DNA of 64,000 bases from Candidatus Woesearchaeota archaeon. GTDB taxonomy: Archaea; Nanobdellota; Nanobdellia; Woesearchaeales; GW2011-AR9. The notes under the pieces were generated by a model that saw only the letters and a program-made list of their open reading frames with translations, was not told where the DNA came from and did not search any database. Below, piece after piece: positions 1-64,000 of this stretch; the stretch's first letter is position 1, and each line of letters starts with the position of its first letter. Where the stretch lies: assembly GCA_016181265.1 (NCBI GenBank), contig JACOZP010000011.1:6127-70126 (forward strand), written 5' to 3'. Position numbers and translations under genes: made by a program.

Positions 1-464
1 AGGCTGCAGGAAAGATCCAACCGTTTTTGCATGCCTCCCGAGAGCTGTTCCGAAAGAAAATGCCTATAATCAAAGAGATGGGTAAAGTTGAGCAGGTTAC
101 GAATGTTGGTCGTCAATGTCTGCTTATCAATTTTGTACAAGCGACCAAAGTGCCAGAGATTTTCCTGAACCGTCAGCTTTGGGTATAAAGAGTTGTGCTG
201 GGGGGTATAGCCGATATGTCTTTTGATCTGAGAGAAATTGCGGTGAAGATCTTTTTCTTTCGTGCTTCCTTCGGGGTAATAGACAACTTGACCGTCGGTC
301 GGTTCAATGAACCCTGCGATGAGATTAAGAAGTGTTGTTTTCCCGCTGCCTGATTGGCCGATGACCCCAAAGATATCGCCTTCTTCGATGGTGAGGCTTA
401 CATTCTGTAAAACAGCACGTTTGCGGTACTCTTTCGTCACCTCTCGTAAGCGGATTAGGTCCAC
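1..464 (-). CDS. ABC transporter ATP-binding protein (3' end runs off the window; GTG start proposed)
   Basis: Absent from the ORF track because it is truncated. Minus-strand translation: (M)DLIRLREVTKEYRKRAVLQNVSLTIEEGDIFGVIGQSGSGKTTLLNLIAGF...YPKLTVQENL...LSGGMQKRLDLS. Walker A, Q-loop and ABC signature occur in the correct order. The track ORF 173..370 is a different frame. Confidence 0.85.
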   Translation of the reverse strand, partial: MDLIRLREVTKEYRKRAVLQNVSLTIEEGDIFGVIGQSGSGKTTLLNLIAGFIEPTDGQVVYYPEGSTKEKDLHRNFSQIKRHIGYTPQHNSLYPKLTVQENLWHFGRLYKIDKQTLTTNIRNLLNFTHLFDYRHFLSEQLSGGMQKRLDLSCS

Positions 465-565
465 GAGATGGTCAACGCTTTGAGATTTATAAATGTTTTG
501 AAAACGCTCTTTTTTGATTTCGATTAGTTTCTATCGGTTTCTTCTAGCATTTTCTTCAGCATAAT

Positions 566-574
566 ATTTATATA
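566..574 (+). promoter_or_regulatory. TATA-like box upstream of secF
   Basis: ATTTATATA is centred about 29 nt upstream of the ATG at 599. Confidence 0.4.
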
Positions 575-598
575 GGTCACTCTTTCTGTCTTCTCAAC

Positions 599-1522
599 AT
601 GAAAGGAACATTGAAAGAAAAAGTGAAATTTCTTTACGAAAAAAAGTACAAGACGCTTCTTCTGATTCCTTTTCTTCTCCTCGTGTTCGCGTTAGTACAA
701 ATTTCTATACAGACCGCAACGACCGGAGATTTTGTCCATAAAGGTGTCTCTTTGAAAGGAGGCTCTACAATCACGGTCAATCACCAGATTGAGAGTTCGC
801 TGTCTGAATTAGAGTTCCAGTTGCAAGAGCAATTTCCCGAAGCAGATATTAGCATTAGGACATTGACATCGGGAAATACGGTGATGGGGTTCACACTTGA
901 GACAAACATTCAAGACAAGATGCAGATCGATTCGTTTATGACCTTGCTCAGCAGCAAACTTGGCATTAGCGGAAGTGATTATAGCGGAAGTGATTATAGT
1001 GTTGAAATTGTTGATTCTTCTTTAGGTTCAAGTTTCTTTGTTCAGACGGCATGGGCCTTGCTGATCGCATTTCTTTTTATGGCTACAGTTGTCTTTCTTT
1101 ATTTCCGGATGGTTGTCCCTTCGCTTTCTGTCATCCTCGTTGCGTTTTCAGACATTGTGACAACTCTTGCGATCTTTAACTTGACAGGAGATAAGTTAGG
1201 CACTGGGGGAGTTGCCGCTTTTTTGATGCTTGTCGGTTATTCTGTTGATACCGAAATGCTCCTTAACTCCAAGATCCTCAAACAGCCGGCGAGTATGTTT
1301 ATGGGTCAGATCTATAGCGCGATCCGTACGGGGATGACTATGACGTTGACGGTCTTAGTCGTTGTGTTTGTGGGGATGGTTTTTGCTAATAATGAAACTG
1401 TACGTCAAATCATGTTAATCTTATTTATTGGAATGCTTGTAGACATGGTCAATAGTTGGATCCTTAACGTGGGTCTATTCCGTTGGCATATGGAACGGCG
1501 GGAGAAGAAACATCATGGCTAA
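599..1522 (+). CDS. secF: protein-export membrane protein SecF
   Basis: 307 aa with an N-terminal TM, a periplasmic-type domain and a C-terminal multi-TM block (FLYFRMVVPSLSVILVAFSDIVTTLAIFNL...GVAAFLMLVGYSVDTEMLL). Overlaps secD by 8 nt. Confidence 0.85.
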   Translation: MKGTLKEKVKFLYEKKYKTLLLIPFLLLVFALVQISIQTATTGDFVHKGVSLKGGSTITVNHQIESSLSELEFQLQEQFPEADISIRTLTSGNTVMGFTLETNIQDKMQIDSFMTLLSSKLGISGSDYSGSDYSVEIVDSSLGSSFFVQTAWALLIAFLFMATVVFLYFRMVVPSLSVILVAFSDIVTTLAIFNLTGDKLGTGGVAAFLMLVGYSVDTEMLLNSKILKQPASMFMGQIYSAIRTGMTMTLTVLVVVFVGMVFANNETVRQIMLILFIGMLVDMVNSWILNVGLFRWHMERREKKHHG

Positions 1523-3104
1523 GCTCGGAAAGATTCTGACGAACTGGAGAGTATTGATGTTGCTGTTCTTCTTATTCTTATCTTATCTCTCATTGAACGG
1601 AGGGATTACTCCTCACTTTTGGGATGAAAGCGTGACGATCCGTAGCATCACTCCTGATTCCTCTGCTGCTCTGGCAGGTGTTCCGAATCCTTCTCCGAAG
1701 TTAACACCACTGCAAAAAGAAGATATTCTCTCGTTAAATGGAAAGAAGATTGCAACTGCTGCTGATTATTATCAAATAGAAAGTCAGCTCCTTCCGAATA
1801 GTACGGTCCGTCTGGAGACAAATGAGAAAGTGTATACTCTTCTTACCAAGTCGTCATCTGAAAAAGTCGATTTGGGGTTGAGAGTATACGATTCTCCGAC
1901 TTCTAATCTTCGTAAGGGCCTGGATTTGGAAGGGGGGACGCGTGTTCTCTTAAAACCAGCTGAGGTCGTTTCTAAAGATACGCTTGAACTGACTACTGCT
2001 AGCTTACGAGAGCGCCTTAATGTTTATGGTCTAAGCGATGTTGTTGTCCGTTCTGCTCGCGATCTAGGTGGAGATTATTTTGTCCTTGTTGAGATTGCGG
2101 GAGTCACTGAAAATGAGGTTAAAGACTTATTAGCCAAACAAGGAAAGTTTGAAGCGAAGATTGGAAATGAGTCTGTCTTCCTAGGCGGAAAAAAGGATAT
2201 CACCTATGTTTGTCGAAGTGCAGAGTGTTCTGGTATCGATGCATACCAAGGTTGCAGCCAAAGTGGAGAGGGCTATGCCTGTCGTTTCTTTTTTGCGATT
2301 TCTTTAAGTCCGGAAGCGGCAGAACGTCAAGCAGCCGCGACGAAGAATTTAGGATTGTCAACAACTGATTCAGGCGGGTATCTTGATAAGGATCTGGTCT
2401 TATATCTTGATGATGTGCAGGTCGATCAGTTGAAGATTGGCGCTGAGCTACGAGGAAAAGCGACGACGAATGTACAGATTTCCGGTTCTGGCTCTGGACG
2501 GACGCAGCAGGAAGCGATTACGAATACGCTTGAAAACATGAAACGACTACAGACCGTCATCATCACAGGGAGCTTACCGGCTAAGTTAGAAGTGGTTAAG
2601 TTAGATACTATCTCGCCTACGTTAGGGAAGGAATTTCTCTATAATGTCTTCTTTGTTGGTTTCATGGCACTTGTTGCTGTTTCGGCAGTTATCATTTTTC
2701 GCTATCGGAAATTTAAAGTTGTCCTTCCGATGGTGTTTACTTTACTTTCAGAGATTGTTTTAATCCTCGGTTTTTCTGCTTTAACGGGGACAAACCTTGA
2801 TTTGGCAGCCATCGCTGGAATCATCATTGTCATCGGTAGCGGGGTTAACCATCTCATTATCATTACGGATGGGACGATGGGGAAAGAAGCAGAGAGTCTA
2901 GACTGGAAGACGAGAATCAAGAATGCAATGTATATTGTCTTTGGTGCTTATTTAGTTAACTTTGCAGGGTTGCTTCCTTTGCTCTTTGCAGGTGCAGGAT
3001 TACTAAAAGGGTTTGCGTTGACAACAATCGTTGGGGCATCGTTTGGCGTCTTGATTGCCCGTCCAGCATATGCTGCGGTTGTGAAGATTCTAGAGGGGGA
3101 ATAG
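1515..3104 (+). CDS. secD: protein-export membrane protein SecD
   Basis: 529 aa. Contains LRKGLDLEGGTRVLLKP and a C-terminal RND-like TM bundle (LDLAAIAGIIIVIGSGVNHLIII). Translationally coupled to secF. Confidence 0.85.
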   Translation: MAKLGKILTNWRVLMLLFFLFLSYLSLNGGITPHFWDESVTIRSITPDSSAALAGVPNPSPKLTPLQKEDILSLNGKKIATAADYYQIESQLLPNSTVRLETNEKVYTLLTKSSSEKVDLGLRVYDSPTSNLRKGLDLEGGTRVLLKPAEVVSKDTLELTTASLRERLNVYGLSDVVVRSARDLGGDYFVLVEIAGVTENEVKDLLAKQGKFEAKIGNESVFLGGKKDITYVCRSAECSGIDAYQGCSQSGEGYACRFFFAISLSPEAAERQAAATKNLGLSTTDSGGYLDKDLVLYLDDVQVDQLKIGAELRGKATTNVQISGSGSGRTQQEAITNTLENMKRLQTVIITGSLPAKLEVVKLDTISPTLGKEFLYNVFFVGFMALVAVSAVIIFRYRKFKVVLPMVFTLLSEIVLILGFSALTGTNLDLAAIAGIIIVIGSGVNHLIIITDGTMGKEAESLDWKTRIKNAMYIVFGAYLVNFAGLLPLLFAGAGLLKGFALTTIVGASFGVLIARPAYAAVVKILEGE

Positions 3105-3135
3105 AAATTTTTTGTGTTCGAATTCTTTTAACATT

Positions 3136-3352
3136 ATGTAAAAATAGCCAGAAAACCATTGGCTTTAGTCAATGGATGAATGGCATAGTGTCTCTGGCTA
3201 TTTTACATCCAAGAAAATATACTGCGATATATTTTCTGGACAGAAAAATGAAAGACATCATTTTTCTTGTCCTAAAAATGCGTTGTCTAAAAACCGTCTT
3301 TTTTCAAACCCCGTCTTTTAAGCAAAGAATGAAGCAACGACTTCATTCTTGC
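3136..3352. other. array of four long stem-loops in a convergent intergenic spacer
   Basis: The four hairpins are: 3136-3207 (16 bp with 1 bulge, ATGTAAAAATAGCCAGA/TCTGGCTATTTTACAT, with an inner CCATTG/CAATGG hairpin); 3212-3237 (AGAAAATATA/TATATTTTCT, 10 bp); 3238-3272 (14 bp with 1 bulge); and 3322-3352 (12 bp with 1 bulge). A T6 run at 3108-3113 follows the secD stop. Confidence 0.6.
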
Positions 3353-3359
3353 TCAGAAA

Positions 3360-3833
3360 TCAAATCTTTGTTTGATTTCTTGAGACAGGTGTTGCTGCAA
3401 CTAACCACGGGCTTTGCAGAGCAGATGCGTTTTCTACTTCAGCAATGAACTGATTGGCAACAATAACCATGATAATCATATTAACTGCTGCAATGAGTGG
3501 GACGAGAATACTTGCCCAGAGGTGATGTTTCTGTTCTAAATGTCCGATATCGGTGATCAGCAATTTGTAGAGGAAGCCGATGGAGCCTGCGAGCAGGATT
3601 ACGATACTGTAAAGAAGTACATCATGAAAGACAAGAAGGAAAGGGATCAGAACCAGAGAAGCGATGAAATTGGCAAAGATAATGACAATCAATGCGCTCC
3701 AAAAGACGATTTTAGAAAAATGAGTATCGTAGGAACGTGGAGTGTTTACGAGACGTTCCGCTTTGGCGATCTCTCGTTCATTCCAACCTTTGCGTTGGAG
3801 GGTTGCAGGTTGGACATTTTTAGTCGGAGTCAT
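3360..3833 (-). CDS. hypothetical membrane protein (3-4 TM), coupled to the MinD-like gene
   Basis: 157 aa with hydrophobic spans (IVFWSALIVIIFANFIASLVLIPFLLVF...). Its start overlaps the upstream stop by 4 nt. Confidence 0.6.
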   Translation of the reverse strand: MTPTKNVQPATLQRKGWNEREIAKAERLVNTPRSYDTHFSKIVFWSALIVIIFANFIASLVLIPFLLVFHDVLLYSIVILLAGSIGFLYKLLITDIGHLEQKHHLWASILVPLIAAVNMIIMVIVANQFIAEVENASALQSPWLVAATPVSRNQTKI

Positions 3834-4567
3834 AGAGAGTGCTGTAGACTGATGTGTTCGGCGATGGTATTAAACGCACGAGCAGGGCGTGAGCGAGGAT
3901 AGAGGTAGTTTAATGGTGCTTGGCGATGAAGCGCTTTGCGCATCTTGCGTTCGTGGCGAACTTCGGCGATAACCGGGTACCCGACAATTTCTTCTACTTC
4001 TTTCTTTGATAATTCGTATCGTCCACCATGCGACATATTGAGAAGAACACCAGTAATCGTATTATTATATGATTTTGCTAACTGGATGGTTTTTAATCCG
4101 TCCATGACGGAGCTAAGAGTAGGATTGACGATAAGCAGTGCTTCATCACTGTTCTTTAGAATTTGGCTAACTTCGTAGCCCAGTCCACTGGGGCAGTCGA
4201 CGAGGACGACATCAGCAACTTTATTGAGATTTTCAAAAATTTTGTCGATCTTCTGAGGATTCGTCTTTTGGAATTCACTGTATGACGGAGAAGAAGGAAT
4301 GATGGAGAGGCCGCTTTCGTGAAGGTACAAGACTTCTTTAAGACTTTTTTCTTTGCGGATAAATTTGTTTAACGTACCTTCTGGTGAAATTAAACCAAGA
4401 TGAAGAGCAAGATTGGGCGTGACGAGATTGCCATCAACGAGAACAACACGCTTTCCAAGATCAATTAACGCCTGCCCAATGTTGAGAGTGCAGGTAGTCT
4501 TTCCTACACCTCCTTTTCCGGACACGACTGCGATGAATTTTGTCATAAGCACCCCTTTGTGCGGCAT
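3830..4567 (-). CDS. minD: MinD/ParA-family P-loop ATPase
   Basis: Deviant Walker A in FIAVVSGKGGVGKTTCTLNIGQAL, plus VVLVDGN and VLVDCPSGL. The start may instead be the internal ATG at 4546 (MTKFIAVV). Confidence 0.85.
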   Translation of the reverse strand: MPHKGVLMTKFIAVVSGKGGVGKTTCTLNIGQALIDLGKRVVLVDGNLVTPNLALHLGLISPEGTLNKFIRKEKSLKEVLYLHESGLSIIPSSPSYSEFQKTNPQKIDKIFENLNKVADVVLVDCPSGLGYEVSQILKNSDEALLIVNPTLSSVMDGLKTIQLAKSYNNTITGVLLNMSHGGRYELSKKEVEEIVGYPVIAEVRHERKMRKALHRQAPLNYLYPRSRPARAFNTIAEHISLQHSL

Positions 4568-4667
4568 TCTGTATGCTGCATGTTGCTTAAGGTGGAGGTG
4601 GTATTTAATGTTTTTGGCGTGGGAAAGATTATGTCGATTAGTGAGAGAGAAAAAGTTTGTTTCTTAA

Positions 4668-5174
4668 TTATGCGAATTCATCGACTTCTTTGCCGACGAG
4701 AGTGTCCCAAGCATAGCGGAAGAATTGATGGATGAATTTTTCACAATTAACTAAGTTGTCGATGTTGATTTCGGCAGTAGCATGGTTTAGTTCGACAATA
4801 AGACCTACGTGGCGGCGATATTCTTGTCTGCGTAAATGCGGCGATTTGAGAAGATTACGAATAAAAGTGTAAAATTCAAGATAGCGAGAAATCTCTTTGT
4901 CCTCGGGATATAATTCTCGCATCTTTGTCACGCGCAGGCCGGGGCTTTTAGGAAGAGCATCTAAACGTCCTTCTTCACGAGCTTTCTCGAGGAAGGCTTC
5001 CATGATCATATCGAATGTCCCCACTAAACGATTAAGGGCATTAATGAGGACGTCCCCTGTTCTGGTGTACTTTAAACTGACATAGATGATATGCTCAAGG
5101 CGTTTCAGTTCTTCTTTAGCTTCAAATAAATAGTCATTCATGGGGTTTGGTTTTCTAATAGAGTATGAAAGCAA
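4668..5174 (-). CDS. hypothetical helical protein (tandem paralog of 5192..5671)
   Basis: 168-aa ORF; the likely start is the internal MNDYLFEAKEEL. Shares a layout with its neighbour (EYRRHVGLIVELNHATAEINIDNLVN versus EFHRQDKLVICDKEFEIQQVAPTDIRN). Confidence 0.55.
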   Translation of the reverse strand: MLSYSIRKPNPMNDYLFEAKEELKRLEHIIYVSLKYTRTGDVLINALNRLVGTFDMIMEAFLEKAREEGRLDALPKSPGLRVTKMRELYPEDKEISRYLEFYTFIRNLLKSPHLRRQEYRRHVGLIVELNHATAEINIDNLVNCEKFIHQFFRYAWDTLVGKEVDEFA

Positions 5175-5191
5175 GTGAGGGAGTATCTCTC

Positions 5192-5671
5192 CTATTTATT
5201 CCTTTCTATGGAGATGATCCTTTCGGCAATGGTAATCAAGGCTTTGCTTGCATCGAGATAATTACGGATATCAGTGGGAGCAACTTGCTGGATTTCAAAC
5301 TCTTTATCACAGATCACGAGTTTATCTTGTCTGTGGAATTCAATAAGACTACGCTGATGAAAGTTGAGAAGCGTTTGGACCATTTCCATCGATCGAACAA
5401 TCGCCGGATCAATCTTATTACGACGGACAGATTTGTATTGAAACACGTTAAACTTGCTCTGAAAATTATCGAGATAGTGAGGGACGAGCTGGAGCTGGCG
5501 CTCAAAGGAAAGAAGGGCATCAAGAGCATATTCCATCGATGTATGGATATTGGAGAGGACAGCAATCAATAATTTTGGATCTTTTAGGAAAGGATAGGTT
5601 ACGGTGAGAAGATGGAATGCAGCATCATATTGGAATTTTGCTTTTTGTAATGATTCTTGATGTTTTTCCAT
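5192..5671 (-). CDS. hypothetical helical protein (tandem paralog of 4668..5174)
   Basis: 159-aa ORF. No motif I recognise; same strand as the neighbour and 17 nt from it. Confidence 0.55.
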   Translation of the reverse strand: MEKHQESLQKAKFQYDAAFHLLTVTYPFLKDPKLLIAVLSNIHTSMEYALDALLSFERQLQLVPHYLDNFQSKFNVFQYKSVRRNKIDPAIVRSMEMVQTLLNFHQRSLIEFHRQDKLVICDKEFEIQQVAPTDIRNYLDASKALITIAERIISIERNK

Positions 5672-5744
5672 TTATTTTGTAAATGGAATGAAGTTTAAAA
5701 ATGTATTGAGGACTTTGCTGAGATCTTTTCTTTAAACTCTTCTA

Positions 5745-6089
5745 TTACTCTGATTCAGATAATTCCATAATTGCTTCTGCCAAATCACCCTGGTGTTTTT
5801 CAATGGCTCTTTTTGCTGTTGCTTTGTCAGCGCCGGTCTGTTCCATGACAGCTTGGATATCTTCTTCGGATATCTCAGGAGTGGTCGAGAGACTGCGTTC
5901 TTCTATGTCTCCAGAGATTTGGAACGTTTCTTGTCCCATCATGTTAACTTTAGCGACAGAAGGGGAGGTGATAACTATTTCTTTTTGAGCAGTGCGGATG
6001 ATGACTTCTACGGCGGGAATATCCACTTGTTGGATCCCTAACTGTTTCATCATCTGCTGCATCTTCCGCGGATTCAAGCCAGACATCAT
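5745..6089 (-). CDS. nac: nascent polypeptide-associated complex protein (NAC alpha, NAC plus UBA domains)
   Basis: Reads PRKMQQMMKQLGIQQVDIPAVEVIIRT...VAKVNMMGQETFQISG and ends in a UBA-like EEDIQAVMEQTGADKATAKRAIEKHQGDLAEAIMEL. Confidence 0.85.
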   Translation of the reverse strand: MMSGLNPRKMQQMMKQLGIQQVDIPAVEVIIRTAQKEIVITSPSVAKVNMMGQETFQISGDIEERSLSTTPEISEEDIQAVMEQTGADKATAKRAIEKHQGDLAEAIMELSESE

Positions 6090-6094
6090 GGTAA

Positions 6095-6268
6095 TCAGTT
6101 AGTAAGAAGCTGTCCTCCAAAATAGTGAAGGAGAATGATGACAATGGTGAGGATCGCAATGATAACCAAGACGGCTTTTGGCGAGAATTCTACTTTAGAT
6201 TGAGATTCTTCTGAAAATCGAGTTAATCCTCCCTGTCCCGAGGGTAAGCGAATTTTGTCGTCTGCCAT
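6095..6268 (-). CDS. preprotein translocase subunit Sec61-beta (archaeal SecG)
   Basis: 57 aa, below the ORF-track cutoff. MADDKIRLPSGQGGLTRFSEESQSKVEFSPKAVLVIIAILTIVIILLHYFGGQLLTN has the GL-R(F/Y)-E motif plus a single C-terminal TM. It lies 5 nt upstream of nac. Confidence 0.75.
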   Translation of the reverse strand: MADDKIRLPSGQGGLTRFSEESQSKVEFSPKAVLVIIAILTIVIILLHYFGGQLLTN

Positions 6269-6398
6269 TGTTTTGATTCTTAGTTTGGGCTTGATTTTAT
6301 ATAGTTTTCGGAGAGATGGCTTATAACTTCCAATAAAATCTCTAACCTATCTCCTCACATTTATTCTAATGCTCAACGGCAGTTTTCATTTTGTGTGA

Positions 6399-6857
6399 TT
6401 ACCGTCGGCGATAAATCTCTCTGTGCCTATAGCCAGCAGCAATTCCTTCTAATCTTCTGGGGATAGCTGTTGATGGTGGTGAGGTCATATACATAACGTC
6501 TGCTCGATGATTTTTAATAATCTCTTCGCTTTCAACAGGTGGTAAATCCCCCGGGGTTATATGTGTTGCAACGAGCAGTATCCCTTTGTAGCCATTTGCT
6601 AAGTCTACTAAATCGTGAGCAAAAGATCTTGTTTTATGAGAATAAGAATGAAGCCTGTTCCCCGTTTCGCGATGGATCACTGCGAGGTCGGGTTGTTCAT
6701 CGAGCAGGTACTTTAACCATCGCTCTCTCTCACCATCAAGCACTACTCTTAGACATTTTATATCTCGAAAACCACAGCCTTTTAGAGCATCCGAAACGAT
6801 CATATCGTGCACCGAAAAATCAAATAATGTTACTGCCGTTTCTCTGTTGTATGTCAT
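6399..6857 (-). CDS. hypothetical protein (152 aa) immediately downstream of the RNase P RNA
   Basis: Start trimmed to the ATG at 6857, which is preceded by AGGAGG (6865-6870). The longer track ORF (to 7022) overlaps the RNase P RNA. No secure family assignment. Confidence 0.6.
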   Translation of the reverse strand: MTYNRETAVTLFDFSVHDMIVSDALKGCGFRDIKCLRVVLDGERERWLKYLLDEQPDLAVIHRETGNRLHSYSHKTRSFAHDLVDLANGYKGILLVATHITPGDLPPVESEEIIKNHRADVMYMTSPPSTAIPRRLEGIAAGYRHREIYRRR

Positions 6858-6881
6858 TTGTTTTCCTCCTCGTTGAAAAGT

Positions 6882-7271
6882 GGTAGAGTGGCATAAGCCG
6901 CCTTCTGTCGGATCCAAAATGTTTACAGTGAAACATCGATGATCCGGGGAAGCATTCGACTGAGCGTTCATATGAACTTGCACCGACCAGATCCACAGAA
7001 ACAAGTTTCTGGGATCTTTCACATGATCGTTGTCATGGACAGGTTTCGCCGTTTCATCGTTCCCTACAGAGACGTCAACAGATTAACTTGTCTCTTTCGC
7101 AAGAGGCGTCGCCATTTCATTCCATTCTGCAGGACGTGTCGTTTCTGAGCCAGAGCCACGGGATTTCTCCGTCTCTCAGATGAGAGTGGTCAACACTATA
7201 GGGTTAGTGTCACACTGGTGGGCGGACTTTCCTCAGTTCCGAAGAACCGTAAGCTTCCTGCCACTGCTACC
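6882..7271 (-). ncRNA. rnpB: RNase P RNA (archaeal type)
   Basis: Minus strand carries CR-I GAGGAAAGTCC (7224-7234) and CR-IV-like ACAGAAGGCGGCTTA (6894-6908). The termini pair as P1 (GGTAG..AGTGGCA / TGCCACT..CTACC). Length is about 390 nt. Confidence 0.8.
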
Positions 7272-7290
7272 AAAAGGATGTTTTTCAAGC

Positions 7291-8226
7291 ATGTTTTTAA
7301 ATCTTTTGTGTAGAAACCGGATAGTAGTAATTTTACAAACTTTTAAAAAGAAAGTCTTGTTTGAACAAGAAATGTTACAGGTCTATCGCCGAGATAATTA
7401 CGAACTTGCGGGGAAGAACCTCTCTTTAGAAGAGACTAATTCTTTTGTTAGTAGCCTACGTACTCCACATCCATTATCTCTTCCACTTACTGATGAGCAA
7501 CAATTGGATTTAGAAGCGATGCTTTCCTGTTACCGACAATTTACACAAGATTTAGGTGTACATATCGATTATCGCTTTCCTGCAACACATGATTTTGTGA
7601 CTATTCTTCCTCCAGCTGATTTTGCCATTGTTAGTCGCAGGTATGGCCATCATCCTTCTCGGATAAGTGGCTTTACTAGGGGGCCGAGAATCTATGTAAA
7701 AGCGAAGAAATCAAAAGCGCGCGTGGCTTCTGTAGTGAATCATGAATTGGCTCATTTCTTGGGCTATACTCGCTATCGACTTTTTGATCTTCGATCGTCG
7801 GCATTAACTCTCCAAGATGTCGCTCAAAAGAGAAGCGGCTACGCATTCCGTCTTCCTCAACGTCGTCTCTTCTATGAATTCAATGAAGGTCTGACTGAAC
7901 TTACACATCAACAGATTAAGAGGGAGTATTGGTCGTCACATCGCCGTTTACAACACTATTCGCTAGTTTCTACTTCCAATTACCGTCTTCCAGTCTTATT
8001 CGATCAGGCACTCTTCACTTCTCTTGCTAGTGATCTTGGAAAACCAGTTGAGGAAGTCGTACGACGTTTTCAACGTGGTTATTTTCTGGGAAATGAAAGG
8101 CCTCTTCATCTTATAAAAAGAGCTTATGGTGAACAGAATTTCTCTGTCATTGCGCATCTTCCCAGAGAGGAGTGGGAATTTGTACAAACACTTAGGAAAA
8201 CTTCTTTGTGGGATATTCTTCGGTAG
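7291..8226 (+). CDS. putative zinc metallopeptidase (HExxH)
   Basis: VVNHELAHFLGY is followed by FNEGLTELTH. The start was moved off the RNase P RNA to the ATG at 7291; the ATG at 7372 is an alternative. Confidence 0.55.
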   Translation: MFLNLLCRNRIVVILQTFKKKVLFEQEMLQVYRRDNYELAGKNLSLEETNSFVSSLRTPHPLSLPLTDEQQLDLEAMLSCYRQFTQDLGVHIDYRFPATHDFVTILPPADFAIVSRRYGHHPSRISGFTRGPRIYVKAKKSKARVASVVNHELAHFLGYTRYRLFDLRSSALTLQDVAQKRSGYAFRLPQRRLFYEFNEGLTELTHQQIKREYWSSHRRLQHYSLVSTSNYRLPVLFDQALFTSLASDLGKPVEEVVRRFQRGYFLGNERPLHLIKRAYGEQNFSVIAHLPREEWEFVQTLRKTSLWDILR

Positions 8227-8236
8227 AGAAAATAAT

Positions 8237-8929
8237 TCAGACAATCTCTACTTTCAACAATAATTCTTCCATCCCTTTTTGATGGCCAGCTCCAACGACG
8301 GCAAGAATTTTCTTTTCTTTGTCCTGGCGCATAAGCTGCACTAATTTTTTGACCATATATCTATTACGATCTTGAATCAGCGTCTTATGAAGAGAAGGAT
8401 AACGTTCCCGGAGATTTTCAACCATCTCTTCAATGATCTTCTCTTCGGGCACGGTGCTGAGGTCAAAAGTAGTCATTTTCCATCTTTTCATCTGCTGCTG
8501 CGGTCGAAGAAGGCCAAGAAAGAGGTCTTCTACAAAATGCCAACGATCTTTCCACGTAAATCCTTTTGAGAAGTTACGGAGCGTTGTATGGATCGGCTGG
8601 TCGATGAGGGCAATTTTAATTTTTTGTTTTTTGGCGATTTCTAGGGCAGTTTTCATTTCCGACCCGGGAGATACTCCCACACTTTTTCCTAGCTTCTGCT
8701 GGATGTACTGACCAAGACGAGCAAAGAGATACCCTTTAACTCCAAATGCGCGCAACTGTTGAAGCGGGGAGTGCTTTTGTTTGTCTTGTTTTGCTTGGAG
8801 AAGGGCAGCAGCCCGCTCTTCGTCTAATTCTACAGCGAGAATATCGGGTTGGTATTCTGCCACTACCCGTTTAATCTCTTCGACACTTTGTTTAGCGATG
8901 TGCGATGTGCCAATTATCCTCAGATTCAT
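8237..8929 (-). CDS. TraB/GumN-family protein
   Basis: MNLRIIGTSHIAKQSVEEIKRVVAEYQPDILAVELDEERAAAL...AVVGAGHQKGM matches the TraB family layout. Confidence 0.75.
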   Translation of the reverse strand: MNLRIIGTSHIAKQSVEEIKRVVAEYQPDILAVELDEERAAALLQAKQDKQKHSPLQQLRAFGVKGYLFARLGQYIQQKLGKSVGVSPGSEMKTALEIAKKQKIKIALIDQPIHTTLRNFSKGFTWKDRWHFVEDLFLGLLRPQQQMKRWKMTTFDLSTVPEEKIIEEMVENLRERYPSLHKTLIQDRNRYMVKKLVQLMRQDKEKKILAVVGAGHQKGMEELLLKVEIV

Positions 8930-8998
8930 ACGTATTCGATAACAGAAAAGTATTTAAAGCTACGCTCACTAAATGAGCTAACACGAGGTGGTTTAACC

Positions 8999-9274
8999 AT
9001 GTTGAAGATGAAGAAAGTATCAGAAGCGTACGATTTAAAAGTTTTCACAGATGGTGGGGATTATTTTGGAGATATCGAGGATTGTTTAGTTATGTCTAAT
9101 AAAGTTGCTGGGTGGAAGATCAAAGCGACGAAGAACTCTTTCCTCAGTCGGGTTATCGGCAGCGCTAAAGGCGTGATTGTCCCACACCAATTGGTCAAAG
9201 CAGTAGGCGATATCATCATCATCTCTAAGAATGCAGTTCCAAGCAGCGGCCATTCTGAAGAAGCTGAAGAATAA
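8999..9274 (+). CDS. PRC-barrel domain protein
   Basis: Trimmed to the ATG at 8999. Reads LKVFTDGGDYFGDIEDCLVMSNKVAGWKIKAT...VIVPHQLVKAVGDIIIISKN. Confidence 0.6.
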   Translation: MLKMKKVSEAYDLKVFTDGGDYFGDIEDCLVMSNKVAGWKIKATKNSFLSRVIGSAKGVIVPHQLVKAVGDIIIISKNAVPSSGHSEEAEE

Positions 9275-9437
9275 GCTCACTCGGTCATTATTCCTATCTT
9301 GTCCCAATCATGAAATTTCAAAAATATGTGCAGGACCTCCTGCATTATCAGTTTTATCAAGGAGAGTTGGAAGAAGAGGAATATGATCTCTTTGTAGCGG
9401 CATAATTTTTGTTTCTTTTCTTTTTGATCATTATAGT

Positions 9438-10328
9438 TTAACCAAGAATTCCTCGTAATGCTACTTTCAATAGGTTGTAGCGGCTAACGTAAGGTCCGCG
9501 CTGGGCATCACCAAAGCGAATAAAATTTCCTCCTCGGATCGCTTCTGTTATTCCTTTCATCCCTTTTGTTTCGATGGCATCTTTGTCGATATAGATTCCA
9601 GCAAGTTTTACTTGATCAAGATAATGATGGCAATCAGAACTAGCCACTCCTCTAAAATGGGGGAATTCTCTTTGTCGTAAGTCTTCTGCGTTCTTGTTCA
9701 TCTCTCGAAAATCTAGGGCGTATGGCAGGATGTTTACACAAAAAGCGTTGTGTGTCTCCATCTCATCGACGAGGGTGCATGCTTCGCGGATGAGATCAAG
9801 TTCACCTTGTGTTTTGGGCAGGCGCAACATTCTTTTTCCGGTAATGGCAAAAGGATGGTTTAAAATAGCGATACCTCCTCGAGCGTGAATGTCATCAACG
9901 GCTTCTTTGATAGTTTGATAGCTAGGAAAATAACCTCCTTCCCAACCTAAAGCAAGAAGATGATGTCTTCCTGCAAGAACTTCCTGTGTTCTAGCGATGT
10001 ACCCTTGACCACAACGTGCAACTTTTCCTTTGTCAATTTCTGTGACTTGTGATAAAGGAAGGAGATCTAATGCCTGTTCATAAGTTAGAATATCTCTCTC
10101 ATTTTCCGTCCAGCATTTTAGAGCGAGACCGGTCAACCCCGGAGAGCCCAATGTCTCCATTAGATCTTCGATAGGATAATTTCGAGATGGGTGGGAATGA
10201 AGATCACAGAATATTTTGCCGGGGAGAACCAGCGCTTGTTGCATCTCTTCGTTATCAAGATAAACGTAAGAACTAGCAAGAACTGCCGTGCCGATTACTG
10301 CTCTTTTCAGGAATTTTCTACGGTTCAT
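9438..10328 (-). CDS. secreted PHP-domain metal-dependent phosphoesterase (Tat-like signal)
   Basis: Twin-arginine start MNRRKFLKRAVIGTAVLASS. PHP His/Asp motifs are present: CDLHSHPS, LNHPF, ETHNAF, SSDCHH. Confidence 0.7.
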   Translation of the reverse strand: MNRRKFLKRAVIGTAVLASSYVYLDNEEMQQALVLPGKIFCDLHSHPSRNYPIEDLMETLGSPGLTGLALKCWTENERDILTYEQALDLLPLSQVTEIDKGKVARCGQGYIARTQEVLAGRHHLLALGWEGGYFPSYQTIKEAVDDIHARGGIAILNHPFAITGKRMLRLPKTQGELDLIREACTLVDEMETHNAFCVNILPYALDFREMNKNAEDLRQREFPHFRGVASSDCHHYLDQVKLAGIYIDKDAIETKGMKGITEAIRGGNFIRFGDAQRGPYVSRYNLLKVALRGILG

Positions 10329-10394
10329 TTGTCGATGTATTTTTTTAAAGGAGGTGAGTCTTAGGGAAGATAGTTTTTATAATTTATGTTCAAA

Positions 10395-10594
10395 GAATTC
10401 TCCGGCTAATATGAAACCCTCTCGTTCGCCTGCAAAAAATGAGAAGAATATCTCATTTTTGCACTAAAAAAAATCGTTGTTTGTTTTTATGTGCTCGAAT
10501 CGTTGCCTCCTTGCATCGAGCACCGAGTGCAGTCTGACGAGACACCAGACTGGCTCACTGGTCAGTTGACGATGGTTTCATATTAGCTGAATTC
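10395..10594. other. 200-nt structured element closed by a 20-bp terminal helix (candidate ncRNA or MITE-like element)
   Basis: GAATTC..GCTAATATGAAACC (10395-10418) pairs with GGTTTCATATTAGC.GAATTC (10574-10594). Three internal hairpins lie at 10435-10460 (10 bp), 10491-10523 (8 bp) and 10530-10552 (7 bp). Confidence 0.5.
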
Positions 10595-10602
10595 TCCACA
10601 AA

Positions 10603-10612
10603 ATTTAAAATA
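10603..10612 (+). promoter_or_regulatory. TATA box for the MscS gene
   Basis: ATTTAAAATA is centred about 27 nt upstream of the ATG at 10635. Confidence 0.45.
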
Positions 10613-10634
10613 GAGATAATTATTTTCTCACAAT

Positions 10635-11702
10635 ATGACTATCCTAGATATGGTATTGGAAACGTTGAGTACTTTTTCATTTGGAGCTTACTTTCAGAAT
10701 AAATATCTCTTTGCTCTGGCAGTAATTATCTTTTTTGCATTAGCTGCCAAGCTTCTTTTATTTATTTTTAATCGGTATCTTCAACGGTTCGCAGCGAAGA
10801 CCAAGACAAAGTTTGATGACATCATTTTTGATCATACTAAACGACCTTTGTTTTACTTAATTTTGGCCTATGGTTTTAAAGTTGCGGTTGTTCACCTTGG
10901 TCTTATCGGCGTCACGTTCAAAGTAGTTAATTCAGTGATGGCTGCTGTCTTCTTGTTGGTCATTATGCGAGTAGTTGATATTATCATCGACACGTGGGGA
11001 TTTACGATTGCGAAGAAGACGAAGACTAAAGTTGATGAGGTTGTACTTCCTCTGTTTCATAAAGTAGGAAGGGTTGTTTATGTTATCATCGTATTATTAT
11101 GGATACTTCGGATATGGGATATTGACATCACTCCTTATTTGGCAGGAGTAGGGATCAGCGGTCTGATTTTAGGGTTGGCATTACAAGATTCGCTGAAAAA
11201 TGTGTTTGGAGGAGTAAGCCTGTTATTAGATAAGACTTATCAGATCGGGGATAAAATCAAGTTAGAAAGTGGTGAAGTTGGGGTTATTAATGATATCGGT
11301 CTACGGAGTACTAAGTTAGTGACGTATGATAACGAAGCGATCTTTGTGCCGAACGGATACTTGGCTAATTCACGGGTGTTAAATTATACTAGGCCAACGC
11401 CATCTGTCAAGGTGACTATCCTCTTCGGTGTTGAATACGGGACTAAGGTTGAAAAAGTAAAAGATGTTATTCTTACTGTTTTGGGAAAGATGGAGGAAGT
11501 TCAGAAAGAACCTGAACCTGTAGTTCAGTTTTTAGAGATGGGCGACTTCGCTCTCAAGTTCAGGGCGCAATTTTGGGTTGATCACTGGGACAAAGCATTT
11601 GGTAAGAAAGTTGAAGCGACGGAAAAGATTTATAATGCTCTTAATAAAGCGAAAATAGGCATTCCTTTCCCGACGCAGACAGTACATCTGAAGAAAGAGT
11701 AG
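10635..11702 (+). CDS. small-conductance mechanosensitive channel (MscS family)
   Basis: N-terminal TMs, then GISGLILGLALQDSLKNVFGGVSLLLDKTYQIGDKIKL...GVINDIGLRSTKLVTYDNEAIFVPNG. Confidence 0.85.
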   Translation: MTILDMVLETLSTFSFGAYFQNKYLFALAVIIFFALAAKLLLFIFNRYLQRFAAKTKTKFDDIIFDHTKRPLFYLILAYGFKVAVVHLGLIGVTFKVVNSVMAAVFLLVIMRVVDIIIDTWGFTIAKKTKTKVDEVVLPLFHKVGRVVYVIIVLLWILRIWDIDITPYLAGVGISGLILGLALQDSLKNVFGGVSLLLDKTYQIGDKIKLESGEVGVINDIGLRSTKLVTYDNEAIFVPNGYLANSRVLNYTRPTPSVKVTILFGVEYGTKVEKVKDVILTVLGKMEEVQKEPEPVVQFLEMGDFALKFRAQFWVDHWDKAFGKKVEATEKIYNALNKAKIGIPFPTQTVHLKKE

Positions 11703-11710
11703 GAGACCCA

Positions 11711-12277
11711 ATGACACGCACAACTCTTCTTTCTGGTCTCGTGGCTCTTTTCTTGGGGTGTAGCACTCCTTTCGGTTCTTATCGCAGGCTAGCTGAATCG
11801 GAGAGGGGATTTACACAAGCCGGTCTGGAAATGATACCTTCTTCTTTTTGCAGCTCTCATCTTCAGGGTCCTTATCTTATCCGGACGGTGTCTCGCCTTC
11901 TTGAGAGATATGGTGTCCAAACAAAGCCATCTCCTTGCTCTGAATATACTTCAACAGCAATACTAGATGAGAAATATCGCCTTACACTTACCACTTTATA
12001 TCACGATCCATCATGTTCGTCTTCTATTGGCGCTACGCATGGTACTCAAAGTCTTGAAATGACAGTGGATTCTTTAGTGAGAAGTGGCCGAGCAGTGTTA
12101 GTAGTCAATGATGTCTTAGGCGATTCTGAGCCGCAGCTCTTTTTTATTCGCCAGAGTGCATTTGGAGAATATCGTGTTCCTACTCAAGATGAAGCAGCCG
12201 TCCATAAGATTTTAGAAAGTGCTTGTGTTCTTACACAAACATTGCGTGCTAATTATGAGGATAAAAGAGAGAAATAA
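11711..12277 (+). CDS. hypothetical lipoprotein
   Basis: Lipobox in MTRTTLLSGLVALFLGCSTP. No other motif. Confidence 0.5.
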   Translation: MTRTTLLSGLVALFLGCSTPFGSYRRLAESERGFTQAGLEMIPSSFCSSHLQGPYLIRTVSRLLERYGVQTKPSPCSEYTSTAILDEKYRLTLTTLYHDPSCSSSIGATHGTQSLEMTVDSLVRSGRAVLVVNDVLGDSEPQLFFIRQSAFGEYRVPTQDEAAVHKILESACVLTQTLRANYEDKREK

Positions 12278-12305
12278 TTAAAAATGTCTCTTGTTTCATT
12301 ATTCT

Positions 12306-12500
12306 ATGGTTGACCCGTTTGTCGTACTGGAAGTGATGGCAGCAATTATTGTTGCTGTCTTTTTAGGACAGATTCTACGGTTTACATTCAAAGTCTTATT
12401 TTATACTTTATTATTTGTGCTCGTGATGGTCTTCGTCTTTGGAGTCTCGTACGATGAGATGGTGCGTTGGGTGATGCAGATTCTAACGTTGACGTTTTAA
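12306..12500 (+). CDS. small hypothetical membrane protein (2 TM)
   Basis: MVDPFVVLEVMAAIIVAVFLGQIL...LLFVLVMVFVFGV. Trimmed to an ATG; the track ORF starts at a TTG at 12291. Confidence 0.4.
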   Translation: MVDPFVVLEVMAAIIVAVFLGQILRFTFKVLFYTLLFVLVMVFVFGVSYDEMVRWVMQILTLTF

Positions 12501-12682
12501 GGGGTTTGTATTTTCCCGTTGATTGCAGATCGTCATCGATTAACGGAGGATTTTAGAAGAGGATACTTATCTTTCGGCTTTCCTGAGAAAAATCTTATTC
12601 GCCATGAACGATTGATTACGGCTCTTTATGATGATGCTGTTTCGATTGAGGATGTAGTAAAGCAGATTTCTCAACAATAAAA

Positions 12683-12690
12683 CTTATAAA
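12683..12690 (+). promoter_or_regulatory. TATA box for rfcS
   Basis: CTTATAAA is centred about 26 nt upstream of the ATG at 12713. Confidence 0.45.
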
Positions 12691-12712
12691 CTTCTTCTCT
12701 GCATACTGTTTT

Positions 12713-13669
12713 ATGGAATCCACAATCTGGACAGAAAAGTATCGACCAAGCACGTTTGATGAGGTGCGAGGACAGAGAGAGATTGTGGAGAAGATTCGTG
12801 CGTTTGTGGCGAGTGGCAGCATGCCTCATCTTTTGTTCTCTGGTCCAGCGGGAGTAGGGAAAACGACGCTTTCACTTGTTATCGCGCGGCAGTTGTTTGG
12901 TGAGAACTGGCGTCAAAATACATTAGAATTAAATGCTTCGGACGAACGCGGGATTGATGTTGTTCGTGTGAAAGTAAAAGATTTTGCGCGGACAAAAGCG
13001 ATCGGTGATGTGCCTTTTAAATTAATCTATCTTGATGAGAGTGATGCGTTGACGAAGGAAGCGCAACAGGCTTTACGCCGGACGATGGAGAACTATACAA
13101 AGACGTGCCGGTTTATTTTATCGTGCAATTATTCTTCTAAAATTATTGATCCAATACAAAGTCGATGCGCGGTGTTTAGATTTAAACCGTTGAGTGAGGA
13201 AGAAATTTATCAGGTTGTTGACAAAATTGCTACGCAGGAGAAACTTACAGTCTCTCTCGAAGCAAAAAAAGCATTATTTGAAGTTTGTCATGGTGACTGT
13301 CGACGTCTAGAGAACATTATGCAAAGTTGTGCGGTGATCAAAGAGAGGATTGATGCGGAGTTAGTGTATTCTATGGCTTCTGTGGCGAAACCAAAAGAAA
13401 TACAAAATGTACTGGATTCCGCAGTGAAAGGCAATTTTGTAGAATCGCGGAAGAAATTATTGGACTTAATGCTGCAATATGGCTTGTCGGGTTTAGATGT
13501 GATCAAACAGATCCAGCAAGAGATCTGGCACCTTTCAGTAGAGGATCGCAAGAAAGTGACGATGATCGACAAGTGTGGTGAGGTAGAGTTTAGGATGGTG
13601 GAAGGCAGCGATGAGTATTTGCAGCTGGAGAGCTTTCTGGCGTTTGTGACGATGGTGGGATTGAGATAA
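12713..13669 (+). CDS. rfcS: replication factor C small subunit
   Basis: WTEKYRPSTFDEVRGQ, Walker A GPAGVGKTT, DESDALT and SRC (IQSRCAVFRF) are all present. Confidence 0.9.
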   Translation: MESTIWTEKYRPSTFDEVRGQREIVEKIRAFVASGSMPHLLFSGPAGVGKTTLSLVIARQLFGENWRQNTLELNASDERGIDVVRVKVKDFARTKAIGDVPFKLIYLDESDALTKEAQQALRRTMENYTKTCRFILSCNYSSKIIDPIQSRCAVFRFKPLSEEEIYQVVDKIATQEKLTVSLEAKKALFEVCHGDCRRLENIMQSCAVIKERIDAELVYSMASVAKPKEIQNVLDSAVKGNFVESRKKLLDLMLQYGLSGLDVIKQIQQEIWHLSVEDRKKVTMIDKCGEVEFRMVEGSDEYLQLESFLAFVTMVGLR

Positions 13670-13698
13670 AAGAAAAAGATTAATTAAAAAATAAAAAT

Positions 13699-14601
13699 CT
13701 ACTTCGCACTCTCTTTGACGCGCAATTTCTCTTGGATCAGACTTTGATATTTGTAATCCAACGTTAATTTTACTTGTCGTACTTCGAGTGTCTTTGCGGC
13801 AAGCGCTTGTTTTAACTTACAAACAATCTCTACTTTGCCGTTGACTAGACGTGCTTCGTCAGCTTTGCCACCCGATTTACATTCCCATGCAGCATCGTCG
13901 ATGGAGAAGCCTAATTTATTAGTGAGACCAAACTCGCTTCCTAAAGTGGCCACATCTCCAGTCCCTTTATTTTCAACAGTGAATTTCAATGCGACAATAC
14001 CTTTACCTGCTGGCTCTTCGCTGACGCTAGTGACCGCAATCGGGGCGGCAGAAGCGAAGAATGCTTTTTGTCCCTGCACTTCACAAATGCGTTTATCAGT
14101 AAGATCTTCTTTAAGACAGACTTCAGGGACGATTGCTTGAGTTTGATATTTGTATTGAACATTGGCAAACCAAGTTCGATCTAATAAACCGACGACGTCG
14201 CTCTTGAATTTTGCATCGCTGGAGAAAGAGATAGTCTCTTCTCCTCCATTAGGAAGAAGTTCAGAGATTTTTTCAATCACTCCGCTGTTTTTTAGGGTCC
14301 AGGAAGGGATTCCTTCAAACTCTTCTTTAGAGAGTCCGGTGAGCGTGACGGTAATATCATCTTTTTGAATTTCATATTCTCCTTTATTATGGACCGTTAC
14401 TTCTACTGGAAACGTTTCCGTGTCAAAGATACTGGATACGCCTGCTTCTTCTACTCCGAATGGTTCGAACTCAGCAACTACGCCTTGGGTCCCACCAATA
14501 AAAACACCTTTTGATTGGGATTGTTGCTGTTCACCACCACAAGCAGTAAGTAAAAATAAGCTGAGTACTAAGATGGGTAATAAGAATAATCGTTTGTTCA
14601 T
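13699..14601 (-). CDS. secreted lipoprotein, two beta-sandwich-like modules (paralog family A)
   Basis: Lipobox LLTACGG, then VEVTVHNKGEYEI, YKYQTQAIVPEVC, LKFTVENKGTGDV and LTLDYKYQSLIQEKLRV. Paralogous to 15521..16468 and 49543..50409. Confidence 0.65.
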   Translation of the reverse strand: MNKRLFLLPILVLSLFLLTACGGEQQQSQSKGVFIGGTQGVVAEFEPFGVEEAGVSSIFDTETFPVEVTVHNKGEYEIQKDDITVTLTGLSKEEFEGIPSWTLKNSGVIEKISELLPNGGEETISFSSDAKFKSDVVGLLDRTWFANVQYKYQTQAIVPEVCLKEDLTDKRICEVQGQKAFFASAAPIAVTSVSEEPAGKGIVALKFTVENKGTGDVATLGSEFGLTNKLGFSIDDAAWECKSGGKADEARLVNGKVEIVCKLKQALAAKTLEVRQVKLTLDYKYQSLIQEKLRVKESAK

Positions 14602-14636
14602 GCTATCGCCTCTTTGAATGGTTATAGCTCTCCCAA

Positions 14637-15491
14637 GTGAATTTTCCCCGAGAGTTGAAGACTGTCATTCTCTCTTACTGCAGCCAAGAGAAAATCGTCC
14701 ATTCTCTTCCAATGGTCATATTTACGCTAAGATCTTGGGATGGTGCTCTTGCACAAATTAATCAACATCAATTAAAGAAAGGAAAACTGATCATTGAGAT
14801 TAATGCTGAGCACATATATGGTCCTGAGTCAGAACAACACTGGAAATGGATCATCGCTCACGAATTAACTCATCTCTTACATGATTATCTTACGGGGGCG
14901 ATTCGGAATTATTACTCTCTCAGCAAAAAGTTAGATCGAGCTGTGGAAACCTTAGGGAAGCGAGGCCGTATTGACCCTCTTCACGAAGATTTGAGAATAT
15001 TATTGTTTCGATTGTTTCGAAAGATTTATGTGGAAGGTGTTGCGAAATATTATGAGAATCTAAAAATGGGGGTAACAGTTTTTTCTTAAGACCATTTTCA
15101 AGAGATTTATGAGGATGAACGAAGCGAGATAACCTCTCTAAAAGAAAATATAGGCCTGGTGTTTAAAAGGATTTCTCAAGCCGGTTCTTATTCAAAGCGT
15201 AGCGAATTAATGTTATCAGATTCTTTTGTAACTCTTCTAAAGAAGAGGTGGTATTCTACTGGTTATCATATGGTTTACACCATTCTCTTTGTTGATCGTA
15301 AAACTAATTTTGAACAGGTTCTTCACTTCCAACCGTTTGAATTCATCAGAAAATATGGAGAATGTATGAAAATCAAAGGTCTACAGCCAGTTATTTCTCT
15401 CACTAGTGGCGATGGGATTTTGGATTATAAGATTCTTCTAGCAAGGTTGACTGCTGTTGTAAAAGAATTAAAAATAACGTCCAAAGTATGA
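14637..15491 (+). pseudogene. HExxH metallopeptidase-like gene interrupted by one in-frame TAA (15087-15089)
   Basis: Track ORFs 14637..15089 and 15159..15491 share a frame, and the 23 codons between them are open. IIAHELTHLLHDY...VEGVAKYYE lies upstream of the stop. Confidence 0.5.
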
Positions 15492-15520
15492 TTGTATGCT
15501 TTTTCTCATTCTAAATGGTC

Positions 15521-16468
15521 TTACTGGGGGGTTTTCACAATCTTGATTGCTTTCTGAAATGATTGCATATAATTGTAATCTAAATCAATCAGTAACGGGC
15601 TTTGAAATGCACCTGTCCCTACTACATTAAATGAGCAAACAATTTTTCCGTTGCCATTATTCAAGCGGATAATGCCTCCGGCAGGATTACAGTTAATTAA
15701 TGAGCCACCACTAAATTGGACAGTATAAGCGACGCGATCTCGTTCCGTGATATCTGAAGATGGCTGGCCACATGATTGAAGATCGGAGTAAGGGCTGGAA
15801 ACTTTTCCAGAGCCGAAGTTCTGGACGTTGATTTCGAAGATGACACGTGTTCCAACCATGTTAACACCAACCGTGCTGATGCCTACGGGAGCACCTTGGC
15901 CACCACCTAGTCCAACGCTGCTTGGGGTACATACTTTTTGTTCAGATGTGATTTGATATAATGCCGGGTCGACACAAACTTGAGGACTTGCTCTTGTATG
16001 ATAATTATAACAGCTTTGGATATTGAGCGTGGGATTATATTCAAAGACGCCTTCGGGGAGGAAGATACTGGATGAGCGAAACTCTAGTTGATTTGATTCC
16101 CCGGCAAGATTATAGATGTTTTTCCCGGGTAATCTGCCGACGCGTTCAGCGCAAGAGCGAGGGATATTTAACCCGCCTCGAATGATATTGGGATCGAAGC
16201 CGGTAATCTGGATGAAACAGGAGCTAGCATCTATGTCATGATTCCCTTTATTGTTTACTTCGACAATCATCTCTAATTGGTCTTGATCATATAATGTCGG
16301 CGGCGGGAAGTTTGCCAGAAGGTTGATTTCTATTCCTTGTGAGCCACTTTGTACTTGCTTTAATGCTGCGGCGGTGTCCGAAGGGGCCGGTCCTGCTCCT
16401 TTAGAACAGGAAGTGATGAAGAGGATTAAGACTAGAAGAGCTACACTTAATATCATCCTCTTTTGCAT
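15521..16468 (-). CDS. secreted lipoprotein (paralog family A)
   Basis: Lipobox FITSCSKG, then MIVEVNNKGNHDI, CYNYHTRASPQVCV, GGGQGAPVGISTV, FEINVQNFGSGKV and LIDLDYNYMQSFQKAIKI. Confidence 0.65.
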   Translation of the reverse strand: MQKRMILSVALLVLILFITSCSKGAGPAPSDTAAALKQVQSGSQGIEINLLANFPPPTLYDQDQLEMIVEVNNKGNHDIDASSCFIQITGFDPNIIRGGLNIPRSCAERVGRLPGKNIYNLAGESNQLEFRSSSIFLPEGVFEYNPTLNIQSCYNYHTRASPQVCVDPALYQITSEQKVCTPSSVGLGGGQGAPVGISTVGVNMVGTRVIFEINVQNFGSGKVSSPYSDLQSCGQPSSDITERDRVAYTVQFSGGSLINCNPAGGIIRLNNGNGKIVCSFNVVGTGAFQSPLLIDLDYNYMQSFQKAIKIVKTPQ

Positions 16469-16554
16469 CCGTTGAATAAACGTTTTTAGTTATATAAGTC
16501 TTTTGGTGAATTGCTTCGCAAAATCTTATAAAGAAATAGGCTGTTCTTATTTCT

Positions 16555-16806
16555 ATGGAAAAGATGAAAGTGGCTCATTTCAAAAAGGATTGTATTAGCT
16601 GCGGCGCTTGTGCAGCGATCGCTCCTGAATATTGGGAAATGGATGCAGAAGGTTTGTCCACCTTAAAAGGATCAAAGAAAGTCGATGATCATTTTGAGTT
16701 GGAGATTGATACTGAAGAGGCACGAGCAGCGAATCAGGAAGCGGCAGATGTTTGTCCAGTAAATATTATCCATGTCACTAAAAATTCGCCGAAGCCTAAA
16801 GACTAG
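16555..16806 (+). CDS. fdx: ferredoxin (single Fe-S cluster type)
   Basis: CISCGACAAIAPEYW...ADVCPVNIIHV gives a CxxCxxC...CP pattern in 83 aa. Confidence 0.8.
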   Translation: MEKMKVAHFKKDCISCGACAAIAPEYWEMDAEGLSTLKGSKKVDDHFELEIDTEEARAANQEAADVCPVNIIHVTKNSPKPKD

Positions 16807-16890
16807 TAAAATCATTTGCGAATTTTTGTGATGCCAGAAAAGTCGTTGCTTTTCTGTGCATGAAGAAGAAAGATGAGAAATAGTTCTCGT

Positions 16891-17172
16891 TCATTTCACT
16901 TGGTGCTCTTTCTGCAGTTGATGCGCAAACGCGACCTGATGATGGCGGAGTTTCGCTAAGACCTTGTTATGTTCTTCCATTAATTTACGGATGTCCGTGA
17001 CGCGCTTCGCATGTTTATGGCGGTGTTTTACTTTTTCTTCCGGTGATGTTGCTTTGTAATGCTTCTCTAAATGTTTCTGTGCTTTCTGACTATACTTTTG
17101 CACTTTCTTGTTTACTTTGACGAGTTCTTTAGAAAGGACGTAGAGATAGGCAGCTTCATTGGCGAGAGACAT
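16891..17172 (-). CDS. hypothetical basic His/Lys-rich coiled-coil protein
   Basis: 93-aa ORF with no recognisable motif. Confidence 0.4.
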   Translation of the reverse strand: MSLANEAAYLYVLSKELVKVNKKVQKYSQKAQKHLEKHYKATSPEEKVKHRHKHAKRVTDIRKLMEEHNKVLAKLRHHQVAFAHQLQKEHQVK

Positions 17173-17264
17173 GGTAACGGTGATACTGTTCTTCTATATA
17201 AATTTTAATGAAGATATGTTTGAGTTTAAGTATAATTATAAACCTCCGCGAGGATGATTAATCT

Positions 17265-17672
17265 ATGAAGTCGTGGCATGGAATAATACTTCTGGGATTT
17301 GAACATTTCTGGTCTAATTTACGTATTTTTGCATTTCAGAATAGAACAGTTTTTGAACTACTGTTTGTTTTTCTTTATGCTTTTGAACAGGTTCTTTTAA
17401 TTGGATTATCTTACTTAGCAAAAGATTTAATGCAATTAGGATATATTGTTTCTTTCTTTGCCATTATCGTCTTAACGACTTTTGCCGTACATAAAATCCT
17501 GATGGATTCTCGAATAAAAATGCTTGAAGAACAAATTAAAGGTCTTCAACAAGATAAGTTTGTTCTTGAGCTCTCAATTCGAACGATTAAACAAGGGTAC
17601 GAGGAACTTTTTGGGAAAACAGAATATTTAAATAAAGTAAAATCTCCTCAAACTAAAAAAGGTGTTAGTTAA
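17265..17672 (+). CDS. hypothetical membrane protein with a C-terminal coiled coil
   Basis: 135 aa with three hydrophobic spans, then MLEEQIKGLQQDKFVLELSIRTIKQ. Confidence 0.4.
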   Translation: MKSWHGIILLGFEHFWSNLRIFAFQNRTVFELLFVFLYAFEQVLLIGLSYLAKDLMQLGYIVSFFAIIVLTTFAVHKILMDSRIKMLEEQIKGLQQDKFVLELSIRTIKQGYEELFGKTEYLNKVKSPQTKKGVS

Positions 17673-17841
17673 CATGGATCGCGATTTCAAGAAGTTTCTG
17701 TCGGAGAATAAGAAAAAAGTAGACCAAGCAATGACTGAGTTTGAACGGCACAGCAAGGCATTTGATGAGAAGATGAAAAAGATCCTGTCACATATTTAAT
17801 TCTCGTTGCCTATTTCAGAAAACGTATATCTCAAAATTTAA

Positions 17842-18159
17842 TTATTCTTTATTCCATCTTTTTAATGTTTCACGGGTATTATCACCTGCTCTCTGGAAAG
17901 ATCCGTTTAAATCTCTAAGCGCATCCACCAGTGGTTCTAGACTATCATATCGAGAATCGTAGAGCTTTCTTTGTGTTGGGTTGGATAATACTTCATACGC
18001 TTCTTGGATCTCTCTAAATTTCTGTTCATCACCCGTCACTTGATTGTCGGGGTGATATCTTTTAGCTAGCTCTTGCCGGGCTTCTTTAATCTCGGCATCA
18101 GAAGCATCGAATCTTGTTCCGAGGATAGAATAATAATCCACAAAGCGAGTCATGATCAT
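17842..18159 (-). CDS. J-domain (DnaJ-like) protein
   Basis: [33 protein letters not shown] contains the HPD motif. Only 105 aa, starting 5 nt after the fibrillarin stop. Confidence 0.8.
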
Positions 18160-18163
18160 TCCT

Positions 18164-18838
18164 CTATTTTTTCACAATAATCATACAGTGATCTTTTTCT
18201 AACGGTTCAAGAACACGATAATCAATAACGGTTAGTTCTTTTTCCACTTTTCTACGGATCTCTTCAAAAATCTGTTTGGATTTTCGCTTGGCATCGATAC
18301 TGCGTGCTTTCACTGCCAATAAACCATAACCTCCTTTTTTCAGAAATAATCGGCAGTTCTCTAGGAAAATTTCTGCTTGATTTTTCTGAGCGATGTCTTG
18401 ATAGACGATGTCAACACCACAAATGCGGGTTTCATATTCTTCCGGGTGATTAGCATCCGCAAGGATGGGAACAATGTTTTTCCGTTGTTCTGAGAGGAAG
18501 ACGAGATCTCGCATAACTCGAGGTGCCGGGTCGATTCCAAAAATCATTCCTTCTGTGCCAACCATATCGCTAACAAAACTGATGGTGTATCCATGACTTG
18601 CACCAAGATAGAGGATGGCATCTCCTTTACGCAGACCTATGTTGGTTGCACCTTTGACGACAGCAGCAGCGAGTTTACTGCGAGTGGGGTCAAACTCACG
18701 ATATTCTATGTTTTTCTCTCGGTATGTCCTTTCGCTAAAGTGAGTTCTACCCGGGAGGAGATTTTGAGTGTATAGTCTCCGACCTTTTTCATCATAGAAT
18801 AGTTCAAAGACTTTATGCGGCTTGATCTTTGTGCTCAT
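18164..18838 (-). CDS. flpA: fibrillarin-like rRNA/tRNA 2'-O-methyltransferase
   Basis: [14 protein letters not shown]...[19 protein letters not shown]...[13 protein letters not shown]...LAVKARSID. Confidence 0.92.
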
Positions 18839-19719
18839 GCGAATTTCTCCTCTAACTCTTTTTTATATTCTTTGGCTTTGAATTCGCCTTTGAAATAATC
18901 TAGACGAGCGCATAATGATAGTTTGTCCGCGAGCAGGCGAGCGGCTTTTCCTTTTTTGTCTTTGGAGGCATTTTGGATCAGCGGGTGGGAGAAGAGGACT
19001 CCGTATTTTGGTGATCTAGCTCCAGTCTTGATATGGCGGAATAATGCTTTCTCCGCGCCGAGAAGTTGGATGGTAGATGCGGGGAGGACAGCAAGGTGCT
19101 TCAATCCTCTACCAATCTCCAGAAGGCGAGCGCCAATCGTCGCTCCGGCTAATTCCAATAGGTTAGGGCAATACTCTTGCATTATCTTTTGAAGATACCG
19201 ATCTTGATCTTGCCGAAGCTTATAGAGTTGTTGAATCTGTTTTGCGAGAAGGATAATTTCGGCGACATGGCGCTGTTCTAAGTCCGCCCCCATCGTTTCG
19301 GTAATGGCATATTCTGTTTGTAGTTCTACTCTTGTCTTTGTGGCGATCAACTCTGCGAAGCGTTCATGGTTTGTCACTTTTTCTGAGAGTTCGGGTAAGC
19401 ATAAGCCGTACCATTCTCGTAGTCGTTTGGATAGTAAGTTACAGATCTGATCCATCTCGCTGATAGACGCAATGACCTGCATGATCAATGAGTCGTTATT
19501 CACGGCATTTTTGATGGATTCTTTTGTGATGGGAAGATTGCGGGTATAAAATTCCCGGAAATGCTGTCGATTCTTGAGGAGTTGTAGAACTGCGTATTTT
19601 TTTTCAGGAGGAAGAGGAAGTAATTTCTGTGCTTCTTTTCTTTCATGAAGAATTGTTATTTTCTGTACTGTTTCGTCTACGGCAATCTGGCCGAGGAGAT
19701 GGGTGAACACATATTTCAT
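18835..19719 (-). CDS. nop5: C/D box snoRNP protein Nop5 (Nop56/58 family)
   Basis: Nop domain: GATIGARLLEIGRGLKHLAVLPASTIQLLGAEKALFRHIKTGARSPKYGVLFSHPLI. Overlaps flpA by 4 nt. Confidence 0.88.
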   Translation of the reverse strand: MKYVFTHLLGQIAVDETVQKITILHERKEAQKLLPLPPEKKYAVLQLLKNRQHFREFYTRNLPITKESIKNAVNNDSLIMQVIASISEMDQICNLLSKRLREWYGLCLPELSEKVTNHERFAELIATKTRVELQTEYAITETMGADLEQRHVAEIILLAKQIQQLYKLRQDQDRYLQKIMQEYCPNLLELAGATIGARLLEIGRGLKHLAVLPASTIQLLGAEKALFRHIKTGARSPKYGVLFSHPLIQNASKDKKGKAARLLADKLSLCARLDYFKGEFKAKEYKKELEEKFA

Positions 19720-19740
19720 GGCCTCTTTGAGAGACGTAAG

Positions 19741-19750
19741 CTATATAAAC
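19741..19750. promoter_or_regulatory. shared TATA box between divergent nop5 and the zinc-ribbon gene
   Basis: CTATATAAAC is centred 26.5 nt from the nop5 ATG (19719) and 31.5 nt from the ATG at 19777. Confidence 0.45.
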
Positions 19751-19776
19751 TTTCTCGTGGTTTCTGTGAAATTAGG

Positions 19777-20016
19777 ATGACTCGGCTTTTGTTGACATTA
19801 GGTGAAAAGAAGTGTGATTATTGTTGCCATGCTCTTCCTGCCATCGGGAATTCGTCGTGGGATGGAAAAGAAGATTCGCTCCATTACAAGCATGTTGATT
19901 GTTCTCGATGCGGGAAAGAGAATTGGTTAAAACTCGATTTTCATGGGTCAGGTCATGATGGCATATTAGAGAACAAAACAATTGAGTCCATTATCCGAAA
20001 GGTTGCGGAGAGATAA
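19777..20016 (+). CDS. hypothetical zinc-ribbon protein
   Basis: Trimmed to the ATG at 19777. CDYCCH...CSRCGKE provides Cys pairs; 79 aa. Confidence 0.45.
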   Translation: MTRLLLTLGEKKCDYCCHALPAIGNSSWDGKEDSLHYKHVDCSRCGKENWLKLDFHGSGHDGILENKTIESIIRKVAER

Positions 20017-20017
20017 A

Positions 20018-20491
20018 TTGGTTACTATTAGCGTTGGAGAAAAAGTATTTAGTTTCACGTTACCCGATCAAGATGGGAAAATGATTTCTCTCTCGGGATT
20101 GCGTGGGGACTGGATCATTCTTTATTTTTACCCTAAAGATAATACTCCCGGTTGTACGATTGAAGGGCAAGGCTTTTCGCATCTGAGAGAAGAATTTGAA
20201 CGTAGGGGAGCAATTATCGTGGGGGTCAGTCCTGATTCTCTCAAGAGCCATTGTAATTTTATTAAGAAACAGGGTCTTACCATTACTTTGTTGAGCGATC
20301 AAAAGAAGGTCGTGTTGAAAAAGTATGGCGTCTGGGGGAAAAAGAAGTTTATGGGAAGGGAATATATGGGTGTTTTACGAACGACAATATTAGTGGATCG
20401 TAAGGGGATCGTTCGTTTTGTCTGGGGAGATGTCAATGTGAAAGGACATGCTCAGGAAGTTTTAGAGATGTTAAAAGAATTGCAGAAGTGA
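20018..20491 (+). CDS. bcp: peroxiredoxin (Bcp-type thiol peroxidase)
   Basis: ILYFYPKDNTPGCTIE is the active site. A TTG start at 20018 directly follows the upstream stop; the track ORF extends to 19982. Confidence 0.85.
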   Translation: MVTISVGEKVFSFTLPDQDGKMISLSGLRGDWIILYFYPKDNTPGCTIEGQGFSHLREEFERRGAIIVGVSPDSLKSHCNFIKKQGLTITLLSDQKKVVLKKYGVWGKKKFMGREYMGVLRTTILVDRKGIVRFVWGDVNVKGHAQEVLEMLKELQK

Positions 20492-20528
20492 AGTATTAGC
20501 CTTATTTCTTGGAATCAACTCTCTCCTC

Positions 20529-21041
20529 TTAGTTCTTTGGCGGCGGACTAGGTAATCTTTTATCTCTCCCAACTTTTAATTCCAGTTGAACATATTCTCC
20601 TAAACGGTCGACGACGTCATCTATACACCAACAGTTTTGTAGTTTGTATTTTGCTGCGCTTTCTTCTCCACTGACAATATTTAGAGTTTGAAAATTCGTC
20701 GTCTGAATCTTAAGAGTTGATGGGTCGGTAGAATCAAATGGGCGCAGATAAATATATCCGGTAGGATTTCTTCCAGGGCGTTGATTTACTTCAATAGGAT
20801 ATACCACTCCCCACGTGATCCCGGTGTGGCGCAATACCTTATCGTAAGGGTTCCAGCGAAGACATGATTCTATCCCTAAAAGATGTTGGCCCTCTTTGTG
20901 TACGAGGTAGACGTCTCTTGTTTGTTCTTGAGGAAAGTACTGTCTCAGATCTGGGCTTAAAGCAGTAAAAAATCTGGCTTCTGCATGATCGATAAAGTCC
21001 TGGGGGAGAATTAGTTTTTGTCGATGAGTTTTTTCAGTCAT
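20529..21041 (-). CDS. hypothetical protein
   Basis: 170-aa ORF. A TATA-like GATATAAATA (21063-21072) lies about 25 nt upstream of the start. No motif recognised. Confidence 0.5.
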   Translation of the reverse strand: MTEKTHRQKLILPQDFIDHAEARFFTALSPDLRQYFPQEQTRDVYLVHKEGQHLLGIESCLRWNPYDKVLRHTGITWGVVYPIEVNQRPGRNPTGYIYLRPFDSTDPSTLKIQTTNFQTLNIVSGEESAAKYKLQNCWCIDDVVDRLGEYVQLELKVGRDKRLPSPPPKN

Positions 21042-21365
21042 TTGGTTACTAAAGTGAGAATGGATATAAATACACTATTGCCCTGCGGTAGATAGGCGGG
21101 TAAGAGGGATGCGATTTGCTGATTTATTCTCATCCCTACCGATATCTTTATAAAGAAGTGCTCTTCACAACGGGACTTAACGCATAATCGGTTATAATCA
21201 CACTGATTGGCCAGACCAATTAAATGCTTATGACCTGTCGCCTGAAAAAGTAACCATCACCGAAGTCAGCTCTGATATTCTTTGATGGGAACTCCCAATA
21301 GGTAATTACCATCGCGTTAATCGGAAGAGGTCTTTAGCTAGAGACCAAAATAGGTAAACTATACA

Positions 21366-22334
21366 ATGCCACGATCAAGACACCCACGACGAGGAAGCAT
21401 GCAGTTTTGGCCTAGAAAGCGCTCTCGTCACACGCTGGTTCGAGTTCGTTCTTGGGTTGCTGATACCAAAGCAAAACCCCTCGGTTTTATTGGTTTTAAA
21501 GCAGGAATGACTCACTTGCAGGTCATCGATAATCGTCCTAAGTCCCCTACCAAAGGGGAAAAAGTTTTCGTTCCTTCTACCATCATTGAATGCCCACCGA
21601 TGACCGTGGCAGGTATTGCATTTTATCAACAAACTTCTGTTGGTATGCGTAAAGTCACTTCTGTCATGGCTGAGAAATTAGTCAAAGAGCTTGCTCGGCG
21701 TGTTCAGGTTCCTAAAAAACCATCTAAAAAAACATCAGAGGTCTCTTTATATGATGACCTTCGTCTTCTGGTCCATACTAATCCTAAAGAAACATCTACG
21801 GGTGGCAAACGGCCAAAATTATTGGAGATCGCTATTGGGGGTTCTAAAGAGGAAAAGATGGCGTATGCTCAGGGTGTATTGGGTAAAGAAATCACGATCA
21901 ATGAAGTTTTCACTTCCGGCGCTAGCGTTGATGTCCATGGGGTTTCTAAAGGAAAAGGTTTTCAGGGCACTGTTAAGCGCTTCGGTGTTCCGGTTCGCCA
22001 GCATAAAGCAGAAAAAACGAAACGGGGCATCGGTAACCTTGGTTCGTGGACACCAAAACATGTTCAATTTTCCGTTCCCCAATCGGGTAAAATGGGTTTT
22101 CATTCACGGACAGAATACAACAAACAAATCATGAAGATCGGTACACAAGGTTCCGAAATTAATCCGGCAGGCGGAATTGTCCGTTACGGTCTGGTCCATA
22201 GTAATTATGTTCTATTACGCGGTTCTGTAGTTGGTACTAAGAAACGAGAAGTTGTTCTTACTCCCTCCATGAGACCAAATCCTAAAATGACGAAGGAGGC
22301 TCCAGAGATCAGCTATGTCTCTTTACGTGCATAA
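21366..22334 (+). CDS. rpl3: 50S ribosomal protein uL3
   Basis: GFKAGMTH...HGVSKGKGFQGTVKRFG. First gene of the r-protein cluster. Confidence 0.95.
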   Translation: MPRSRHPRRGSMQFWPRKRSRHTLVRVRSWVADTKAKPLGFIGFKAGMTHLQVIDNRPKSPTKGEKVFVPSTIIECPPMTVAGIAFYQQTSVGMRKVTSVMAEKLVKELARRVQVPKKPSKKTSEVSLYDDLRLLVHTNPKETSTGGKRPKLLEIAIGGSKEEKMAYAQGVLGKEITINEVFTSGASVDVHGVSKGKGFQGTVKRFGVPVRQHKAEKTKRGIGNLGSWTPKHVQFSVPQSGKMGFHSRTEYNKQIMKIGTQGSEINPAGGIVRYGLVHSNYVLLRGSVVGTKKREVVLTPSMRPNPKMTKEAPEISYVSLRA

Positions 22335-22335
22335 C

Positions 22336-23142
22336 ATGAAAATCACTACCTATTCCGTTGAGAAACAGAAGAAGCATGAAGTAGAATTGCCTTCTCAGTT
22401 TCAGGAAGAATATCGTCCTGATTTGATCAAGCGTTCAGTCCATGCGTTACAGAGCGCTTCTCGTCAAGCTTATGGTGCTTCTTCTGAAGCTGGTTTCCGT
22501 CATTCTTCAAGAGTCAGTAAACGTCGCCGTGATTACCGAGGTTGTTATGGTTTCGGTGTCAGCCGTGTCAATCGGAAAGTTCTTTCTCGTCGGGGAACAA
22601 GAATGTTCTGGGTAGGGGCCTTTTCTCCTCAGACTGTTGGCGGACGTCGTGCTCATCCTCCTAAGCAAATTAAACTTGTTGAAAAACAGATCAATAAAAA
22701 AGAGAACCAAAAAGCAATCCGTTCAGCGATGGCAGCAACAGTAAACAAAGATATCGTCACCAAGCGCGGACATTTCCTTCCGGTGGAGTATCCTTTCATC
22801 TTAGATTCTTCTTTGGAAAATTTACAGAAGACTAAGGATGTAGAGAGTGCTCTTATCAAACTGGGTTTTGGAACCGAACTGGAGCATTCACTCGTAAAGA
22901 AAATTCGGGCGGGCCTCGCAACGATGCGTGGTCGGAAATATAAGCACCGGAAAGGAATCCTCATTGTCTTAAGTGGTGATTGTCCTTTAGTGAAAGCAGC
23001 AAAGAACGTTCCTGGTGTAGATGTTGTTAAAGCACGTGAACTAAATGCCGAAGTGCTTGCTCCTGGCGCTCTTCCGGGAAGATTGACATTATGGACGGAA
23101 AGCGCACTTGAACTTATCAAGAAAGAAAAATTATTTGCATAA
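22336..23142 (+). CDS. rpl4: 50S ribosomal protein uL4
   Basis: Trimmed to the ATG at 22336, directly after the rpl3 stop. RAGLATMRGRKYKHRKGILIV. Confidence 0.92.
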   Translation: MKITTYSVEKQKKHEVELPSQFQEEYRPDLIKRSVHALQSASRQAYGASSEAGFRHSSRVSKRRRDYRGCYGFGVSRVNRKVLSRRGTRMFWVGAFSPQTVGGRRAHPPKQIKLVEKQINKKENQKAIRSAMAATVNKDIVTKRGHFLPVEYPFILDSSLENLQKTKDVESALIKLGFGTELEHSLVKKIRAGLATMRGRKYKHRKGILIVLSGDCPLVKAAKNVPGVDVVKARELNAEVLAPGALPGRLTLWTESALELIKKEKLFA

Positions 23143-23177
23143 ACATTGAAGATAAAAATACCTAATCAACAAATACT

Positions 23178-23510
23178 ATGGCAGCAATTAAAAAAACGAA
23201 AGCGGAATTAAAAGCACAAAAAGCACAGCCCTTGCTAGACTCCGTTTCATTTGATCCGTATGCTGTGTTAAAAGCACCCCTCTCTACAGAGAAGTGCATC
23301 CGTCAGATTGAATTTGAAAATAAGCTGGTATTTGTCGTGCATAACGCTGCGACGAAACAGGATGTTCGGCGAGCAGTTGAACAACTATTTAAAGTGAAAG
23401 TTGCTACGGTCAATATTCAAAATGCATTTCAGGGAGAGAAGCGTGCTTACGTACGATTAGCAAGCGGCAGCTTAGCGTCGGATGTTAGTGCTGATCTTGG
23501 TCTGATCTAG
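23178..23510 (+). CDS. rpl23: 50S ribosomal protein uL23
   Basis: NKLVFVVHNAATKQDVRRAVEQLFKVKVATVN. Ends in TAG. Confidence 0.92.
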   Translation: MAAIKKTKAELKAQKAQPLLDSVSFDPYAVLKAPLSTEKCIRQIEFENKLVFVVHNAATKQDVRRAVEQLFKVKVATVNIQNAFQGEKRAYVRLASGSLASDVSADLGLI

Positions 23511-23520
23511 GTGATCATCA

Positions 23521-24225
23521 ATGGGTAAACGCATCATTCAACAACGGCGAGGACGGGGAACAAAAACCTACACTTCTCCTAGCTTCCGCTTCCAAGGAGA
23601 TGTAAAGCATCCTGCTTTAGAAACCCAAGGTGTTGTTGTAGATCTTGTCCATTGTGGTGGACACACTGCTCCTTTAATGGAAGTGTCTTATCTTACTGGT
23701 GAAAAGCATTTAGCCTTTGCTCCTGAGGGGGTTTATGTTGGTGACGAGATCACGATAGGGATGAGCGCAGAGATCAGGATGGGTAACGTCCTCCCTTTGC
23801 ATCAAATTCCCGAGGGTACATTGATCCATAATATCGAATTGCGTCCTGGTGATGGGGGTAAATTAGTTCGTTCATCTGGTTCATTCGCAAAAGTTATCGC
23901 GAAAACAGACAAGGATGTGCGTGTACTCCTTCCTTCACGTAAAGAGAAATTGTTTGCTCTGGACTGTCGAGCAGCGATTGGCACCATCTCTGGCGCAGGA
24001 AGAACAGAGAAACCTTTCCTTAAAGCAGGGACGCGTTACATGAAAATGCGTGTACGAAATAAGCTTTATCCTCATGTTTGTGGAATCTCGATGAACGCCG
24101 TCGACCACCCATTTGGTGGAAAATGTTCACATATCAAAGGTCGTCCAACTCAATCACCGCGTAGCGCACCTCCTGGACGTAAAGTTGGTAAGATCGCTCC
24201 GCGTAGGACGGGAAGAAAAAGATAA
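23521..24225 (+). CDS. rpl2: 50S ribosomal protein uL2
   Basis: GNVLPLHQIPEGTLIHNIE...MNAVDHPFGG. Confidence 0.95.
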   Translation: MGKRIIQQRRGRGTKTYTSPSFRFQGDVKHPALETQGVVVDLVHCGGHTAPLMEVSYLTGEKHLAFAPEGVYVGDEITIGMSAEIRMGNVLPLHQIPEGTLIHNIELRPGDGGKLVRSSGSFAKVIAKTDKDVRVLLPSRKEKLFALDCRAAIGTISGAGRTEKPFLKAGTRYMKMRVRNKLYPHVCGISMNAVDHPFGGKCSHIKGRPTQSPRSAPPGRKVGKIAPRRTGRKR

Positions 24226-24271
24226 ATAGAAAAGATACATAAACTGATACAAAGATTTACGGTAAAACACA

Positions 24272-24652
24272 ATGGCAAAAGAATTCACTTGGCGGGGAAA
24301 ATCGGAAGAAGAAATCAAGAAGCTTGATCTCAAGCAGTTTTCACTTCTTGTTCCCGCGCGTCAGCGTCGCTCATTGGAAAGAGGATTCACTCCCTTTCAG
24401 AAAAAGCTATTGCGACGCCTTGAAGCTGGTGAAAATAATGTTAAGACTCATTGCCGTGATCTGATCATCTTACCACTAATGCTTGGGAAAACTCTTCGCG
24501 TCTATAACGGTAAAGAATATGTTTCGTTATTGATCGTGCCAGATATGATCGGACATTATCTGGGAGAATTTTCTCATACGAGGAAAAATGTAACACACAG
24601 TGCCGCGGGTATCGGGGCGACTCGATCGAGTAAATCGGTCTCTGCAAGATAA
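24272..24652 (+). CDS. rps19: 30S ribosomal protein uS19
   Basis: TLRVYNGKEYVSLLIVPDMIGHYLGEFSHTRK. Confidence 0.93.
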   Translation: MAKEFTWRGKSEEEIKKLDLKQFSLLVPARQRRSLERGFTPFQKKLLRRLEAGENNVKTHCRDLIILPLMLGKTLRVYNGKEYVSLLIVPDMIGHYLGEFSHTRKNVTHSAAGIGATRSSKSVSAR

Positions 24653-24696
24653 ACATTAATGAAATAAAAATCAAAACCGATCACCAAAAAATAAAA

Positions 24697-25488
24697 ATGG
24701 CTCAACAAACCACCACAAAGGGAATAGAACATCAAGCTTCAGCGAAATCGTTGAATATTCCTGTCTCTACAAAACACAGCATAGAGATTGCTAAAGCTAT
24801 CCGGTATAAGACTACGAGTTATGCCAAGCAGCTTTTGGCAGATGTGGTTGCTCTTAAAAGACCTATTGAATTCAGAACGTTTAAGAATAATATTGGTCAC
24901 AAGCCGGGGATGGCTGCTGGTCGATTTCCTGAAAAAGCAGCACGGCAATTCCTTAAGTTAGTCCACGCAGTAGAAGCTAACGCTCAATTTAAAGGGTTAA
25001 ATGTTGATGATCTCAAGATTGTCAAGATGACTGCTAACCTTGCATCTATTCCTTCTGGGGGGGGAAGACTGCGACATAAGACCAAGAGAACGCACTTAGA
25101 GATTGTCGTCAAAGAACGGACTCCTGCTCAGAAAAAGAGTAGAAAGAAAGAAGCGAAAGAAACGACGGGCGAGGCTTCTCCTGCAACCAAGACTGTAGAA
25201 AGCGAGCCTTCTCTAAGAATGGCTGAAGGGAAACCTGAAGTAAAAAACTCCGCTAAACAGCCACTTCCTTCACAGACACCACGATCATCAGGCCCAGTTC
25301 ACTTATCCGTTCCAAAGACGGAACCAAACTCTCAGGATCTCCTTAAGAAAGCACAAGCTCGTGCAGCAGAGTTAAATAAAGGTGCTGCTGCCCAAAAGTC
25401 AGTCGAGGAAGTATCCAAGCTTTATTCTGAACTCTCCAAGAAAGGAACATTGCGAGATGCAAAACCAACGATGGTGAAACAATCATGA
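24697..25488 (+). CDS. rpl22: 50S ribosomal protein uL22 with a roughly 110-aa C-terminal extension
   Basis: Core is PVSTKHSIEIAKAIRYKTTSYAKQLLADVVALKRPIEF. The tail from about aa 150 is K/E/S/P-rich. Confidence 0.9.
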   Translation: MAQQTTTKGIEHQASAKSLNIPVSTKHSIEIAKAIRYKTTSYAKQLLADVVALKRPIEFRTFKNNIGHKPGMAAGRFPEKAARQFLKLVHAVEANAQFKGLNVDDLKIVKMTANLASIPSGGGRLRHKTKRTHLEIVVKERTPAQKKSRKKEAKETTGEASPATKTVESEPSLRMAEGKPEVKNSAKQPLPSQTPRSSGPVHLSVPKTEPNSQDLLKKAQARAAELNKGAAAQKSVEEVSKLYSELSKKGTLRDAKPTMVKQS

Positions 25489-26303
25489 TCGAACGACAAT
25501 TCATCGCACAAAAGACAAAAGAGTACTATATCAAAAAGTACATCGAAGAGCATCTTCGTGGAGTTGGTATCTCTCAAATTAGATTAAAGAAGATCCCTTT
25601 AGGGGAGAAGATCATCATCTCAGCGAGTAAACCGAGCTTAATTGTCGGCTCTAAAGGTTCCAATATCCGTGAGCTAACGCGCGTCTTGAAGACTGAATTT
25701 AAATTAGAAAATCCTCAGATAGAAATTGCAGAAATCAGAAATATTTTCCTTGATGCGAATATTGTCGCTCAACGGATCGCTAGTTCATTAGAACGTTTCG
25801 GTTCAGCACGTTTCAAAAGTATTGGTCATAAGATTATGGAGAACGTCATCAATTCGGGCGCTTTGGGAGTAGAAATTATTGTTTCCGGTAAGATTCCTAG
25901 CGCTCGTGCAAAAAGCTGGCGTTTCTATCAAGGATACTTAAAGAAGTGTGGTGATATCGCCATCAGCGGTGTCCTCAAAGCACAAGCAATTGCTCTGTTG
26001 AAGAGCGGAATTGTTGGGATCAAAGTAGCGATCATGCCTCCTGATATTGTTCTTCCTGACCGGGTTGAAATCGTCAAGGAATTATCTTTGGAAGTGGAAG
26101 AAGTAAAACCTACTCCCGCAGAAGAAGCAGCGAGTGAAGAAAGAGCGGCAGCTGCGTCTAAGAAAAAAGCTGTAACAAAAAAGAAAGCATCATCTCCTCG
26201 GAAGAAGAAAGTTAAAGAAGAAGACTCTTCTGCCGATGGGAAGAAATCAGAAGAAACAGGAGCAGAAGTCTCTACGGACTCTTCAGCAGAACAAGAACAA
26301 TGA
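25485..26303 (+). CDS. rps3: 30S ribosomal protein uS3
   Basis: KH domain EKIIISASKPSLIVGSKGSNIRELT, followed by a K/E/S-rich tail. Confidence 0.93.
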   Translation: MIERQFIAQKTKEYYIKKYIEEHLRGVGISQIRLKKIPLGEKIIISASKPSLIVGSKGSNIRELTRVLKTEFKLENPQIEIAEIRNIFLDANIVAQRIASSLERFGSARFKSIGHKIMENVINSGALGVEIIVSGKIPSARAKSWRFYQGYLKKCGDIAISGVLKAQAIALLKSGIVGIKVAIMPPDIVLPDRVEIVKELSLEVEEVKPTPAEEAASEERAAAASKKKAVTKKKASSPRKKKVKEEDSSADGKKSEETGAEVSTDSSAEQEQ

Positions 26304-26515
26304 AAACGACTAAAGAATTACAATCACTTGGTACTGGAGACCTACAGAAACGTTTAGAAGAGTTTAAAAAGGAACTCTTAAAGTTAAATGTTCAAGTCGC
26401 CAGCGGCGCGAATACTGCTAATCCGGGCAAACTCCGACAAACAAAGAAAAATATTGCTCGCATCAACATGTTACTCCACAATAAAGGGGAGGCATCTACA
26501 CCAAAACATGGTTGA
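26300..26515 (+). CDS. rpl29: 50S ribosomal protein uL29
   Basis: LQKRLEEFKKELLKLNVQVASG...KLRQTKKNIARI. Confidence 0.9.
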   Translation: MKTTKELQSLGTGDLQKRLEEFKKELLKLNVQVASGANTANPGKLRQTKKNIARINMLLHNKGEASTPKHG

Positions 26516-26816
26516 CGTTTGCAATCAATGTGGTCTACCCATGGACTTGTGTGTCTGTGAGACTATCGCTCGTGAACAACAGAAGATCACGGTCGGAATA
26601 GAAAAAAGGAAATTCGGGAAAAAATATACTATCGTAAAAGGCTTCAAGAATGAGGTCAATGTCGAAGAGATATTCCGAAAATTAAAATCAAAGTTTGCTT
26701 GTGGCGGAACAGCCAAAAGCGGACAGATTGAGTTGCAGGGTGATCACAAGTCGCGGATGAAAGCCGTGCTTGTGGAATTGGGTTTCCCTGAAGAAACAAT
26801 TGAAATCCAACATTAA
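26508..26816 (+). CDS. sui1: translation initiation factor aSUI1 (eIF1 family)
   Basis: Trimmed to the ATG at 26508. ITVGIEKRKFGKKYTIVKGF...LKSKFACGGTAKSGQIELQGDH. Confidence 0.9.
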   Translation: MVDVCNQCGLPMDLCVCETIAREQQKITVGIEKRKFGKKYTIVKGFKNEVNVEEIFRKLKSKFACGGTAKSGQIELQGDHKSRMKAVLVELGFPEETIEIQH

Positions 26817-26860
26817 AAGAGAATCCATCAATACTTCAATAGTATTGGTGCAGGGAAAAC

Positions 26861-27115
26861 ATGGCTCGTGAACCGACGTATTTCCAAGGACTCATTGGAA
26901 AGAAAATATATGTCGTGGACTCGACAAACCAACAGCTTATCGGTCTTAGTGGGTCTGTCGTTGATGAGACAAAATCAACATTGACCATCTTGACTGATGA
27001 GAAGAAGCGGAAGAAGCTGCTTAAAGCAGCAATCACGTTTCATCTTGAGGGTGATAATACCCCCATTCCTGGTTTGACTATCCTCCGACGTCCGGAAGAA
27101 CGAGTCAAGCAATAG
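26861..27115 (+). CDS. rnp1: RNase P protein component 1 (Rpp29/Pop4)
   Basis: Sits at the conserved position between sui1 and rps17. LIGKKIYVVDSTNQQLIGLSGSVVDETKSTLTI. Confidence 0.85.
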   Translation: MAREPTYFQGLIGKKIYVVDSTNQQLIGLSGSVVDETKSTLTILTDEKKRKKLLKAAITFHLEGDNTPIPGLTILRRPEERVKQ

Positions 27116-27235
27116 CCTTCCAGCAATAACCTGTTAGGAAATAATCAATTTCCTTATTAACGAAGATCAGAAAAAAAGATAAAAAATAAGAAATAAAAAT
27201 ACGTAATTAAACAAATACCAATCGATGTGAAAAAT

Positions 27236-27721
27236 ATGAAATCAGAAATCCTGGGGATTCAAGCTCCCCCCAAAGATTGTACCGACAAGAAATGCCCATT
27301 CCACGGGGATCTTACTGTAAAGAAAGAACTCTTCAAGGGAAAAATCGTCAAGAAAGATGTTAGCCGTTCAGCAACGATCGAGTGGTTTAAACCCCTTTTC
27401 GTTCCTAAATATGAACGTTATGAGGTTCGCCGTTATCGGTTGCGGACTCACAACCCAAGCTGTATCAGTGCTCAGGTAGGTGATGAAGTTCTTGTTGCTA
27501 AAACAAGGCCATTGAGCAAGACAAAACATAATGTTATCATTCAGGTTAGCAAAAGTGCATCCTCTTCAAATCAACTTTCCTTTGCTCAATCTTCAGAAGG
27601 AAACCTTAAACGCAACGTCGATGCTGCTCATACAGCAAAGAAATCTAACAAAGCGACAAAAAACAGATCGGATGTTGGAACTAAAACTGAGAAAACAGGG
27701 ATGACCCATGAAAGGAGTTAA
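27236..27721 (+). CDS. rps17: 30S ribosomal protein uS17 with a C-terminal extension
   Basis: CTDKKCPFHGDLTVKKELFKGKIVKKDVSRSATIEW. The track ORF starts at a GTG at 27227. Confidence 0.9.
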   Translation: MKSEILGIQAPPKDCTDKKCPFHGDLTVKKELFKGKIVKKDVSRSATIEWFKPLFVPKYERYEVRRYRLRTHNPSCISAQVGDEVLVAKTRPLSKTKHNVIIQVSKSASSSNQLSFAQSSEGNLKRNVDAAHTAKKSNKATKNRSDVGTKTEKTGMTHERS

Positions 27722-28109
27722 AAGTCGTATCACCCGGGCTTTGCCATCGCAAGCTTTTGTACCAACCTGTGATAATTCAGGTGCAAAGGTAATCAAGATT
27801 GTTTCAGTTATTGGTCATAAGACAGTACGTGGCCGTATCCAAGCAGCAGGAATTGGCGATCTTATCTTGGCTTCCGTCAAGAAAGGAAAATTAGAAATGA
27901 GAAAGACTGTCGTTCCCGCGATCATTGTCCGGCAAAAGAAAGAGTTCCGTCGTCCAGATGGTACAAGAGTCGCGTTTGAAGACAATGCTGCCGTTGTCCT
28001 TAAAGATATGAAAGGGAACCCTAAGGGAACCATCTTTAAAGGTCCAATCGCCAAAGAGGTTGCAGAACGTTGGCCGGCAGTCGCGAAAGTTGCGAGCATG
28101 ATTGTCTAA
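27708..28109 (+). CDS. rpl14: 50S ribosomal protein uL14
   Basis: CDNSGAKVIKIVSV...AIIVRQKKEFRRPDGTRVAFEDNAAVVL. Confidence 0.95.
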   Translation: MKGVKSRITRALPSQAFVPTCDNSGAKVIKIVSVIGHKTVRGRIQAAGIGDLILASVKKGKLEMRKTVVPAIIVRQKKEFRRPDGTRVAFEDNAAVVLKDMKGNPKGTIFKGPIAKEVAERWPAVAKVASMIV

Positions 28110-28200
28110 CTTATGAAAGACAGCCACCATTACAAGATTAAAATCACCAAACAAACATCACCAAACAAACAAAAAAAACGGAGACAAATCATCATCAACC

Positions 28201-28659
28201 ATGACACAACGAACAAAATTTACCGTCAGTTGGAGAAGAAGTACACAAGTCCGTAAACAACGGAAGTATGTTCATCGTGCTCCCCTCCATCTTAAACAAA
28301 AGATGATGCATACTCATGTTGCTAAACCATTGCGAGAAAAATATGGGGTGCGGGCTATTCAACTGCGTAAAGGAGATACTGTAAAAGTCGTCCGTGGCGA
28401 GTTCCGAGGCAAGGAAGGAAAAGTAGAGCGTATCACATTAAAGACGGGTCGAGTTTACGTTGCCAGCATGGATAGAGTCAAAGCTGATGGTTCAAAAGTG
28501 CCTGTTATCTTCCATCCTTCCAATCTTATGATCGTAGAATTCGATCTAAGCGACAAAAGAAGAAAAGCAAAATTAACGAGTAAAAACACACTCAAAACTC
28601 CTGATAAAAATAAGGAAGAGACACATAAGAATAAAGCAGCTGTGAAGAACACGGTATAA
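28201..28659 (+). CDS. rpl24: 50S ribosomal protein uL24
   Basis: KOW motif LRKGDTVKVVRGEFRGKEGKVERI. Confidence 0.92.
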   Translation: MTQRTKFTVSWRRSTQVRKQRKYVHRAPLHLKQKMMHTHVAKPLREKYGVRAIQLRKGDTVKVVRGEFRGKEGKVERITLKTGRVYVASMDRVKADGSKVPVIFHPSNLMIVEFDLSDKRRKAKLTSKNTLKTPDKNKEETHKNKAAVKNTV

Positions 28660-28688
28660 CTATATGGATCAATGAGGTCATACAGAGA

Positions 28689-29399
28689 ATGAAAAATCAT
28701 CTGAAAAGGGTAACTACCCCCAAAACTTGGACTTTATCACGTCGAGGAAAAGTATTTACTACTTGCCCTCATCCTAGTGGACATCCTCGAAGTCAAGGAA
28801 TGCCCCTTGGTGTGTTGATCCGCGACGTCTTACACTTAGCACTAACTATGTCCGAGGTCAAGAAAGTACTGAATAATAAAGAAGTCCTCGTCGATGGTAA
28901 ACGAAGAAAAGACCATCGATTCCTTGTCGGCTTATTTGACGTGTTATCTTTTCCAGCATTAGGAAAGCAATATCGTCTAGTACTAGACGAAAATGGACAT
29001 CTTGCTTTAGTAACAATAAAAGCAGATGAGGCGAAATTCAAGCTAGGGAAAGTAGTTGGTAAAAATATGATTAAAAAAGGTCTGATCCAATATCATCTTC
29101 ATGATGGGCGGAATCTAACGTCTGATCAAGTCTCTGCAGTGGGAGATTCACTCCTTATCACTGTCCCTGAACAGAAAATTCAGAAAATCTTTCCTCTTCA
29201 GAAAGGAATGACCATCCTCCTTGATGCCGGTAAACATGCCGGGAAATTAGGTTCATTAAAAAATCTCGTCGGCTATGAGAGTACGTATGCTACTGCTGAT
29301 GGCGATGTCGAGACGGTGACAAAGTATATCTTTGTCGTCGGCGACAAAGAACCAGCGTTGACTGTCTCCGCAGCAGTCCATGACAAAAAAAGCAATTGA
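28689..29399 (+). CDS. rps4e: 30S ribosomal protein eS4
   Basis: MKNHLKRVTTPKTW...HPSGHPRSQGMPLGVLIRDVL. Confidence 0.93.
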   Translation: MKNHLKRVTTPKTWTLSRRGKVFTTCPHPSGHPRSQGMPLGVLIRDVLHLALTMSEVKKVLNNKEVLVDGKRRKDHRFLVGLFDVLSFPALGKQYRLVLDENGHLALVTIKADEAKFKLGKVVGKNMIKKGLIQYHLHDGRNLTSDQVSAVGDSLLITVPEQKIQKIFPLQKGMTILLDAGKHAGKLGSLKNLVGYESTYATADGDVETVTKYIFVVGDKEPALTVSAAVHDKKSN

Positions 29400-29442
29400 A
29401 AATAACTCATACAACAATAATTGAAACCAATCGTGATTACCC

Positions 29443-29961
29443 ATGACACAAAAACAAACAAATCCCATGAGAGAAGTGCGTGTTGCAAAAGTCACTCTTA
29501 ACATTGGGGCAGGAAAGAATGAGGATGTCCTCAAGAAAGGGCTGAAACTCTTACAGAAGATCACCCCTCTTAAACCGGTAAAGACAGCAACTAAGAAAAG
29601 GATCCCTGGTTGGTCTCTTCGTCCTGGTTTAGAGATCGGTGCTAAAGTGACGGCGCGTGCAGATGCAGTAGCTCTACTAAAGCGGTTGCTCGTGGCTAAA
29701 GAGAATATCCTCAAGTCTGGTAACTTTGATGATCGCGGGAATTTCGCATTTGGTATTCCCGAATATATAGAAATTGAAGGCTTGGACTACGATCCTGAGC
29801 TGAAAATAATGGGATTGGAAGTTGCGGTGACTCTTGAGCGTCCTGGTTATCGGGTTAAGCACAGAAGAGTAAAGCAAAGAAAAGTTGGAAAAAATCACCA
29901 AGTGACTCGTGATGAAGCAATTGATTTTGTCCGAGAAAAATTTGGAGTAGAGGTACAATAA
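29443..29961 (+). CDS. rpl5: 50S ribosomal protein uL5
   Basis: MREVRVAKVTLNIGAG...FAFGIPEYIEIEGLDYDP. Confidence 0.93.
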   Translation: MTQKQTNPMREVRVAKVTLNIGAGKNEDVLKKGLKLLQKITPLKPVKTATKKRIPGWSLRPGLEIGAKVTARADAVALLKRLLVAKENILKSGNFDDRGNFAFGIPEYIEIEGLDYDPELKIMGLEVAVTLERPGYRVKHRRVKQRKVGKNHQVTRDEAIDFVREKFGVEVQ

Positions 29962-30060
29962 GAAGGGATGGAAGATCTAATCTGATCCATAATCTCATTC
30001 AGATAAAAAATACGATACAAAATCATTATCCACAAAAATAGCGAGGAAAAATAATTTACC

Positions 30061-30291
30061 ATGACAACCAGCGATTGGCGGAAGATGTTCACTCAGTTGA
30101 ACGCAAAGCCGGTAAAAAAAGCAAAGTACACTAAACATAACGAGCCTAGTGAACGCTCTTGTGGTGTTGCATTACGCAAATGCAAAAACTGTGGAAGAAA
30201 CGGCGGCCATATCAATAAGTATGGATTGCATCTATGTCGTCATTGCTTCCGAGAGATGGCGCTAAGTCTAGGTTTCAAAAAATATAGTTAA
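30061..30291 (+). CDS. rps14: 30S ribosomal protein uS14 (zinc type)
   Basis: [25 protein letters not shown]. The start could be the internal ATG at 30085. Confidence 0.88.
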
Positions 30292-30318
30292 GCGGAGAGA
30301 AGTGAGGATTGACAAAAA

Positions 30319-30708
30319 ATGTTAAATGACCCATTGGCAGCGGCCTTAGCAAAAATCATGAACGCAGAAAAGGTAGGGAAGCGTGAAGTAGTCATCAGAC
30401 CAGCATCAAAAATGGTCAAGATGATTTTGCAGCTGATGAATGAACGCAATTACCTGGGAACGTTTGAGGAAGTTGATGATGGCAAAGGCGGATTCCTGAA
30501 AGTCAATCTTTTAGGAAATATCAATCAATGTGGCGTCATCAAACCACGCTTCTCCACGAAATTTAGAGATGTAGAAAAATGGGAAAAACGATATCTCCCT
30601 GCGAAAGATTTCGGAGTTATCTTTATCACGACTCCTAAAGGGATCACTACTCACCTTGAAGCAAAAGACAAACAAACTGGAGGCCGATTACTTGCGTACG
30701 TCTACTAA
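30319..30708 (+). CDS. rps8: 30S ribosomal protein uS8
   Basis: MLNDPLAAALAKIMNAEKVGKREVVIRPASK...GGRLLAYVY. Confidence 0.93.
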   Translation: MLNDPLAAALAKIMNAEKVGKREVVIRPASKMVKMILQLMNERNYLGTFEEVDDGKGGFLKVNLLGNINQCGVIKPRFSTKFRDVEKWEKRYLPAKDFGVIFITTPKGITTHLEAKDKQTGGRLLAYVY

Positions 30709-30732
30709 TTACGCACTCCTTACATTAATACC

Positions 30733-31275
30733 ATGAAAGCAGACATCGTTCGGGAAGTTGTACTTGAAAAAGGAGTTTCCGCAAAGTTAAATGGAAAGAT
30801 CCTTACCATCAAAGGACCAAAAGGAGAAGTTTCCCGTGAATTCCGCAGCCCTTCTATCACCCTTGCTGTAACCGGAGATAAAATAACTTTACATGTTAGC
30901 AAAGGAACAAAGCGAGAGAAGACAATGATCGGAACGTTTGAGTCACATATCTCCAACATCGTTAAAGGAGTTCAGGAACCACATGTATATACTCTTAAAA
31001 TCTGTTCAGGCCACTTTCCGATGAATGTGGCGATCGTCGGTAAAGAGTTTGTAGTAAAGAACTTCCTGGGAGAAGCAGTTCCACGAAAAGCAGAAATGAT
31101 TCCCGGTGTGGACGTTAAAATTACCGGCAATGACATCACTCTCTCTAGCCCTGATAAAGAGTTAGCAGGGATGATGGCTTCACGAATTGAAAATCTTTGT
31201 CGGATCACTGATCGTGACCGTCGGATATTTCAAGATGGGTGTTATATCACCCAAAAAGCTGGAAAAACAATTTAG
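30733..31275 (+). CDS. rpl6: 50S ribosomal protein uL6
   Basis: LTIKGPKGEVSREF...CSGHFPMNVAIVGKEFVVKNFLGE. Confidence 0.92.
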   Translation: MKADIVREVVLEKGVSAKLNGKILTIKGPKGEVSREFRSPSITLAVTGDKITLHVSKGTKREKTMIGTFESHISNIVKGVQEPHVYTLKICSGHFPMNVAIVGKEFVVKNFLGEAVPRKAEMIPGVDVKITGNDITLSSPDKELAGMMASRIENLCRITDRDRRIFQDGCYITQKAGKTI

Positions 31276-31286
31276 ATGAGAATAAC

Positions 31287-31925
31287 ATGACAAGCACGAC
31301 ATTATTACACGTTAGGAGAACTGCAAAGAGACGGAAGCCCGCTTTTGTAGTCAAAGAATCACACTTCCTGGGAAGAGTCAAGAAGCGATGGAGACTTCCC
31401 CGAGGGTTACATTCTGCTCCTCGTCAGCGTTATCGTGGCCGGCCGGCACAGCCCCATCCAGGATACGGATCTCCTAAAGCAGTTCGTGGCCTTTCACGAG
31501 AAGGGTTAGTCCCGGTTGTGATCCATGCCGTGAAAGATATCTTGACGTTAAAGCCAGGGATGCATGGTGCAATTATCGGCCGTGATGTTGGCAGCAGAAA
31601 GAAATTATCATTGTTAGCTCTCGCTCAGGAGAAGAAGATTACTATCTTACAGGTTAAAGATGTAACCGCGCTAACTAACAAGATTAAAGATGCAGTAACA
31701 CAGCGTCAGAAAGATCGACGAAATCGAAAACAAGTGAAATCAAAGAAACAGGCTGAACACCGTAAGAAGTCTGAAGAAAAAAGTAAGAAGAAAGCGAAAG
31801 GGGATTCTGCAGCTACAGAATCTACTACTGAAAAAGGGATAGATGGAGTGGTTGACGGAGTCCCAATTACTGAAAAAGAAGAAGAGCGAAAAATCGCAGA
31901 AAAAACAATCACTAAACGACAATAA
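31287..31925 (+). CDS. rpl32e: 50S ribosomal protein eL32 with a roughly 80-aa K/E-rich tail
   Basis: Trimmed to the ATG at 31287. KPAFVVKESHFLGRVKKRWRLPRGLHSAPR. Confidence 0.9.
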   Translation: MTSTTLLHVRRTAKRRKPAFVVKESHFLGRVKKRWRLPRGLHSAPRQRYRGRPAQPHPGYGSPKAVRGLSREGLVPVVIHAVKDILTLKPGMHGAIIGRDVGSRKKLSLLALAQEKKITILQVKDVTALTNKIKDAVTQRQKDRRNRKQVKSKKQAEHRKKSEEKSKKKAKGDSAATESTTEKGIDGVVDGVPITEKEEERKIAEKTITKRQ

Positions 31926-31961
31926 AATCACTAAACGATAATAAACAATGGGGAAAATCTC

Positions 31962-32408
31962 ATGAACACAAAGAAAAGACTAGCAGCGAAGATCCTTAAA
32001 ACATCGCCTGGAAAAGTGCGCTTCGCAGATGGATCTCTTGAGGAGATCAGCAAAGCAATCACCCGATCAGATGTGCGGGGTCTCATTGCTGTCGGTAAAA
32101 TCAACAAGATTACTCCTAATGAACAGTCTAGAGTACGAGCACGTGAGAATGCTGCTCAAAAGAGCAAAGGTAGACGGAAAGGGAAAGGGAGCAAGAAAGG
32201 CCGGAAATTCGCGACGATCAGCCGCAAAGAACAATGGATGACCAGAATCAGGTTGCAACGTCTCTTCCTCAAAGAATTAAAAGAAAGTGGTTTACTCTCT
32301 CCATCTACTTATCGCGCACTTTATGCTAAGAGTAAGGGGGGATACTTCCGTAACAAACGTCACATCAAATTGTACCTTACAGAGCAGAATCTCTTCCAGA
32401 AGAAGTGA
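31962..32408 (+). CDS. rpl19e: 50S ribosomal protein eL19
   Basis: KKRLAAKILKTSPGKVRF...RKGKGSKKGRK. Confidence 0.92.
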   Translation: MNTKKRLAAKILKTSPGKVRFADGSLEEISKAITRSDVRGLIAVGKINKITPNEQSRVRARENAAQKSKGRRKGKGSKKGRKFATISRKEQWMTRIRLQRLFLKELKESGLLSPSTYRALYAKSKGGYFRNKRHIKLYLTEQNLFQKK

Positions 32409-32504
32409 TCAATAAGAGAGAAAATCAAACTAATATAACTAATATATGACTAATATGATATAACAACATTCAAAAACCAATTCAAAAACGGATTACTTAA
32501 AACC

Positions 32505-33080
32505 ATGAAACCAGCAAGACCAAAAACAGTGCAGTACCGTCGAAGAAGAACATTGAAAACTAATTATAGTAAGCGTCTTAACCTTCTTCTTTCGGGAAAA
32601 CCACGATTGATTGTTCGCTCCACTAATACTCAAATCCTCGCTCAAGTAGCAACATTCTCTCCACAAGGAGATGTCATCGCTGCGGCTGTAGCGGGAAAAG
32701 ACTTGCGTCAATTAGGGTGGAATTATTCCTGTAAAAATATGCCTGCTGCGTATCTTACTGGTCTTTTGATTGGAAAAAAAGCAATGAAAAAAGGTGTTAA
32801 TGAATGTATCTTAGACACCGGTAATGTAACTCCTCTTCATAAGAGCCGCTTGTACGCTTTCCTTAAAGGGGTTGTTGATGCTGGTCTTGATATTCCTCAT
32901 AACGATGAGAAAGAGATCTTTCCTTCAGATGAGAGGATCAGTGGAAAACATATCGTTGCTTTTGCACAATTACCGCAAGGTAAGTCCGGATTACAGCATG
33001 CGCAATATTTAAAAAGCAAGGCTCTCCCTGAGAAGATTACCGAACAATTCCTGCTTATCAAGAAAAAAATAAATGGATGA
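32505..33080 (+). CDS. rpl18: 50S ribosomal protein uL18
   Basis: RRRRTLKTNYSKRLNLLLSGKPRLIVRSTNTQILAQV. Confidence 0.92.
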   Translation: MKPARPKTVQYRRRRTLKTNYSKRLNLLLSGKPRLIVRSTNTQILAQVATFSPQGDVIAAAVAGKDLRQLGWNYSCKNMPAAYLTGLLIGKKAMKKGVNECILDTGNVTPLHKSRLYAFLKGVVDAGLDIPHNDEKEIFPSDERISGKHIVAFAQLPQGKSGLQHAQYLKSKALPEKITEQFLLIKKKING

Positions 33081-33909
33081 ACTGAGAAATACTATGGCAC
33101 CTGCTAAAAAAGTAAAACGATCGGAAGAAGAACCAACTGTTGTTGAACCAGTGGAAGAGAAAAGTGCAGAAGTCTCTAAAGAGATTGAAGAAGTTCCTCG
33201 CCTTAATGCAGATTGGAAACCGATCACTTCTCTGGGCAGACAAGTGAAAGATGGTAAAATTACCGATATTGATCAGATCTTTGATTCAGGTTCTCCTATC
33301 CTTGAAGCACAGATCGTTGATCATCTCGTCCATAATCTAGAAGAAGATCTCTTATTAATTGGTCAGGCAAAAGGGAAGTTCGGTGGCGGCCAGCGTCGTA
33401 TCTTCCGTCAAACACAGAAAAAGACCAAAGAAGGAAACAAAATCAAATTTACTACTGTTGCCGTCGTAGGCAATCGTGATGGATATGTGGGTGTTGGTAT
33501 CGGGAAAAGTGGAGAAACAGTCCCCTCACGAGATAAAGCGAAACGTTCGGCGCGTCTTAATCTCATCCGAGTCCGTCGTGGTAGCGGCACGTGGGAGTCA
33601 ACATCTCGTGTTCCTACTTCCATTCCCTTTGCAGTTACCGGACGTTGCGGCTCTGTTCGGATTACTCTCATGCCTGCTCCTAAAGGAAAAGGTCTTTGCG
33701 TCGAAAAAGAATGTGCTAAGATTTTGTCTCTTGCTGGAGTGAAAGATATCTGGAGTAAGACAGAAGGGCAGACAAAGACGAAATTAAACTTGATTTATGC
33801 ACTGCTTGACGCACTTCAGAAGTTATCAGAAGTGAAGATTCAACCGGGAGATATCCCTAAATTGGGGATTGTGGAAGGTTCATTGCGTAAACAAGCGATG
33901 GAACAATAG
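33073..33909 (+). CDS. rps5: 30S ribosomal protein uS5
   Basis: GGQRRIFRQTQKKTKEGNKIKFTTVAVVGNRDGYVGVGIGKS, preceded by an N-terminal K/E extension. Confidence 0.93.
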   Translation: MDELRNTMAPAKKVKRSEEEPTVVEPVEEKSAEVSKEIEEVPRLNADWKPITSLGRQVKDGKITDIDQIFDSGSPILEAQIVDHLVHNLEEDLLLIGQAKGKFGGGQRRIFRQTQKKTKEGNKIKFTTVAVVGNRDGYVGVGIGKSGETVPSRDKAKRSARLNLIRVRRGSGTWESTSRVPTSIPFAVTGRCGSVRITLMPAPKGKGLCVEKECAKILSLAGVKDIWSKTEGQTKTKLNLIYALLDALQKLSEVKIQPGDIPKLGIVEGSLRKQAMEQ

Positions 33910-34018
33910 TCAGGAAGTAATAAAAAATAAGACAAACAACAAAGACATTACCATAAAGATTAGCTAAAATTAACTAAAAAATAAAAACAAATATTACGGA
34001 GATTAACACAATAAGAAC

Positions 34019-34516
34019 ATGGCAACATCACCATCATCCTCAATGAATGTTAAGAAAGCTTCTTCTGTTAAAGCAAGCGTCTCTCATCAAGGGCCTAAGC
34101 TGGCAGTAGTTCTTGTTCGAGGACTAATCGATATGAATCAACCATTAAAAGATGCGTTGCGTGTCCTTCGTCTTCATCGTAAAAATCATTGTGTCATTGT
34201 GGCTGATAACCCGGTCTCTCGGGGAATGCTCAACAAAGTAAAAGATTATGTTACGTGGGGGGAGATCTCATCAGAGACATACACCGAACTTGTCGAAAGA
34301 CGTGGGAAAGAGTTTAAAGCAAGACAGACTGATGGGAAGAAAAAATATTCCTATGCTACCATCGAATTTAAAGGTAAAAAATACAAACCATATTTCGCGT
34401 TGAATCCTCCATTAAAAGGGTTTGGAAGAAAAGGGATCAAGGTTGCGTTCCGTGCCGGCGGCGCATTAGGTAATCGCGGCGAAAAAATGAATGATCTCAT
34501 CAAAAGGATGATGTGA
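34019..34516 (+). CDS. rpl30: 50S ribosomal protein uL30
   Basis: LAVVLVRGLIDMNQPLKDALRVLRLHRKNHCVIV. Confidence 0.9.
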   Translation: MATSPSSSMNVKKASSVKASVSHQGPKLAVVLVRGLIDMNQPLKDALRVLRLHRKNHCVIVADNPVSRGMLNKVKDYVTWGEISSETYTELVERRGKEFKARQTDGKKKYSYATIEFKGKKYKPYFALNPPLKGFGRKGIKVAFRAGGALGNRGEKMNDLIKRMM

Positions 34517-34587
34517 AACTATATACTCACTAATATTCATTAAGATCATTAAGACAAAAAGAGATTCGGAGATACAAAACACTTACA

Positions 34588-35037
34588 ATGGTCGTCTACA
34601 AAAGAAAAAAAGTGAACAGATATCGTGGTCACAGTAATCATGGCGGTGGCGCTCGTAAGAAACGTCGGGGTGCAGGAAGCCGGGGCGGTCGGGGAATGGC
34701 AGGCACAGGGAAACGTGCAGGTCAGAAAAAGGCGGGGATGCCTTTAGTCCTTGGGAAGCATGGGTTCAGACCGTTGCGAACAGTTTCAGTGGAAAGAATA
34801 ATCTCTGTTGGTTATTTCACTTCTGAGAAAGTGAACCGATTGTTGAGCGAAGGAAAAGCTGTGAAAGAAGGTCAGTTTGTCTCTCTTGATTTAGGAAAAT
34901 TGGGGTATACCAAGTTACTAGGAACAGGTAAGACAACCCAAAAGCTTAAAATTACTGTTGCTTCTTGTAGTAAAAGTGCCGTAGAAAAGATAAAAGCAGC
35001 AGGCGGCGATGTGGTTGCAGAGAATCCAGCGGCGTAG
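34588..35037 (+). CDS. rpl15: 50S ribosomal protein uL15
   Basis: RGHSNHGGGARKKRRGAGSRGGRGMAGTGKR. Confidence 0.92.
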   Translation: MVVYKRKKVNRYRGHSNHGGGARKKRRGAGSRGGRGMAGTGKRAGQKKAGMPLVLGKHGFRPLRTVSVERIISVGYFTSEKVNRLLSEGKAVKEGQFVSLDLGKLGYTKLLGTGKTTQKLKITVASCSKSAVEKIKAAGGDVVAENPAA

Positions 35038-35138
35038 AAAGCACAAAACATAGCTATTACAAAATGGCTATTACAACGATTACAAAGTCTCATTGGCAGC
35101 AGTAGAAAACTGTGTGTTCTGTGAGTACCTATTTCACC

Positions 35139-36527
35139 ATGGCATTACTGGAAAAATTAATCTCTTATCTTCCGGAAGTACGGGGACCACAACAAAAGAA
35201 GCTTCCTTTTAATGAAAAGCTGAAGTGGACATTTATTATTCTGGTCATATTCTATATTCTTGGTTTGATTCCTTTGTATGGTCTCGGTGAGAACTCACTC
35301 CAACAGTTTGAGTTCTTATCTATCATCTTAGGAGCTTCTTTTGGGAGCGTAATCTCTTTAGGAATTGGTCCACTGGTTACTGCTTCTATCGTCTTACAAT
35401 TGTTGACCGGTACGGGCATTTTGAAATTAGACTTAGCGTCTCCGGAAGGAAGAAAGAAATTTCAGGGTCTTCAGAAGATCTCAGGTGTATTTTTTATCAT
35501 TTTAGAAGGCGCTATCTATGTCTTGATGGGGGGCCTTGCTCCTTCTGCGTCTCTCGTTGGGACACCACTCTTTCACCAACTCCAAATCTTATTGATTTTC
35601 CAGCTTATTGTCGGTGGCCTGCTGATTATGTTAATGGATCAAGTTATTTCAAAATGGGGTTTTGGTTCGGGGATTTCCATGTTTATTGTAGCCGGTGTTG
35701 CGCAGCAGATATTTATCCGCGCATTTAACTTTCTACCTTCTCCGACGAATCCAGATATTGCTGCCGGTGCTATCCCTGCAATCTTTCAATCTATTTCACA
35801 GGGTGATCTTACAACGATGGCGTTGGAATTGGGTGCAATAATCTCCACTGTCTTAGTCTTTGCAATCTGTGTTTATGGACAAGCGATGAAAGTGGAAATA
35901 CCTCTTTCGTTTGGCAGAGTGAGAGGATACGGTATGCGCTGGCCTTTGAATTTCTTCTATACCTCTAATATTCCTGTCATCTTAGTTGCTGCTTTATTGG
36001 CTAACGTCCAGCTGTTTGCTCAGCTGCTCCAACGATGGGGACATCCTTTGTTAGGAACATTTAATGGGAGCACTCCCGTAAGTGGCCTTGTGTACTGGTT
36101 GAACCATCCTAATCTTGTCAATAGTGTCATCACAGGGAGTCTTACTTGGACACAAGTCGGGCAATCACTGGTTTACATCGCTATCATGATGGTCGGGTCG
36201 ATCATCTTTAGTATGTTCTGGATGCAGACGGCAGGAATGGATGCAAAAAGTCAAGCTCGCCAGATACTTAATTCAGGGCTGCAGATTCCGGGCTTCAGAC
36301 GAGATGAACGGGTATTAGAAAAAGTATTGAACCGATATATCTGGCCATTGACAATCGTTGGTGGTGCATCTATTGGATTGCTCGCAGCACTTGCTGACCT
36401 GACCGGTGCGTTATCACGGGGGACGGGGATTTTACTTGCGGTGATGATTGTCTATAAATTGTATGAAGAGATCGCCAAACAGCACATGATGGACATGCAT
36501 CCTGGATTAAAGAAATTCATGGAATAA
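35139..36527 (+). CDS. secY: preprotein translocase subunit SecY
   Basis: Ten-TM layout at the conserved position after rpl15. MALLEKLISYLPEV...KLKWTFIIL. The track ORF starts at a GTG at 35112. Confidence 0.93.
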   Translation: MALLEKLISYLPEVRGPQQKKLPFNEKLKWTFIILVIFYILGLIPLYGLGENSLQQFEFLSIILGASFGSVISLGIGPLVTASIVLQLLTGTGILKLDLASPEGRKKFQGLQKISGVFFIILEGAIYVLMGGLAPSASLVGTPLFHQLQILLIFQLIVGGLLIMLMDQVISKWGFGSGISMFIVAGVAQQIFIRAFNFLPSPTNPDIAAGAIPAIFQSISQGDLTTMALELGAIISTVLVFAICVYGQAMKVEIPLSFGRVRGYGMRWPLNFFYTSNIPVILVAALLANVQLFAQLLQRWGHPLLGTFNGSTPVSGLVYWLNHPNLVNSVITGSLTWTQVGQSLVYIAIMMVGSIIFSMFWMQTAGMDAKSQARQILNSGLQIPGFRRDERVLEKVLNRYIWPLTIVGGASIGLLAALADLTGALSRGTGILLAVMIVYKLYEEIAKQHMMDMHPGLKKFME

Positions 36528-36537
36528 GCATATTAAT

Positions 36538-37008
36538 CTAATCTTGATAACCCCTCTTTTCTTGTTCTTCTTCGATTATTTCGGTGAGTTCATCGATAAT
36601 ATCCTCAAGCACGTCTAATTGTTCGGACGCAAATTTGAATATTTTCTTTTTCCAGCGGAAAGCGGTGGTCAATTTTTTTCGTGCTGCTAGGGTTCCAGTA
36701 AGAGTTAATATTCTCTCCCAACTTTCGCTAATCTCATCAGAAAGGATTTCTAATTTTTCTTTCTGTTTGGAAAGGCTTTTTTCTTCAGTGATGATGATCT
36801 CTATTTCTATAAAGTAATGGATGATCTCTTCGTACAATGAAGTCCGTGCCCACGTCAAGAGTTTTGTCCTTTCTTTATAGTCCTTGACAAAATGAGGAAG
36901 CCGGTCGACGAGGTGTTCCCAGCCTGCTTCTGCTGCAGCTAGCTCTTTGTGGAGATATTTTAATGGCCGTTTTTTTCGACGGCGGCGGAAAAATCGGAAT
37001 AATCCCAT
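36538..37008 (-). CDS. hypothetical coiled-coil protein
   Basis: Trimmed to the ATG at 37008 (MGLFRFFRRRRKKRP...). Occupies the slot where adk normally sits, but on the opposite strand. Confidence 0.45.
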   Translation of the reverse strand: MGLFRFFRRRRKKRPLKYLHKELAAAEAGWEHLVDRLPHFVKDYKERTKLLTWARTSLYEEIIHYFIEIEIIITEEKSLSKQKEKLEILSDEISESWERILTLTGTLAARKKLTTAFRWKKKIFKFASEQLDVLEDIIDELTEIIEEEQEKRGYQD

Positions 37009-37029
37009 ACAGTGAGGAAAGACCAACAA

Positions 37030-37039
37030 ATTTATAAAT
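37030..37039. promoter_or_regulatory. palindromic TATA box shared by divergent genes
   Basis: ATTTATAAAT is its own reverse complement. Its centre is 26.5 nt from the ATG at 37008 (minus) and 26.5 nt from the ATG at 37061 (plus). Confidence 0.5.
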
Positions 37040-37060
37040 AATCTCTTCTGCGATGATTGT

Positions 37061-37822
37061 ATGTCATTCCTTGATACATTATTTGACCCAGTACTTCAAC
37101 CTTTGATCAATTTTAGTCCCTTCTGGGGGATTGTCATTTTAGGTGTGGGAATTGCCTTCTTATCAACGATCGCGTACAAATATCTGACGGATCAGCGCAA
37201 GATGAAAGATCTGAAGGAGAAACAGAAAGAATATCAAAAGCGGATGAAAGAGCTGCGTTCAGATCCTCAGAAGATGATGGAAGTTCAGAAAGAAGCGATG
37301 AAATCAAATATGGAATATATGAAGATGTCATTTAAACCGACATTGTTCACAATGATCCCATTGTTATTATTGGTAGGGTGGATGGCAGGACATTTGACGT
37401 TCGAACCGATCTATCCTCAAGAAACGTATAGTATGACGGCGATTTTTAAGGAAGGTGTTACTGGTACGGCAGAAATTGTTCCTAGCGTGGGGACAGAAGT
37501 TTTGAATGATGCTTCTCAAGCAATTACGGGGGGAGCAGTGACTTGGAACCTACGCAGTACGGAAGGTGAACACACTTTAGCTGTGAAGTTAGGAGCGCAG
37601 GAGGAAAGTAGAAATGTCCTGATTACAAAAGAGTTACGCTACGCAGATCCACTTCATGTATCTGAACATTCGGATATCGAGAAATTATTGATCAATTACA
37701 AGCCTTTGAAACCGCTTGGTACAACGAACATCTTCGGCTGGCATCCGGGTTGGCTAGGATTATATTTCATTTTCTCATTGATTGGGAGTTTAGCTTTTAG
37801 AAAATTATTGAAGATTTATTAA
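37061..37822 (+). CDS. DUF106 / EMC3-TMCO1-like (archaeal YidC/Oxa1-superfamily) membrane protein with a large extracytoplasmic insert
   Basis: TM1, then the K/E/M-rich coiled coil KMKDLKEKQKEYQKRMKELRSDPQKMMEVQKEAMKSNMEYMKMSFKP, then TM2. Conserved synteny position after secY. Confidence 0.7.
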   Translation: MSFLDTLFDPVLQPLINFSPFWGIVILGVGIAFLSTIAYKYLTDQRKMKDLKEKQKEYQKRMKELRSDPQKMMEVQKEAMKSNMEYMKMSFKPTLFTMIPLLLLVGWMAGHLTFEPIYPQETYSMTAIFKEGVTGTAEIVPSVGTEVLNDASQAITGGAVTWNLRSTEGEHTLAVKLGAQEESRNVLITKELRYADPLHVSEHSDIEKLLINYKPLKPLGTTNIFGWHPGWLGLYFIFSLIGSLAFRKLLKIY

Positions 37823-37828
37823 AAATAT

Positions 37829-38155
37829 TTATGACGTATCATCTTTTGCAGCATCGGTGGTTATCTCTTCGCTTTTCTTGATATTCCTCTTGGCGATATC
37901 GCATTTCTTCTTAAGATCTTGACGTGTGTTTGGAGTTCTAGAATGATTGACATAGCGTTCGGGAGATGAGTAAAGATGGGTTTTTCCCCAGTGCTGATGA
38001 GTAAATAATTTTTCTTTTTTGGGTAGACATTCGAATTCCTTTCTTGTTAAGGGTTTAAGATGATATTTGATGATTATTTCTCCTTTCTTGAGATCTCTAG
38101 CAGCAAAAACCCCTTTGCCGGCTAATTTTCCTTTTCCAATGAAGACTTTATTCAT
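37829..38155 (-). CDS. SET-domain protein (putative lysine methyltransferase)
   Basis: GKGVFAARDLKKGEIII...YVNHSRTPNT. Trimmed to the ATG at 38155. Confidence 0.7.
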   Translation of the reverse strand: MNKVFIGKGKLAGKGVFAARDLKKGEIIIKYHLKPLTRKEFECLPKKEKLFTHQHWGKTHLYSSPERYVNHSRTPNTRQDLKKKCDIAKRNIKKSEEITTDAAKDDTS

Positions 38156-38349
38156 CTCATTGGAGAAAAAAAGAAAATATATCAATCTTCTCCTAAACAT
38201 TTATAAATAACTCGCTACTTTACAGATCAATTCCCTTAGGGAAATCGGATCTTGGAGGCAACTCGGATCATAGGAGCAGAGTATTGTTTCATGTTTTCTA
38301 GTTTGTCTTTGGGATCTACAGATAAAATCAACGATGAGGTATATCTACA

Positions 38350-38625
38350 ATGCCACGAGGAATGTTTAAATCAGGACGATTACGAAAGATATTTGTAAAG
38401 ACACCTGGTAATGAGACTCATATCCATTACCGTCAACGTAAGCCAAGTAAAGCTGTCTGCGGAGTATGTGCAAAGGCACTTGCAGGTGTACCGAGAGAAA
38501 TGCCGGCGACGATGAGAAATTTACCGAAGACCGCGAAGAGACCGGAAAGGCCATATGGCGGCGTTCTCTGCTCCGCGTGCATGAGAGTTATGTTCCAGCA
38601 AAAAGCACGGGGTGAGTCAGCATGA
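38350..38625 (+). CDS. rpl34e: 50S ribosomal protein eL34
   Basis: SGRLRKIFVKTPGNETHIHYRQRKPSKAVCGVCAKALAGVPR. Confidence 0.9.
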   Translation: MPRGMFKSGRLRKIFVKTPGNETHIHYRQRKPSKAVCGVCAKALAGVPREMPATMRNLPKTAKRPERPYGGVLCSACMRVMFQQKARGESA

Positions 38626-38996
38626 GTATCTTTGATGTTGGACGTGTTTGCGTCAAAATTGCCGGCCGCGATGCTGGCAGAAAATGTGTTGTCATTGAAA
38701 AGGTTGATACTCAATTTGTTGTTGTTGACGGTGATGTGCGTCGTAAGAAGGTAAATACAAAACATCTTGAGCCGTTGGAAACGACTGTTGACTTGAAAGG
38801 CAAGACAAGCCATGTTGATGTCAAAACAGCATTTTCAAAGCTAGGATTTCCGGTGTGGGAAACGAAAGCAAAGAAAGTAGCTCCACGTCAGCTTCATCTG
38901 AAGAAGAAACGAGAAGCAACTGCTGTTACTCAGAAGAAGCCAGTGAAGAAGAAAGCGGTTAAAGAGGCTGAAGAGATGGTTTCTGAATCAGTTTAA
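38622..38996 (+). CDS. rpl14e: 50S ribosomal protein eL14
   Basis: GRVCVKIAGRDAGRKCVVIEKVDTQFVVVDG, followed by a K-rich tail. Confidence 0.88.
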   Translation: MSIFDVGRVCVKIAGRDAGRKCVVIEKVDTQFVVVDGDVRRKKVNTKHLEPLETTVDLKGKTSHVDVKTAFSKLGFPVWETKAKKVAPRQLHLKKKREATAVTQKKPVKKKAVKEAEEMVSESV

Positions 38997-39047
38997 TTAT
39001 TTTTATCTTTTCATTTTTCTTTTCCTTTAACAATCTCAAACAATTTC

Positions 39048-40610
39048 TCAAGATCTAATTCGATTGCAGCAACAGGCATCAATAATCCCCACGTAGCAAG
39101 AACAGCAGGAGCAATTTTGTTCCGTCTCTTTAACTGTGTATTCTAAAGCAAGTGAAGAGAAAATGGTGTCTAGTATTTGACGTATTTCCGTGAAGTCGAC
39201 TTTTTCGTGGCAAAGTGCAACGGCTAGATGTTCATTCTCCTCAATACCTGTTTCTGTCTTTTTGTTTGGAGAGAAGACCCGTCCGATCTCAAACAGATTT
39301 TGAGGATATTCATGGTGCTGGTTATCGGCGAGTACCCGGAGCAGGCAGGGGATGACCCATTGGCGCAGATGATTATGTTCGCCGAGCGCATTTTTTAATG
39401 GGATCGCCGTATGCTCTTTAAGATTTTTCAAATTCATCTTGTCGAGAAGTTCTTCTTTGGTAGAGAGATGATAATTTTTCACCTCTAACATCTGTAAGCC
39501 AATAAGCACTCCGCGTATTTTCTTATTGAATACTTCTAATGGATCTTCTTCACCGATGGTGGCGACGTTGGGAATTGTTTCTTTAAAATTCTCATAACCA
39601 TACGCGATGGCCACATCTTCGGCAAGGTCTACTTGATGGAGAATATCGGCGCGGTAAGCAGGTATCAAAACATTTCCATTATCGTAGCCGTAGCCCATCC
39701 TCTCGAGAAGGAGCGTCATCTCTTTCTCTTTTAGAGATAATCCCAAGAGCTTGTTGATAAATGTAGAATCCACTTTCATCTTCTTGGGGAGAAGATTTGG
39801 AGTGATCATTATCTTGTCTGGATAGACTATCTCTACGTTGTAGACTTCTCCACCCATATCGGCGAGTGCAGTGGTGATAATATTTAATGCGACTTCTACA
39901 TTGTGAAGATCTGTTCCAGTGCATTCAACGAAGACCTCGGTTGTTGCGATATCTACTTTTCCGGTGTCATTGGAGTTCGTAAATGGGAGCATACACATGA
40001 TGTTGTTCTTAGCGTCGATGAGAAAAGGAAATTTTTTCCATTCCTTGGTGAGATGTTGATAGGCTTTCCCTTTCGGGTGTAATTCCGGAACATCAGCAGC
40101 CGAGATTTCTGCTTCAAACCCTAACGGTCTAAACTTGATAGTCTTTGGATCTTTAGCGATATACGATATGGGAAAAGTGATATGTCTTAATGGGTAGATT
40201 CCATATGCTGACTTCTTTCTGTTTCTTCCGTGTGTGGTGGCAAGTTTTTCTTGGATCTGCATGATCTGGCGAATCCTTTCGTCGTCAAACGTCAGGTTCT
40301 TGACGATAGCACACGCAGTATAGGGGCGCATGGTGACGGAAGGATCCACAATAACTTTGCAGCCGCTTTCTTTAACGGAGTATTGTTTCAAACCGGTCTT
40401 GACGCCGATGAACGAGGAGAAGGCGCGGGCGAAACCTTGTTCGGAGAGCATATCTGGCCGGTTCGGAAAGATTTCTACGTTAATCTCGCCGTTCTCAATG
40501 CTTTCAAGATCAGTACCAAGCATGCTGATGCGATCTTTGAGCTGTTCCATTGGTAGAATTTTTCCTACGAGTTGTTCAAAGACTTTTTGATTGACGGTTA
40601 TGGTGGGCAT
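39048..40610 (-). CDS. pheT: phenylalanine--tRNA ligase beta subunit (3' end apparently frameshifted)
   Basis: MPTITVNQKVFEQLVGK...NGEINVEIFPNRPDMLSEQGFARA. The last 22 codons (NCSCCSCYVGIIDACCCNRIRS) look out of frame; see the finding. Confidence 0.85.
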   Translation of the reverse strand: MPTITVNQKVFEQLVGKILPMEQLKDRISMLGTDLESIENGEINVEIFPNRPDMLSEQGFARAFSSFIGVKTGLKQYSVKESGCKVIVDPSVTMRPYTACAIVKNLTFDDERIRQIMQIQEKLATTHGRNRKKSAYGIYPLRHITFPISYIAKDPKTIKFRPLGFEAEISAADVPELHPKGKAYQHLTKEWKKFPFLIDAKNNIMCMLPFTNSNDTGKVDIATTEVFVECTGTDLHNVEVALNIITTALADMGGEVYNVEIVYPDKIMITPNLLPKKMKVDSTFINKLLGLSLKEKEMTLLLERMGYGYDNGNVLIPAYRADILHQVDLAEDVAIAYGYENFKETIPNVATIGEEDPLEVFNKKIRGVLIGLQMLEVKNYHLSTKEELLDKMNLKNLKEHTAIPLKNALGEHNHLRQWVIPCLLRVLADNQHHEYPQNLFEIGRVFSPNKKTETGIEENEHLAVALCHEKVDFTEIRQILDTIFSSLALEYTVKETEQNCSCCSCYVGIIDACCCNRIRS

Positions 40611-40631
40611 TTTTGTTATTTTCTTTTTTTT

Positions 40632-41240
40632 TTAGATGAGCATCTTTGCAAAGTAAGCCGCAGCGATGAATACGGGGATGAGTAGTATTAAGAAAGGGAT
40701 AAGTACTGTTGCTATGCTTATCCCTAAACTCAATTTCTGTCTTTTGTGAATTCCGATGATCTCAATGATTAATGAATAGATCGCCGCTGGGAAGTTGACG
40801 TATTGGATAAATGAGAAGATACTAGGGGCGACAGAGTAGGCAATGACCGCAAACGTTTCTCTGTACCCCTGCTTTCCGCCGAAGAGCCTGACGAAAAGAT
40901 GGACCAAGCCTGTACACACAAAGAGAAAGCCCCAGCCAAGCAAAAGGATAAGAGGAAACATAATAATTAGTCCGATGAGAAAACCTATTCCCGCAAATCC
41001 TCCTATCAGTGCAGCTAGTTCTGACTCTTGAGAATTTAGTGCGACTGCCAAGGAGATCCCGAAGAGTATATAAAATATTAAGACCGTTAAAGCTTGCGCT
41101 TTGATGAAGAAGATGGTTGGCTCACGATAACTATCCTTTTTTGGAAGTTGTTCATAGAATTCAGTGGGATGGAACATGACATCCCTCCACGTTTTCCAAA
41201 ATCCTGTTTTTTTTACTATAATCTTCTTTATTTCAACCAT
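40632..41240 (-). CDS. Yip1-domain membrane protein
   Basis: 202 aa with an N-terminal soluble part (WRDVMFHPTEFYEQL) and five TM spans. Overlaps the pheS stop. Confidence 0.55.
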   Translation of the reverse strand: MVEIKKIIVKKTGFWKTWRDVMFHPTEFYEQLPKKDSYREPTIFFIKAQALTVLIFYILFGISLAVALNSQESELAALIGGFAGIGFLIGLIIMFPLILLLGWGFLFVCTGLVHLFVRLFGGKQGYRETFAVIAYSVAPSIFSFIQYVNFPAAIYSLIIEIIGIHKRQKLSLGISIATVLIPFLILLIPVFIAAAYFAKMLI

Positions 41241-42745
41241 AATTTCATCTCTCTTAATTGTTTGACATCATTTTTGTACAAATCGCGAATATCAGTAATT
41301 TTCCAATACTCCCCGATGATTCTTCCCATGCCCTGTCCCCAAGCTAGGACAGGACATTCAAATCCTAATAGTGGTTTGACAACTTCTGGCCGGAAGATGC
41401 CGGCTCCACCTAATTCAATCCATTGTTTTTTGATGGGATGAAAAACATCAACTTCTAAAGATGGCTCGGTGTAAGGAAAATGGGCGGGTCTCATGCGTAC
41501 GGCAGTGTAGCCCATTTTTTTGTAGAACTGGGTGAGATACCCTTTGAGATGTTTAAGATTAGCGTTGGGGTCGACAACAATTCCATCTATTTGATAGAAT
41601 TCAAAGAGATGCTTCCAGTCGAGAGCTTCATTGCGGAAGACTCGACCTACAGCAAAGAATTTCGCAGGAAGATCTTCCTTTTTTAATTTGGAGAGGGTTT
41701 GTGCGGAGAGAACAGTAGTGTGCGTACGTAAAAGAAGTTGTTTTGTTTCTTCTTCTGAAAATGGATATCTCCAGCCAGTACTTCCTGTATCACTTCCGTT
41801 TTCGTGAACTTCTTTGACTTTCTTCCAGAGTGGAGGCAGTTTTGCTTTTCCTTCTACGTAGAATGTATCTTGCATCTCACGGGCGGGATGATCTTGGGGT
41901 ACGAAGAGGGCGTCTAAATCCCAAAATGCGGATTGAACATAATTTCCGGTCATCTCTTTGAAGCCGAGGTCGAGCCAGATCTGTTTGATATATTCCAGTG
42001 CTTCGTTGTCGAAATGTTTTTTTCCCGGGTGGATTTTTGGGACATTAATCTCCACATCATATGCACGAAAAGTCTTTTCTTTCCAGCTTCCCGTCTTGAG
42101 CATGGCAGGAGTGAGGCGATTGACAACTTCCGCACTTAGATCTTCTTTGAGCAGCTCGTGACCGAGTGGATTGAGAATGATCGTCACTTTTTTTTCTTCG
42201 TGGACAGAAATGATGTCTTTTCTTCTTTTCAATTCGTCAACGATAGTTCTATCTTTAGATTCTTCATATTCCTTAGGAAAAGCGTGAAGAAGAAAATATT
42301 CTTCCGGCCACTGAGTATTCTGTATTTTCTTTCCTTCCTCTGTAATCTTAACGGAGAGCCCTTCTTGTTGAGAAATCTCTACAGCGTTTTTCTTTTTAAG
42401 GAGGCCGACACAGGCATTCGCTTCTTCGCGGCTGAGCTTCGCTTTTTTGGTGATGACATTGAGTCCTTTAAATGATTCGTCTAACGCTTTGAGAAAACGT
42501 TTTTCCGGCAGGCCATCCTTCTTGTACACTTGCCCGTTTTTTTCGAGATGAACGACTTTTCTCTTTTCACTTTGGATCTTGATGATCTCTTTGTTCTCTA
42601 GCCATTGTAATGCTCGCATGACTTCAACTTCGCTTAGTTTTGCATGTGTGGCGACGCTGCTTAATTCTAAATGTTGTTGAAGGACAGGAAGAACCTGTCG
42701 TTCCAAAGGGTGCAGTTTGGCTACAATACTCTGGATATTGTCCAT
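41228..42745 (-). CDS. pheS: phenylalanine--tRNA ligase alpha subunit
   Basis: Class II core: HPAREMQDTFYV...LLRTHTTVLS...FAVGRVFRNEALDWKHLFEFYQIDG...GAGIFRPEV. Confidence 0.93.
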   Translation of the reverse strand: MDNIQSIVAKLHPLERQVLPVLQQHLELSSVATHAKLSEVEVMRALQWLENKEIIKIQSEKRKVVHLEKNGQVYKKDGLPEKRFLKALDESFKGLNVITKKAKLSREEANACVGLLKKKNAVEISQQEGLSVKITEEGKKIQNTQWPEEYFLLHAFPKEYEESKDRTIVDELKRRKDIISVHEEKKVTIILNPLGHELLKEDLSAEVVNRLTPAMLKTGSWKEKTFRAYDVEINVPKIHPGKKHFDNEALEYIKQIWLDLGFKEMTGNYVQSAFWDLDALFVPQDHPAREMQDTFYVEGKAKLPPLWKKVKEVHENGSDTGSTGWRYPFSEEETKQLLLRTHTTVLSAQTLSKLKKEDLPAKFFAVGRVFRNEALDWKHLFEFYQIDGIVVDPNANLKHLKGYLTQFYKKMGYTAVRMRPAHFPYTEPSLEVDVFHPIKKQWIELGGAGIFRPEVVKPLLGFECPVLAWGQGMGRIIGEYWKITDIRDLYKNDVKQLREMKLWLK

Positions 42746-42767
42746 TTGGATGGATAATCAAGGGTGA

Positions 42768-42775
42768 TTTATAAA
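42768..42775. promoter_or_regulatory. palindromic TATA box shared by pheS and a divergent gene
   Basis: TTTATAAA is centred 26.5 nt from the pheS ATG (42745) and 28.5 nt from the TTG at 42800. Confidence 0.45.
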
Positions 42776-42799
42776 ATTATAGCTGAGGATGCTTTCATT

Positions 42800-43246
42800 T
42801 TGAGAAACGATGTTCTTATTAAGATCATTAATTTTCTTGACAGGATGGGTTTGTTAAATCATCTTTTTAGATCGGCTGAAGCCACTGCTAGAGAAATTGA
42901 GGTTGATGATAAGGCTATAGTAAGAGTATGGAAAGAGTACCTCCTACTGCTTCCTTTTAAGAAAGATCTTATCTTACGTAAAGGTTTTGGTTCCGGAGAA
43001 GATTTGAATCGGGTTAAGAAACAGTTGACTTTAGAACTAACCGATCTCTCTCGTGAGAGGAAAACCGAATCACAATTAATTTCGGATTTAGAAGCAATAG
43101 AACATTCTCGAAAAGTGAAGAGAGTGCAACGTCTAGAACATTGTTTGGGATACGCTAGAACAAAACATGAATATGTGTATCAGTTGTTACGTCATCTTCA
43201 TTCCATTTTACAAACGGAAATGAATCTTGTCAGGAGATCACTCTAG
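42800..43246 (+). CDS. hypothetical protein (start uncertain; possibly the 5' part of an interrupted gene)
   Basis: The track ORF begins at a GTG at 42764, which lies inside the TATA box. TTG 42800 or ATG 42845 are more plausible starts. Ends in TAG. Confidence 0.4.
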   Translation: MRNDVLIKIINFLDRMGLLNHLFRSAEATAREIEVDDKAIVRVWKEYLLLLPFKKDLILRKGFGSGEDLNRVKKQLTLELTDLSRERKTESQLISDLEAIEHSRKVKRVQRLEHCLGYARTKHEYVYQLLRHLHSILQTEMNLVRRSL

Positions 43247-43354
43247 AGTTCGCGTAATCTTGATAAGTTAATTTCTCATTTACGATCTCAATTACAATTG
43301 GAGTTGGAAGTCGTTGCACAAATATAGAAAATAAAAGGTTTTCACGATTTATTT

Positions 43355-43732
43355 TTGGCACTCGTCAAAGGGGAGCACATTATTCATACAATGGATGTAG
43401 GAGAAAAAAAGCTTCTCAAAAAGATGGGAAAAGAGATGAGTAAAGTCTTTTCCGGTGAAATAACAAAAGGCATAACTCTTCAATGGGTGCAAGTTGTCTT
43501 TGACGCAATTGGAGATAAAGCTCTCGAGGCGGTTGAGGCTGGAAGATTAGACTATCATCCCGATATGGATTTTGAATTTGTAAATCGACCAGAATTTGTG
43601 GAATTAGTTAGGGAGAGCAGACAAAAACTTGGTGGAAGAACAGTTTCGAAACAAATGATAACGGTCTTTACTCATGTGTTTAGAGAATGGTATAATCACG
43701 AAAGAGATTCAATCTTGAGTTCAAGAAAATAA
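43355..43732 (+). CDS. hypothetical protein (same frame as 42800..43246)
   Basis: 125-aa ORF from a TTG; the first ATG is at 43391 (MDVGEKKLLKK). Confidence 0.4.
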   Translation: MALVKGEHIIHTMDVGEKKLLKKMGKEMSKVFSGEITKGITLQWVQVVFDAIGDKALEAVEAGRLDYHPDMDFEFVNRPEFVELVRESRQKLGGRTVSKQMITVFTHVFREWYNHERDSILSSRK

Positions 43733-43774
43733 AAAAGAAGTAAAAATTCTAGAAGAATAAAAATAAAAAAAAAC

Positions 43775-44569
43775 TTACTTCAATGACCAGAAGTGATTAA
43801 ACACTTGGTCCATGGAACTAGTAAAGTAAGGGGTCTTTACCCATATCCCCAGATCATAAGAGGGGTGGACTTCTTTGTCATCAATGGTCATGAACACAAT
43901 ATCTTTCCCATCAACCGTGACAAAGCGTGACGTTACTTTGTTGTTGTGTTTTACTTCTGCGAAATTCTTAATCAATTCGTACGCATCCTTATTTTCTTTG
44001 GTCAAAGGCGCAGCAATACGGATCTTGACTCCTCGACGTTTTGCTTTTTCAAAACAACTTTTTAGGCCTTCTACTTTCCGCATGAAGCCGGTGTCAGAAG
44101 TCATAATATTAACACTTTCTTTCGAGTTCTTGATCAAAAGGTCAAGATGGTTATAGAGATTGTTGCGACCCCGTAAACAGCCGCTCATCTCAGTCGGGTC
44201 GACGAGATTAATCCCTTGTGAATGAAGTGTTTCTAGTTCTGCGAGGAGCGGAGAATTCTTGACTGTCTCTAATCGCTTTACTTTTTCTTGTGCTTCTACA
44301 TTCATGTTTTTCTTGACGCGATCGACAACTTCACTAGGGGGAATAGCAATGTATTTGATCGGCTTGCCTAACTTCATGACGACAAAACCTTTCTTCTCAA
44401 GAGATTCTAAGACATCATAACTTCGTGAGCGTGGAACATCAGCGATATCAGATAATTCTCCTGCTGTAGAAACGCCACGTGATAATAATGCGGCCCATAA
44501 TTTAACTTCGTATAGATTTAAATCAAAATAGCGCCGCAGCTTACTCAGTAGTTCATCTTTTACAATCAT
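43775..44569 (-). CDS. TrmB-family transcriptional regulator
   Basis: N-terminal wHTH: LNLYEVKLWAALLSRGVSTAGELSDIADVPRSRSYDVLESLEKKGFV. Confidence 0.8.
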   Translation of the reverse strand: MIVKDELLSKLRRYFDLNLYEVKLWAALLSRGVSTAGELSDIADVPRSRSYDVLESLEKKGFVVMKLGKPIKYIAIPPSEVVDRVKKNMNVEAQEKVKRLETVKNSPLLAELETLHSQGINLVDPTEMSGCLRGRNNLYNHLDLLIKNSKESVNIMTSDTGFMRKVEGLKSCFEKAKRRGVKIRIAAPLTKENKDAYELIKNFAEVKHNNKVTSRFVTVDGKDIVFMTIDDKEVHPSYDLGIWVKTPYFTSSMDQVFNHFWSLK

Positions 44570-44698
44570 TTAAAACCCCTCCTTTTTTCACAAACGTGAA
44601 ATTCTTCTCGGAAAACCCGTTGTTTTGAGTTTTCGCTACTTTATTATCACTAATATTAACTACTATTAAAAGGTTGTGGTTTTGGAAAATAATGGTCA

Positions 44699-45136
44699 TT
44701 ATTGTTTTTTTCTGCTGGACTCATTTTTGTTTTTTTGAAAGAAAAATTCAGCAAGTTCTATGCCGATGTAGAATGTTAATGAGTGGAAGAACCACCACGT
44801 CGCGGGATGAAGATGCACCCCCAAGAATACAAAAGGGGGCGGGCTATACCGTGCGTAAATCCCGAGGAATTGGATGAATCCAGAATAGGAAGCAGCAAGA
44901 TAGTATGATGTGATCCATGTTCCGAAGATGAAAGCATAGATGAACTTTTTCCAATGCTCTTTTTTGTTAAAGATGAAAAACCAGATGATCGCAAACAAGA
45001 GCGAATTGGCAAACTTGCTGATGAAATAAAAATTACTTTCGCCGACCCCAAGCTGATGGAAAATAACATCGAGAATCCAAAATGTGAAGAAGGCGATAGC
45101 TGTTTGATAGATTTTTCTTTTCGTATCTTCTTTCAC
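44699..45136 (-). CDS. hypothetical membrane protein (4 TM, aromatic-rich)
   Basis: 145-aa ORF with multiple hydrophobic spans. Confidence 0.5.
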   Translation of the reverse strand: MKEDTKRKIYQTAIAFFTFWILDVIFHQLGVGESNFYFISKFANSLLFAIIWFFIFNKKEHWKKFIYAFIFGTWITSYYLAASYSGFIQFLGIYARYSPPPFVFLGVHLHPATWWFFHSLTFYIGIELAEFFFQKNKNESSRKKQ

Positions 45137-45185
45137 AAGAAAATGATATTATGGGACTATAAATAGTTTTGGAAAGGAACATGAA

Positions 45186-46241
45186 CTATGCTCTTAGTTT
45201 GTATCTGAGAAGAGCCGTGATTCCCCCCAATCCATCTATCCGTTTGCCGCTGTCGTGTTCCGAGGTGATAATATGAATTTTTCCTTGGAGAGCGTCCACT
45301 TTCTTCATGAGATCGTCGAGTTCTTGATATCTCTTCTGCTCGCGATATTGTTTAATAGTTTTGTCGGTGACAATCAGTTCGCTAACCGCGCCAGCAAGAA
45401 CAGCTTTTTGTACTTCTTCCCAACCGTAGACAGCAAGATTATCTTTGTTGATCTCTTGCAGTACTTGTTCTACAAGAAGCTGTTCTTCTCTTGCTCTGCT
45501 TTGCTGAAGTACATCCTTGAGTTCTGGTCTTTTGATGACTTCATCTAACGCACTTTCGCTCACGTCAGAACAGGTGGCAAGAACAATTTTGCTTTTTAAT
45601 TCTTTGAGTGTGATTTTTTTGAGGACATCTTCTTTATAGAATGCGGGTGATGCGAGAATTATCTTCTCAGGAGTGTGGCGGTCGTTGTAGATTTCGATGG
45701 TTTTGATAATCTCTTCCTGAAAATCTTTTTTGACTTCAACTAGTTTAGACTTTTTAGGCACTTCTCCTTGCGTCTTGCTTAATACTTCATATCCAAACTT
45801 TTTAGTTAACGCGAATAGTGCTTCTTCACGATCGAAGACACAAAGAAGATACGAATACTTACTTTTTCCTGCCTCTTCTACTTTTTGTTTCTGGTGAATC
45901 AGCCATTGTTCTTTGATAATGGTACATTCATCCCCCATCTCTAAAGAGATGGATTGATAACTGCCGTGGGGGATATCTTCTGGTCCTTCTTTGATTGTTC
46001 CATTGATGCGCAGGGCATGACCCGCAGCGCTGAAGTCGATAGTTTCCGCTTCAATCGTTACGAGAAATGTTTTTTTTGCAACTTTGGCGTTTTCACTATC
46101 TCCAATCTTGATTTTACGGGTTGTGAAACTTGTAACTAAATCTCCGATGTCAATGATATGGCTGAGATACCAGAGATCGTCTGGATCGTTGATCTTGACG
46201 CGAACAGTTCCTTTTTTATAATCGGTTTTGAGCAGTTGCAT
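45186..46241 (-). CDS. pelA: mRNA surveillance protein Pelota
   Basis: MQLLKTDYKKGTVRVKINDPDDLWYLSHIIDIGDLV...LASPAFYKED...GITALLRY. eRF1-like three-domain size. Confidence 0.88.
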   Translation of the reverse strand: MQLLKTDYKKGTVRVKINDPDDLWYLSHIIDIGDLVTSFTTRKIKIGDSENAKVAKKTFLVTIEAETIDFSAAGHALRINGTIKEGPEDIPHGSYQSISLEMGDECTIIKEQWLIHQKQKVEEAGKSKYSYLLCVFDREEALFALTKKFGYEVLSKTQGEVPKKSKLVEVKKDFQEEIIKTIEIYNDRHTPEKIILASPAFYKEDVLKKITLKELKSKIVLATCSDVSESALDEVIKRPELKDVLQQSRAREEQLLVEQVLQEINKDNLAVYGWEEVQKAVLAGAVSELIVTDKTIKQYREQKRYQELDDLMKKVDALQGKIHIITSEHDSGKRIDGLGGITALLRYKLRA

Positions 46242-46261
46242 ACGTCTGTTGAAAGATATGT

Positions 46262-46283
46262 CCTATAAATAACTTTATATATT
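46262..46283. promoter_or_regulatory. back-to-back TATA boxes for pelA (minus) and the 46304 gene (plus)
   Basis: CTATAAATA is centred about 26 nt from 46241. CTTTATATAT is centred about 25 nt from 46304. Confidence 0.45.
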
Positions 46284-46303
46284 TCTAGTGTTTTAGAGGA
46301 ACG

Positions 46304-47518
46304 ATGGTGCATGTGGTGAGTACAGGTTTGTTGGGTGGTAAGAGAGGTCAAGCAGCAGGTAGTGCTGCGGTGTTTGTAGCGATCATTGCTGCACTTCTCG
46401 TTGCATTTATCATTCTTGTCAATCCTCAACAACGAGCAGAATTGTTAGGTGAACAAGGAACGACTTCTGTTGGCGGGACGACGGTTCCCTCCGGCTCGTT
46501 AGTCAAATCTTTATTAAAGGTTGCTCCCGGAAGAATTGATTATTTCAGCCAATCTGTGATCGAACATCCTCTTCCGGTGGTCACGATTCAAACGAGGACA
46601 GAAGCTAAAGTTCTTGCGGAGAAGAATGTGGTCTACGCAAAGAATGCTTTATTCTCCGACAAGGAAGATACGCTTTCTTTTTCTATTCCTGATTTAGCAA
46701 ATACAGGTAATGTTGTTCTGGGATTTCAGCTGCAAAGTTTAGAGGGATCTGTGATTGTTGCGGTTAACGGGGAGGAGGTCTTACGGACGGATGCGGGTGA
46801 GAAGATAAAACCTGTACTTATTCCACGTAATCTTCTGAGGGATGATAATATTCTTACGGTTACTGTTTCTTCGCCGGGAGCGGCATTTTGGCGGACGAAT
46901 TTTGTTAACATAGAGCATCTGCAGGTTGTTGCTGATGTGACGAGCTTGGAGGCCCAATCTTCCAAAAATGTTTTCCTTCTTTCAGAAGTGGAGAAAAAGA
47001 ATTTAGAGAAATTTGTATTAAAACTACGACCGCAATGCATCTATGGCAAAGTAGGAAAGTTATCCATTTTGGTGAATAGTAAAGAAGTGTATAATGGTCT
47101 TCCCGATTGCGACTTAGGTCTTCTTTCACTGGAATTGTCTCCTGAGAATACCCGTCAAGGAGAGAACGAAATTATCTTCTCTACGGAGAGTGGTCTTTAT
47201 GTATTAAATAATATTAATCTTATTTCAAGTCTACGCTCGATCGAATTCCCCACGTATTACTTTGAACTCTCCGAGGAAGATTATCAGAAAGTGATGAAGA
47301 ACGGTGTAAAAGCCCGTCTAGCCCTTAGTTTTGTGGATGTTGTGGCTGTAAAAGAAGCGGATATTTACTTTAATGGCCATCGTATTCCTTTTGATACTAA
47401 AGATGTCGTGTTTAATGTGGATGTGAATGATTTTGTCGTGCAAGGGAGCAATGCGGTTAAGATTAATCCACGTAAGACGCTAGAAGTTCGGGAATTGAGA
47501 TTGGATTTGATTAAGTAG
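46304..47518 (+). CDS. secreted/anchored protein with a class III (type IV pilin-like) signal-peptide-like N-terminus
   Basis: GGKRGQAAGSAAVFVAIIAALLVAFIILV is followed by a roughly 350-aa beta-rich ectodomain. Confidence 0.6.
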   Translation: MVHVVSTGLLGGKRGQAAGSAAVFVAIIAALLVAFIILVNPQQRAELLGEQGTTSVGGTTVPSGSLVKSLLKVAPGRIDYFSQSVIEHPLPVVTIQTRTEAKVLAEKNVVYAKNALFSDKEDTLSFSIPDLANTGNVVLGFQLQSLEGSVIVAVNGEEVLRTDAGEKIKPVLIPRNLLRDDNILTVTVSSPGAAFWRTNFVNIEHLQVVADVTSLEAQSSKNVFLLSEVEKKNLEKFVLKLRPQCIYGKVGKLSILVNSKEVYNGLPDCDLGLLSLELSPENTRQGENEIIFSTESGLYVLNNINLISSLRSIEFPTYYFELSEEDYQKVMKNGVKARLALSFVDVVAVKEADIYFNGHRIPFDTKDVVFNVDVNDFVVQGSNAVKINPRKTLEVRELRLDLIK

Positions 47519-47600
47519 GCGATTTTATTTGAGACAAGCCATTCTTCGTCGCAAGATTTTTATAGGTTCTGAACTTACGTCTTCCTGAAAAGAGGGAGAT

Positions 47601-49541
47601 ATGACTGCTGACGAAGATTCAAAAGAGAAAGACGCGGAAGGAGAGGAGGAAGTGGCTTCGGAGAAGAGAGAAGAGGCATCGGCCACCAAGAAAGAGGCTT
47701 CTGCGGTTAGCAAATTGGGTTCTTCTTTTAAAAAATGGGCGACAACATATGATAAAGAACGTGAAATCGCTCAGGCGCAGGCATTGAAACGCGGCGCGCA
47801 GAGTGTTGGGCGGACGGTTGGCACTCCGATGCTGGCTGCGGTCAAGACAAGCAGTATCTTACTTCTCCTGATTGGTATTGTCCATTATTTTCTTCGCTAT
47901 TTCTATGGTACTTCTACTGCTATTTTTATCATCTCTCTTGTTCTCTTTTTGATTGCAGGTTTTGCTCTTGCGGCACGTTTGGAAAAAGAACGGGTCGCTA
48001 TACTTTTACCAATGCTTCTGTTTGTGATTTGGTATTGGGTGTTTAATGCATCGATCAGTATCAGTATTATTCTCGGCTTTTTGATTATTGGAGGAATCAT
48101 CTTGGGCCTCATTGCGCTTCTGACAAAAGGAGAGAGCATTGCAGCTGAACTGATGGGATTTATCCCGGTTGTCTTCCTGTTTTTTGATGTGGGATTACTC
48201 TCGTTTTTAGTAGAAAAGTTAAATCTTACGATCACGCCGTTGATTGAAGTTCTGGTAGTATACATGCCTTGGTGGGCGTATCTTGGCTTGTTTACTCTTC
48301 CGGAACATGTGACGGAGAGCAAGTTCTTGGGCGGGTTGTTGGGTCTCTTGAAGGTGGTGGGATTTATGTATATCATTCTCTTGGTCATTTCCGTTGCTAT
48401 CCCGGGGGTAGGGTATGAAGAAGCGACGACAACAGTTCTTCCTTCTATCGAAGAGCTTGAACAAGCTCAAGGGCGAGTCCGAGGGCAAATTGATAAGGGC
48501 GAGAGTTCATTTATTTCTAATTTTATTTGTCTGACGACCGATCCCACTAATTTGAATGTGTGTGTGATAGCAAGACAGGCAAAAGTAAAATACCAAACTA
48601 CTTGTAATGCCAAAGAAGAAGTAAAACAAGGGGTGGTTTCGCTTGATGATTGTGTTGCTGAGGAAGAGAAAAAAGTTAAAGAGAATGTACAAGTAGCCGG
48701 AGCGGTCAATAAAGATGTCAAACCGACGGTCGCACGGATTGATATTCCTCCTGCGCCGCTGCAATATACAACCCGACCAGTTTATTCTGCGACGCTTCTC
48801 GTAGAGAATCCTCGTGCTGTAGAGTTGCATTTTGTTCTGAATTGTACGTTTAAGAGAGGGGTGGTGATCATTCCCGGTGAGGTTTCCGTGCAAGGGACGA
48901 CGGCACAAGAAGTTCCACTCCCCATCAAAGCAGAAGTTGCACAGATTCCGTTAACCTGTTCTCCAGCGAAGGATTTTACAGATAAAGAAAAAGCGGCATA
49001 TCAGATGATGATCCAAGCAACGATCCAGAAGATGGTAACGGAATCATCTTTAGAACGAGCTTTCTTGGGACAGGTAAGTGAAGAAGAGAGGGTCAAATTA
49101 ACTTCTCAAATCACTCGCGATCGCTTTTCGTCTGCACAGAAAGTGTATTCTAAAGCACCAGCGGAGTTCGCTCGTATCAATTTTGGATTTGGCAGTCCAG
49201 AGCAGAATCCTATTCTTACTTCAACTGATGTTCCGCGTTTTGTGTCTTCGGTGGAAAATGTTGGCGGGGGGAAGATTGTGGCGATCGAGGCGTATTCGTA
49301 TTCTTTACAAGAACGAGGATTCTCTGTCCGTAGTGGCCAACAAGATTGTTTGTCAGGGAAAAAGATAAAACTTCCGGAAGATGTACCTCCTTCGTTCGGG
49401 TTAGGAACGTGTTTCCTTACTCTCCCTGGTGATCTCAGCAGCTTTCAAGGGACACCCAAGATAGAAACCTTCTTTGCGAAGTTAGTGTACGATTATAGCA
49501 TCTCGCGTGAAGCGACAGTACAAGTGCAGGTGATCAGTTAG
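47601..49541 (+). CDS. polytopic membrane protein with an acidic N-terminal head and a family-A-like C-terminal ectodomain
   Basis: Starts with DEDSKEKDAEGEEEVASEKREE and has multiple TM spans across roughly aa 90-330. The C-terminus has VSSVENVGGGKIVAIEAY and AKLVYDYSISREATVQVQVIS. Confidence 0.6.
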   Translation: MTADEDSKEKDAEGEEEVASEKREEASATKKEASAVSKLGSSFKKWATTYDKEREIAQAQALKRGAQSVGRTVGTPMLAAVKTSSILLLLIGIVHYFLRYFYGTSTAIFIISLVLFLIAGFALAARLEKERVAILLPMLLFVIWYWVFNASISISIILGFLIIGGIILGLIALLTKGESIAAELMGFIPVVFLFFDVGLLSFLVEKLNLTITPLIEVLVVYMPWWAYLGLFTLPEHVTESKFLGGLLGLLKVVGFMYIILLVISVAIPGVGYEEATTTVLPSIEELEQAQGRVRGQIDKGESSFISNFICLTTDPTNLNVCVIARQAKVKYQTTCNAKEEVKQGVVSLDDCVAEEEKKVKENVQVAGAVNKDVKPTVARIDIPPAPLQYTTRPVYSATLLVENPRAVELHFVLNCTFKRGVVIIPGEVSVQGTTAQEVPLPIKAEVAQIPLTCSPAKDFTDKEKAAYQMMIQATIQKMVTESSLERAFLGQVSEEERVKLTSQITRDRFSSAQKVYSKAPAEFARINFGFGSPEQNPILTSTDVPRFVSSVENVGGGKIVAIEAYSYSLQERGFSVRSGQQDCLSGKKIKLPEDVPPSFGLGTCFLTLPGDLSSFQGTPKIETFFAKLVYDYSISREATVQVQVIS

Positions 49542-49542
49542 A

Positions 49543-50409
49543 ATGAAGAGAAAACGGTTAATTTTTGGACTGATGCTTCTTTTAGTCTTGGTCATCAGCG
49601 GTTGTGGCAGCGGCAGTGAGAATACACTTCAACGGAATTATAAGTTAGGATATGGCACGCCGACGTTAGTAATTGATGAGCAGCGTTCACCTTCTCTGGT
49701 GTATCAGAATCGACCGTTTTCACAGGTAATGACGTTGTTTAACAAAGCTGGTTACCCACTGCAGAATGTACGTGTGACGCTGGGCAGTTATGATCAAACA
49801 TTTCTCTCCGTGAATAATCCGCAGCAATTATTCTCTACAGTTGAAGCGAATAGCGCTTTCAATGATGATAACGGGGGCAGGGCAGATGTTTTGTTTAACG
49901 GCCAGGTGTTAGATCTGCATGGCGCCGAAGAGCGGCGGGAGCCGTATCGTCTTTATGTCGCGTATGATTCTAAGATGGAATTTGCACCGACGATCTGTGT
50001 GAATGTAGCGCGTTATGATGTCTTTGATGCGGGGTGCGAAATGCCGAAAAGGGCTCTTTCCTTTGCCGGGCAAGGAGCACCTTTGGCAGTAGTCTCCATG
50101 GAAGAGGTTATTGTTGGTGGGGATGTTCCAGAACTAGAACTGCGATTAAAAGTAGCAGATAAAGGAAATGGAGATGTTAAAGGTGTTAAATTAGGTCAGG
50201 CTCGTTTGGGAAATACTCCGTTGGTATGCCAGTTTAGGGATATGTTGGAAAATGTTGATAAGAGTTTTTCTTTCCGCAACAATCGCCGTGATGGAGAATT
50301 GTTATGTACGGCAACATTGTCTGAAAAGAATTCTTATCAGACGACACTGTTTATTGAATTTTTCTACAGCTATGATTTCAGTGTGGCAAAACAGCTAACG
50401 ATTAAATAG
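49543..50409 (+). CDS. secreted lipoprotein (paralog family A)
   Basis: Lipobox VISGCGSG, then VMTLFNKAGYPLQNV, VAYDSKMEFAPTICV, AGQGAPLAVVSM, LRLKVADKGNGDVKGV and LFIEFFYSYDFSVAKQLTIK. Starts 1 nt after the upstream stop. Confidence 0.65.
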   Translation: MKRKRLIFGLMLLLVLVISGCGSGSENTLQRNYKLGYGTPTLVIDEQRSPSLVYQNRPFSQVMTLFNKAGYPLQNVRVTLGSYDQTFLSVNNPQQLFSTVEANSAFNDDNGGRADVLFNGQVLDLHGAEERREPYRLYVAYDSKMEFAPTICVNVARYDVFDAGCEMPKRALSFAGQGAPLAVVSMEEVIVGGDVPELELRLKVADKGNGDVKGVKLGQARLGNTPLVCQFRDMLENVDKSFSFRNNRRDGELLCTATLSEKNSYQTTLFIEFFYSYDFSVAKQLTIK

Positions 50410-50554
50410 TGAGCGACAATGTTCAGGCATAAAAACATGTCACTCACTATATAGTAAACGACAAATGAGTTTTATTCTATCGTTTACTAAAACCGTAAAC
50501 TTTATATTGTTTCTTCTTCTTCTTTTGATTATTGTTTCAAAATGAGGTGTTGTG

Positions 50555-51910
50555 ATGATGAGAAAAATAATGTTGGTCTTTTTTTTTGCTTTGATAGTGG
50601 CGGTAGTCGTGGGCTGTCAGAGGGGAGTAGGCGATGAAAGTGGTGATGAAGCTAGTGCTTTAGCGGGGATGGCAGTGAGCTCAGAGGTTGGTGATTGTAA
50701 AAAAGCTACTGCTTGTCAAGCATTGTATAATCAGTGTTCAAATGAGAAGGCGTGTAGAACTACTTATACCAGTAGTCAAAATTCGTGTAAAAGCTTAGCG
50801 GGTTCTGTAAAGACTGATTGCCTTAAAGCAGCGATTAAAGTATACAGTGAATGTCTTAATGGCTGTTATGATTCGGCGATTGCGACGTGGAAAGAGAGTA
50901 AAACGGGGCCGTCTTCTTTCCTCTCTGCCGTGAAGTGGGGGGATATCAATAATGATGGCAAGGTTAGTTCCACAGACTTGCAATGTTATGCTCTTGCTTC
51001 TCAGAATTCGAGTGCTCCTTGTAGAAAGCAGTCGCTCGCTGATGCCGATTTAAATTGCGATAACATTATTACTGCTGCTGATCAGGCCATTGTAGCCAAT
51101 ATTATGACCGGCGGTTCTTTACCACAAGATGTGAATGTCAATGGTATTCCTGATTGTAAGGAAAAAAATGTCAAACCAATTGGCTCAACGTGTACGGATT
51201 CCGATAGTTCTGGAGCAGTACCAAAAACATCTGTTTTCAATCAGTCTGTTTATACAACTGGAAATGTATTAGCAAATGGGACTGTTACTTTTGATGACTA
51301 CTGTAGTAATGGCTATTGGTGGGACAAATCAGTATCTGGCACGAAAGTTTACGAGTGGTATTGTGATGCCGTTGCGGGGAACTCACTCGAGGGTTATGAC
51401 TGTTCTAAGGATGGTGCGACGTGTCAGAATGGTGCCTGTGTGAAAAAACAGCCGCAATGTCCAGCATGGATGACGACGGCAGGTGAAAATCAATGGGAAA
51501 TTATTTGTACCCAGAATCCAGTTAGTCCAGACAATACACCCGGCTCTTGGTCTGAAAAATGGCATGCTGCTCGCGTGAAATACGATAAAGATTGTAAACT
51601 TTCAGGACTAGATTACAACAAGACCTGCGGAGATACAGCAAATAGTTGTTCCACGGAAAAGGGCTGTATTGACTTATCAAGTGGGTTCGCTTGCTTTAGC
51701 TCCAATTCTGGGATGAATAGCACCGGACTATTTGATAATTCAGGAAACACTGCTAAGAGTTGTGTTGTTCCGAAGATGTATGAAACTTTAGGTTTAGATG
51801 AGTATACATCAACTTGGCAATGTAGAACAGATAACACAACATTTGCCGGATGTATGCCATTAAGCCAGTATGAAGGGCGATGTAAGGAAGCAGGCACATG
51901 TAGCAAGTAG
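50555..51910 (+). CDS. Cys-rich lipoprotein with dockerin-like calcium-binding repeats
   Basis: Lipobox VVVGCQRG and about 30 Cys. The two repeats are GDINNDGKVSSTDLQ and DADLNCDNIITAADQAIVANIM. GAGGTG lies 5 nt upstream of the ATG. Confidence 0.65.
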   Translation: MMRKIMLVFFFALIVAVVVGCQRGVGDESGDEASALAGMAVSSEVGDCKKATACQALYNQCSNEKACRTTYTSSQNSCKSLAGSVKTDCLKAAIKVYSECLNGCYDSAIATWKESKTGPSSFLSAVKWGDINNDGKVSSTDLQCYALASQNSSAPCRKQSLADADLNCDNIITAADQAIVANIMTGGSLPQDVNVNGIPDCKEKNVKPIGSTCTDSDSSGAVPKTSVFNQSVYTTGNVLANGTVTFDDYCSNGYWWDKSVSGTKVYEWYCDAVAGNSLEGYDCSKDGATCQNGACVKKQPQCPAWMTTAGENQWEIICTQNPVSPDNTPGSWSEKWHAARVKYDKDCKLSGLDYNKTCGDTANSCSTEKGCIDLSSGFACFSSNSGMNSTGLFDNSGNTAKSCVVPKMYETLGLDEYTSTWQCRTDNTTFAGCMPLSQYEGRCKEAGTCSK

Positions 51911-51913
51911 GAA

Positions 51914-51946
51914 TTTTTCTCTTTTTTTTCTTTTTATTTTTTCTTT
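51914..51946 (+). terminator. oligo-T tract after the Cys-rich lipoprotein gene
   Basis: TTTTTCTCTTTTTTTTCTTTTTATTTTTTCTTT starts 4 nt after the TAG. Archaeal terminators are oligo-T runs. Confidence 0.5.
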
Positions 51947-51995
51947 CGATCTTCATGGAAAGTTTTAAATAGTGAATGTATAATCAATAATACAT

Positions 51996-52586
51996 ATGTA
52001 TAATAAAATAAACATCACTGAGAACGGCTTACAAATTATTTCTTTATTTACCAATGGATTTGATAGAGAGTATTATATCCGGGAAGTTGAAAAATTGCTT
52101 AAAATAAGCCCTCGAACGGCACAGTTAATTCTCGAGGATTTAGAAAAAAAAGGGATTATAGAATCAAAAGTAAAAGGTAAAATCAAATCTTATAAGTTGA
52201 ACATAAATGAAGTAAGCAACAGATATCTTACATTAGTTGAGCAATACAAATCAATCGCTTTTATGGAAAAACATCTTCTTGTGAAAGAAGTTATAACTAA
52301 AATAAGTCAGGTTATTAATGGAATCGGTATTATTTTTGGAAGTTATGCGAAGGGAATAGCTCACGAGGAATCAGATTTAGATATTTTAGTTGTAGGGGAC
52401 TATGATAAAGAAGAAATTAAGAGAGTTTCGAGAAATTTAGGGATTGAAATTAGTGTCAAGTGTTATCCACTAAAGATATTTGAAAAAAATCTAAATCGTG
52501 ATATCTTTTTGAAAGAAGTATTGAAGAACCATATAGTTTTTAAAAATACGGAATTGTTTATTCAAACGGTGAGGGCGTATGGATAA
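51996..52586 (+). CDS. wHTH-fused minimal nucleotidyltransferase (MNT, antitoxin-like)
   Basis: GIIFGSYAKGIAHEESDLDILVVGD is the GS-x10-DxD NTase motif, preceded by an N-terminal wHTH-like region of about 80 aa. Confidence 0.75.
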   Translation: MYNKINITENGLQIISLFTNGFDREYYIREVEKLLKISPRTAQLILEDLEKKGIIESKVKGKIKSYKLNINEVSNRYLTLVEQYKSIAFMEKHLLVKEVITKISQVINGIGIIFGSYAKGIAHEESDLDILVVGDYDKEEIKRVSRNLGIEISVKCYPLKIFEKNLNRDIFLKEVLKNHIVFKNTELFIQTVRAYG

Positions 52587-53058
52587 AATAAAATGGTGTG
52601 TCGGAAAGAAAGAAGGTTTGAGTTTAATCGAACCTAATAAAAATCTTGCAGAAGCATACACCACGAAAGCTGAAGAAGCGTTAGAGTCAATGAGAGTAAA
52701 CGTCATAAAAGATTGGAAAATATCGACTGCATATTACACTCTTTATTTTTCTCTGTATTCCGTTCTGACGAAAATTGGTCTGAAATGTGAGATTCACTCT
52801 TGCACTCTGGCCTTTGCAAGGAGATTTCTGAGAGAATTTTTGAGTGAAGAAGATAGTGACTTTCTGGAGGATTCTCTAAAAGCAAGAATAGATTCTCAAT
52901 ATTATATTGACCGAACAGTTCCAGATGAGCAATATCATCAGATGATAAAGAAGGCTCCCCTATTTTTAGTAAAATGCAAGTCAATCTTAATTAAGCTTAA
53001 TGAAAAGAAGATAAACGAGATCAGAAGAGAATTTCAGAAAGCATTAACTGAGAAATAA
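52579..53058 (+). CDS. HEPN-domain protein (toxin-like partner of the MNT)
   Basis: Helical. AYYTLYFSLYSVLTKIGLKCEIHSCT...LKARIDSQYY. Overlaps the MNT gene by 8 nt. Confidence 0.7.
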   Translation: MDKIKWCVGKKEGLSLIEPNKNLAEAYTTKAEEALESMRVNVIKDWKISTAYYTLYFSLYSVLTKIGLKCEIHSCTLAFARRFLREFLSEEDSDFLEDSLKARIDSQYYIDRTVPDEQYHQMIKKAPLFLVKCKSILIKLNEKKINEIRREFQKALTEK

Positions 53059-53064
53059 ACAGAC

Positions 53065-53322
53065 CTACTTTTTCTTCTTCTTACTCTCTTTCTCTTTCTG
53101 CACTAATTCATCCAACTCCTTTTCATGAAAACCAATAATCATCTTACCATCTACTTCAATCGTTGGTGTGCAGATCTGGCTCGTCTTCTGAAGAATCTCG
53201 TCTCGTGCGTTGTCACTGTCTTCTAAGTCTTTTTCCATAAAAGAAACACGATGCTTTTTAAGCCATTGTTTGGCTTCTGCAGACCAGCGACAAGTAGGGG
53301 TTGTATAGATAGTGACTTCCAT
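53065..53322 (-). CDS. glutaredoxin-like protein (CxxS variant)
   Basis: VTIYTTPTCRWSAEAKQWLKKHRVSFMEKDL...TPTIEVDGKMIIGF. The second active-site Cys is replaced by Ser. Confidence 0.7.
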   Translation of the reverse strand: MEVTIYTTPTCRWSAEAKQWLKKHRVSFMEKDLEDSDNARDEILQKTSQICTPTIEVDGKMIIGFHEKELDELVQKEKESKKKKK

Positions 53323-53400
53323 TTTTGAGCTAATGTGGATAGGTTTATATATACTTTTTTGTTTAGTTTTACCATGGTTACGCTTCGGGGATGGGTGGTG

Positions 53401-53724
53401 ATGAATTTTTCCTTAGGTTTAATCATATTGCTTCTGGGTCTTTATCTGGCGGGGGTTACTATTCCTTCACTCGGTCAGGCGGCAACAATTCTTGATCGTT
53501 CGGCGCCGGTTTGTATCGTAGAATGGAACGATGATTTTGTGATGTGGGATGATCTGGATCATTGTTGTTTGGAGGCACGGAAGCAGTTGTCTTGCGAACG
53601 TGAAAAGAGGCTCATTGGTGTACAAGAAGTGACAGAAGTGTGTACGACGGGGAGAACAAGCGTGAAGTTTCATTTCAATGAGAAAGCATATTCCTATTGT
53701 CAAAGACAGGTTATTTGGTCGTAA
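53401..53724 (+). CDS. small secreted Cys-containing hypothetical protein
   Basis: Trimmed to the ATG at 53401. Signal-like MNFSLGLIILLLGLYLAGVTIPSLGQA. Confidence 0.45.
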   Translation: MNFSLGLIILLLGLYLAGVTIPSLGQAATILDRSAPVCIVEWNDDFVMWDDLDHCCLEARKQLSCEREKRLIGVQEVTEVCTTGRTSVKFHFNEKAYSYCQRQVIWS

Positions 53725-53742
53725 GAAGAGAGATTGGTGAAG

Positions 53743-54828
53743 ATGATGGCAAGAAATAATCAACGATCATTCCAGAAAAGAATATTTTTTGTCCTTTTGC
53801 TGGTTACATTGTTATTGGGATTTCTTGCGATGGCGAAAGCAAAAGGTCTGTTGATTTCTGCTCAGCCGATACCGGTGGTAGAGGGGAACACCGTTTTTCT
53901 TGATTCTTTAACACTTGATCAGAAAATCGCTCAAATGATCATCGTTGCTGGTCAGAAATGGGATGTTCAATCTTGGAAAAAGATGCAGATGGGTGGTATT
54001 CACCTTTATGCGAAAGCAAATGAGAGTGTTTTTCGCGAGACGATTGCGGAGTTTCAAGAAGGAATGGTTATCCCTTTTCTGGTGTCGGTCGATCTGGAGG
54101 GATGTCAGAATCCTTTTGCGGCATTCAAGAATTTTACGGCAGCGGCAGATGTAACGACTGATGAAAAAGCATGGGAGAAAGGGGTAGAAGAGGGAACGTA
54201 TCTCTCTTCGTTAGGGATTACTCTTAATTTTGCGCCGGTTGTTGATCTGGAGGATACGATCTGGAAATGCAGGAGTTATCCCGGTGATGCTCAACAGATT
54301 ACGGATTTAGCGGAAGCATATGTTTCTGGTGTACAGAATAAGACTGTCTTAGCGACGGCAAAACATTATCCCGGAAAGACGCTGGTGATCCACGATCCTC
54401 ATAAATATTTAGTTGAGGCGACTATTTCTGAAGATGATGTTTATCCGTATGGAAAATTGTCTTCTTCTGTCAAAGCAGTTATGATCAGTCATATAATCTC
54501 TTCTGGAGCAGTGAATTCACAGGGTGTTCCGGCAGTGGCGTCCACCGAAGCAGTTAGCGATTTAAGACAGGGATTTGATGGTTTGATCATTACTGATGAG
54601 ATTAATATGCTCGGTCTCAGAAACTTTTATCCAAATCTTGATGAGCTTTATTTGGCTGTATTTAAAGCTGGTAATGATCTTATCATTAATTTTAATGAAG
54701 ACCCCAACGAGATTCGACGGATGATTGTGGTGGTTAAGGAAGCTGTTTTACGTGGGGAAATTAACGAGGAGCGTATTAATGCATCTGTCCGGCTGGTTCT
54801 AGCGGCGAAAGGGTTTATAGTAAAGTAA
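53743..54828 (+). CDS. membrane-anchored glycoside hydrolase family 3 (NagZ-like beta-hexosaminidase domain)
   Basis: LTLDQKIAQMIIVAG...VSVDLEGC...GITLNFAPVVDL...TAKHYPG. N-terminal anchor IFFVLLLVTLLLGFLAMAKA. Confidence 0.75.
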   Translation: MMARNNQRSFQKRIFFVLLLVTLLLGFLAMAKAKGLLISAQPIPVVEGNTVFLDSLTLDQKIAQMIIVAGQKWDVQSWKKMQMGGIHLYAKANESVFRETIAEFQEGMVIPFLVSVDLEGCQNPFAAFKNFTAAADVTTDEKAWEKGVEEGTYLSSLGITLNFAPVVDLEDTIWKCRSYPGDAQQITDLAEAYVSGVQNKTVLATAKHYPGKTLVIHDPHKYLVEATISEDDVYPYGKLSSSVKAVMISHIISSGAVNSQGVPAVASTEAVSDLRQGFDGLIITDEINMLGLRNFYPNLDELYLAVFKAGNDLIINFNEDPNEIRRMIVVVKEAVLRGEINEERINASVRLVLAAKGFIVK

Positions 54829-55570
54829 TCGTTGATTGCAAAGTAAGGTGATTAACTTCAATGATTGAATTCTTCGTTATCGGTTTCCAATTGAGATCTG
54901 AAAGAGATTCTATTTTCTCTGAACTGATGATCAAAAGATCTTTTCCTCGGCCGATCCACATTTGCAGGTAGCGAGGATATTTTGTCCAAGAGGAAGTAAT
55001 GTATGAACTCTTCTTCGTTGAAAAGATGAAATTAGAATCGCGTTCCGTAGGCAGCTGGTTAAGTGCTTTCTGAAGTGCGGTGCGATAGTCTTTGTTTCCT
55101 TTCTTTTCGTCTTTTTGGATCTGAGAGATGATGGAGAAGAAGATCTTTTCAGAATCGGTTGTTCCCTGTAGTTTGAGTTCTGGATTATAACCAATGTCTT
55201 CTCGAATCGTACCGTTATGACAGAAGACATGCTCTGTGCCCGTTTTGTCTTTGTAATAAAATGGATGCGTATTCTCCAAACAGACATTCCCCACGCTTGC
55301 GGCACGAGTGTGAAGAAGAGCGAATGTAGTCTTGCTAGGAAGAGATGATATGAGCGGGTCGTTGAAGATAGCGTCGGTCGATCGATGGATGAACAGATTG
55401 TTTTTGTTATCGATAAACGCAATTCCCCAACCATCTTTATGTTGTCGTGATCCTAGGCCGGTCTTTTCGTTCCGCTCATGGAGAAAAGTCTGGTCGAGTG
55501 CCATATGTTTTATAGCATCTACTACTGTTGGAAGCTGTACGTTTCCGATAGCGAGAAGCATGCGGCACAT
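54815..55570 (-). CDS. class II (Ntn) glutamine amidotransferase, YafJ/EgtC-like
   Basis: N-terminal MCRMLLAIG provides the Cys2 nucleophile. Also has GWGIAF and HTRAAS. Confidence 0.7.
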   Translation of the reverse strand: MCRMLLAIGNVQLPTVVDAIKHMALDQTFLHERNEKTGLGSRQHKDGWGIAFIDNKNNLFIHRSTDAIFNDPLISSLPSKTTFALLHTRAASVGNVCLENTHPFYYKDKTGTEHVFCHNGTIREDIGYNPELKLQGTTDSEKIFFSIISQIQKDEKKGNKDYRTALQKALNQLPTERDSNFIFSTKKSSYITSSWTKYPRYLQMWIGRGKDLLIISSEKIESLSDLNWKPITKNSIIEVNHLTLQSTITLL

Positions 55571-55594
55571 GGGGGGTGTAGATCTTTTAGAATT

Positions 55595-56773
55595 TTAAGT
55601 GTTGAGTGTGTCTTGAACGTACATTCTTCTCATGAAGAGATTTGCTACTGCTGCACCTTTTGGAGATAATCGGTCGTTGTAGCCACTTCTTTTCATATGA
55701 CTAGTGAGAAGACGTGCTGGGCTTTTACCTGTTTCTACCATGTGGTAGAGTGGTTCCAGAAATTTCTGGTCTTCTTGAGGAAGACCGCGCTCTGCAAAAG
55801 ATAATAATCTAAAAGTATTCCTCGCAATCTCGCGGGAGAAACCATTTTGAATTGCTTCTGTTTCTAATTTTTGTACTTGAGAGAAACGAGGCAGGACTAC
55901 CGCTTTTTCACTCAGATCGAATTCATCTCCTGTTGAAATGATTACGGGGATGGATCGACTAATCATGTAATCGTTGATTCCTTTGTAGAGGGCCATAGTG
56001 GCATGGGCATAGCGTAAAGGAACAGAGTCCGGTGTGCGTAGTTCCCATGTTCCTGATTTGCCAATACTATCTCTCTTCCTGATAGGATGATAGCCGACAT
56101 TCTCTCTTTGAAACAAAGTTGTGAACTCTTCCCAAGAAAGGCCTGATGCTTCTCCCCATTGGAGTAATCGGAGATCTTTTTGTCGTTCTAATTCTTTGAT
56201 GGTAGAAACGTAAGGGAGATTTCGGCTGTGAAGCGGCCAGCGCTGAAGAGCGATGTTCCGGACTCTATCTACGCGGTGGCAAGCAATCTCATTTTTTCCA
56301 TCACGAGCATAAGGAGATGTTGAATTGATGGCAATCGACAGCGGGTCGAGAGCAGTGAAGAGCTGGTGTTGTGCTAGTTCTCTTCTTCGTGCTTGGTCAA
56401 TATGTCCTTGGAATGCACAAATCCCTCTCAAGCTTCCATCAACACCGAGGATTCTCGCATACGTTCTTGTTCGAGGGTTGCCAGAACTGATTCCTTCTCC
56501 CGCTCCATATTCGCTGGCGGCGATAACGGTGACTCCGTTATCTTCACATATCTTTTCCAATAACTCTAGATCACGTGTGGTTTGTTTGTGAAGTTTAGTG
56601 ATTGTATCTGCTGGGGGAGAATTATATTCTACCATCGCTTTTGTTCCTTCTTTGACAAACTGTCCCTTGTTGCGGGGGTCTTGGAGAATGATCGGTGCAG
56701 TGTTAGAGATATAGCCTTCTCTATCGATAACTAAGAGTTCATATTCGGTGCCAATATTTGATACTGTTTCCAT
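55595..56773 (-). CDS. carboxylate-amine ligase (glutamate--cysteine ligase family 2, YbdK-like)
   Basis: NIGTEYELLVIDREG at the N-terminus and about 390 aa, lying 24 nt upstream of the amidotransferase gene. Confidence 0.65.
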   Translation of the reverse strand: METVSNIGTEYELLVIDREGYISNTAPIILQDPRNKGQFVKEGTKAMVEYNSPPADTITKLHKQTTRDLELLEKICEDNGVTVIAASEYGAGEGISSGNPRTRTYARILGVDGSLRGICAFQGHIDQARRRELAQHQLFTALDPLSIAINSTSPYARDGKNEIACHRVDRVRNIALQRWPLHSRNLPYVSTIKELERQKDLRLLQWGEASGLSWEEFTTLFQRENVGYHPIRKRDSIGKSGTWELRTPDSVPLRYAHATMALYKGINDYMISRSIPVIISTGDEFDLSEKAVVLPRFSQVQKLETEAIQNGFSREIARNTFRLLSFAERGLPQEDQKFLEPLYHMVETGKSPARLLTSHMKRSGYNDRLSPKGAAVANLFMRRMYVQDTLNT

Positions 56774-56965
56774 TTTTTGATGCTACTGCTGCTGTTTCTT
56801 TGCTCATCCCCCATTTTGCGGTCGTGTTGACGGGGAGTTCTTTATATTCTTTTCTGTCTTGGATTTTATTTCTTTCCTTAGATTTTATCTAAGAATACCC
56901 CTCTAAAACCGCATTCAAATGAAAAAAAAGTAGTGGATTCTCAAAATAGTTCAAATATTCGCTTT

Positions 56966-57562
56966 TTAGAAAATGATGATGCGATGATCCCTGTGCTTCT
57001 TACTTTCTATAGAAGTGAATGCTTCTTGCAGAAGATCTTCTGTGATGTGAAGCAGGCCTTGAGAGGGGTCGATGACGGAATATTTTTCGTCTTTGAACCC
57101 GACGATTGCGAGAAAGTGGGAGGAATTTCTTTTCGTGTCACGTAAAGGTTTGCAGTTTAATCGAAGAAGGAGTGTCTTCTGTTGTTTTACTAATTGGATT
57201 ATCTCCGAGAAATGAAGATCTTTGACCAGTAGAGGTATACCTGCTTTTTCTGCGGTTTGACGATGAAGTTCTTCTGAGAACGCAGCTAATTCAATTTCTT
57301 CTTTTGTGTAACGATAGAAGCGGTAGTCTGGAAAATGATATTCTTTCCTTTCGACGATGACCGTAGGATGAAACCCTTGCTGATGTGCATAGAGCGCGAG
57401 GGCATAGATCGATGAACCACGTGTAGGAAGGGTGACTGTCTCTTTCCAGATCATGAATTCGGTTTCTCTGTTGAGGGGGATTTTGGAATCAAGCCGGTGA
57501 AGAATGTTGAGAAGAGAAGCAGCCGCGGTGGTGAACGGAGTTGTTTGGAGATAAGGCTGCAT
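56966..57562 (-). CDS. peptidase C39-like / BtrH-like fold protein lacking the catalytic Cys
   Basis: [16 protein letters not shown] occupies the position where C39 domains have Q..CG.A.L. The later HFLAIVGFKDEKYSVIDP resembles the His/Asp region. Confidence 0.45.
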   Translation of the reverse strand: MQPYLQTTPFTTAAASLLNILHRLDSKIPLNRETEFMIWKETVTLPTRGSSIYALALYAHQQGFHPTVIVERKEYHFPDYRFYRYTKEEIELAAFSEELHRQTAEKAGIPLLVKDLHFSEIIQLVKQQKTLLLRLNCKPLRDTKRNSSHFLAIVGFKDEKYSVIDPSQGLLHITEDLLQEAFTSIESKKHRDHRIIIF

Positions 57563-57746
57563 ATTCTGGCTGGGAGAGAGGTTTATTTTTATGTTTTGCT
57601 TAAGTAGAATACATGGTGGGGGGGGCTTCTAGCCAATTGGTGAGGGTTTTAGATTAGCCAAAAAAAACGACATCTTTTTAAAGGGGACACTGCTTTAGCG
57701 AAGACGGGTATCTTAAAATTATGCAATCCGGGGTAATCCCACACAC

Positions 57747-58457
57747 ATGGCAAAAGCAACTGATAAAAAACAAGTAAGTAGAGTTAAAATAAAGAAAAAA
57801 ACATGGTTTAGAATTGTTGCTCCTCAATTATTTGGACAACAAGAAGTTGGAGAGACATTTGTAGAAACTCCCGAAACAATCATCGGTCGAAAAGTAGATG
57901 TCAATCTGAAAGAATTGACGAATAATGTCAAAGACCAGAGTGCATATGTCAGCTTCCGAATGACTAAAGTGGAAGGTACAACTGTGCATACAGAACCGAT
58001 TGGGTATTCTCTCACTCCTTCATACGTCAAGCGGTTAGTGCGTAAAAATACTTCCCGTTTAGATGATTATTTTGTACTTCAGACAAAAGCCGGAGAACGT
58101 GTTGTCCTTAAGACGATTATGGTTACGCGATCGAAAGTACAGCGTTCAGTACAAAAAGCGTTGCGTTCAACGATGAGATCTCTTCTTCAAGGAGAATTGC
58201 GTAAGATGGATTTCACCGGCTTCCTTGCTTTGTTAGTCAGTGGAAGACTGCGGAAGACTCTTTCTTCATTAAATAAGATCACTCCTTTGAGGGAATATAC
58301 TCTTCGCGTGATGACCTTGAATGGTATGGCTAGCGAACCTCTTCCTGAAGAGACTGTTGACGAGTCGGCAGCAGAAGCTGAAGCGGCAGAAGAGTCAACT
58401 GACGAGGAAGAAGCAGCGGAAGAAGAGCAAGACGATGAAGAGGAAGAAACACAATAA
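57747..58457 (+). CDS. rps3ae: 30S ribosomal protein eS1 (S3Ae) with an acidic tail
   Basis: KKKTWFRIVAPQLFGQQEVGETFVETPETIIGRKVDVNLKELT. The tail is EESTDEEEAAEEEQDDEEEE. Confidence 0.9.
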   Translation: MAKATDKKQVSRVKIKKKTWFRIVAPQLFGQQEVGETFVETPETIIGRKVDVNLKELTNNVKDQSAYVSFRMTKVEGTTVHTEPIGYSLTPSYVKRLVRKNTSRLDDYFVLQTKAGERVVLKTIMVTRSKVQRSVQKALRSTMRSLLQGELRKMDFTGFLALLVSGRLRKTLSSLNKITPLREYTLRVMTLNGMASEPLPEETVDESAAEAEAAEESTDEEEAAEEEQDDEEEETQ

Positions 58458-58483
58458 GTGTTTTTCTCTTTTTTATTCTTACC

Positions 58484-59080
58484 ATGAAATTCCTTACGTG
58501 TACGGACATGCATGAAAACCGCGAGGCGCTGAAGGCGTTGATCAAAAGAGCTTCAGAGCCGGATATTGATTTTGTGGTCTGTGCCGGAGATATTTCTTCA
58601 TTTGGGAATGGTTTGCGTACGCTCCTGAAATCGTTTAGCGATCTCGGCAAGACGTTTTATGTAATTCCGGGCAATCATGAAGAGGGCCGTGATTTTGAAG
58701 GAATCGTCAAAGAATTTCCACATTGTGTGAGTCTCCATCTGAAAGCAGCGTTGATCAGTGATTATGTTTTTCTTGGCTACGGCGGGGGGGGCTTTGCGAT
58801 GAAGGACGCAAATTTCCGAAAGATTGCTCGCCAATGGTACGGAAAATTCAACGGGAAGAAAATTGTATTGCTGACGCATCAGCCACCATTTGGTACGAAG
58901 CTGGATCTGTTGGGTGATCGTCACGTGGGAAATGAGGATTTTCATGACTTTATCTTACGGATAAGACCGAAACTCGCCATCTCTGGCCATCTTCACGAGA
59001 CGGTAGGGGTGATCGATAAGCTGGGTGAGACTAAATTGGTTAATCCCGGTTGGGACGGGATGGTTATCGAGTTGAATTGA
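58484..59080 (+). CDS. metallophosphoesterase (calcineurin-like)
   Basis: Motifs CTDMHEN, CAGDISSFGN, GNHEE, LLTHQPP and GHLHE are all present. Confidence 0.8.
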   Translation: MKFLTCTDMHENREALKALIKRASEPDIDFVVCAGDISSFGNGLRTLLKSFSDLGKTFYVIPGNHEEGRDFEGIVKEFPHCVSLHLKAALISDYVFLGYGGGGFAMKDANFRKIARQWYGKFNGKKIVLLTHQPPFGTKLDLLGDRHVGNEDFHDFILRIRPKLAISGHLHETVGVIDKLGETKLVNPGWDGMVIELN

Positions 59081-59132
59081 GACATCTTTCGTTCAGTTAT
59101 TTTTATATAGTTCATGATTAACCTCTCTTTCT

Positions 59133-60173
59133 ATGGCTTTGGTTACTCCTTTCACTTCTCTTCCTGGTTTGATCTTGTCTGATCTTGCGGAGATCAAGAA
59201 GAAAGATGCAACTTTTAAAGAGCTGAAAAAGCGCTTGAAGAAAGAATATTCTGTGAAGAAGATTGCCAATATGCAAAAGAGATATTTGAGAAAACCGGAG
59301 ACATTTCAAGCTGAATTTGCTCTTCTTGTCAATAATTTCGTCAGAGATTATACTCTCTTCCGAGAATCGTATGGCACTTTATTGAAAGCAATTATTGAAA
59401 CACTGAATGTAGCAGAGAAGAGCGAGTATACTCAGTTATTATCGATTCAAGATATTATCATTAAGATTGATGCGCGGGCAGCAGAGAAGAGAGGTGAGTT
59501 TTATTTTCCCGATTCAGGGAGGAAAAAGTTTGCAAATGCCTTTCGTCGGGCGATGCGTGATCTGGCAGCGCAGCTTAATGCGGAATATGATACTCTTTCT
59601 GGTTTGGCGAAAGGGAAACGGGCTGCTGCTGGCTTTTTTTCCCGTTTTGTCAATGCACGATCTGCTGAACGGAAGGGGATGCGCGCAGCGGGAAAATTAC
59701 GCGAGCAAGTGGATCATGGGCAAGAGGTATTAAAGCATTTACAATTAGAGTTACAACAAGGCGTACAACAGGATTTTCTCTTATTGATGTTGCAGTTCGT
59801 GACAGAAGTAGCGAAGACAGACGAGTTGTATCGTCAATTGAAAAATGATCTGGAGATCCTGATTCAAGATATTCGTAATGAGGTGGAAGATGTCATCTTG
59901 AAGATTGCACCGTTCATTGCTCTTATTCAAAATGATCGGACGGCGATGGCAAAAGTCGCAGCGGCGCGGGAAGAATTTGTAAGGTTACAACAGCAAATTG
60001 TTTCTGCATTACAGAAAGAAGAATTGTGGCCAGGATATGATGAGGCAACGATCAAGCGAATCATGCGCAGTGATATCATTTTGTTAGCGACGCTAGAGTC
60101 TATTGCCAAAGCGGCTGTGCAGGAAATTGTTGCTGATGTTGTACAGCGAGAATTAGGGACGCAACAGGTTTAG
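59133..60173 (+). CDS. hypothetical helical/coiled-coil protein
   Basis: 346-aa ORF with no recognisable motif. Confidence 0.5.
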   Translation: MALVTPFTSLPGLILSDLAEIKKKDATFKELKKRLKKEYSVKKIANMQKRYLRKPETFQAEFALLVNNFVRDYTLFRESYGTLLKAIIETLNVAEKSEYTQLLSIQDIIIKIDARAAEKRGEFYFPDSGRKKFANAFRRAMRDLAAQLNAEYDTLSGLAKGKRAAAGFFSRFVNARSAERKGMRAAGKLREQVDHGQEVLKHLQLELQQGVQQDFLLLMLQFVTEVAKTDELYRQLKNDLEILIQDIRNEVEDVILKIAPFIALIQNDRTAMAKVAAAREEFVRLQQQIVSALQKEELWPGYDEATIKRIMRSDIILLATLESIAKAAVQEIVADVVQRELGTQQV

Positions 60174-60308
60174 AGAACTTTGCAAAATTAAATTCGTGGT
60201 GGGCAAAGTTCTCAAGAGGAGATGAAACGGCGAGATTTTTGGCTCTGTTGTTGGAACCATTTTGATATCTATTTCGCGAGAAATGGAACGTGGATTCCAT
60301 TTCTGCGC
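60173..60308. terminator. two long hairpins in a convergent spacer
   Basis: GAGAACTTTGC/GCAAAGTTCTC forms an 11-bp stem (60173-60213) overlapping the TAG stop. AGAAATGGAA/TTCCATTTCT forms a 10-bp stem (60279-60304), extendable to 60276-60308. Confidence 0.5.
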
Positions 60309-60366
60309 AAAAATATGGTCGCCGTCTATATTTCTTGTGCCAAAAATTCTTTTTTCAAACTCCTCT

Positions 60367-61335
60367 TTAGTTTTCTATCGCGGGGTCTTTTTTCTCTTTC
60401 TCTATGGCATCAATGAAAACCTTGCTGATCTTGACAGCAATCCCTTTGTCTTTGGTGTTGATCTCCACTCCGGACATCATCGCTTCACCGATAGCGATGA
60501 GTTCGTCTTTGAGAGTCATGATGGCGACAGTTTCCCCTTTGCGAAAATTTTCTAATTTACTGATGCCAGGAATAGCTAATGCGCGTCCATGCGTGATGCT
60601 TTGAATGGTTGTATCAAAGATCCAGCATTTGGAGATGTAAGTCAATGCTTTTTCGACAGGTTGGATACAATGGCGGAGGAATTTATCGTTCTGATCGTCA
60701 CGATAGAAGTGAAGGGCATCATCGAGATCATTTAACGTGATAAGAGTATCTCTTTCCGTGAATGGTCCGGCTTGTGTTCTTCTCAGTTCGACCATGTGCG
60801 CACCGGTGCCAAGAGCTTGTCCGAGATCATGACACAGTTTTCTGATATAAGTGCCAGCTTGGCATTTGACACGGAAGAGGACTTCTCGCCCCTCTATCTC
60901 TAGAATCTCGAATTCGTAAATTTCCCGTTCGCGGATCTGTCTTTTGATGGCGCTTTTTATCGGCGGGAGTTGTTTGATCTTACCGATGAATTGTCTGACT
61001 GTTTCGTGAATTTTTTCTTCTGCAATATCTTTATGAAGATGCATAATACAGACATATTCTTTTGGTGCAGTGAGAAGAAATTGGACGATGCGGGTGGCTT
61101 TTCCGAGAGCGATGGGCTGCACGCCAGACACCTGTGGGTCGAGTGTTCCAGAATGACCGGCTTTGTCTATTTTTAAGATCTTTTTGACGTAGTCAGAAAC
61201 TTGATGTGAAGTTGGCCCTTTAGGTTTGTCGATGTTGACGATACCGTAATTGATGATCTCTTCTGTCGTGCGTTCTTCGGGGAATTTCCCAAAGACCCCT
61301 TCAGCCTGTTTCTTGATGAAGATCTGTGAGTCCAT
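60367..61335 (-). CDS. cbf5: H/ACA RNP pseudouridine synthase Cbf5 (TruB family plus PUA)
   Basis: NIDKPKGPTSHQVSDYVKKIL...AGHSGTLDPQVSGV...GTYIRKLCHDLG. A C-terminal PUA-like domain is present. Confidence 0.92.
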   Translation of the reverse strand: MDSQIFIKKQAEGVFGKFPEERTTEEIINYGIVNIDKPKGPTSHQVSDYVKKILKIDKAGHSGTLDPQVSGVQPIALGKATRIVQFLLTAPKEYVCIMHLHKDIAEEKIHETVRQFIGKIKQLPPIKSAIKRQIREREIYEFEILEIEGREVLFRVKCQAGTYIRKLCHDLGQALGTGAHMVELRRTQAGPFTERDTLITLNDLDDALHFYRDDQNDKFLRHCIQPVEKALTYISKCWIFDTTIQSITHGRALAIPGISKLENFRKGETVAIMTLKDELIAIGEAMMSGVEINTKDKGIAVKISKVFIDAIEKEKKDPAIEN

Positions 61336-61394
61336 TACTTGTTTGGTAACGAAGGTGTTTTAAAAATGTTCGTATGAGAAATAGTACAAAAATC

Positions 61395-61754
61395 CTATTG
61401 AGAAACTGCTTGTTCGGCAGGTTTGGCTTCTTTCTTTTTAGGAGCTACTTTCTTCTTTGGTGTTTTTTCTTTTTTAGTCACGCCAAAGAGTTCTGCATAG
61501 ACTACGCCTTTTTCGTCTTTGCGGACGTTTACTTTGACGTGATGAGGGGGATTTCTGATGCCATGCTGCCAAATCTTCTCGTTGACATCTTTACCGATAC
61601 GGACGTCTTCTGATTTCATATGGTGGACAAGAAATTGTTTCATGGCAACGACTGCTTTCTCGGTGCGTTTCCAATTAGGCACTTTAAGGTATTCTTTACG
61701 AAGAGGGACATTGTAAGTTCTTTCAATCGTCTTTTCTGTTTCTTTTTTGGCCAT
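61395..61754 (-). CDS. rpl31e: 50S ribosomal protein eL31
   Basis: ERTYNVPLRKEYLKVPNWKRTEKAVVAMKQFL...IWQHGIRNPPHHVKVNV. Confidence 0.9.
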   Translation of the reverse strand: MAKKETEKTIERTYNVPLRKEYLKVPNWKRTEKAVVAMKQFLVHHMKSEDVRIGKDVNEKIWQHGIRNPPHHVKVNVRKDEKGVVYAELFGVTKKEKTPKKKVAPKKKEAKPAEQAVSQ

Positions 61755-61766
61755 GGTAAAAATGAT

Positions 61767-61940
61767 TTATGCTTTTGTTTTCGTTCTACGCCAGCTACGT
61801 TTTACTTCCGTATGACGGGATGGATGGACGCGTCTGCCTTTGCCGTATATTTTAAAGACAGTCCAAAAAGGAGCCCATTTGGTCTGCTGGCTAAGCTTGA
61901 TGAGTCTTTTCTTGCGAGCAGGATGTTTGTTAGTTGCCAT
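61767..61940 (-). CDS. rpl39e: 50S ribosomal protein eL39
   Basis: 57 aa, below the track cutoff. MATNKHPARKKRLIKLSQQTKWAPFWTVFKIYGKGRRVHPSRHTEVKRSWRRTKTKA. Confidence 0.85.
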   Translation of the reverse strand: MATNKHPARKKRLIKLSQQTKWAPFWTVFKIYGKGRRVHPSRHTEVKRSWRRTKTKA

Positions 61941-61950
61941 AGGGAGTATT

Positions 61951-62391
61951 TTATTCTGATTTACTTTCTTTCATTAGTTGCATTGCAATCTTGTCGAGGA
62001 AAGAAGTTCCTTTCGGGGTGAGAACACGGCCTTTATGGACTCCTTTCTGTGTTTGTTGCAATAATCCAGCAGTTTCAAGCTGTTGAAGAATGGAACGGAT
62101 GACCGATCCGGAAGCAGGATAGAAGTGTTCTGGCTTGTGACCTCGATTTTTACGCCCGCCGTATTTTGTACGGAGTTTCTGCGTACCAATGGGACCGAGG
62201 CGAGCAACAGTTCTTAAAATGGATGCTGAACGAAAGTACCACCAGTCTTCTTGGTCTGGTGTTCTTTCTTTGTGATGTCCAGTCTTGACAAAGACTGACC
62301 AAGACTCAGGTTGGACAATCTTCTGAGCTTTTAGTTCTTCTGCTGCCCGTTTGACCAGTTTCTCTGGATTTACGACAAGGATATGTGACAT
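61951..62391 (-). CDS. rps19e: 30S ribosomal protein eS19
   Basis: [49 protein letters not shown]. Confidence 0.9.
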
Positions 62392-62498
62392 AGCACCATC
62401 GGGATAGGCAGTTATTTATAAAGATTTCGGGTGAGAAAGGTCCGGCGTATTAATTAAGTTTAAATAGTTTGAATTCTCTCTTTTCGTAAAAGTGGTGT

Positions 62499-63251
62499 AT
62501 GATGATTAGTGTAAAGAAATATTTTACTTTTGTTCTGATGTTTTTATTGTTACTGTTCTCTGTTTTCTCTGCGGTTGCAGCGAATGAATCGGATTCTGAT
62601 AGTCCAGCAACTGGCCAGGCAACGTATATTACTGATGTTAAAGATGAGCCCATACAATATGATGCTGAAGGAAATATTATTAGCAAGACAACGATCAAAG
62701 GGATTACAATCAGAGAAACGGGAAGTGGTTACGATCCTAACTTTGATAAGAGCAAAGGGTACACTACTCCGATCCGTAAAACTCCTGGCCCCTCTCCAAG
62801 AGGTCCGGAAAGTGAGACTGGCGTCGGAAAGGTAATCCAAGGAATAATTGGTGTAGGAAGCCTTACTTTTTTATTTGGTGGCAATGCAGATAGTCAGCTA
62901 TGTGGCTTTCTTCGCATTTTGCTAGCTATTCTTGTCTTTACACTATTATACCTCTTATTATCGATGATTCCTGGCTTGACACGAGGAATCGCAATTACCA
63001 TTGGTATTATCTTGGCGATTGTCGTTGCAGTATTTACTCCTTGTGTTGTCCTATTAGCTTGGGGGACTTCTTATGCTACGCTGTTTGCGTTTGTTGTTGT
63101 CTTCGGTCCGGTATTAGCCGGACTAATGTTGTTGCTTTTTACTCCAACCCCTAATCGTCGGGTGGCGTTATTGAAATTAATGATTGTTGTTATATTAATG
63201 TGGCTTGTTCGCGAAATCAGTTATTGGGCGATGCAGATTGGAGGAAAGTAA
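62499..63251 (+). CDS. signal-peptide plus 4-TM membrane protein (tandem paralog B1)
   Basis: Signal is LLLLFSVFSAVAANE. A roughly 85-aa spacer precedes the conserved block GSLTFLFG...FLRILLAILVFTLLYLLLSMIPGLTRGIAITIGIILAI...WGTSYATLFAFVVVFGPV...TPTPNRR. Confidence 0.6.
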   Translation: MMISVKKYFTFVLMFLLLLFSVFSAVAANESDSDSPATGQATYITDVKDEPIQYDAEGNIISKTTIKGITIRETGSGYDPNFDKSKGYTTPIRKTPGPSPRGPESETGVGKVIQGIIGVGSLTFLFGGNADSQLCGFLRILLAILVFTLLYLLLSMIPGLTRGIAITIGIILAIVVAVFTPCVVLLAWGTSYATLFAFVVVFGPVLAGLMLLLFTPTPNRRVALLKLMIVVILMWLVREISYWAMQIGGK

Positions 63252-63310
63252 TTTTAGATCAAAGAAAGATTTAAATAGACGATTATTTTACTTTATTGCA
63301 AGGTGATTGA

Positions 63311-63862
63311 ATGATGAAAAGACATTTTTTGACATTGTTATTAGTTATTCTCTTGTTGCTCCCTAGTTTCTCTCTTGCTTCAGCACATGGAACGTCTACG
63401 ACGTCGGGTGATAATTCTCTAGATATTGGTGGATTTGTTACAAAAATCTTAAGTGTTGGTTCACTCTCTTTTCTGGGAAGTCCCGATAATCAATTTATCG
63501 GCTTCATCAGAATATTAATGGCTGTCCTTATTTTTACATTATTATATTTGGGGTTGTCAATGATTCCAGGAATAACCCGTGGGATCGGGATTACTATCGG
63601 TATCCTATTAGCGATCATGGTCAGTGTATTTATGCCGGCAGATGTTTTAATCGCTTGGGGAACATCCTATGCAACATTGTTTGCCTTTGTGATCGTTTTT
63701 GGGCCGGTGATTGCGGGGGGCGCGTTTCTCTTGTTGACACCAACCCCAAGTCGTGGGGCGGCTGGTCTTAAAATAGTTATATTATTTATATTATGGTGGC
63801 TTGTGGCTCATATTGCTGACTGGGCCCATAAATTAGGAAGTTCTGTAGGAGGGAGCATCTAA
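63311..63862 (+). CDS. signal-peptide plus 4-TM membrane protein (tandem paralog B2)
   Basis: Same block as B1: GSLSFLGS...FIRILMAVLIFTLLYLGLSMIPGITRGIGITIGILLAI...WGTSYATLFAFVIVFGPV...TPTPSRG. Confidence 0.6.
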   Translation: MMKRHFLTLLLVILLLLPSFSLASAHGTSTTSGDNSLDIGGFVTKILSVGSLSFLGSPDNQFIGFIRILMAVLIFTLLYLGLSMIPGITRGIGITIGILLAIMVSVFMPADVLIAWGTSYATLFAFVIVFGPVIAGGAFLLLTPTPSRGAAGLKIVILFILWWLVAHIADWAHKLGSSVGGSI

Positions 63863-63863
63863 A

Positions 63864-64000
63864 ATGGCAATTCCAGATTTATCAGATTTTGCGGGTTGGG
63901 TAGATAAGATTGAAGCATACGCGCATGTCATCTTTTTCCTATTGCTTGCGTACTATACTTGGCTTCTCTTTAAAGGTGGAGATGAAGGGAAGACTGCAGG
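63864..64000 (+). CDS. hypothetical membrane protein (5' fragment, runs off the window)
   Basis: The ATG lies 2 nt after the B2 stop. MAIPDLSDFAGWVDKIEAYAHVIFFLLLAYYTWLLFKGGDEGKTA. Confidence 0.4.
   Translation, partial: MAIPDLSDFAGWVDKIEAYAHVIFFLLLAYYTWLLFKGGDEGKTA

Follow-up and report, generated by a model that had tools for sequence, protein, structure and literature searches.

What could a cell do with a set of adjacent genes that encode exported and membrane-anchored proteins and no recognisable enzyme? This question is raised by a locus at positions 46304–51910 of a 64,000-nt stretch of genomic DNA (hereafter the window) of a Candidatus Woesearchaeota archaeon. Few uncultured archaea are as widespread as the Woesearchaeota, which probably live attached to other cells or depend on them; we know of no conserved surface machinery in this group. 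The reading that we favour, with a probability of roughly 45%, is that the first three genes of the locus (g1, g2 and g3, the triad) specify a passive, membrane-anchored and probably glycan-binding surface complex of Woesearchaeota-type DPANN archaea, to which a sublineage has added a dockerin lipoprotein (g4).

Gene organization and conservation of the triad

All four genes are located on the + strand (to which the coordinates below refer unless stated otherwise) and are separated by spacers of 82, 1 and 142 nt, which agrees with the preliminary description of the locus. A divergent intergenic region of 62 nt (46242–46303) lies between g1 and the Pelota gene of the − strand, and contains a TATA-like sequence (TTTATATA) as well as GAGG, placed 5 nt upstream of the g1 ATG. 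The 82-nt g1–g2 spacer (47519–47600; the median in relatives is 80 nt) carries a T-run, a TATA-like sequence (TTTTTATAGG) and GAGGGAG ahead of the g2 ATG. The 142-nt g3–g4 spacer (50410–50551) contains GAGGTG and a TATA-like box (CTTTATAT), and because of this box g4 probably has a promoter of its own.

Related loci were taken from 80 GTDB species representatives (Woesearchaeota/‘Nanoarchaeota’), the best of 118 that matched. The triad was found in 60–61 of the 65 informative loci (92–94%), i.e. its homologues are syntenic well beyond close relatives. No flanking gene reaches this adjacency (21–67% when Pelota is counted only where adjacent): Pelota lies next to the triad in 38/66 loci and somewhere upstream of it in 55/66 (83%), and on the downstream side we detected gpsA (30/57 loci), grx (38/57) and GH3 (12/57). 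The triad is thus among the most tightly linked gene sets of a housekeeping region. The fourth gene, which the preliminary description had counted as part of the unit, is restricted to the nearest relatives (32% identity in loci L004 and L005, N-terminal fragments in L009 and L011). Judged by sequence comparison, the conserved unit is therefore g1–g2–g3, three genes and not four, and g4 appears to be a recent, lineage-specific accessory outside this core.

Pairwise identity was 52% for g1, as compared with 58% for Pelota, and g2 and g3 are fast-evolving (25–35%). Since g1 encodes a predicted surface protein that is nearly as conserved as a translation factor, it may be of use in raising antibodies or designing probes, in cryo-ET labelling, in glycan-binding assays and as a phylogenetic marker. 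It is worth mentioning that an order-wide identity of this level is unusually high for an adhesin facing diverse hosts, and in this respect speaks against an adhesin reading of g1; an enzyme, or a protein whose endogenous ligand is conserved, would explain such conservation equally well or better.

Predicted architecture of the three conserved products

No significant sequence match was obtained for g1–g3 in Pfam, NCBIfam or the PDB, and the dockerin of g4 was the sole significant Pfam/NCBIfam match of that protein; for all four, the PDB matches were at chance level. The earlier view that the locus has no recognisable enzymatic component, ATPases and glycosyltransferases included, was thus borne out. 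None of the outcomes that the preliminary description had named as refuting it was observed: the proteins were not assigned to known unrelated families, and the synteny described above was accompanied by the export or anchoring signals described below, in agreement with the proposed extracytoplasmic or membrane location; the lipobox Cys and the ectodomain Cys residues are invariant. We therefore regard g1, g2 and g3 as three new protein families of an uncultured lineage, present in at least 118 species-level genomes. Within one locus, three archaeal anchoring routes (class III signal, lipobox and polytopic anchor) are combined.

The g1 product (404 aa; 46304–47518) consists of a class III-type signal and three tandem jelly rolls similar to galactose-binding domains. 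Its N-terminus (GGKRGQAAGSAAVFVAIIAALLVAFIIL) contains a short basic leader, KRG|Q and then a hydrophobic stretch (AAGSAAVFVAIIAALLVAFIIL), as is characteristic of class III signals. The motif and the hydrophobic helix are near-invariant across the family: all 30 sequences of an alignment share Q16, K13 and G15 are each kept in ≥90% of them, a KRG|Q-type motif is present in 55/60 orthologues, and the leaders are short (median 8 residues). Family conservation thus marks K13-R14-G15-Q16 (46340–46351) as the place where a class III signal peptidase would be expected to cut (G|Q). The FlaFind-type pattern is broken at its last position by RGQAAG of the window (G at +4), and is matched by most orthologues (RGQSAA).

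The hydrophobic helix (aa 17–39; 46352–46420), recognized by conservation and, at residues 18–38, in the AF2 model, is directly followed by the motif PP/NP-x-ERAELLGE, and residues 13–50 are the best-conserved stretch of the protein (66% identical order-wide). In the AF2 model (pLDDT 83) the N-terminal helix spans residues 18–47, after which residues 49–62 form a disordered linker; across the family the linker between helix and jelly rolls is Ser/Thr-rich and variable (19–34 aa). The body comprises (i) an N-terminal extension with jelly-roll module 1 (aa 64–216; 46493–46951; AF2, Foldseek), (ii) module 2 (aa 217–312; 46952–47239), an internal repeat of module 1 (hhalign, Prob 97%, E 1.5e-10) that carries a conserved Cys pair (C245–C269), and (iii) module 3 (aa 313–404; 47240–47515), with a weak match to Glyco_hydro_2_N2. 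Foldseek matched these jelly rolls (E 1e-8 to 1e-4, prob ~0.96–1.0) to galactose-binding domains of GH35/GH2 enzymes, carbohydrate-binding domains of BcsB, PNGase F, as well as F5/8-C, PA14 and tail proteins of phages, at low TM-scores (0.15–0.24 here, and 0.1–0.25 over the Foldseek comparisons as a whole) and at the domain level only. The sub-threshold Pfam matches across the family all belong to the galactose-binding-like fold class (best E 0.01–0.06), and a repeated motif, ‘G.L.I.(L/I/F)NG.EI ... (G/E)N.I.F’, is similar to the GH2_N signature; no Pfam model scored above threshold, which leaves g1 outside the curated carbohydrate-binding families. In contrast to GH2/GH35-type proteins, g1 has no catalytic domain, and its modules are predicted to be membrane-tethered by a prepilin-type helix. 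The preliminary description had called g1 pilin-like, which holds for the signal and not for the body, composed of a linker and three jelly rolls; ATPase and platform genes of type IV filament (TFF) systems were not found in the examined loci.

The g2 product (646 aa; 47601–49541) is a polytopic membrane protein with a large ectodomain. The AF2 model reproduced the earlier division into an acidic head, a multi-TM core and an ectodomain, the last being about 365 aa long instead of the claimed ~300. The acidic/Ala-rich tail (aa 1–76; 47601–47828) is predicted to be cytoplasmic and disordered (pLDDT <50 for residues 1–81) and varies between lineages (18% identity; missing in loci L001, L006 and L008). 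In the membrane domain (aa 77–266; 47829–48398), about seven TM helices with N-in/C-out orientation were modelled. It is the least conserved folded part of the protein (26% identity order-wide), in which only W225 (60/60) and D196 (53/60) are kept; position 196 is membrane-embedded and acidic in 56/60 sequences. The retention of these two positions alone argues against catalysis by this domain. No Pfam, NCBIfam or PDB match linked it with known membrane enzymes, and it had no Foldseek match among those listed, all of which were beta-sandwiches. We also considered GT-C, Lgt/AliA-like proteins and the prepilin or lipoprotein signal peptidases as candidates and rejected them, as g2 has no conserved Asp dyad, Arg pair or DxD.

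The extracellular part of g2 is modelled as a helical stalk (aa 280–362; 48438–48686) with invariant Cys residues at positions 310, 321, 335 and 351, followed by two Ig-like beta-sandwiches. The first (aa 365–490; 48693–49070; AF2, Foldseek) contains invariant C415 and C453, and the second (aa 515–646; 49143–49538) is recognizable by VENVGGGKI, YDY and invariant C583 and C604. The g2 ectodomain has eight invariant Cys residues in all, and g3 another four.

In the g3 product (288 aa; 49543–50409), which is paralogous to the g2 head, a lipobox is followed by two Ig-like domains. The VISGC lipobox reported earlier for this gene, whose start lies 1 nt after g2, was found at the end of a signal peptide (MKRKR...VISGC21; 49543–49605). 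A lipobox-like motif ending in Cys (median position 20) is present in 59 g3 orthologues, which had been chosen by this very motif, and most of them have the canonical residues; scored separately, the Cys column is invariant (60/60). In addition, the linker motif GQG(A)P is invariant in the family. DPANN archaea possess lipobox proteins as well as AliA, an enzyme of lipidation (PMC12462473). As in archaeal and bacterial substrates of the Lgt or AliA pathway, a basic n-region, an h-region and [LVI]x[GSA]C at about residue 20 occur in g3, in g4 (VVGC) and in two paralogues (LTAC and ITSC), all of which are predicted lipoproteins; the mature domains of the g3 type differ in forming an undescribed two-Ig-domain family.

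Both paralogues are unlinked to the locus and encoded on the − strand, at 15521–16468 (lipobox ITSC, GQGAP motif; g3-family HMM, E 4.6e-39) and 13699–14601 (lipobox LTAC; E 1.8e-26), the latter with ribosomal-protein-like codon adaptation. Plain BLASTP found only the pairs g3~15521 (1e-4) and 15521~13699 (6e-14). The module that the preliminary description had placed in the g2 ectodomain, g3 and these two ORFs was confirmed with the g3-family HMM and with hhalign, which aligned the g3 family to the g2 ectodomain over 240 columns (Prob 90%, E 1.7e-6). In 45/59 loci the g2 stop codon and the g3 start codon share a 4-nt overlap, and in the window 1 nt separates them; this arrangement indicates that g3 is translationally coupled to g2. 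The evolutionary distances of the first g2 Ig domain and g3, with Pelota and TrmB controlled for, correlated at 0.45 (0.43 between the two Ig domains of g2, same controls), which is a modest mirror-tree signal that could also be given by local rate effects.

Possible roles of the triad

In the favoured reading of a passive surface complex, g2 would be inserted by its ~7 helices, with the disordered tail in the cytoplasm, and would expose a disulfide-stapled stalk bearing a head of two Ig domains. Given the overlapping stop and start codons, g3 would be synthesised in step with g2, exported, lipid-anchored at Cys21 and paired with the g2 head, as a free paralogue of that head. Following export, a class III signal peptidase would cleave g1 at KRG|Q, and the strongly conserved hydrophobic helix would keep the protein in place, either within the membrane or alongside the helices of g2, with three lectin-like jelly rolls presented on a flexible Ser/Thr-rich tether. 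Since neither an energy source nor a catalytic signature was recognized, the assembly would act as a passive binding or structural platform, whose ligand is most likely a conserved glycan, either of a partner cell or of the cell’s own envelope.

The lectin-like folds of the models make an adhesion or cell-contact role of the locus, as proposed in the preliminary description, plausible. In a cultivated DPANN archaeon, a role in host recognition was proposed for lectin-like proteins of the surface that begin with a TM helix (bioRxiv 10.1101/2023.10.27.564410). One of them, MJ1_0179, resembles g1 in joining such a helix to a lectin-type beta-sandwich, and differs in that the lectin domain is of the concanavalin type and in that these are single genes with many glycosylation sites and not a three-gene module (same source). 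A more specific version, in which the triad is an ATPase-independent cell-contact organ of essentially all Woesearchaeales, with g1 as a lectin arm on a 7-TM/Ig base of g2 and g3 that attaches to partner cells and possibly mediates exchange, seems to us unlikely as formulated; if true, it would provide the first conserved molecular handle on the interaction of Woesearchaeales with their hosts.

DPANN archaea rely on scavenging, and the triad might also serve capture and uptake, with g1 and g3 binding a substrate outside the cell and the 7-TM domain of g2 providing the way in, as a channel or as a secondary carrier; the substrate would be a host compound, a glycan or a lipid obtained by scavenging. 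Binding proteins with a lipobox or a class III signal that serve transporters would be the parallel. The membrane-embedded acidic D196, the invariant W225, the lack of a listed Foldseek match for the membrane domain and the position of gpsA (glycerol-3-phosphate dehydrogenase) after the triad would fit such a role, as would the wide occurrence in archaea of class III signals on non-pilin proteins, binding proteins included (bioRxiv 10.64898/2026.04.22.720090). The layout of g1, in which a short basic leader terminates in G, position +1 is Q, and a conserved hydrophobic helix precedes a globular non-pilin body, is that of these proteins and of the sugar-binding proteins of the Sulfolobus bindosome, where the body binds a ligand. 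The body of g1 is built of three lectin-like jelly rolls, however, and a periplasmic-binding-protein fold is absent from both g1 and g3. Moreover, a membrane domain with 26% identity and two conserved positions is unlike transporters with defined substrate sites, neither an ATPase nor a known permease family was recognized, and the adjacency of gpsA is not above the general synteny. Uptake is for these reasons rather improbable.

Of much the same low probability is a type IV filament or bindosome-like system, in which g1 would be the substrate of a TFF machine encoded elsewhere and be built into a short surface structure, with g2 and g3 as accessory or anchoring proteins specific to the system. 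In pilins, conservation of the N-terminal helix reflects helix–helix packing, and the signal and helix of g1 are very strongly conserved; in addition, archaellum loci are known to carry Ig-like accessory proteins. TFF systems do exist in some DPANN/Nanoarchaeota (bioRxiv 10.64898/2026.04.22.720090). Against this, the ATPase and platform components (T2SSE/T2SSF) were not detected in g1–g4, in the scanned window neighbours or in loci L001–L008, no NTPase was found in any neighbourhood examined (L001–L008), and Pfam revealed no Peptidase_A24 among the window ORFs scanned, nor was a peptidase gene of such a system seen in the related loci whose gene families were examined (loci covering 6–10 kb to either side). 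The triad, unlike the bindosome, has neither an adjacent ABC transporter nor Bas/TFF assembly genes, no small pilin with the g1-type signal was present in about 1 Mb of related loci, and in the AF2 model the head of g1 is not packed on its helix but separated from it by the flexible, variable linker.

The stalk-plus-Ig architecture, the family of Ig-like paralogues and the predicted lipid anchoring could also suggest an S-layer, in which g2 would play the part of SlaB, the membrane stalk, and the lattice or coat would be made of g3, g1 or both. Archaeal S-layer proteins consist of Ig-like domains, and those of most DPANN lineages are unidentified (bioRxiv 10.1101/2023.10.27.564410). As in SlaA/SlaB of Sulfolobales, an anchored helical stalk bears Ig-like domains and a neighbouring gene encodes a further Ig-like surface protein; SlaB is anchored by one C-terminal helix, whereas g2 has about seven N-terminal helices, and no sequence or profile similarity was found. 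N-glycosylation sites are strikingly avoided: no sequon occurs in g1, in g3 or in either paralogue (9 expected; about 5 for g1 and g3 alone), and members of the families average 0.6 (g1) and 0.1 (g3), in contrast to the 13–17 of DPANN S-layer candidates (bioRxiv 10.1101/2023.10.27.564410). Codon adaptation is only average (rank 36–42 of 59), not optimised as in SlaA/SlaB. Both features make a classical S-layer unlikely, and the small size of the proteins (288–404 aa) and the conservation of g1, far above that usual for S-layer proteins, leave this explanation little probability.

Finally, the notion of three unrelated surface proteins whose order was merely inherited with a fairly syntenic housekeeping region (PheRS, TrmB, Pelota, glutaredoxin), in loci that all come from a single order-level clade, is very improbable in view of a triad adjacency above that of all flanking genes, the frequent g2/g3 overlap, and the paralogy and co-variation of g3 with the g2 head.

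The dockerin lipoprotein g4

The g4 product (452 aa; 50552–51910) combines a lipobox and a high Cys content with a type I dockerin. The VVGC lipobox, the approximate number of Cys residues (31, instead of about 30) and the two dockerin-like repeats had been recognized correctly. Pfam Dockerin_1 matched aa 130–183 above the gathering cut-off (25.3 versus 22.9 bits, E 1.8e-5), and within the module (aa 126–188; 50927–51115) both calcium-binding loops of the DxNxDxxxxxxD type are intact (DINNDGKVSSTD and DLNCDNIITAAD), as in cohesin–dockerin systems. In contrast to those systems, the dockerin of g4 is carried by a Cys-rich predicted lipoprotein that has no enzyme module, and no cohesin match was obtained among the about 44 window ORFs scanned; g4 would be held via its dockerin to some cohesin protein. 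The gene starts with GTG, and ATG codons located 1–2 codons downstream suit the GAGGTG Shine-Dalgarno sequence better. A T-rich tract resembling an archaeal terminator is located 3′ of g4 (51911–51950).

Conservation and linkage of the g1-g2-g3 triad

The four co-directional envelope genes of the preliminary description, as well as the spacers between them, were reproduced in the six-frame ORF list: g1 (46304-47518, 404 aa), g2 (47601-49541, 646 aa), g3 (49543-50409, 288 aa) and g4 (50552-51910, 452 aa) all lie on the + strand and are separated by 82, 1 and 142 nt, respectively. The sequence also contains the N-termini as quoted, the acidic g2 head and the lipoboxes VISGC (g3) and VVGC (g4). 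The window comes from a Candidatus Woesearchaeota MAG (locus tags HYT55_04335-04345) and is occupied mostly by housekeeping genes (SecDF, RNase P RNA, RFC, fibrillarin/Nop5, the ribosomal protein cluster, SecY, PheRS and Pelota), and the AT skew is strongly positive only across the ribosomal protein cluster (about 24-34 kb of the window). Rfam and tRNA scans detected nothing within the locus, and ARAGORN found no tRNA genes in the 64-kb window.

Sequence searches identified 15 relatives for g2, 13 for g3 and, for g1, over 216 with identities of about 50%. The gene neighbourhood proved to be conserved in distant relatives: a single arrangement was observed in all examined neighbourhoods of the most distant g2 matches and of distant g1 matches, i.e. 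a g1-like protein of ~395 aa, then a polytopic protein (590-660 aa) and a protein of ~290 aa, the start of which overlaps the stop of the polytopic gene. The g1 profile, scanned against the GTDB species representatives, matched 118 species, all of them Woesearchaeota or 'Nanoarchaeota' MAGs. The best 80 of these 118 were analysed and 65 loci had enough downstream DNA; under a strict definition (a g2-like protein of 540-760 aa directly followed by a lipobox protein of 230-330 aa), the triad g1-g2-g3 was present in 59/65 loci. In locus L067 g3 is interrupted by a stop codon, in L031 g2 is accompanied by a diverged lipobox ORF, and no g2 or g3 was found nearby in L049, L054, L083 and L087. The g2 stop overlaps the g3 start by 4 nt in 45/59 loci. 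An exhaustive g2 profile search of 1.84 billion representatives returned only 250 proteins, nearly all full-length, and g2 therefore constitutes a closed family.

The flanks are less constant than the triad itself, with Pelota adjacent in 38/66 loci and, downstream, glutaredoxin in 38/57, GH3 in 12/57 and gpsA in 30/57. The last of these encodes a bacterial-type glycerol-3-phosphate dehydrogenase (GpsA, NAD_Gly3P_dh; L002 10962-11936, L006 11520-12464, L007 11832-12821, L008 11026-11970, and others), which is notable for an archaeon; a functional link between GpsA and the triad is unproven. In the window, the place of GpsA is occupied by g4 and a HEPN/NTase pair.

The proposed four-gene unit was thus retained in part: the g1-g2-g3 linkage is kept across relatives, whereas g4 homologues were found in the closest relatives only (L004/L005, at 32% identity, and L009/L011, which have an N-terminal piece). 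This narrow range, together with a TATA-like box in the spacer upstream of g4 and a long T-tract after it, places g4 outside the core as a lineage-specific neighbour. Its dockerin-like repeats were confirmed as a type I dockerin (Pfam, 25.3 bits vs a cut-off of 22.9, aa 130-183) that retains both calcium loops, and its Cys-rich character by a count of 31 Cys; no internal repeats were detected in the window copy.

A further lipobox protein, about 230-310 aa long, comes immediately after g3 in several relatives (L009, L011, L051, L072, L077, L080, L082, L084, L085); it is partly g4-like in L009 and L011 and may be an extra g3-type paralogue in the other loci. The locus, with the same neighbours, is also present in many GTDB representatives titled 'uncultured Methanosarcinales archaeon' (L013, L016, L020 and about 30 others); on loci specific to Woesearchaeota, these titles look like taxonomic mislabels.

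Predicted architecture of the triad proteins

In agreement with the reported lack of an enzymatic component, profile searches of all four proteins gave the g4 dockerin as their only significant match, and none of g1-g3 carries a catalytic or NTPase signature. Neither g1-g3 nor their distant orthologues had significant matches in Pfam, NCBIfam or PDB sequence profiles. The products are three extracytoplasmic proteins, anchored in the membrane by three different predicted routes.

The N-terminus of the g1 family, x(3-12)-KRGQ-[SA]AAGAAVL[LI]AIIA.L[IL].F[IV]IL[IV]PP.ERA.LL.E, has an invariant Q16, with K13 and G15 at least 90% conserved, and conservation within the protein peaks at residues 13-50 (66% identity). 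Judged by its sequence, it matches a class III signal, which comprises a basic leader and G at -1 and is cut ahead of the hydrophobic domain (PMC6098224). In the AF2 model (pLDDT 83) the helix is followed by a disordered, S/T-rich linker of 19-34 aa and three beta-sandwich modules (aa 64-216, 217-312 and 313-404); module 2 clearly repeats a part of module 1, residues 120-212 (hhalign Prob 97%). The modules are of lectin type: Foldseek matched galactose-binding-type domains of GH35/GH2 enzymes, Cry protoxin, BcsB carbohydrate-binding domains and PNGase F in the PDB, and F5/8-C, PA14 and tail-fibre modules among viral models, and sub-threshold Pfam matches over 30 family members fell into the same fold class. 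The likeness to BcsB and PNGase F is a domain-level jelly-roll likeness only (TM-scores 0.2 or less), with no arguable synthase or catalytic residues, and both assignments were rejected.

The AF2 model of g2 (pLDDT 73 overall, about 90 in the ectodomain) comprises a disordered tail (aa 1-81), about seven TM helices (aa 77-266), a helical stalk (aa 283-360) and two Ig-like beta-sandwiches (aa 367-489 and 517-642), and the positive-inside pattern predicts an N-in/C-out topology. Eight ectodomain Cys are invariant order-wide; in the membrane domain, W225 (60/60) and D196 (53/60) alone are kept. A whole-model Foldseek search matched the ectodomain to Ig/FnIII-type folds only (RbmA, transglutaminase barrels, VPS26C, chaperone-usher chaperones) and listed no match for the membrane domain, and g2 as a GT-C, Lgt-like or peptidase protein found no support. 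Its identification as a lipoprotein/prepilin signal peptidase or lipidation enzyme was likewise rejected, given a single conserved acidic residue, no Asp dyad, no Arg pair and 26% identity.

In g3, the lipobox Cys, two Cys pairs and a GQG motif between the two domains are invariant. The module said to be common to the g2 ectodomain, g3 and two unlinked lipoproteins (15521-16468 and 13699-14601, both on the - strand) is real, since (i) the g3 motifs N.G.G ... C ... C ... Y.Y are found again in g2, within its second Ig domain, (ii) the g3 family matches the g2 ectodomain in profile-profile comparison (Prob 90%, E 1.7e-6, 240 columns) and (iii) the g3 HMM matches both lipoproteins (E 4.6e-39 and 1.8e-26, respectively). 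g2 and g3 are therefore paralogous, and they are translationally coupled. The g3-type gene at 13699-14601 resembles the ribosomal protein genes in codon adaptation (at rank 10 of 59), unlike the triad, and its product may be the one that is abundant in this family.

All anchoring signals and folds of the triad belong to known kinds, while neither the three families nor the way they are combined has a counterpart by sequence in Pfam, NCBIfam or PDB, and no description of the triad was found in the literature. We rate it as a putative archaeal anchored surface-protein complex from undescribed families. The nearest analogies are the class-III-signal binding proteins for g1 (bioRxiv 10.64898/2026.04.22.720090) and, for the triad, the lectin-like, N-terminally anchored Nanobdella surface proteins (bioRxiv 10.1101/2023.10.27.564410), SlaB-type stalks and lipobox lipoproteins (PMC12462473).

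Evolutionary rates and possible function

Mean pairwise identities over 60 species were 77% for TrmB, 58% for Pelota, 52% for g1, 35% for g3, 31-32% for the g2 Ig domains, 26% for the g2 TM domain and 25% for its stalk. With Pelota and TrmB distances regressed out, the first g2 Ig domain co-varied with g3 (r = 0.45) as the two Ig domains of g2 did with each other (0.43); co-variation of g1 was weaker (0.21-0.28). These correlations are no more than suggestive.

Together, g1-g2-g3 may tentatively be regarded as a passive binding and structural platform (probability about 0.45). g2 and g3 would form a pseudo-dimeric Ig head atop a 7-TM and stalk base, and g1, cut at G|Q, would be retained by the conserved helix, perhaps packed against those of g2, and would display glycan-binding modules on a tether. 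A more far-reaching reading, in which the Woesearchaeales share the triad as a conserved organ of cell contact that works without an ATPase, seems unlikely. What fits a host-specific adhesin least well is the high conservation of g1. This points to a ligand that is itself conserved, be it a common glycan or the envelope of the cell itself, or else to an activity that has escaped recognition. The triad occurs across the order, is tightly linked and lends itself to experiment; its folds are common and its function is one that we infer.

Four other explanations rank below the passive platform because of the points against each. An uptake module would place the polytopic g2 at its centre, but the g2 membrane domain is poorly conserved. 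A type IV filament (TFF) or bindosome-like system would fit the class III-type signal, the part of the pilin-like assignment of g1 that stood; the pilin-like packing of the head on the helix was not borne out by the AF2 model, no TFF genes or small pilins lie nearby, and a search of related loci, about 1 Mb in all, for small pilins that carry KRGQ returned g1 orthologues only. An S-layer is weakened by the high conservation of g1, by average codon adaptation of the triad to the ribosomal-protein set (rank 36-42 of 59) and by sequon depletion: g1, g3 and the two unlinked lipoproteins combined contain 0 N-x-S/T sequons vs 9 expected (0/2000 shuffles so low), and the family means (L009-L088) are 0.6 per g1 and 0.1 per g3. 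DPANN S-layer candidates are large and highly expressed, with 13-17 glycosylation sites (bioRxiv 10.1101/2023.10.27.564410). Mere synteny is contradicted by the overlap and paralogy of g2 and g3 and by a linkage tighter than that of the flanks. The neighbouring g4 has 6 sequons, the chance expectation.

Other features of the window

The archaeal RNase P RNA (RF00373, 110 bits vs a gathering score of 84) is located at 6882-7271 (-). It is overlapped by two mechanical ORFs, 6399-7022 (-) and 7180-8226 (+), neither with a Pfam match, of which at least the former is unlikely to be a gene.

Between g4 and the glutaredoxin gene, a toxin-antitoxin-like pair of an MNT-type nucleotidyltransferase (with an N-terminal HTH) and a HEPN protein (51996-53058, +) shows a stop/start overlap. 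The distant relatives L001, L002 and L006-L008 lack the pair here, and L004 has a short NTase ORF only.

Tandem paralogues at 62499-63251 and 63311-63862 (both +), with 57% identity over 157 aa, carry N-terminal signal peptides and have no Pfam match. A trio encoding a class-II glutamine amidotransferase, a GCS2-type glutamate-cysteine ligase-like protein and a C39-like peptidase (DUF3335), at 54815-57562 (-), is conserved, parts of it being present also in the related loci L001, L004 and L006.
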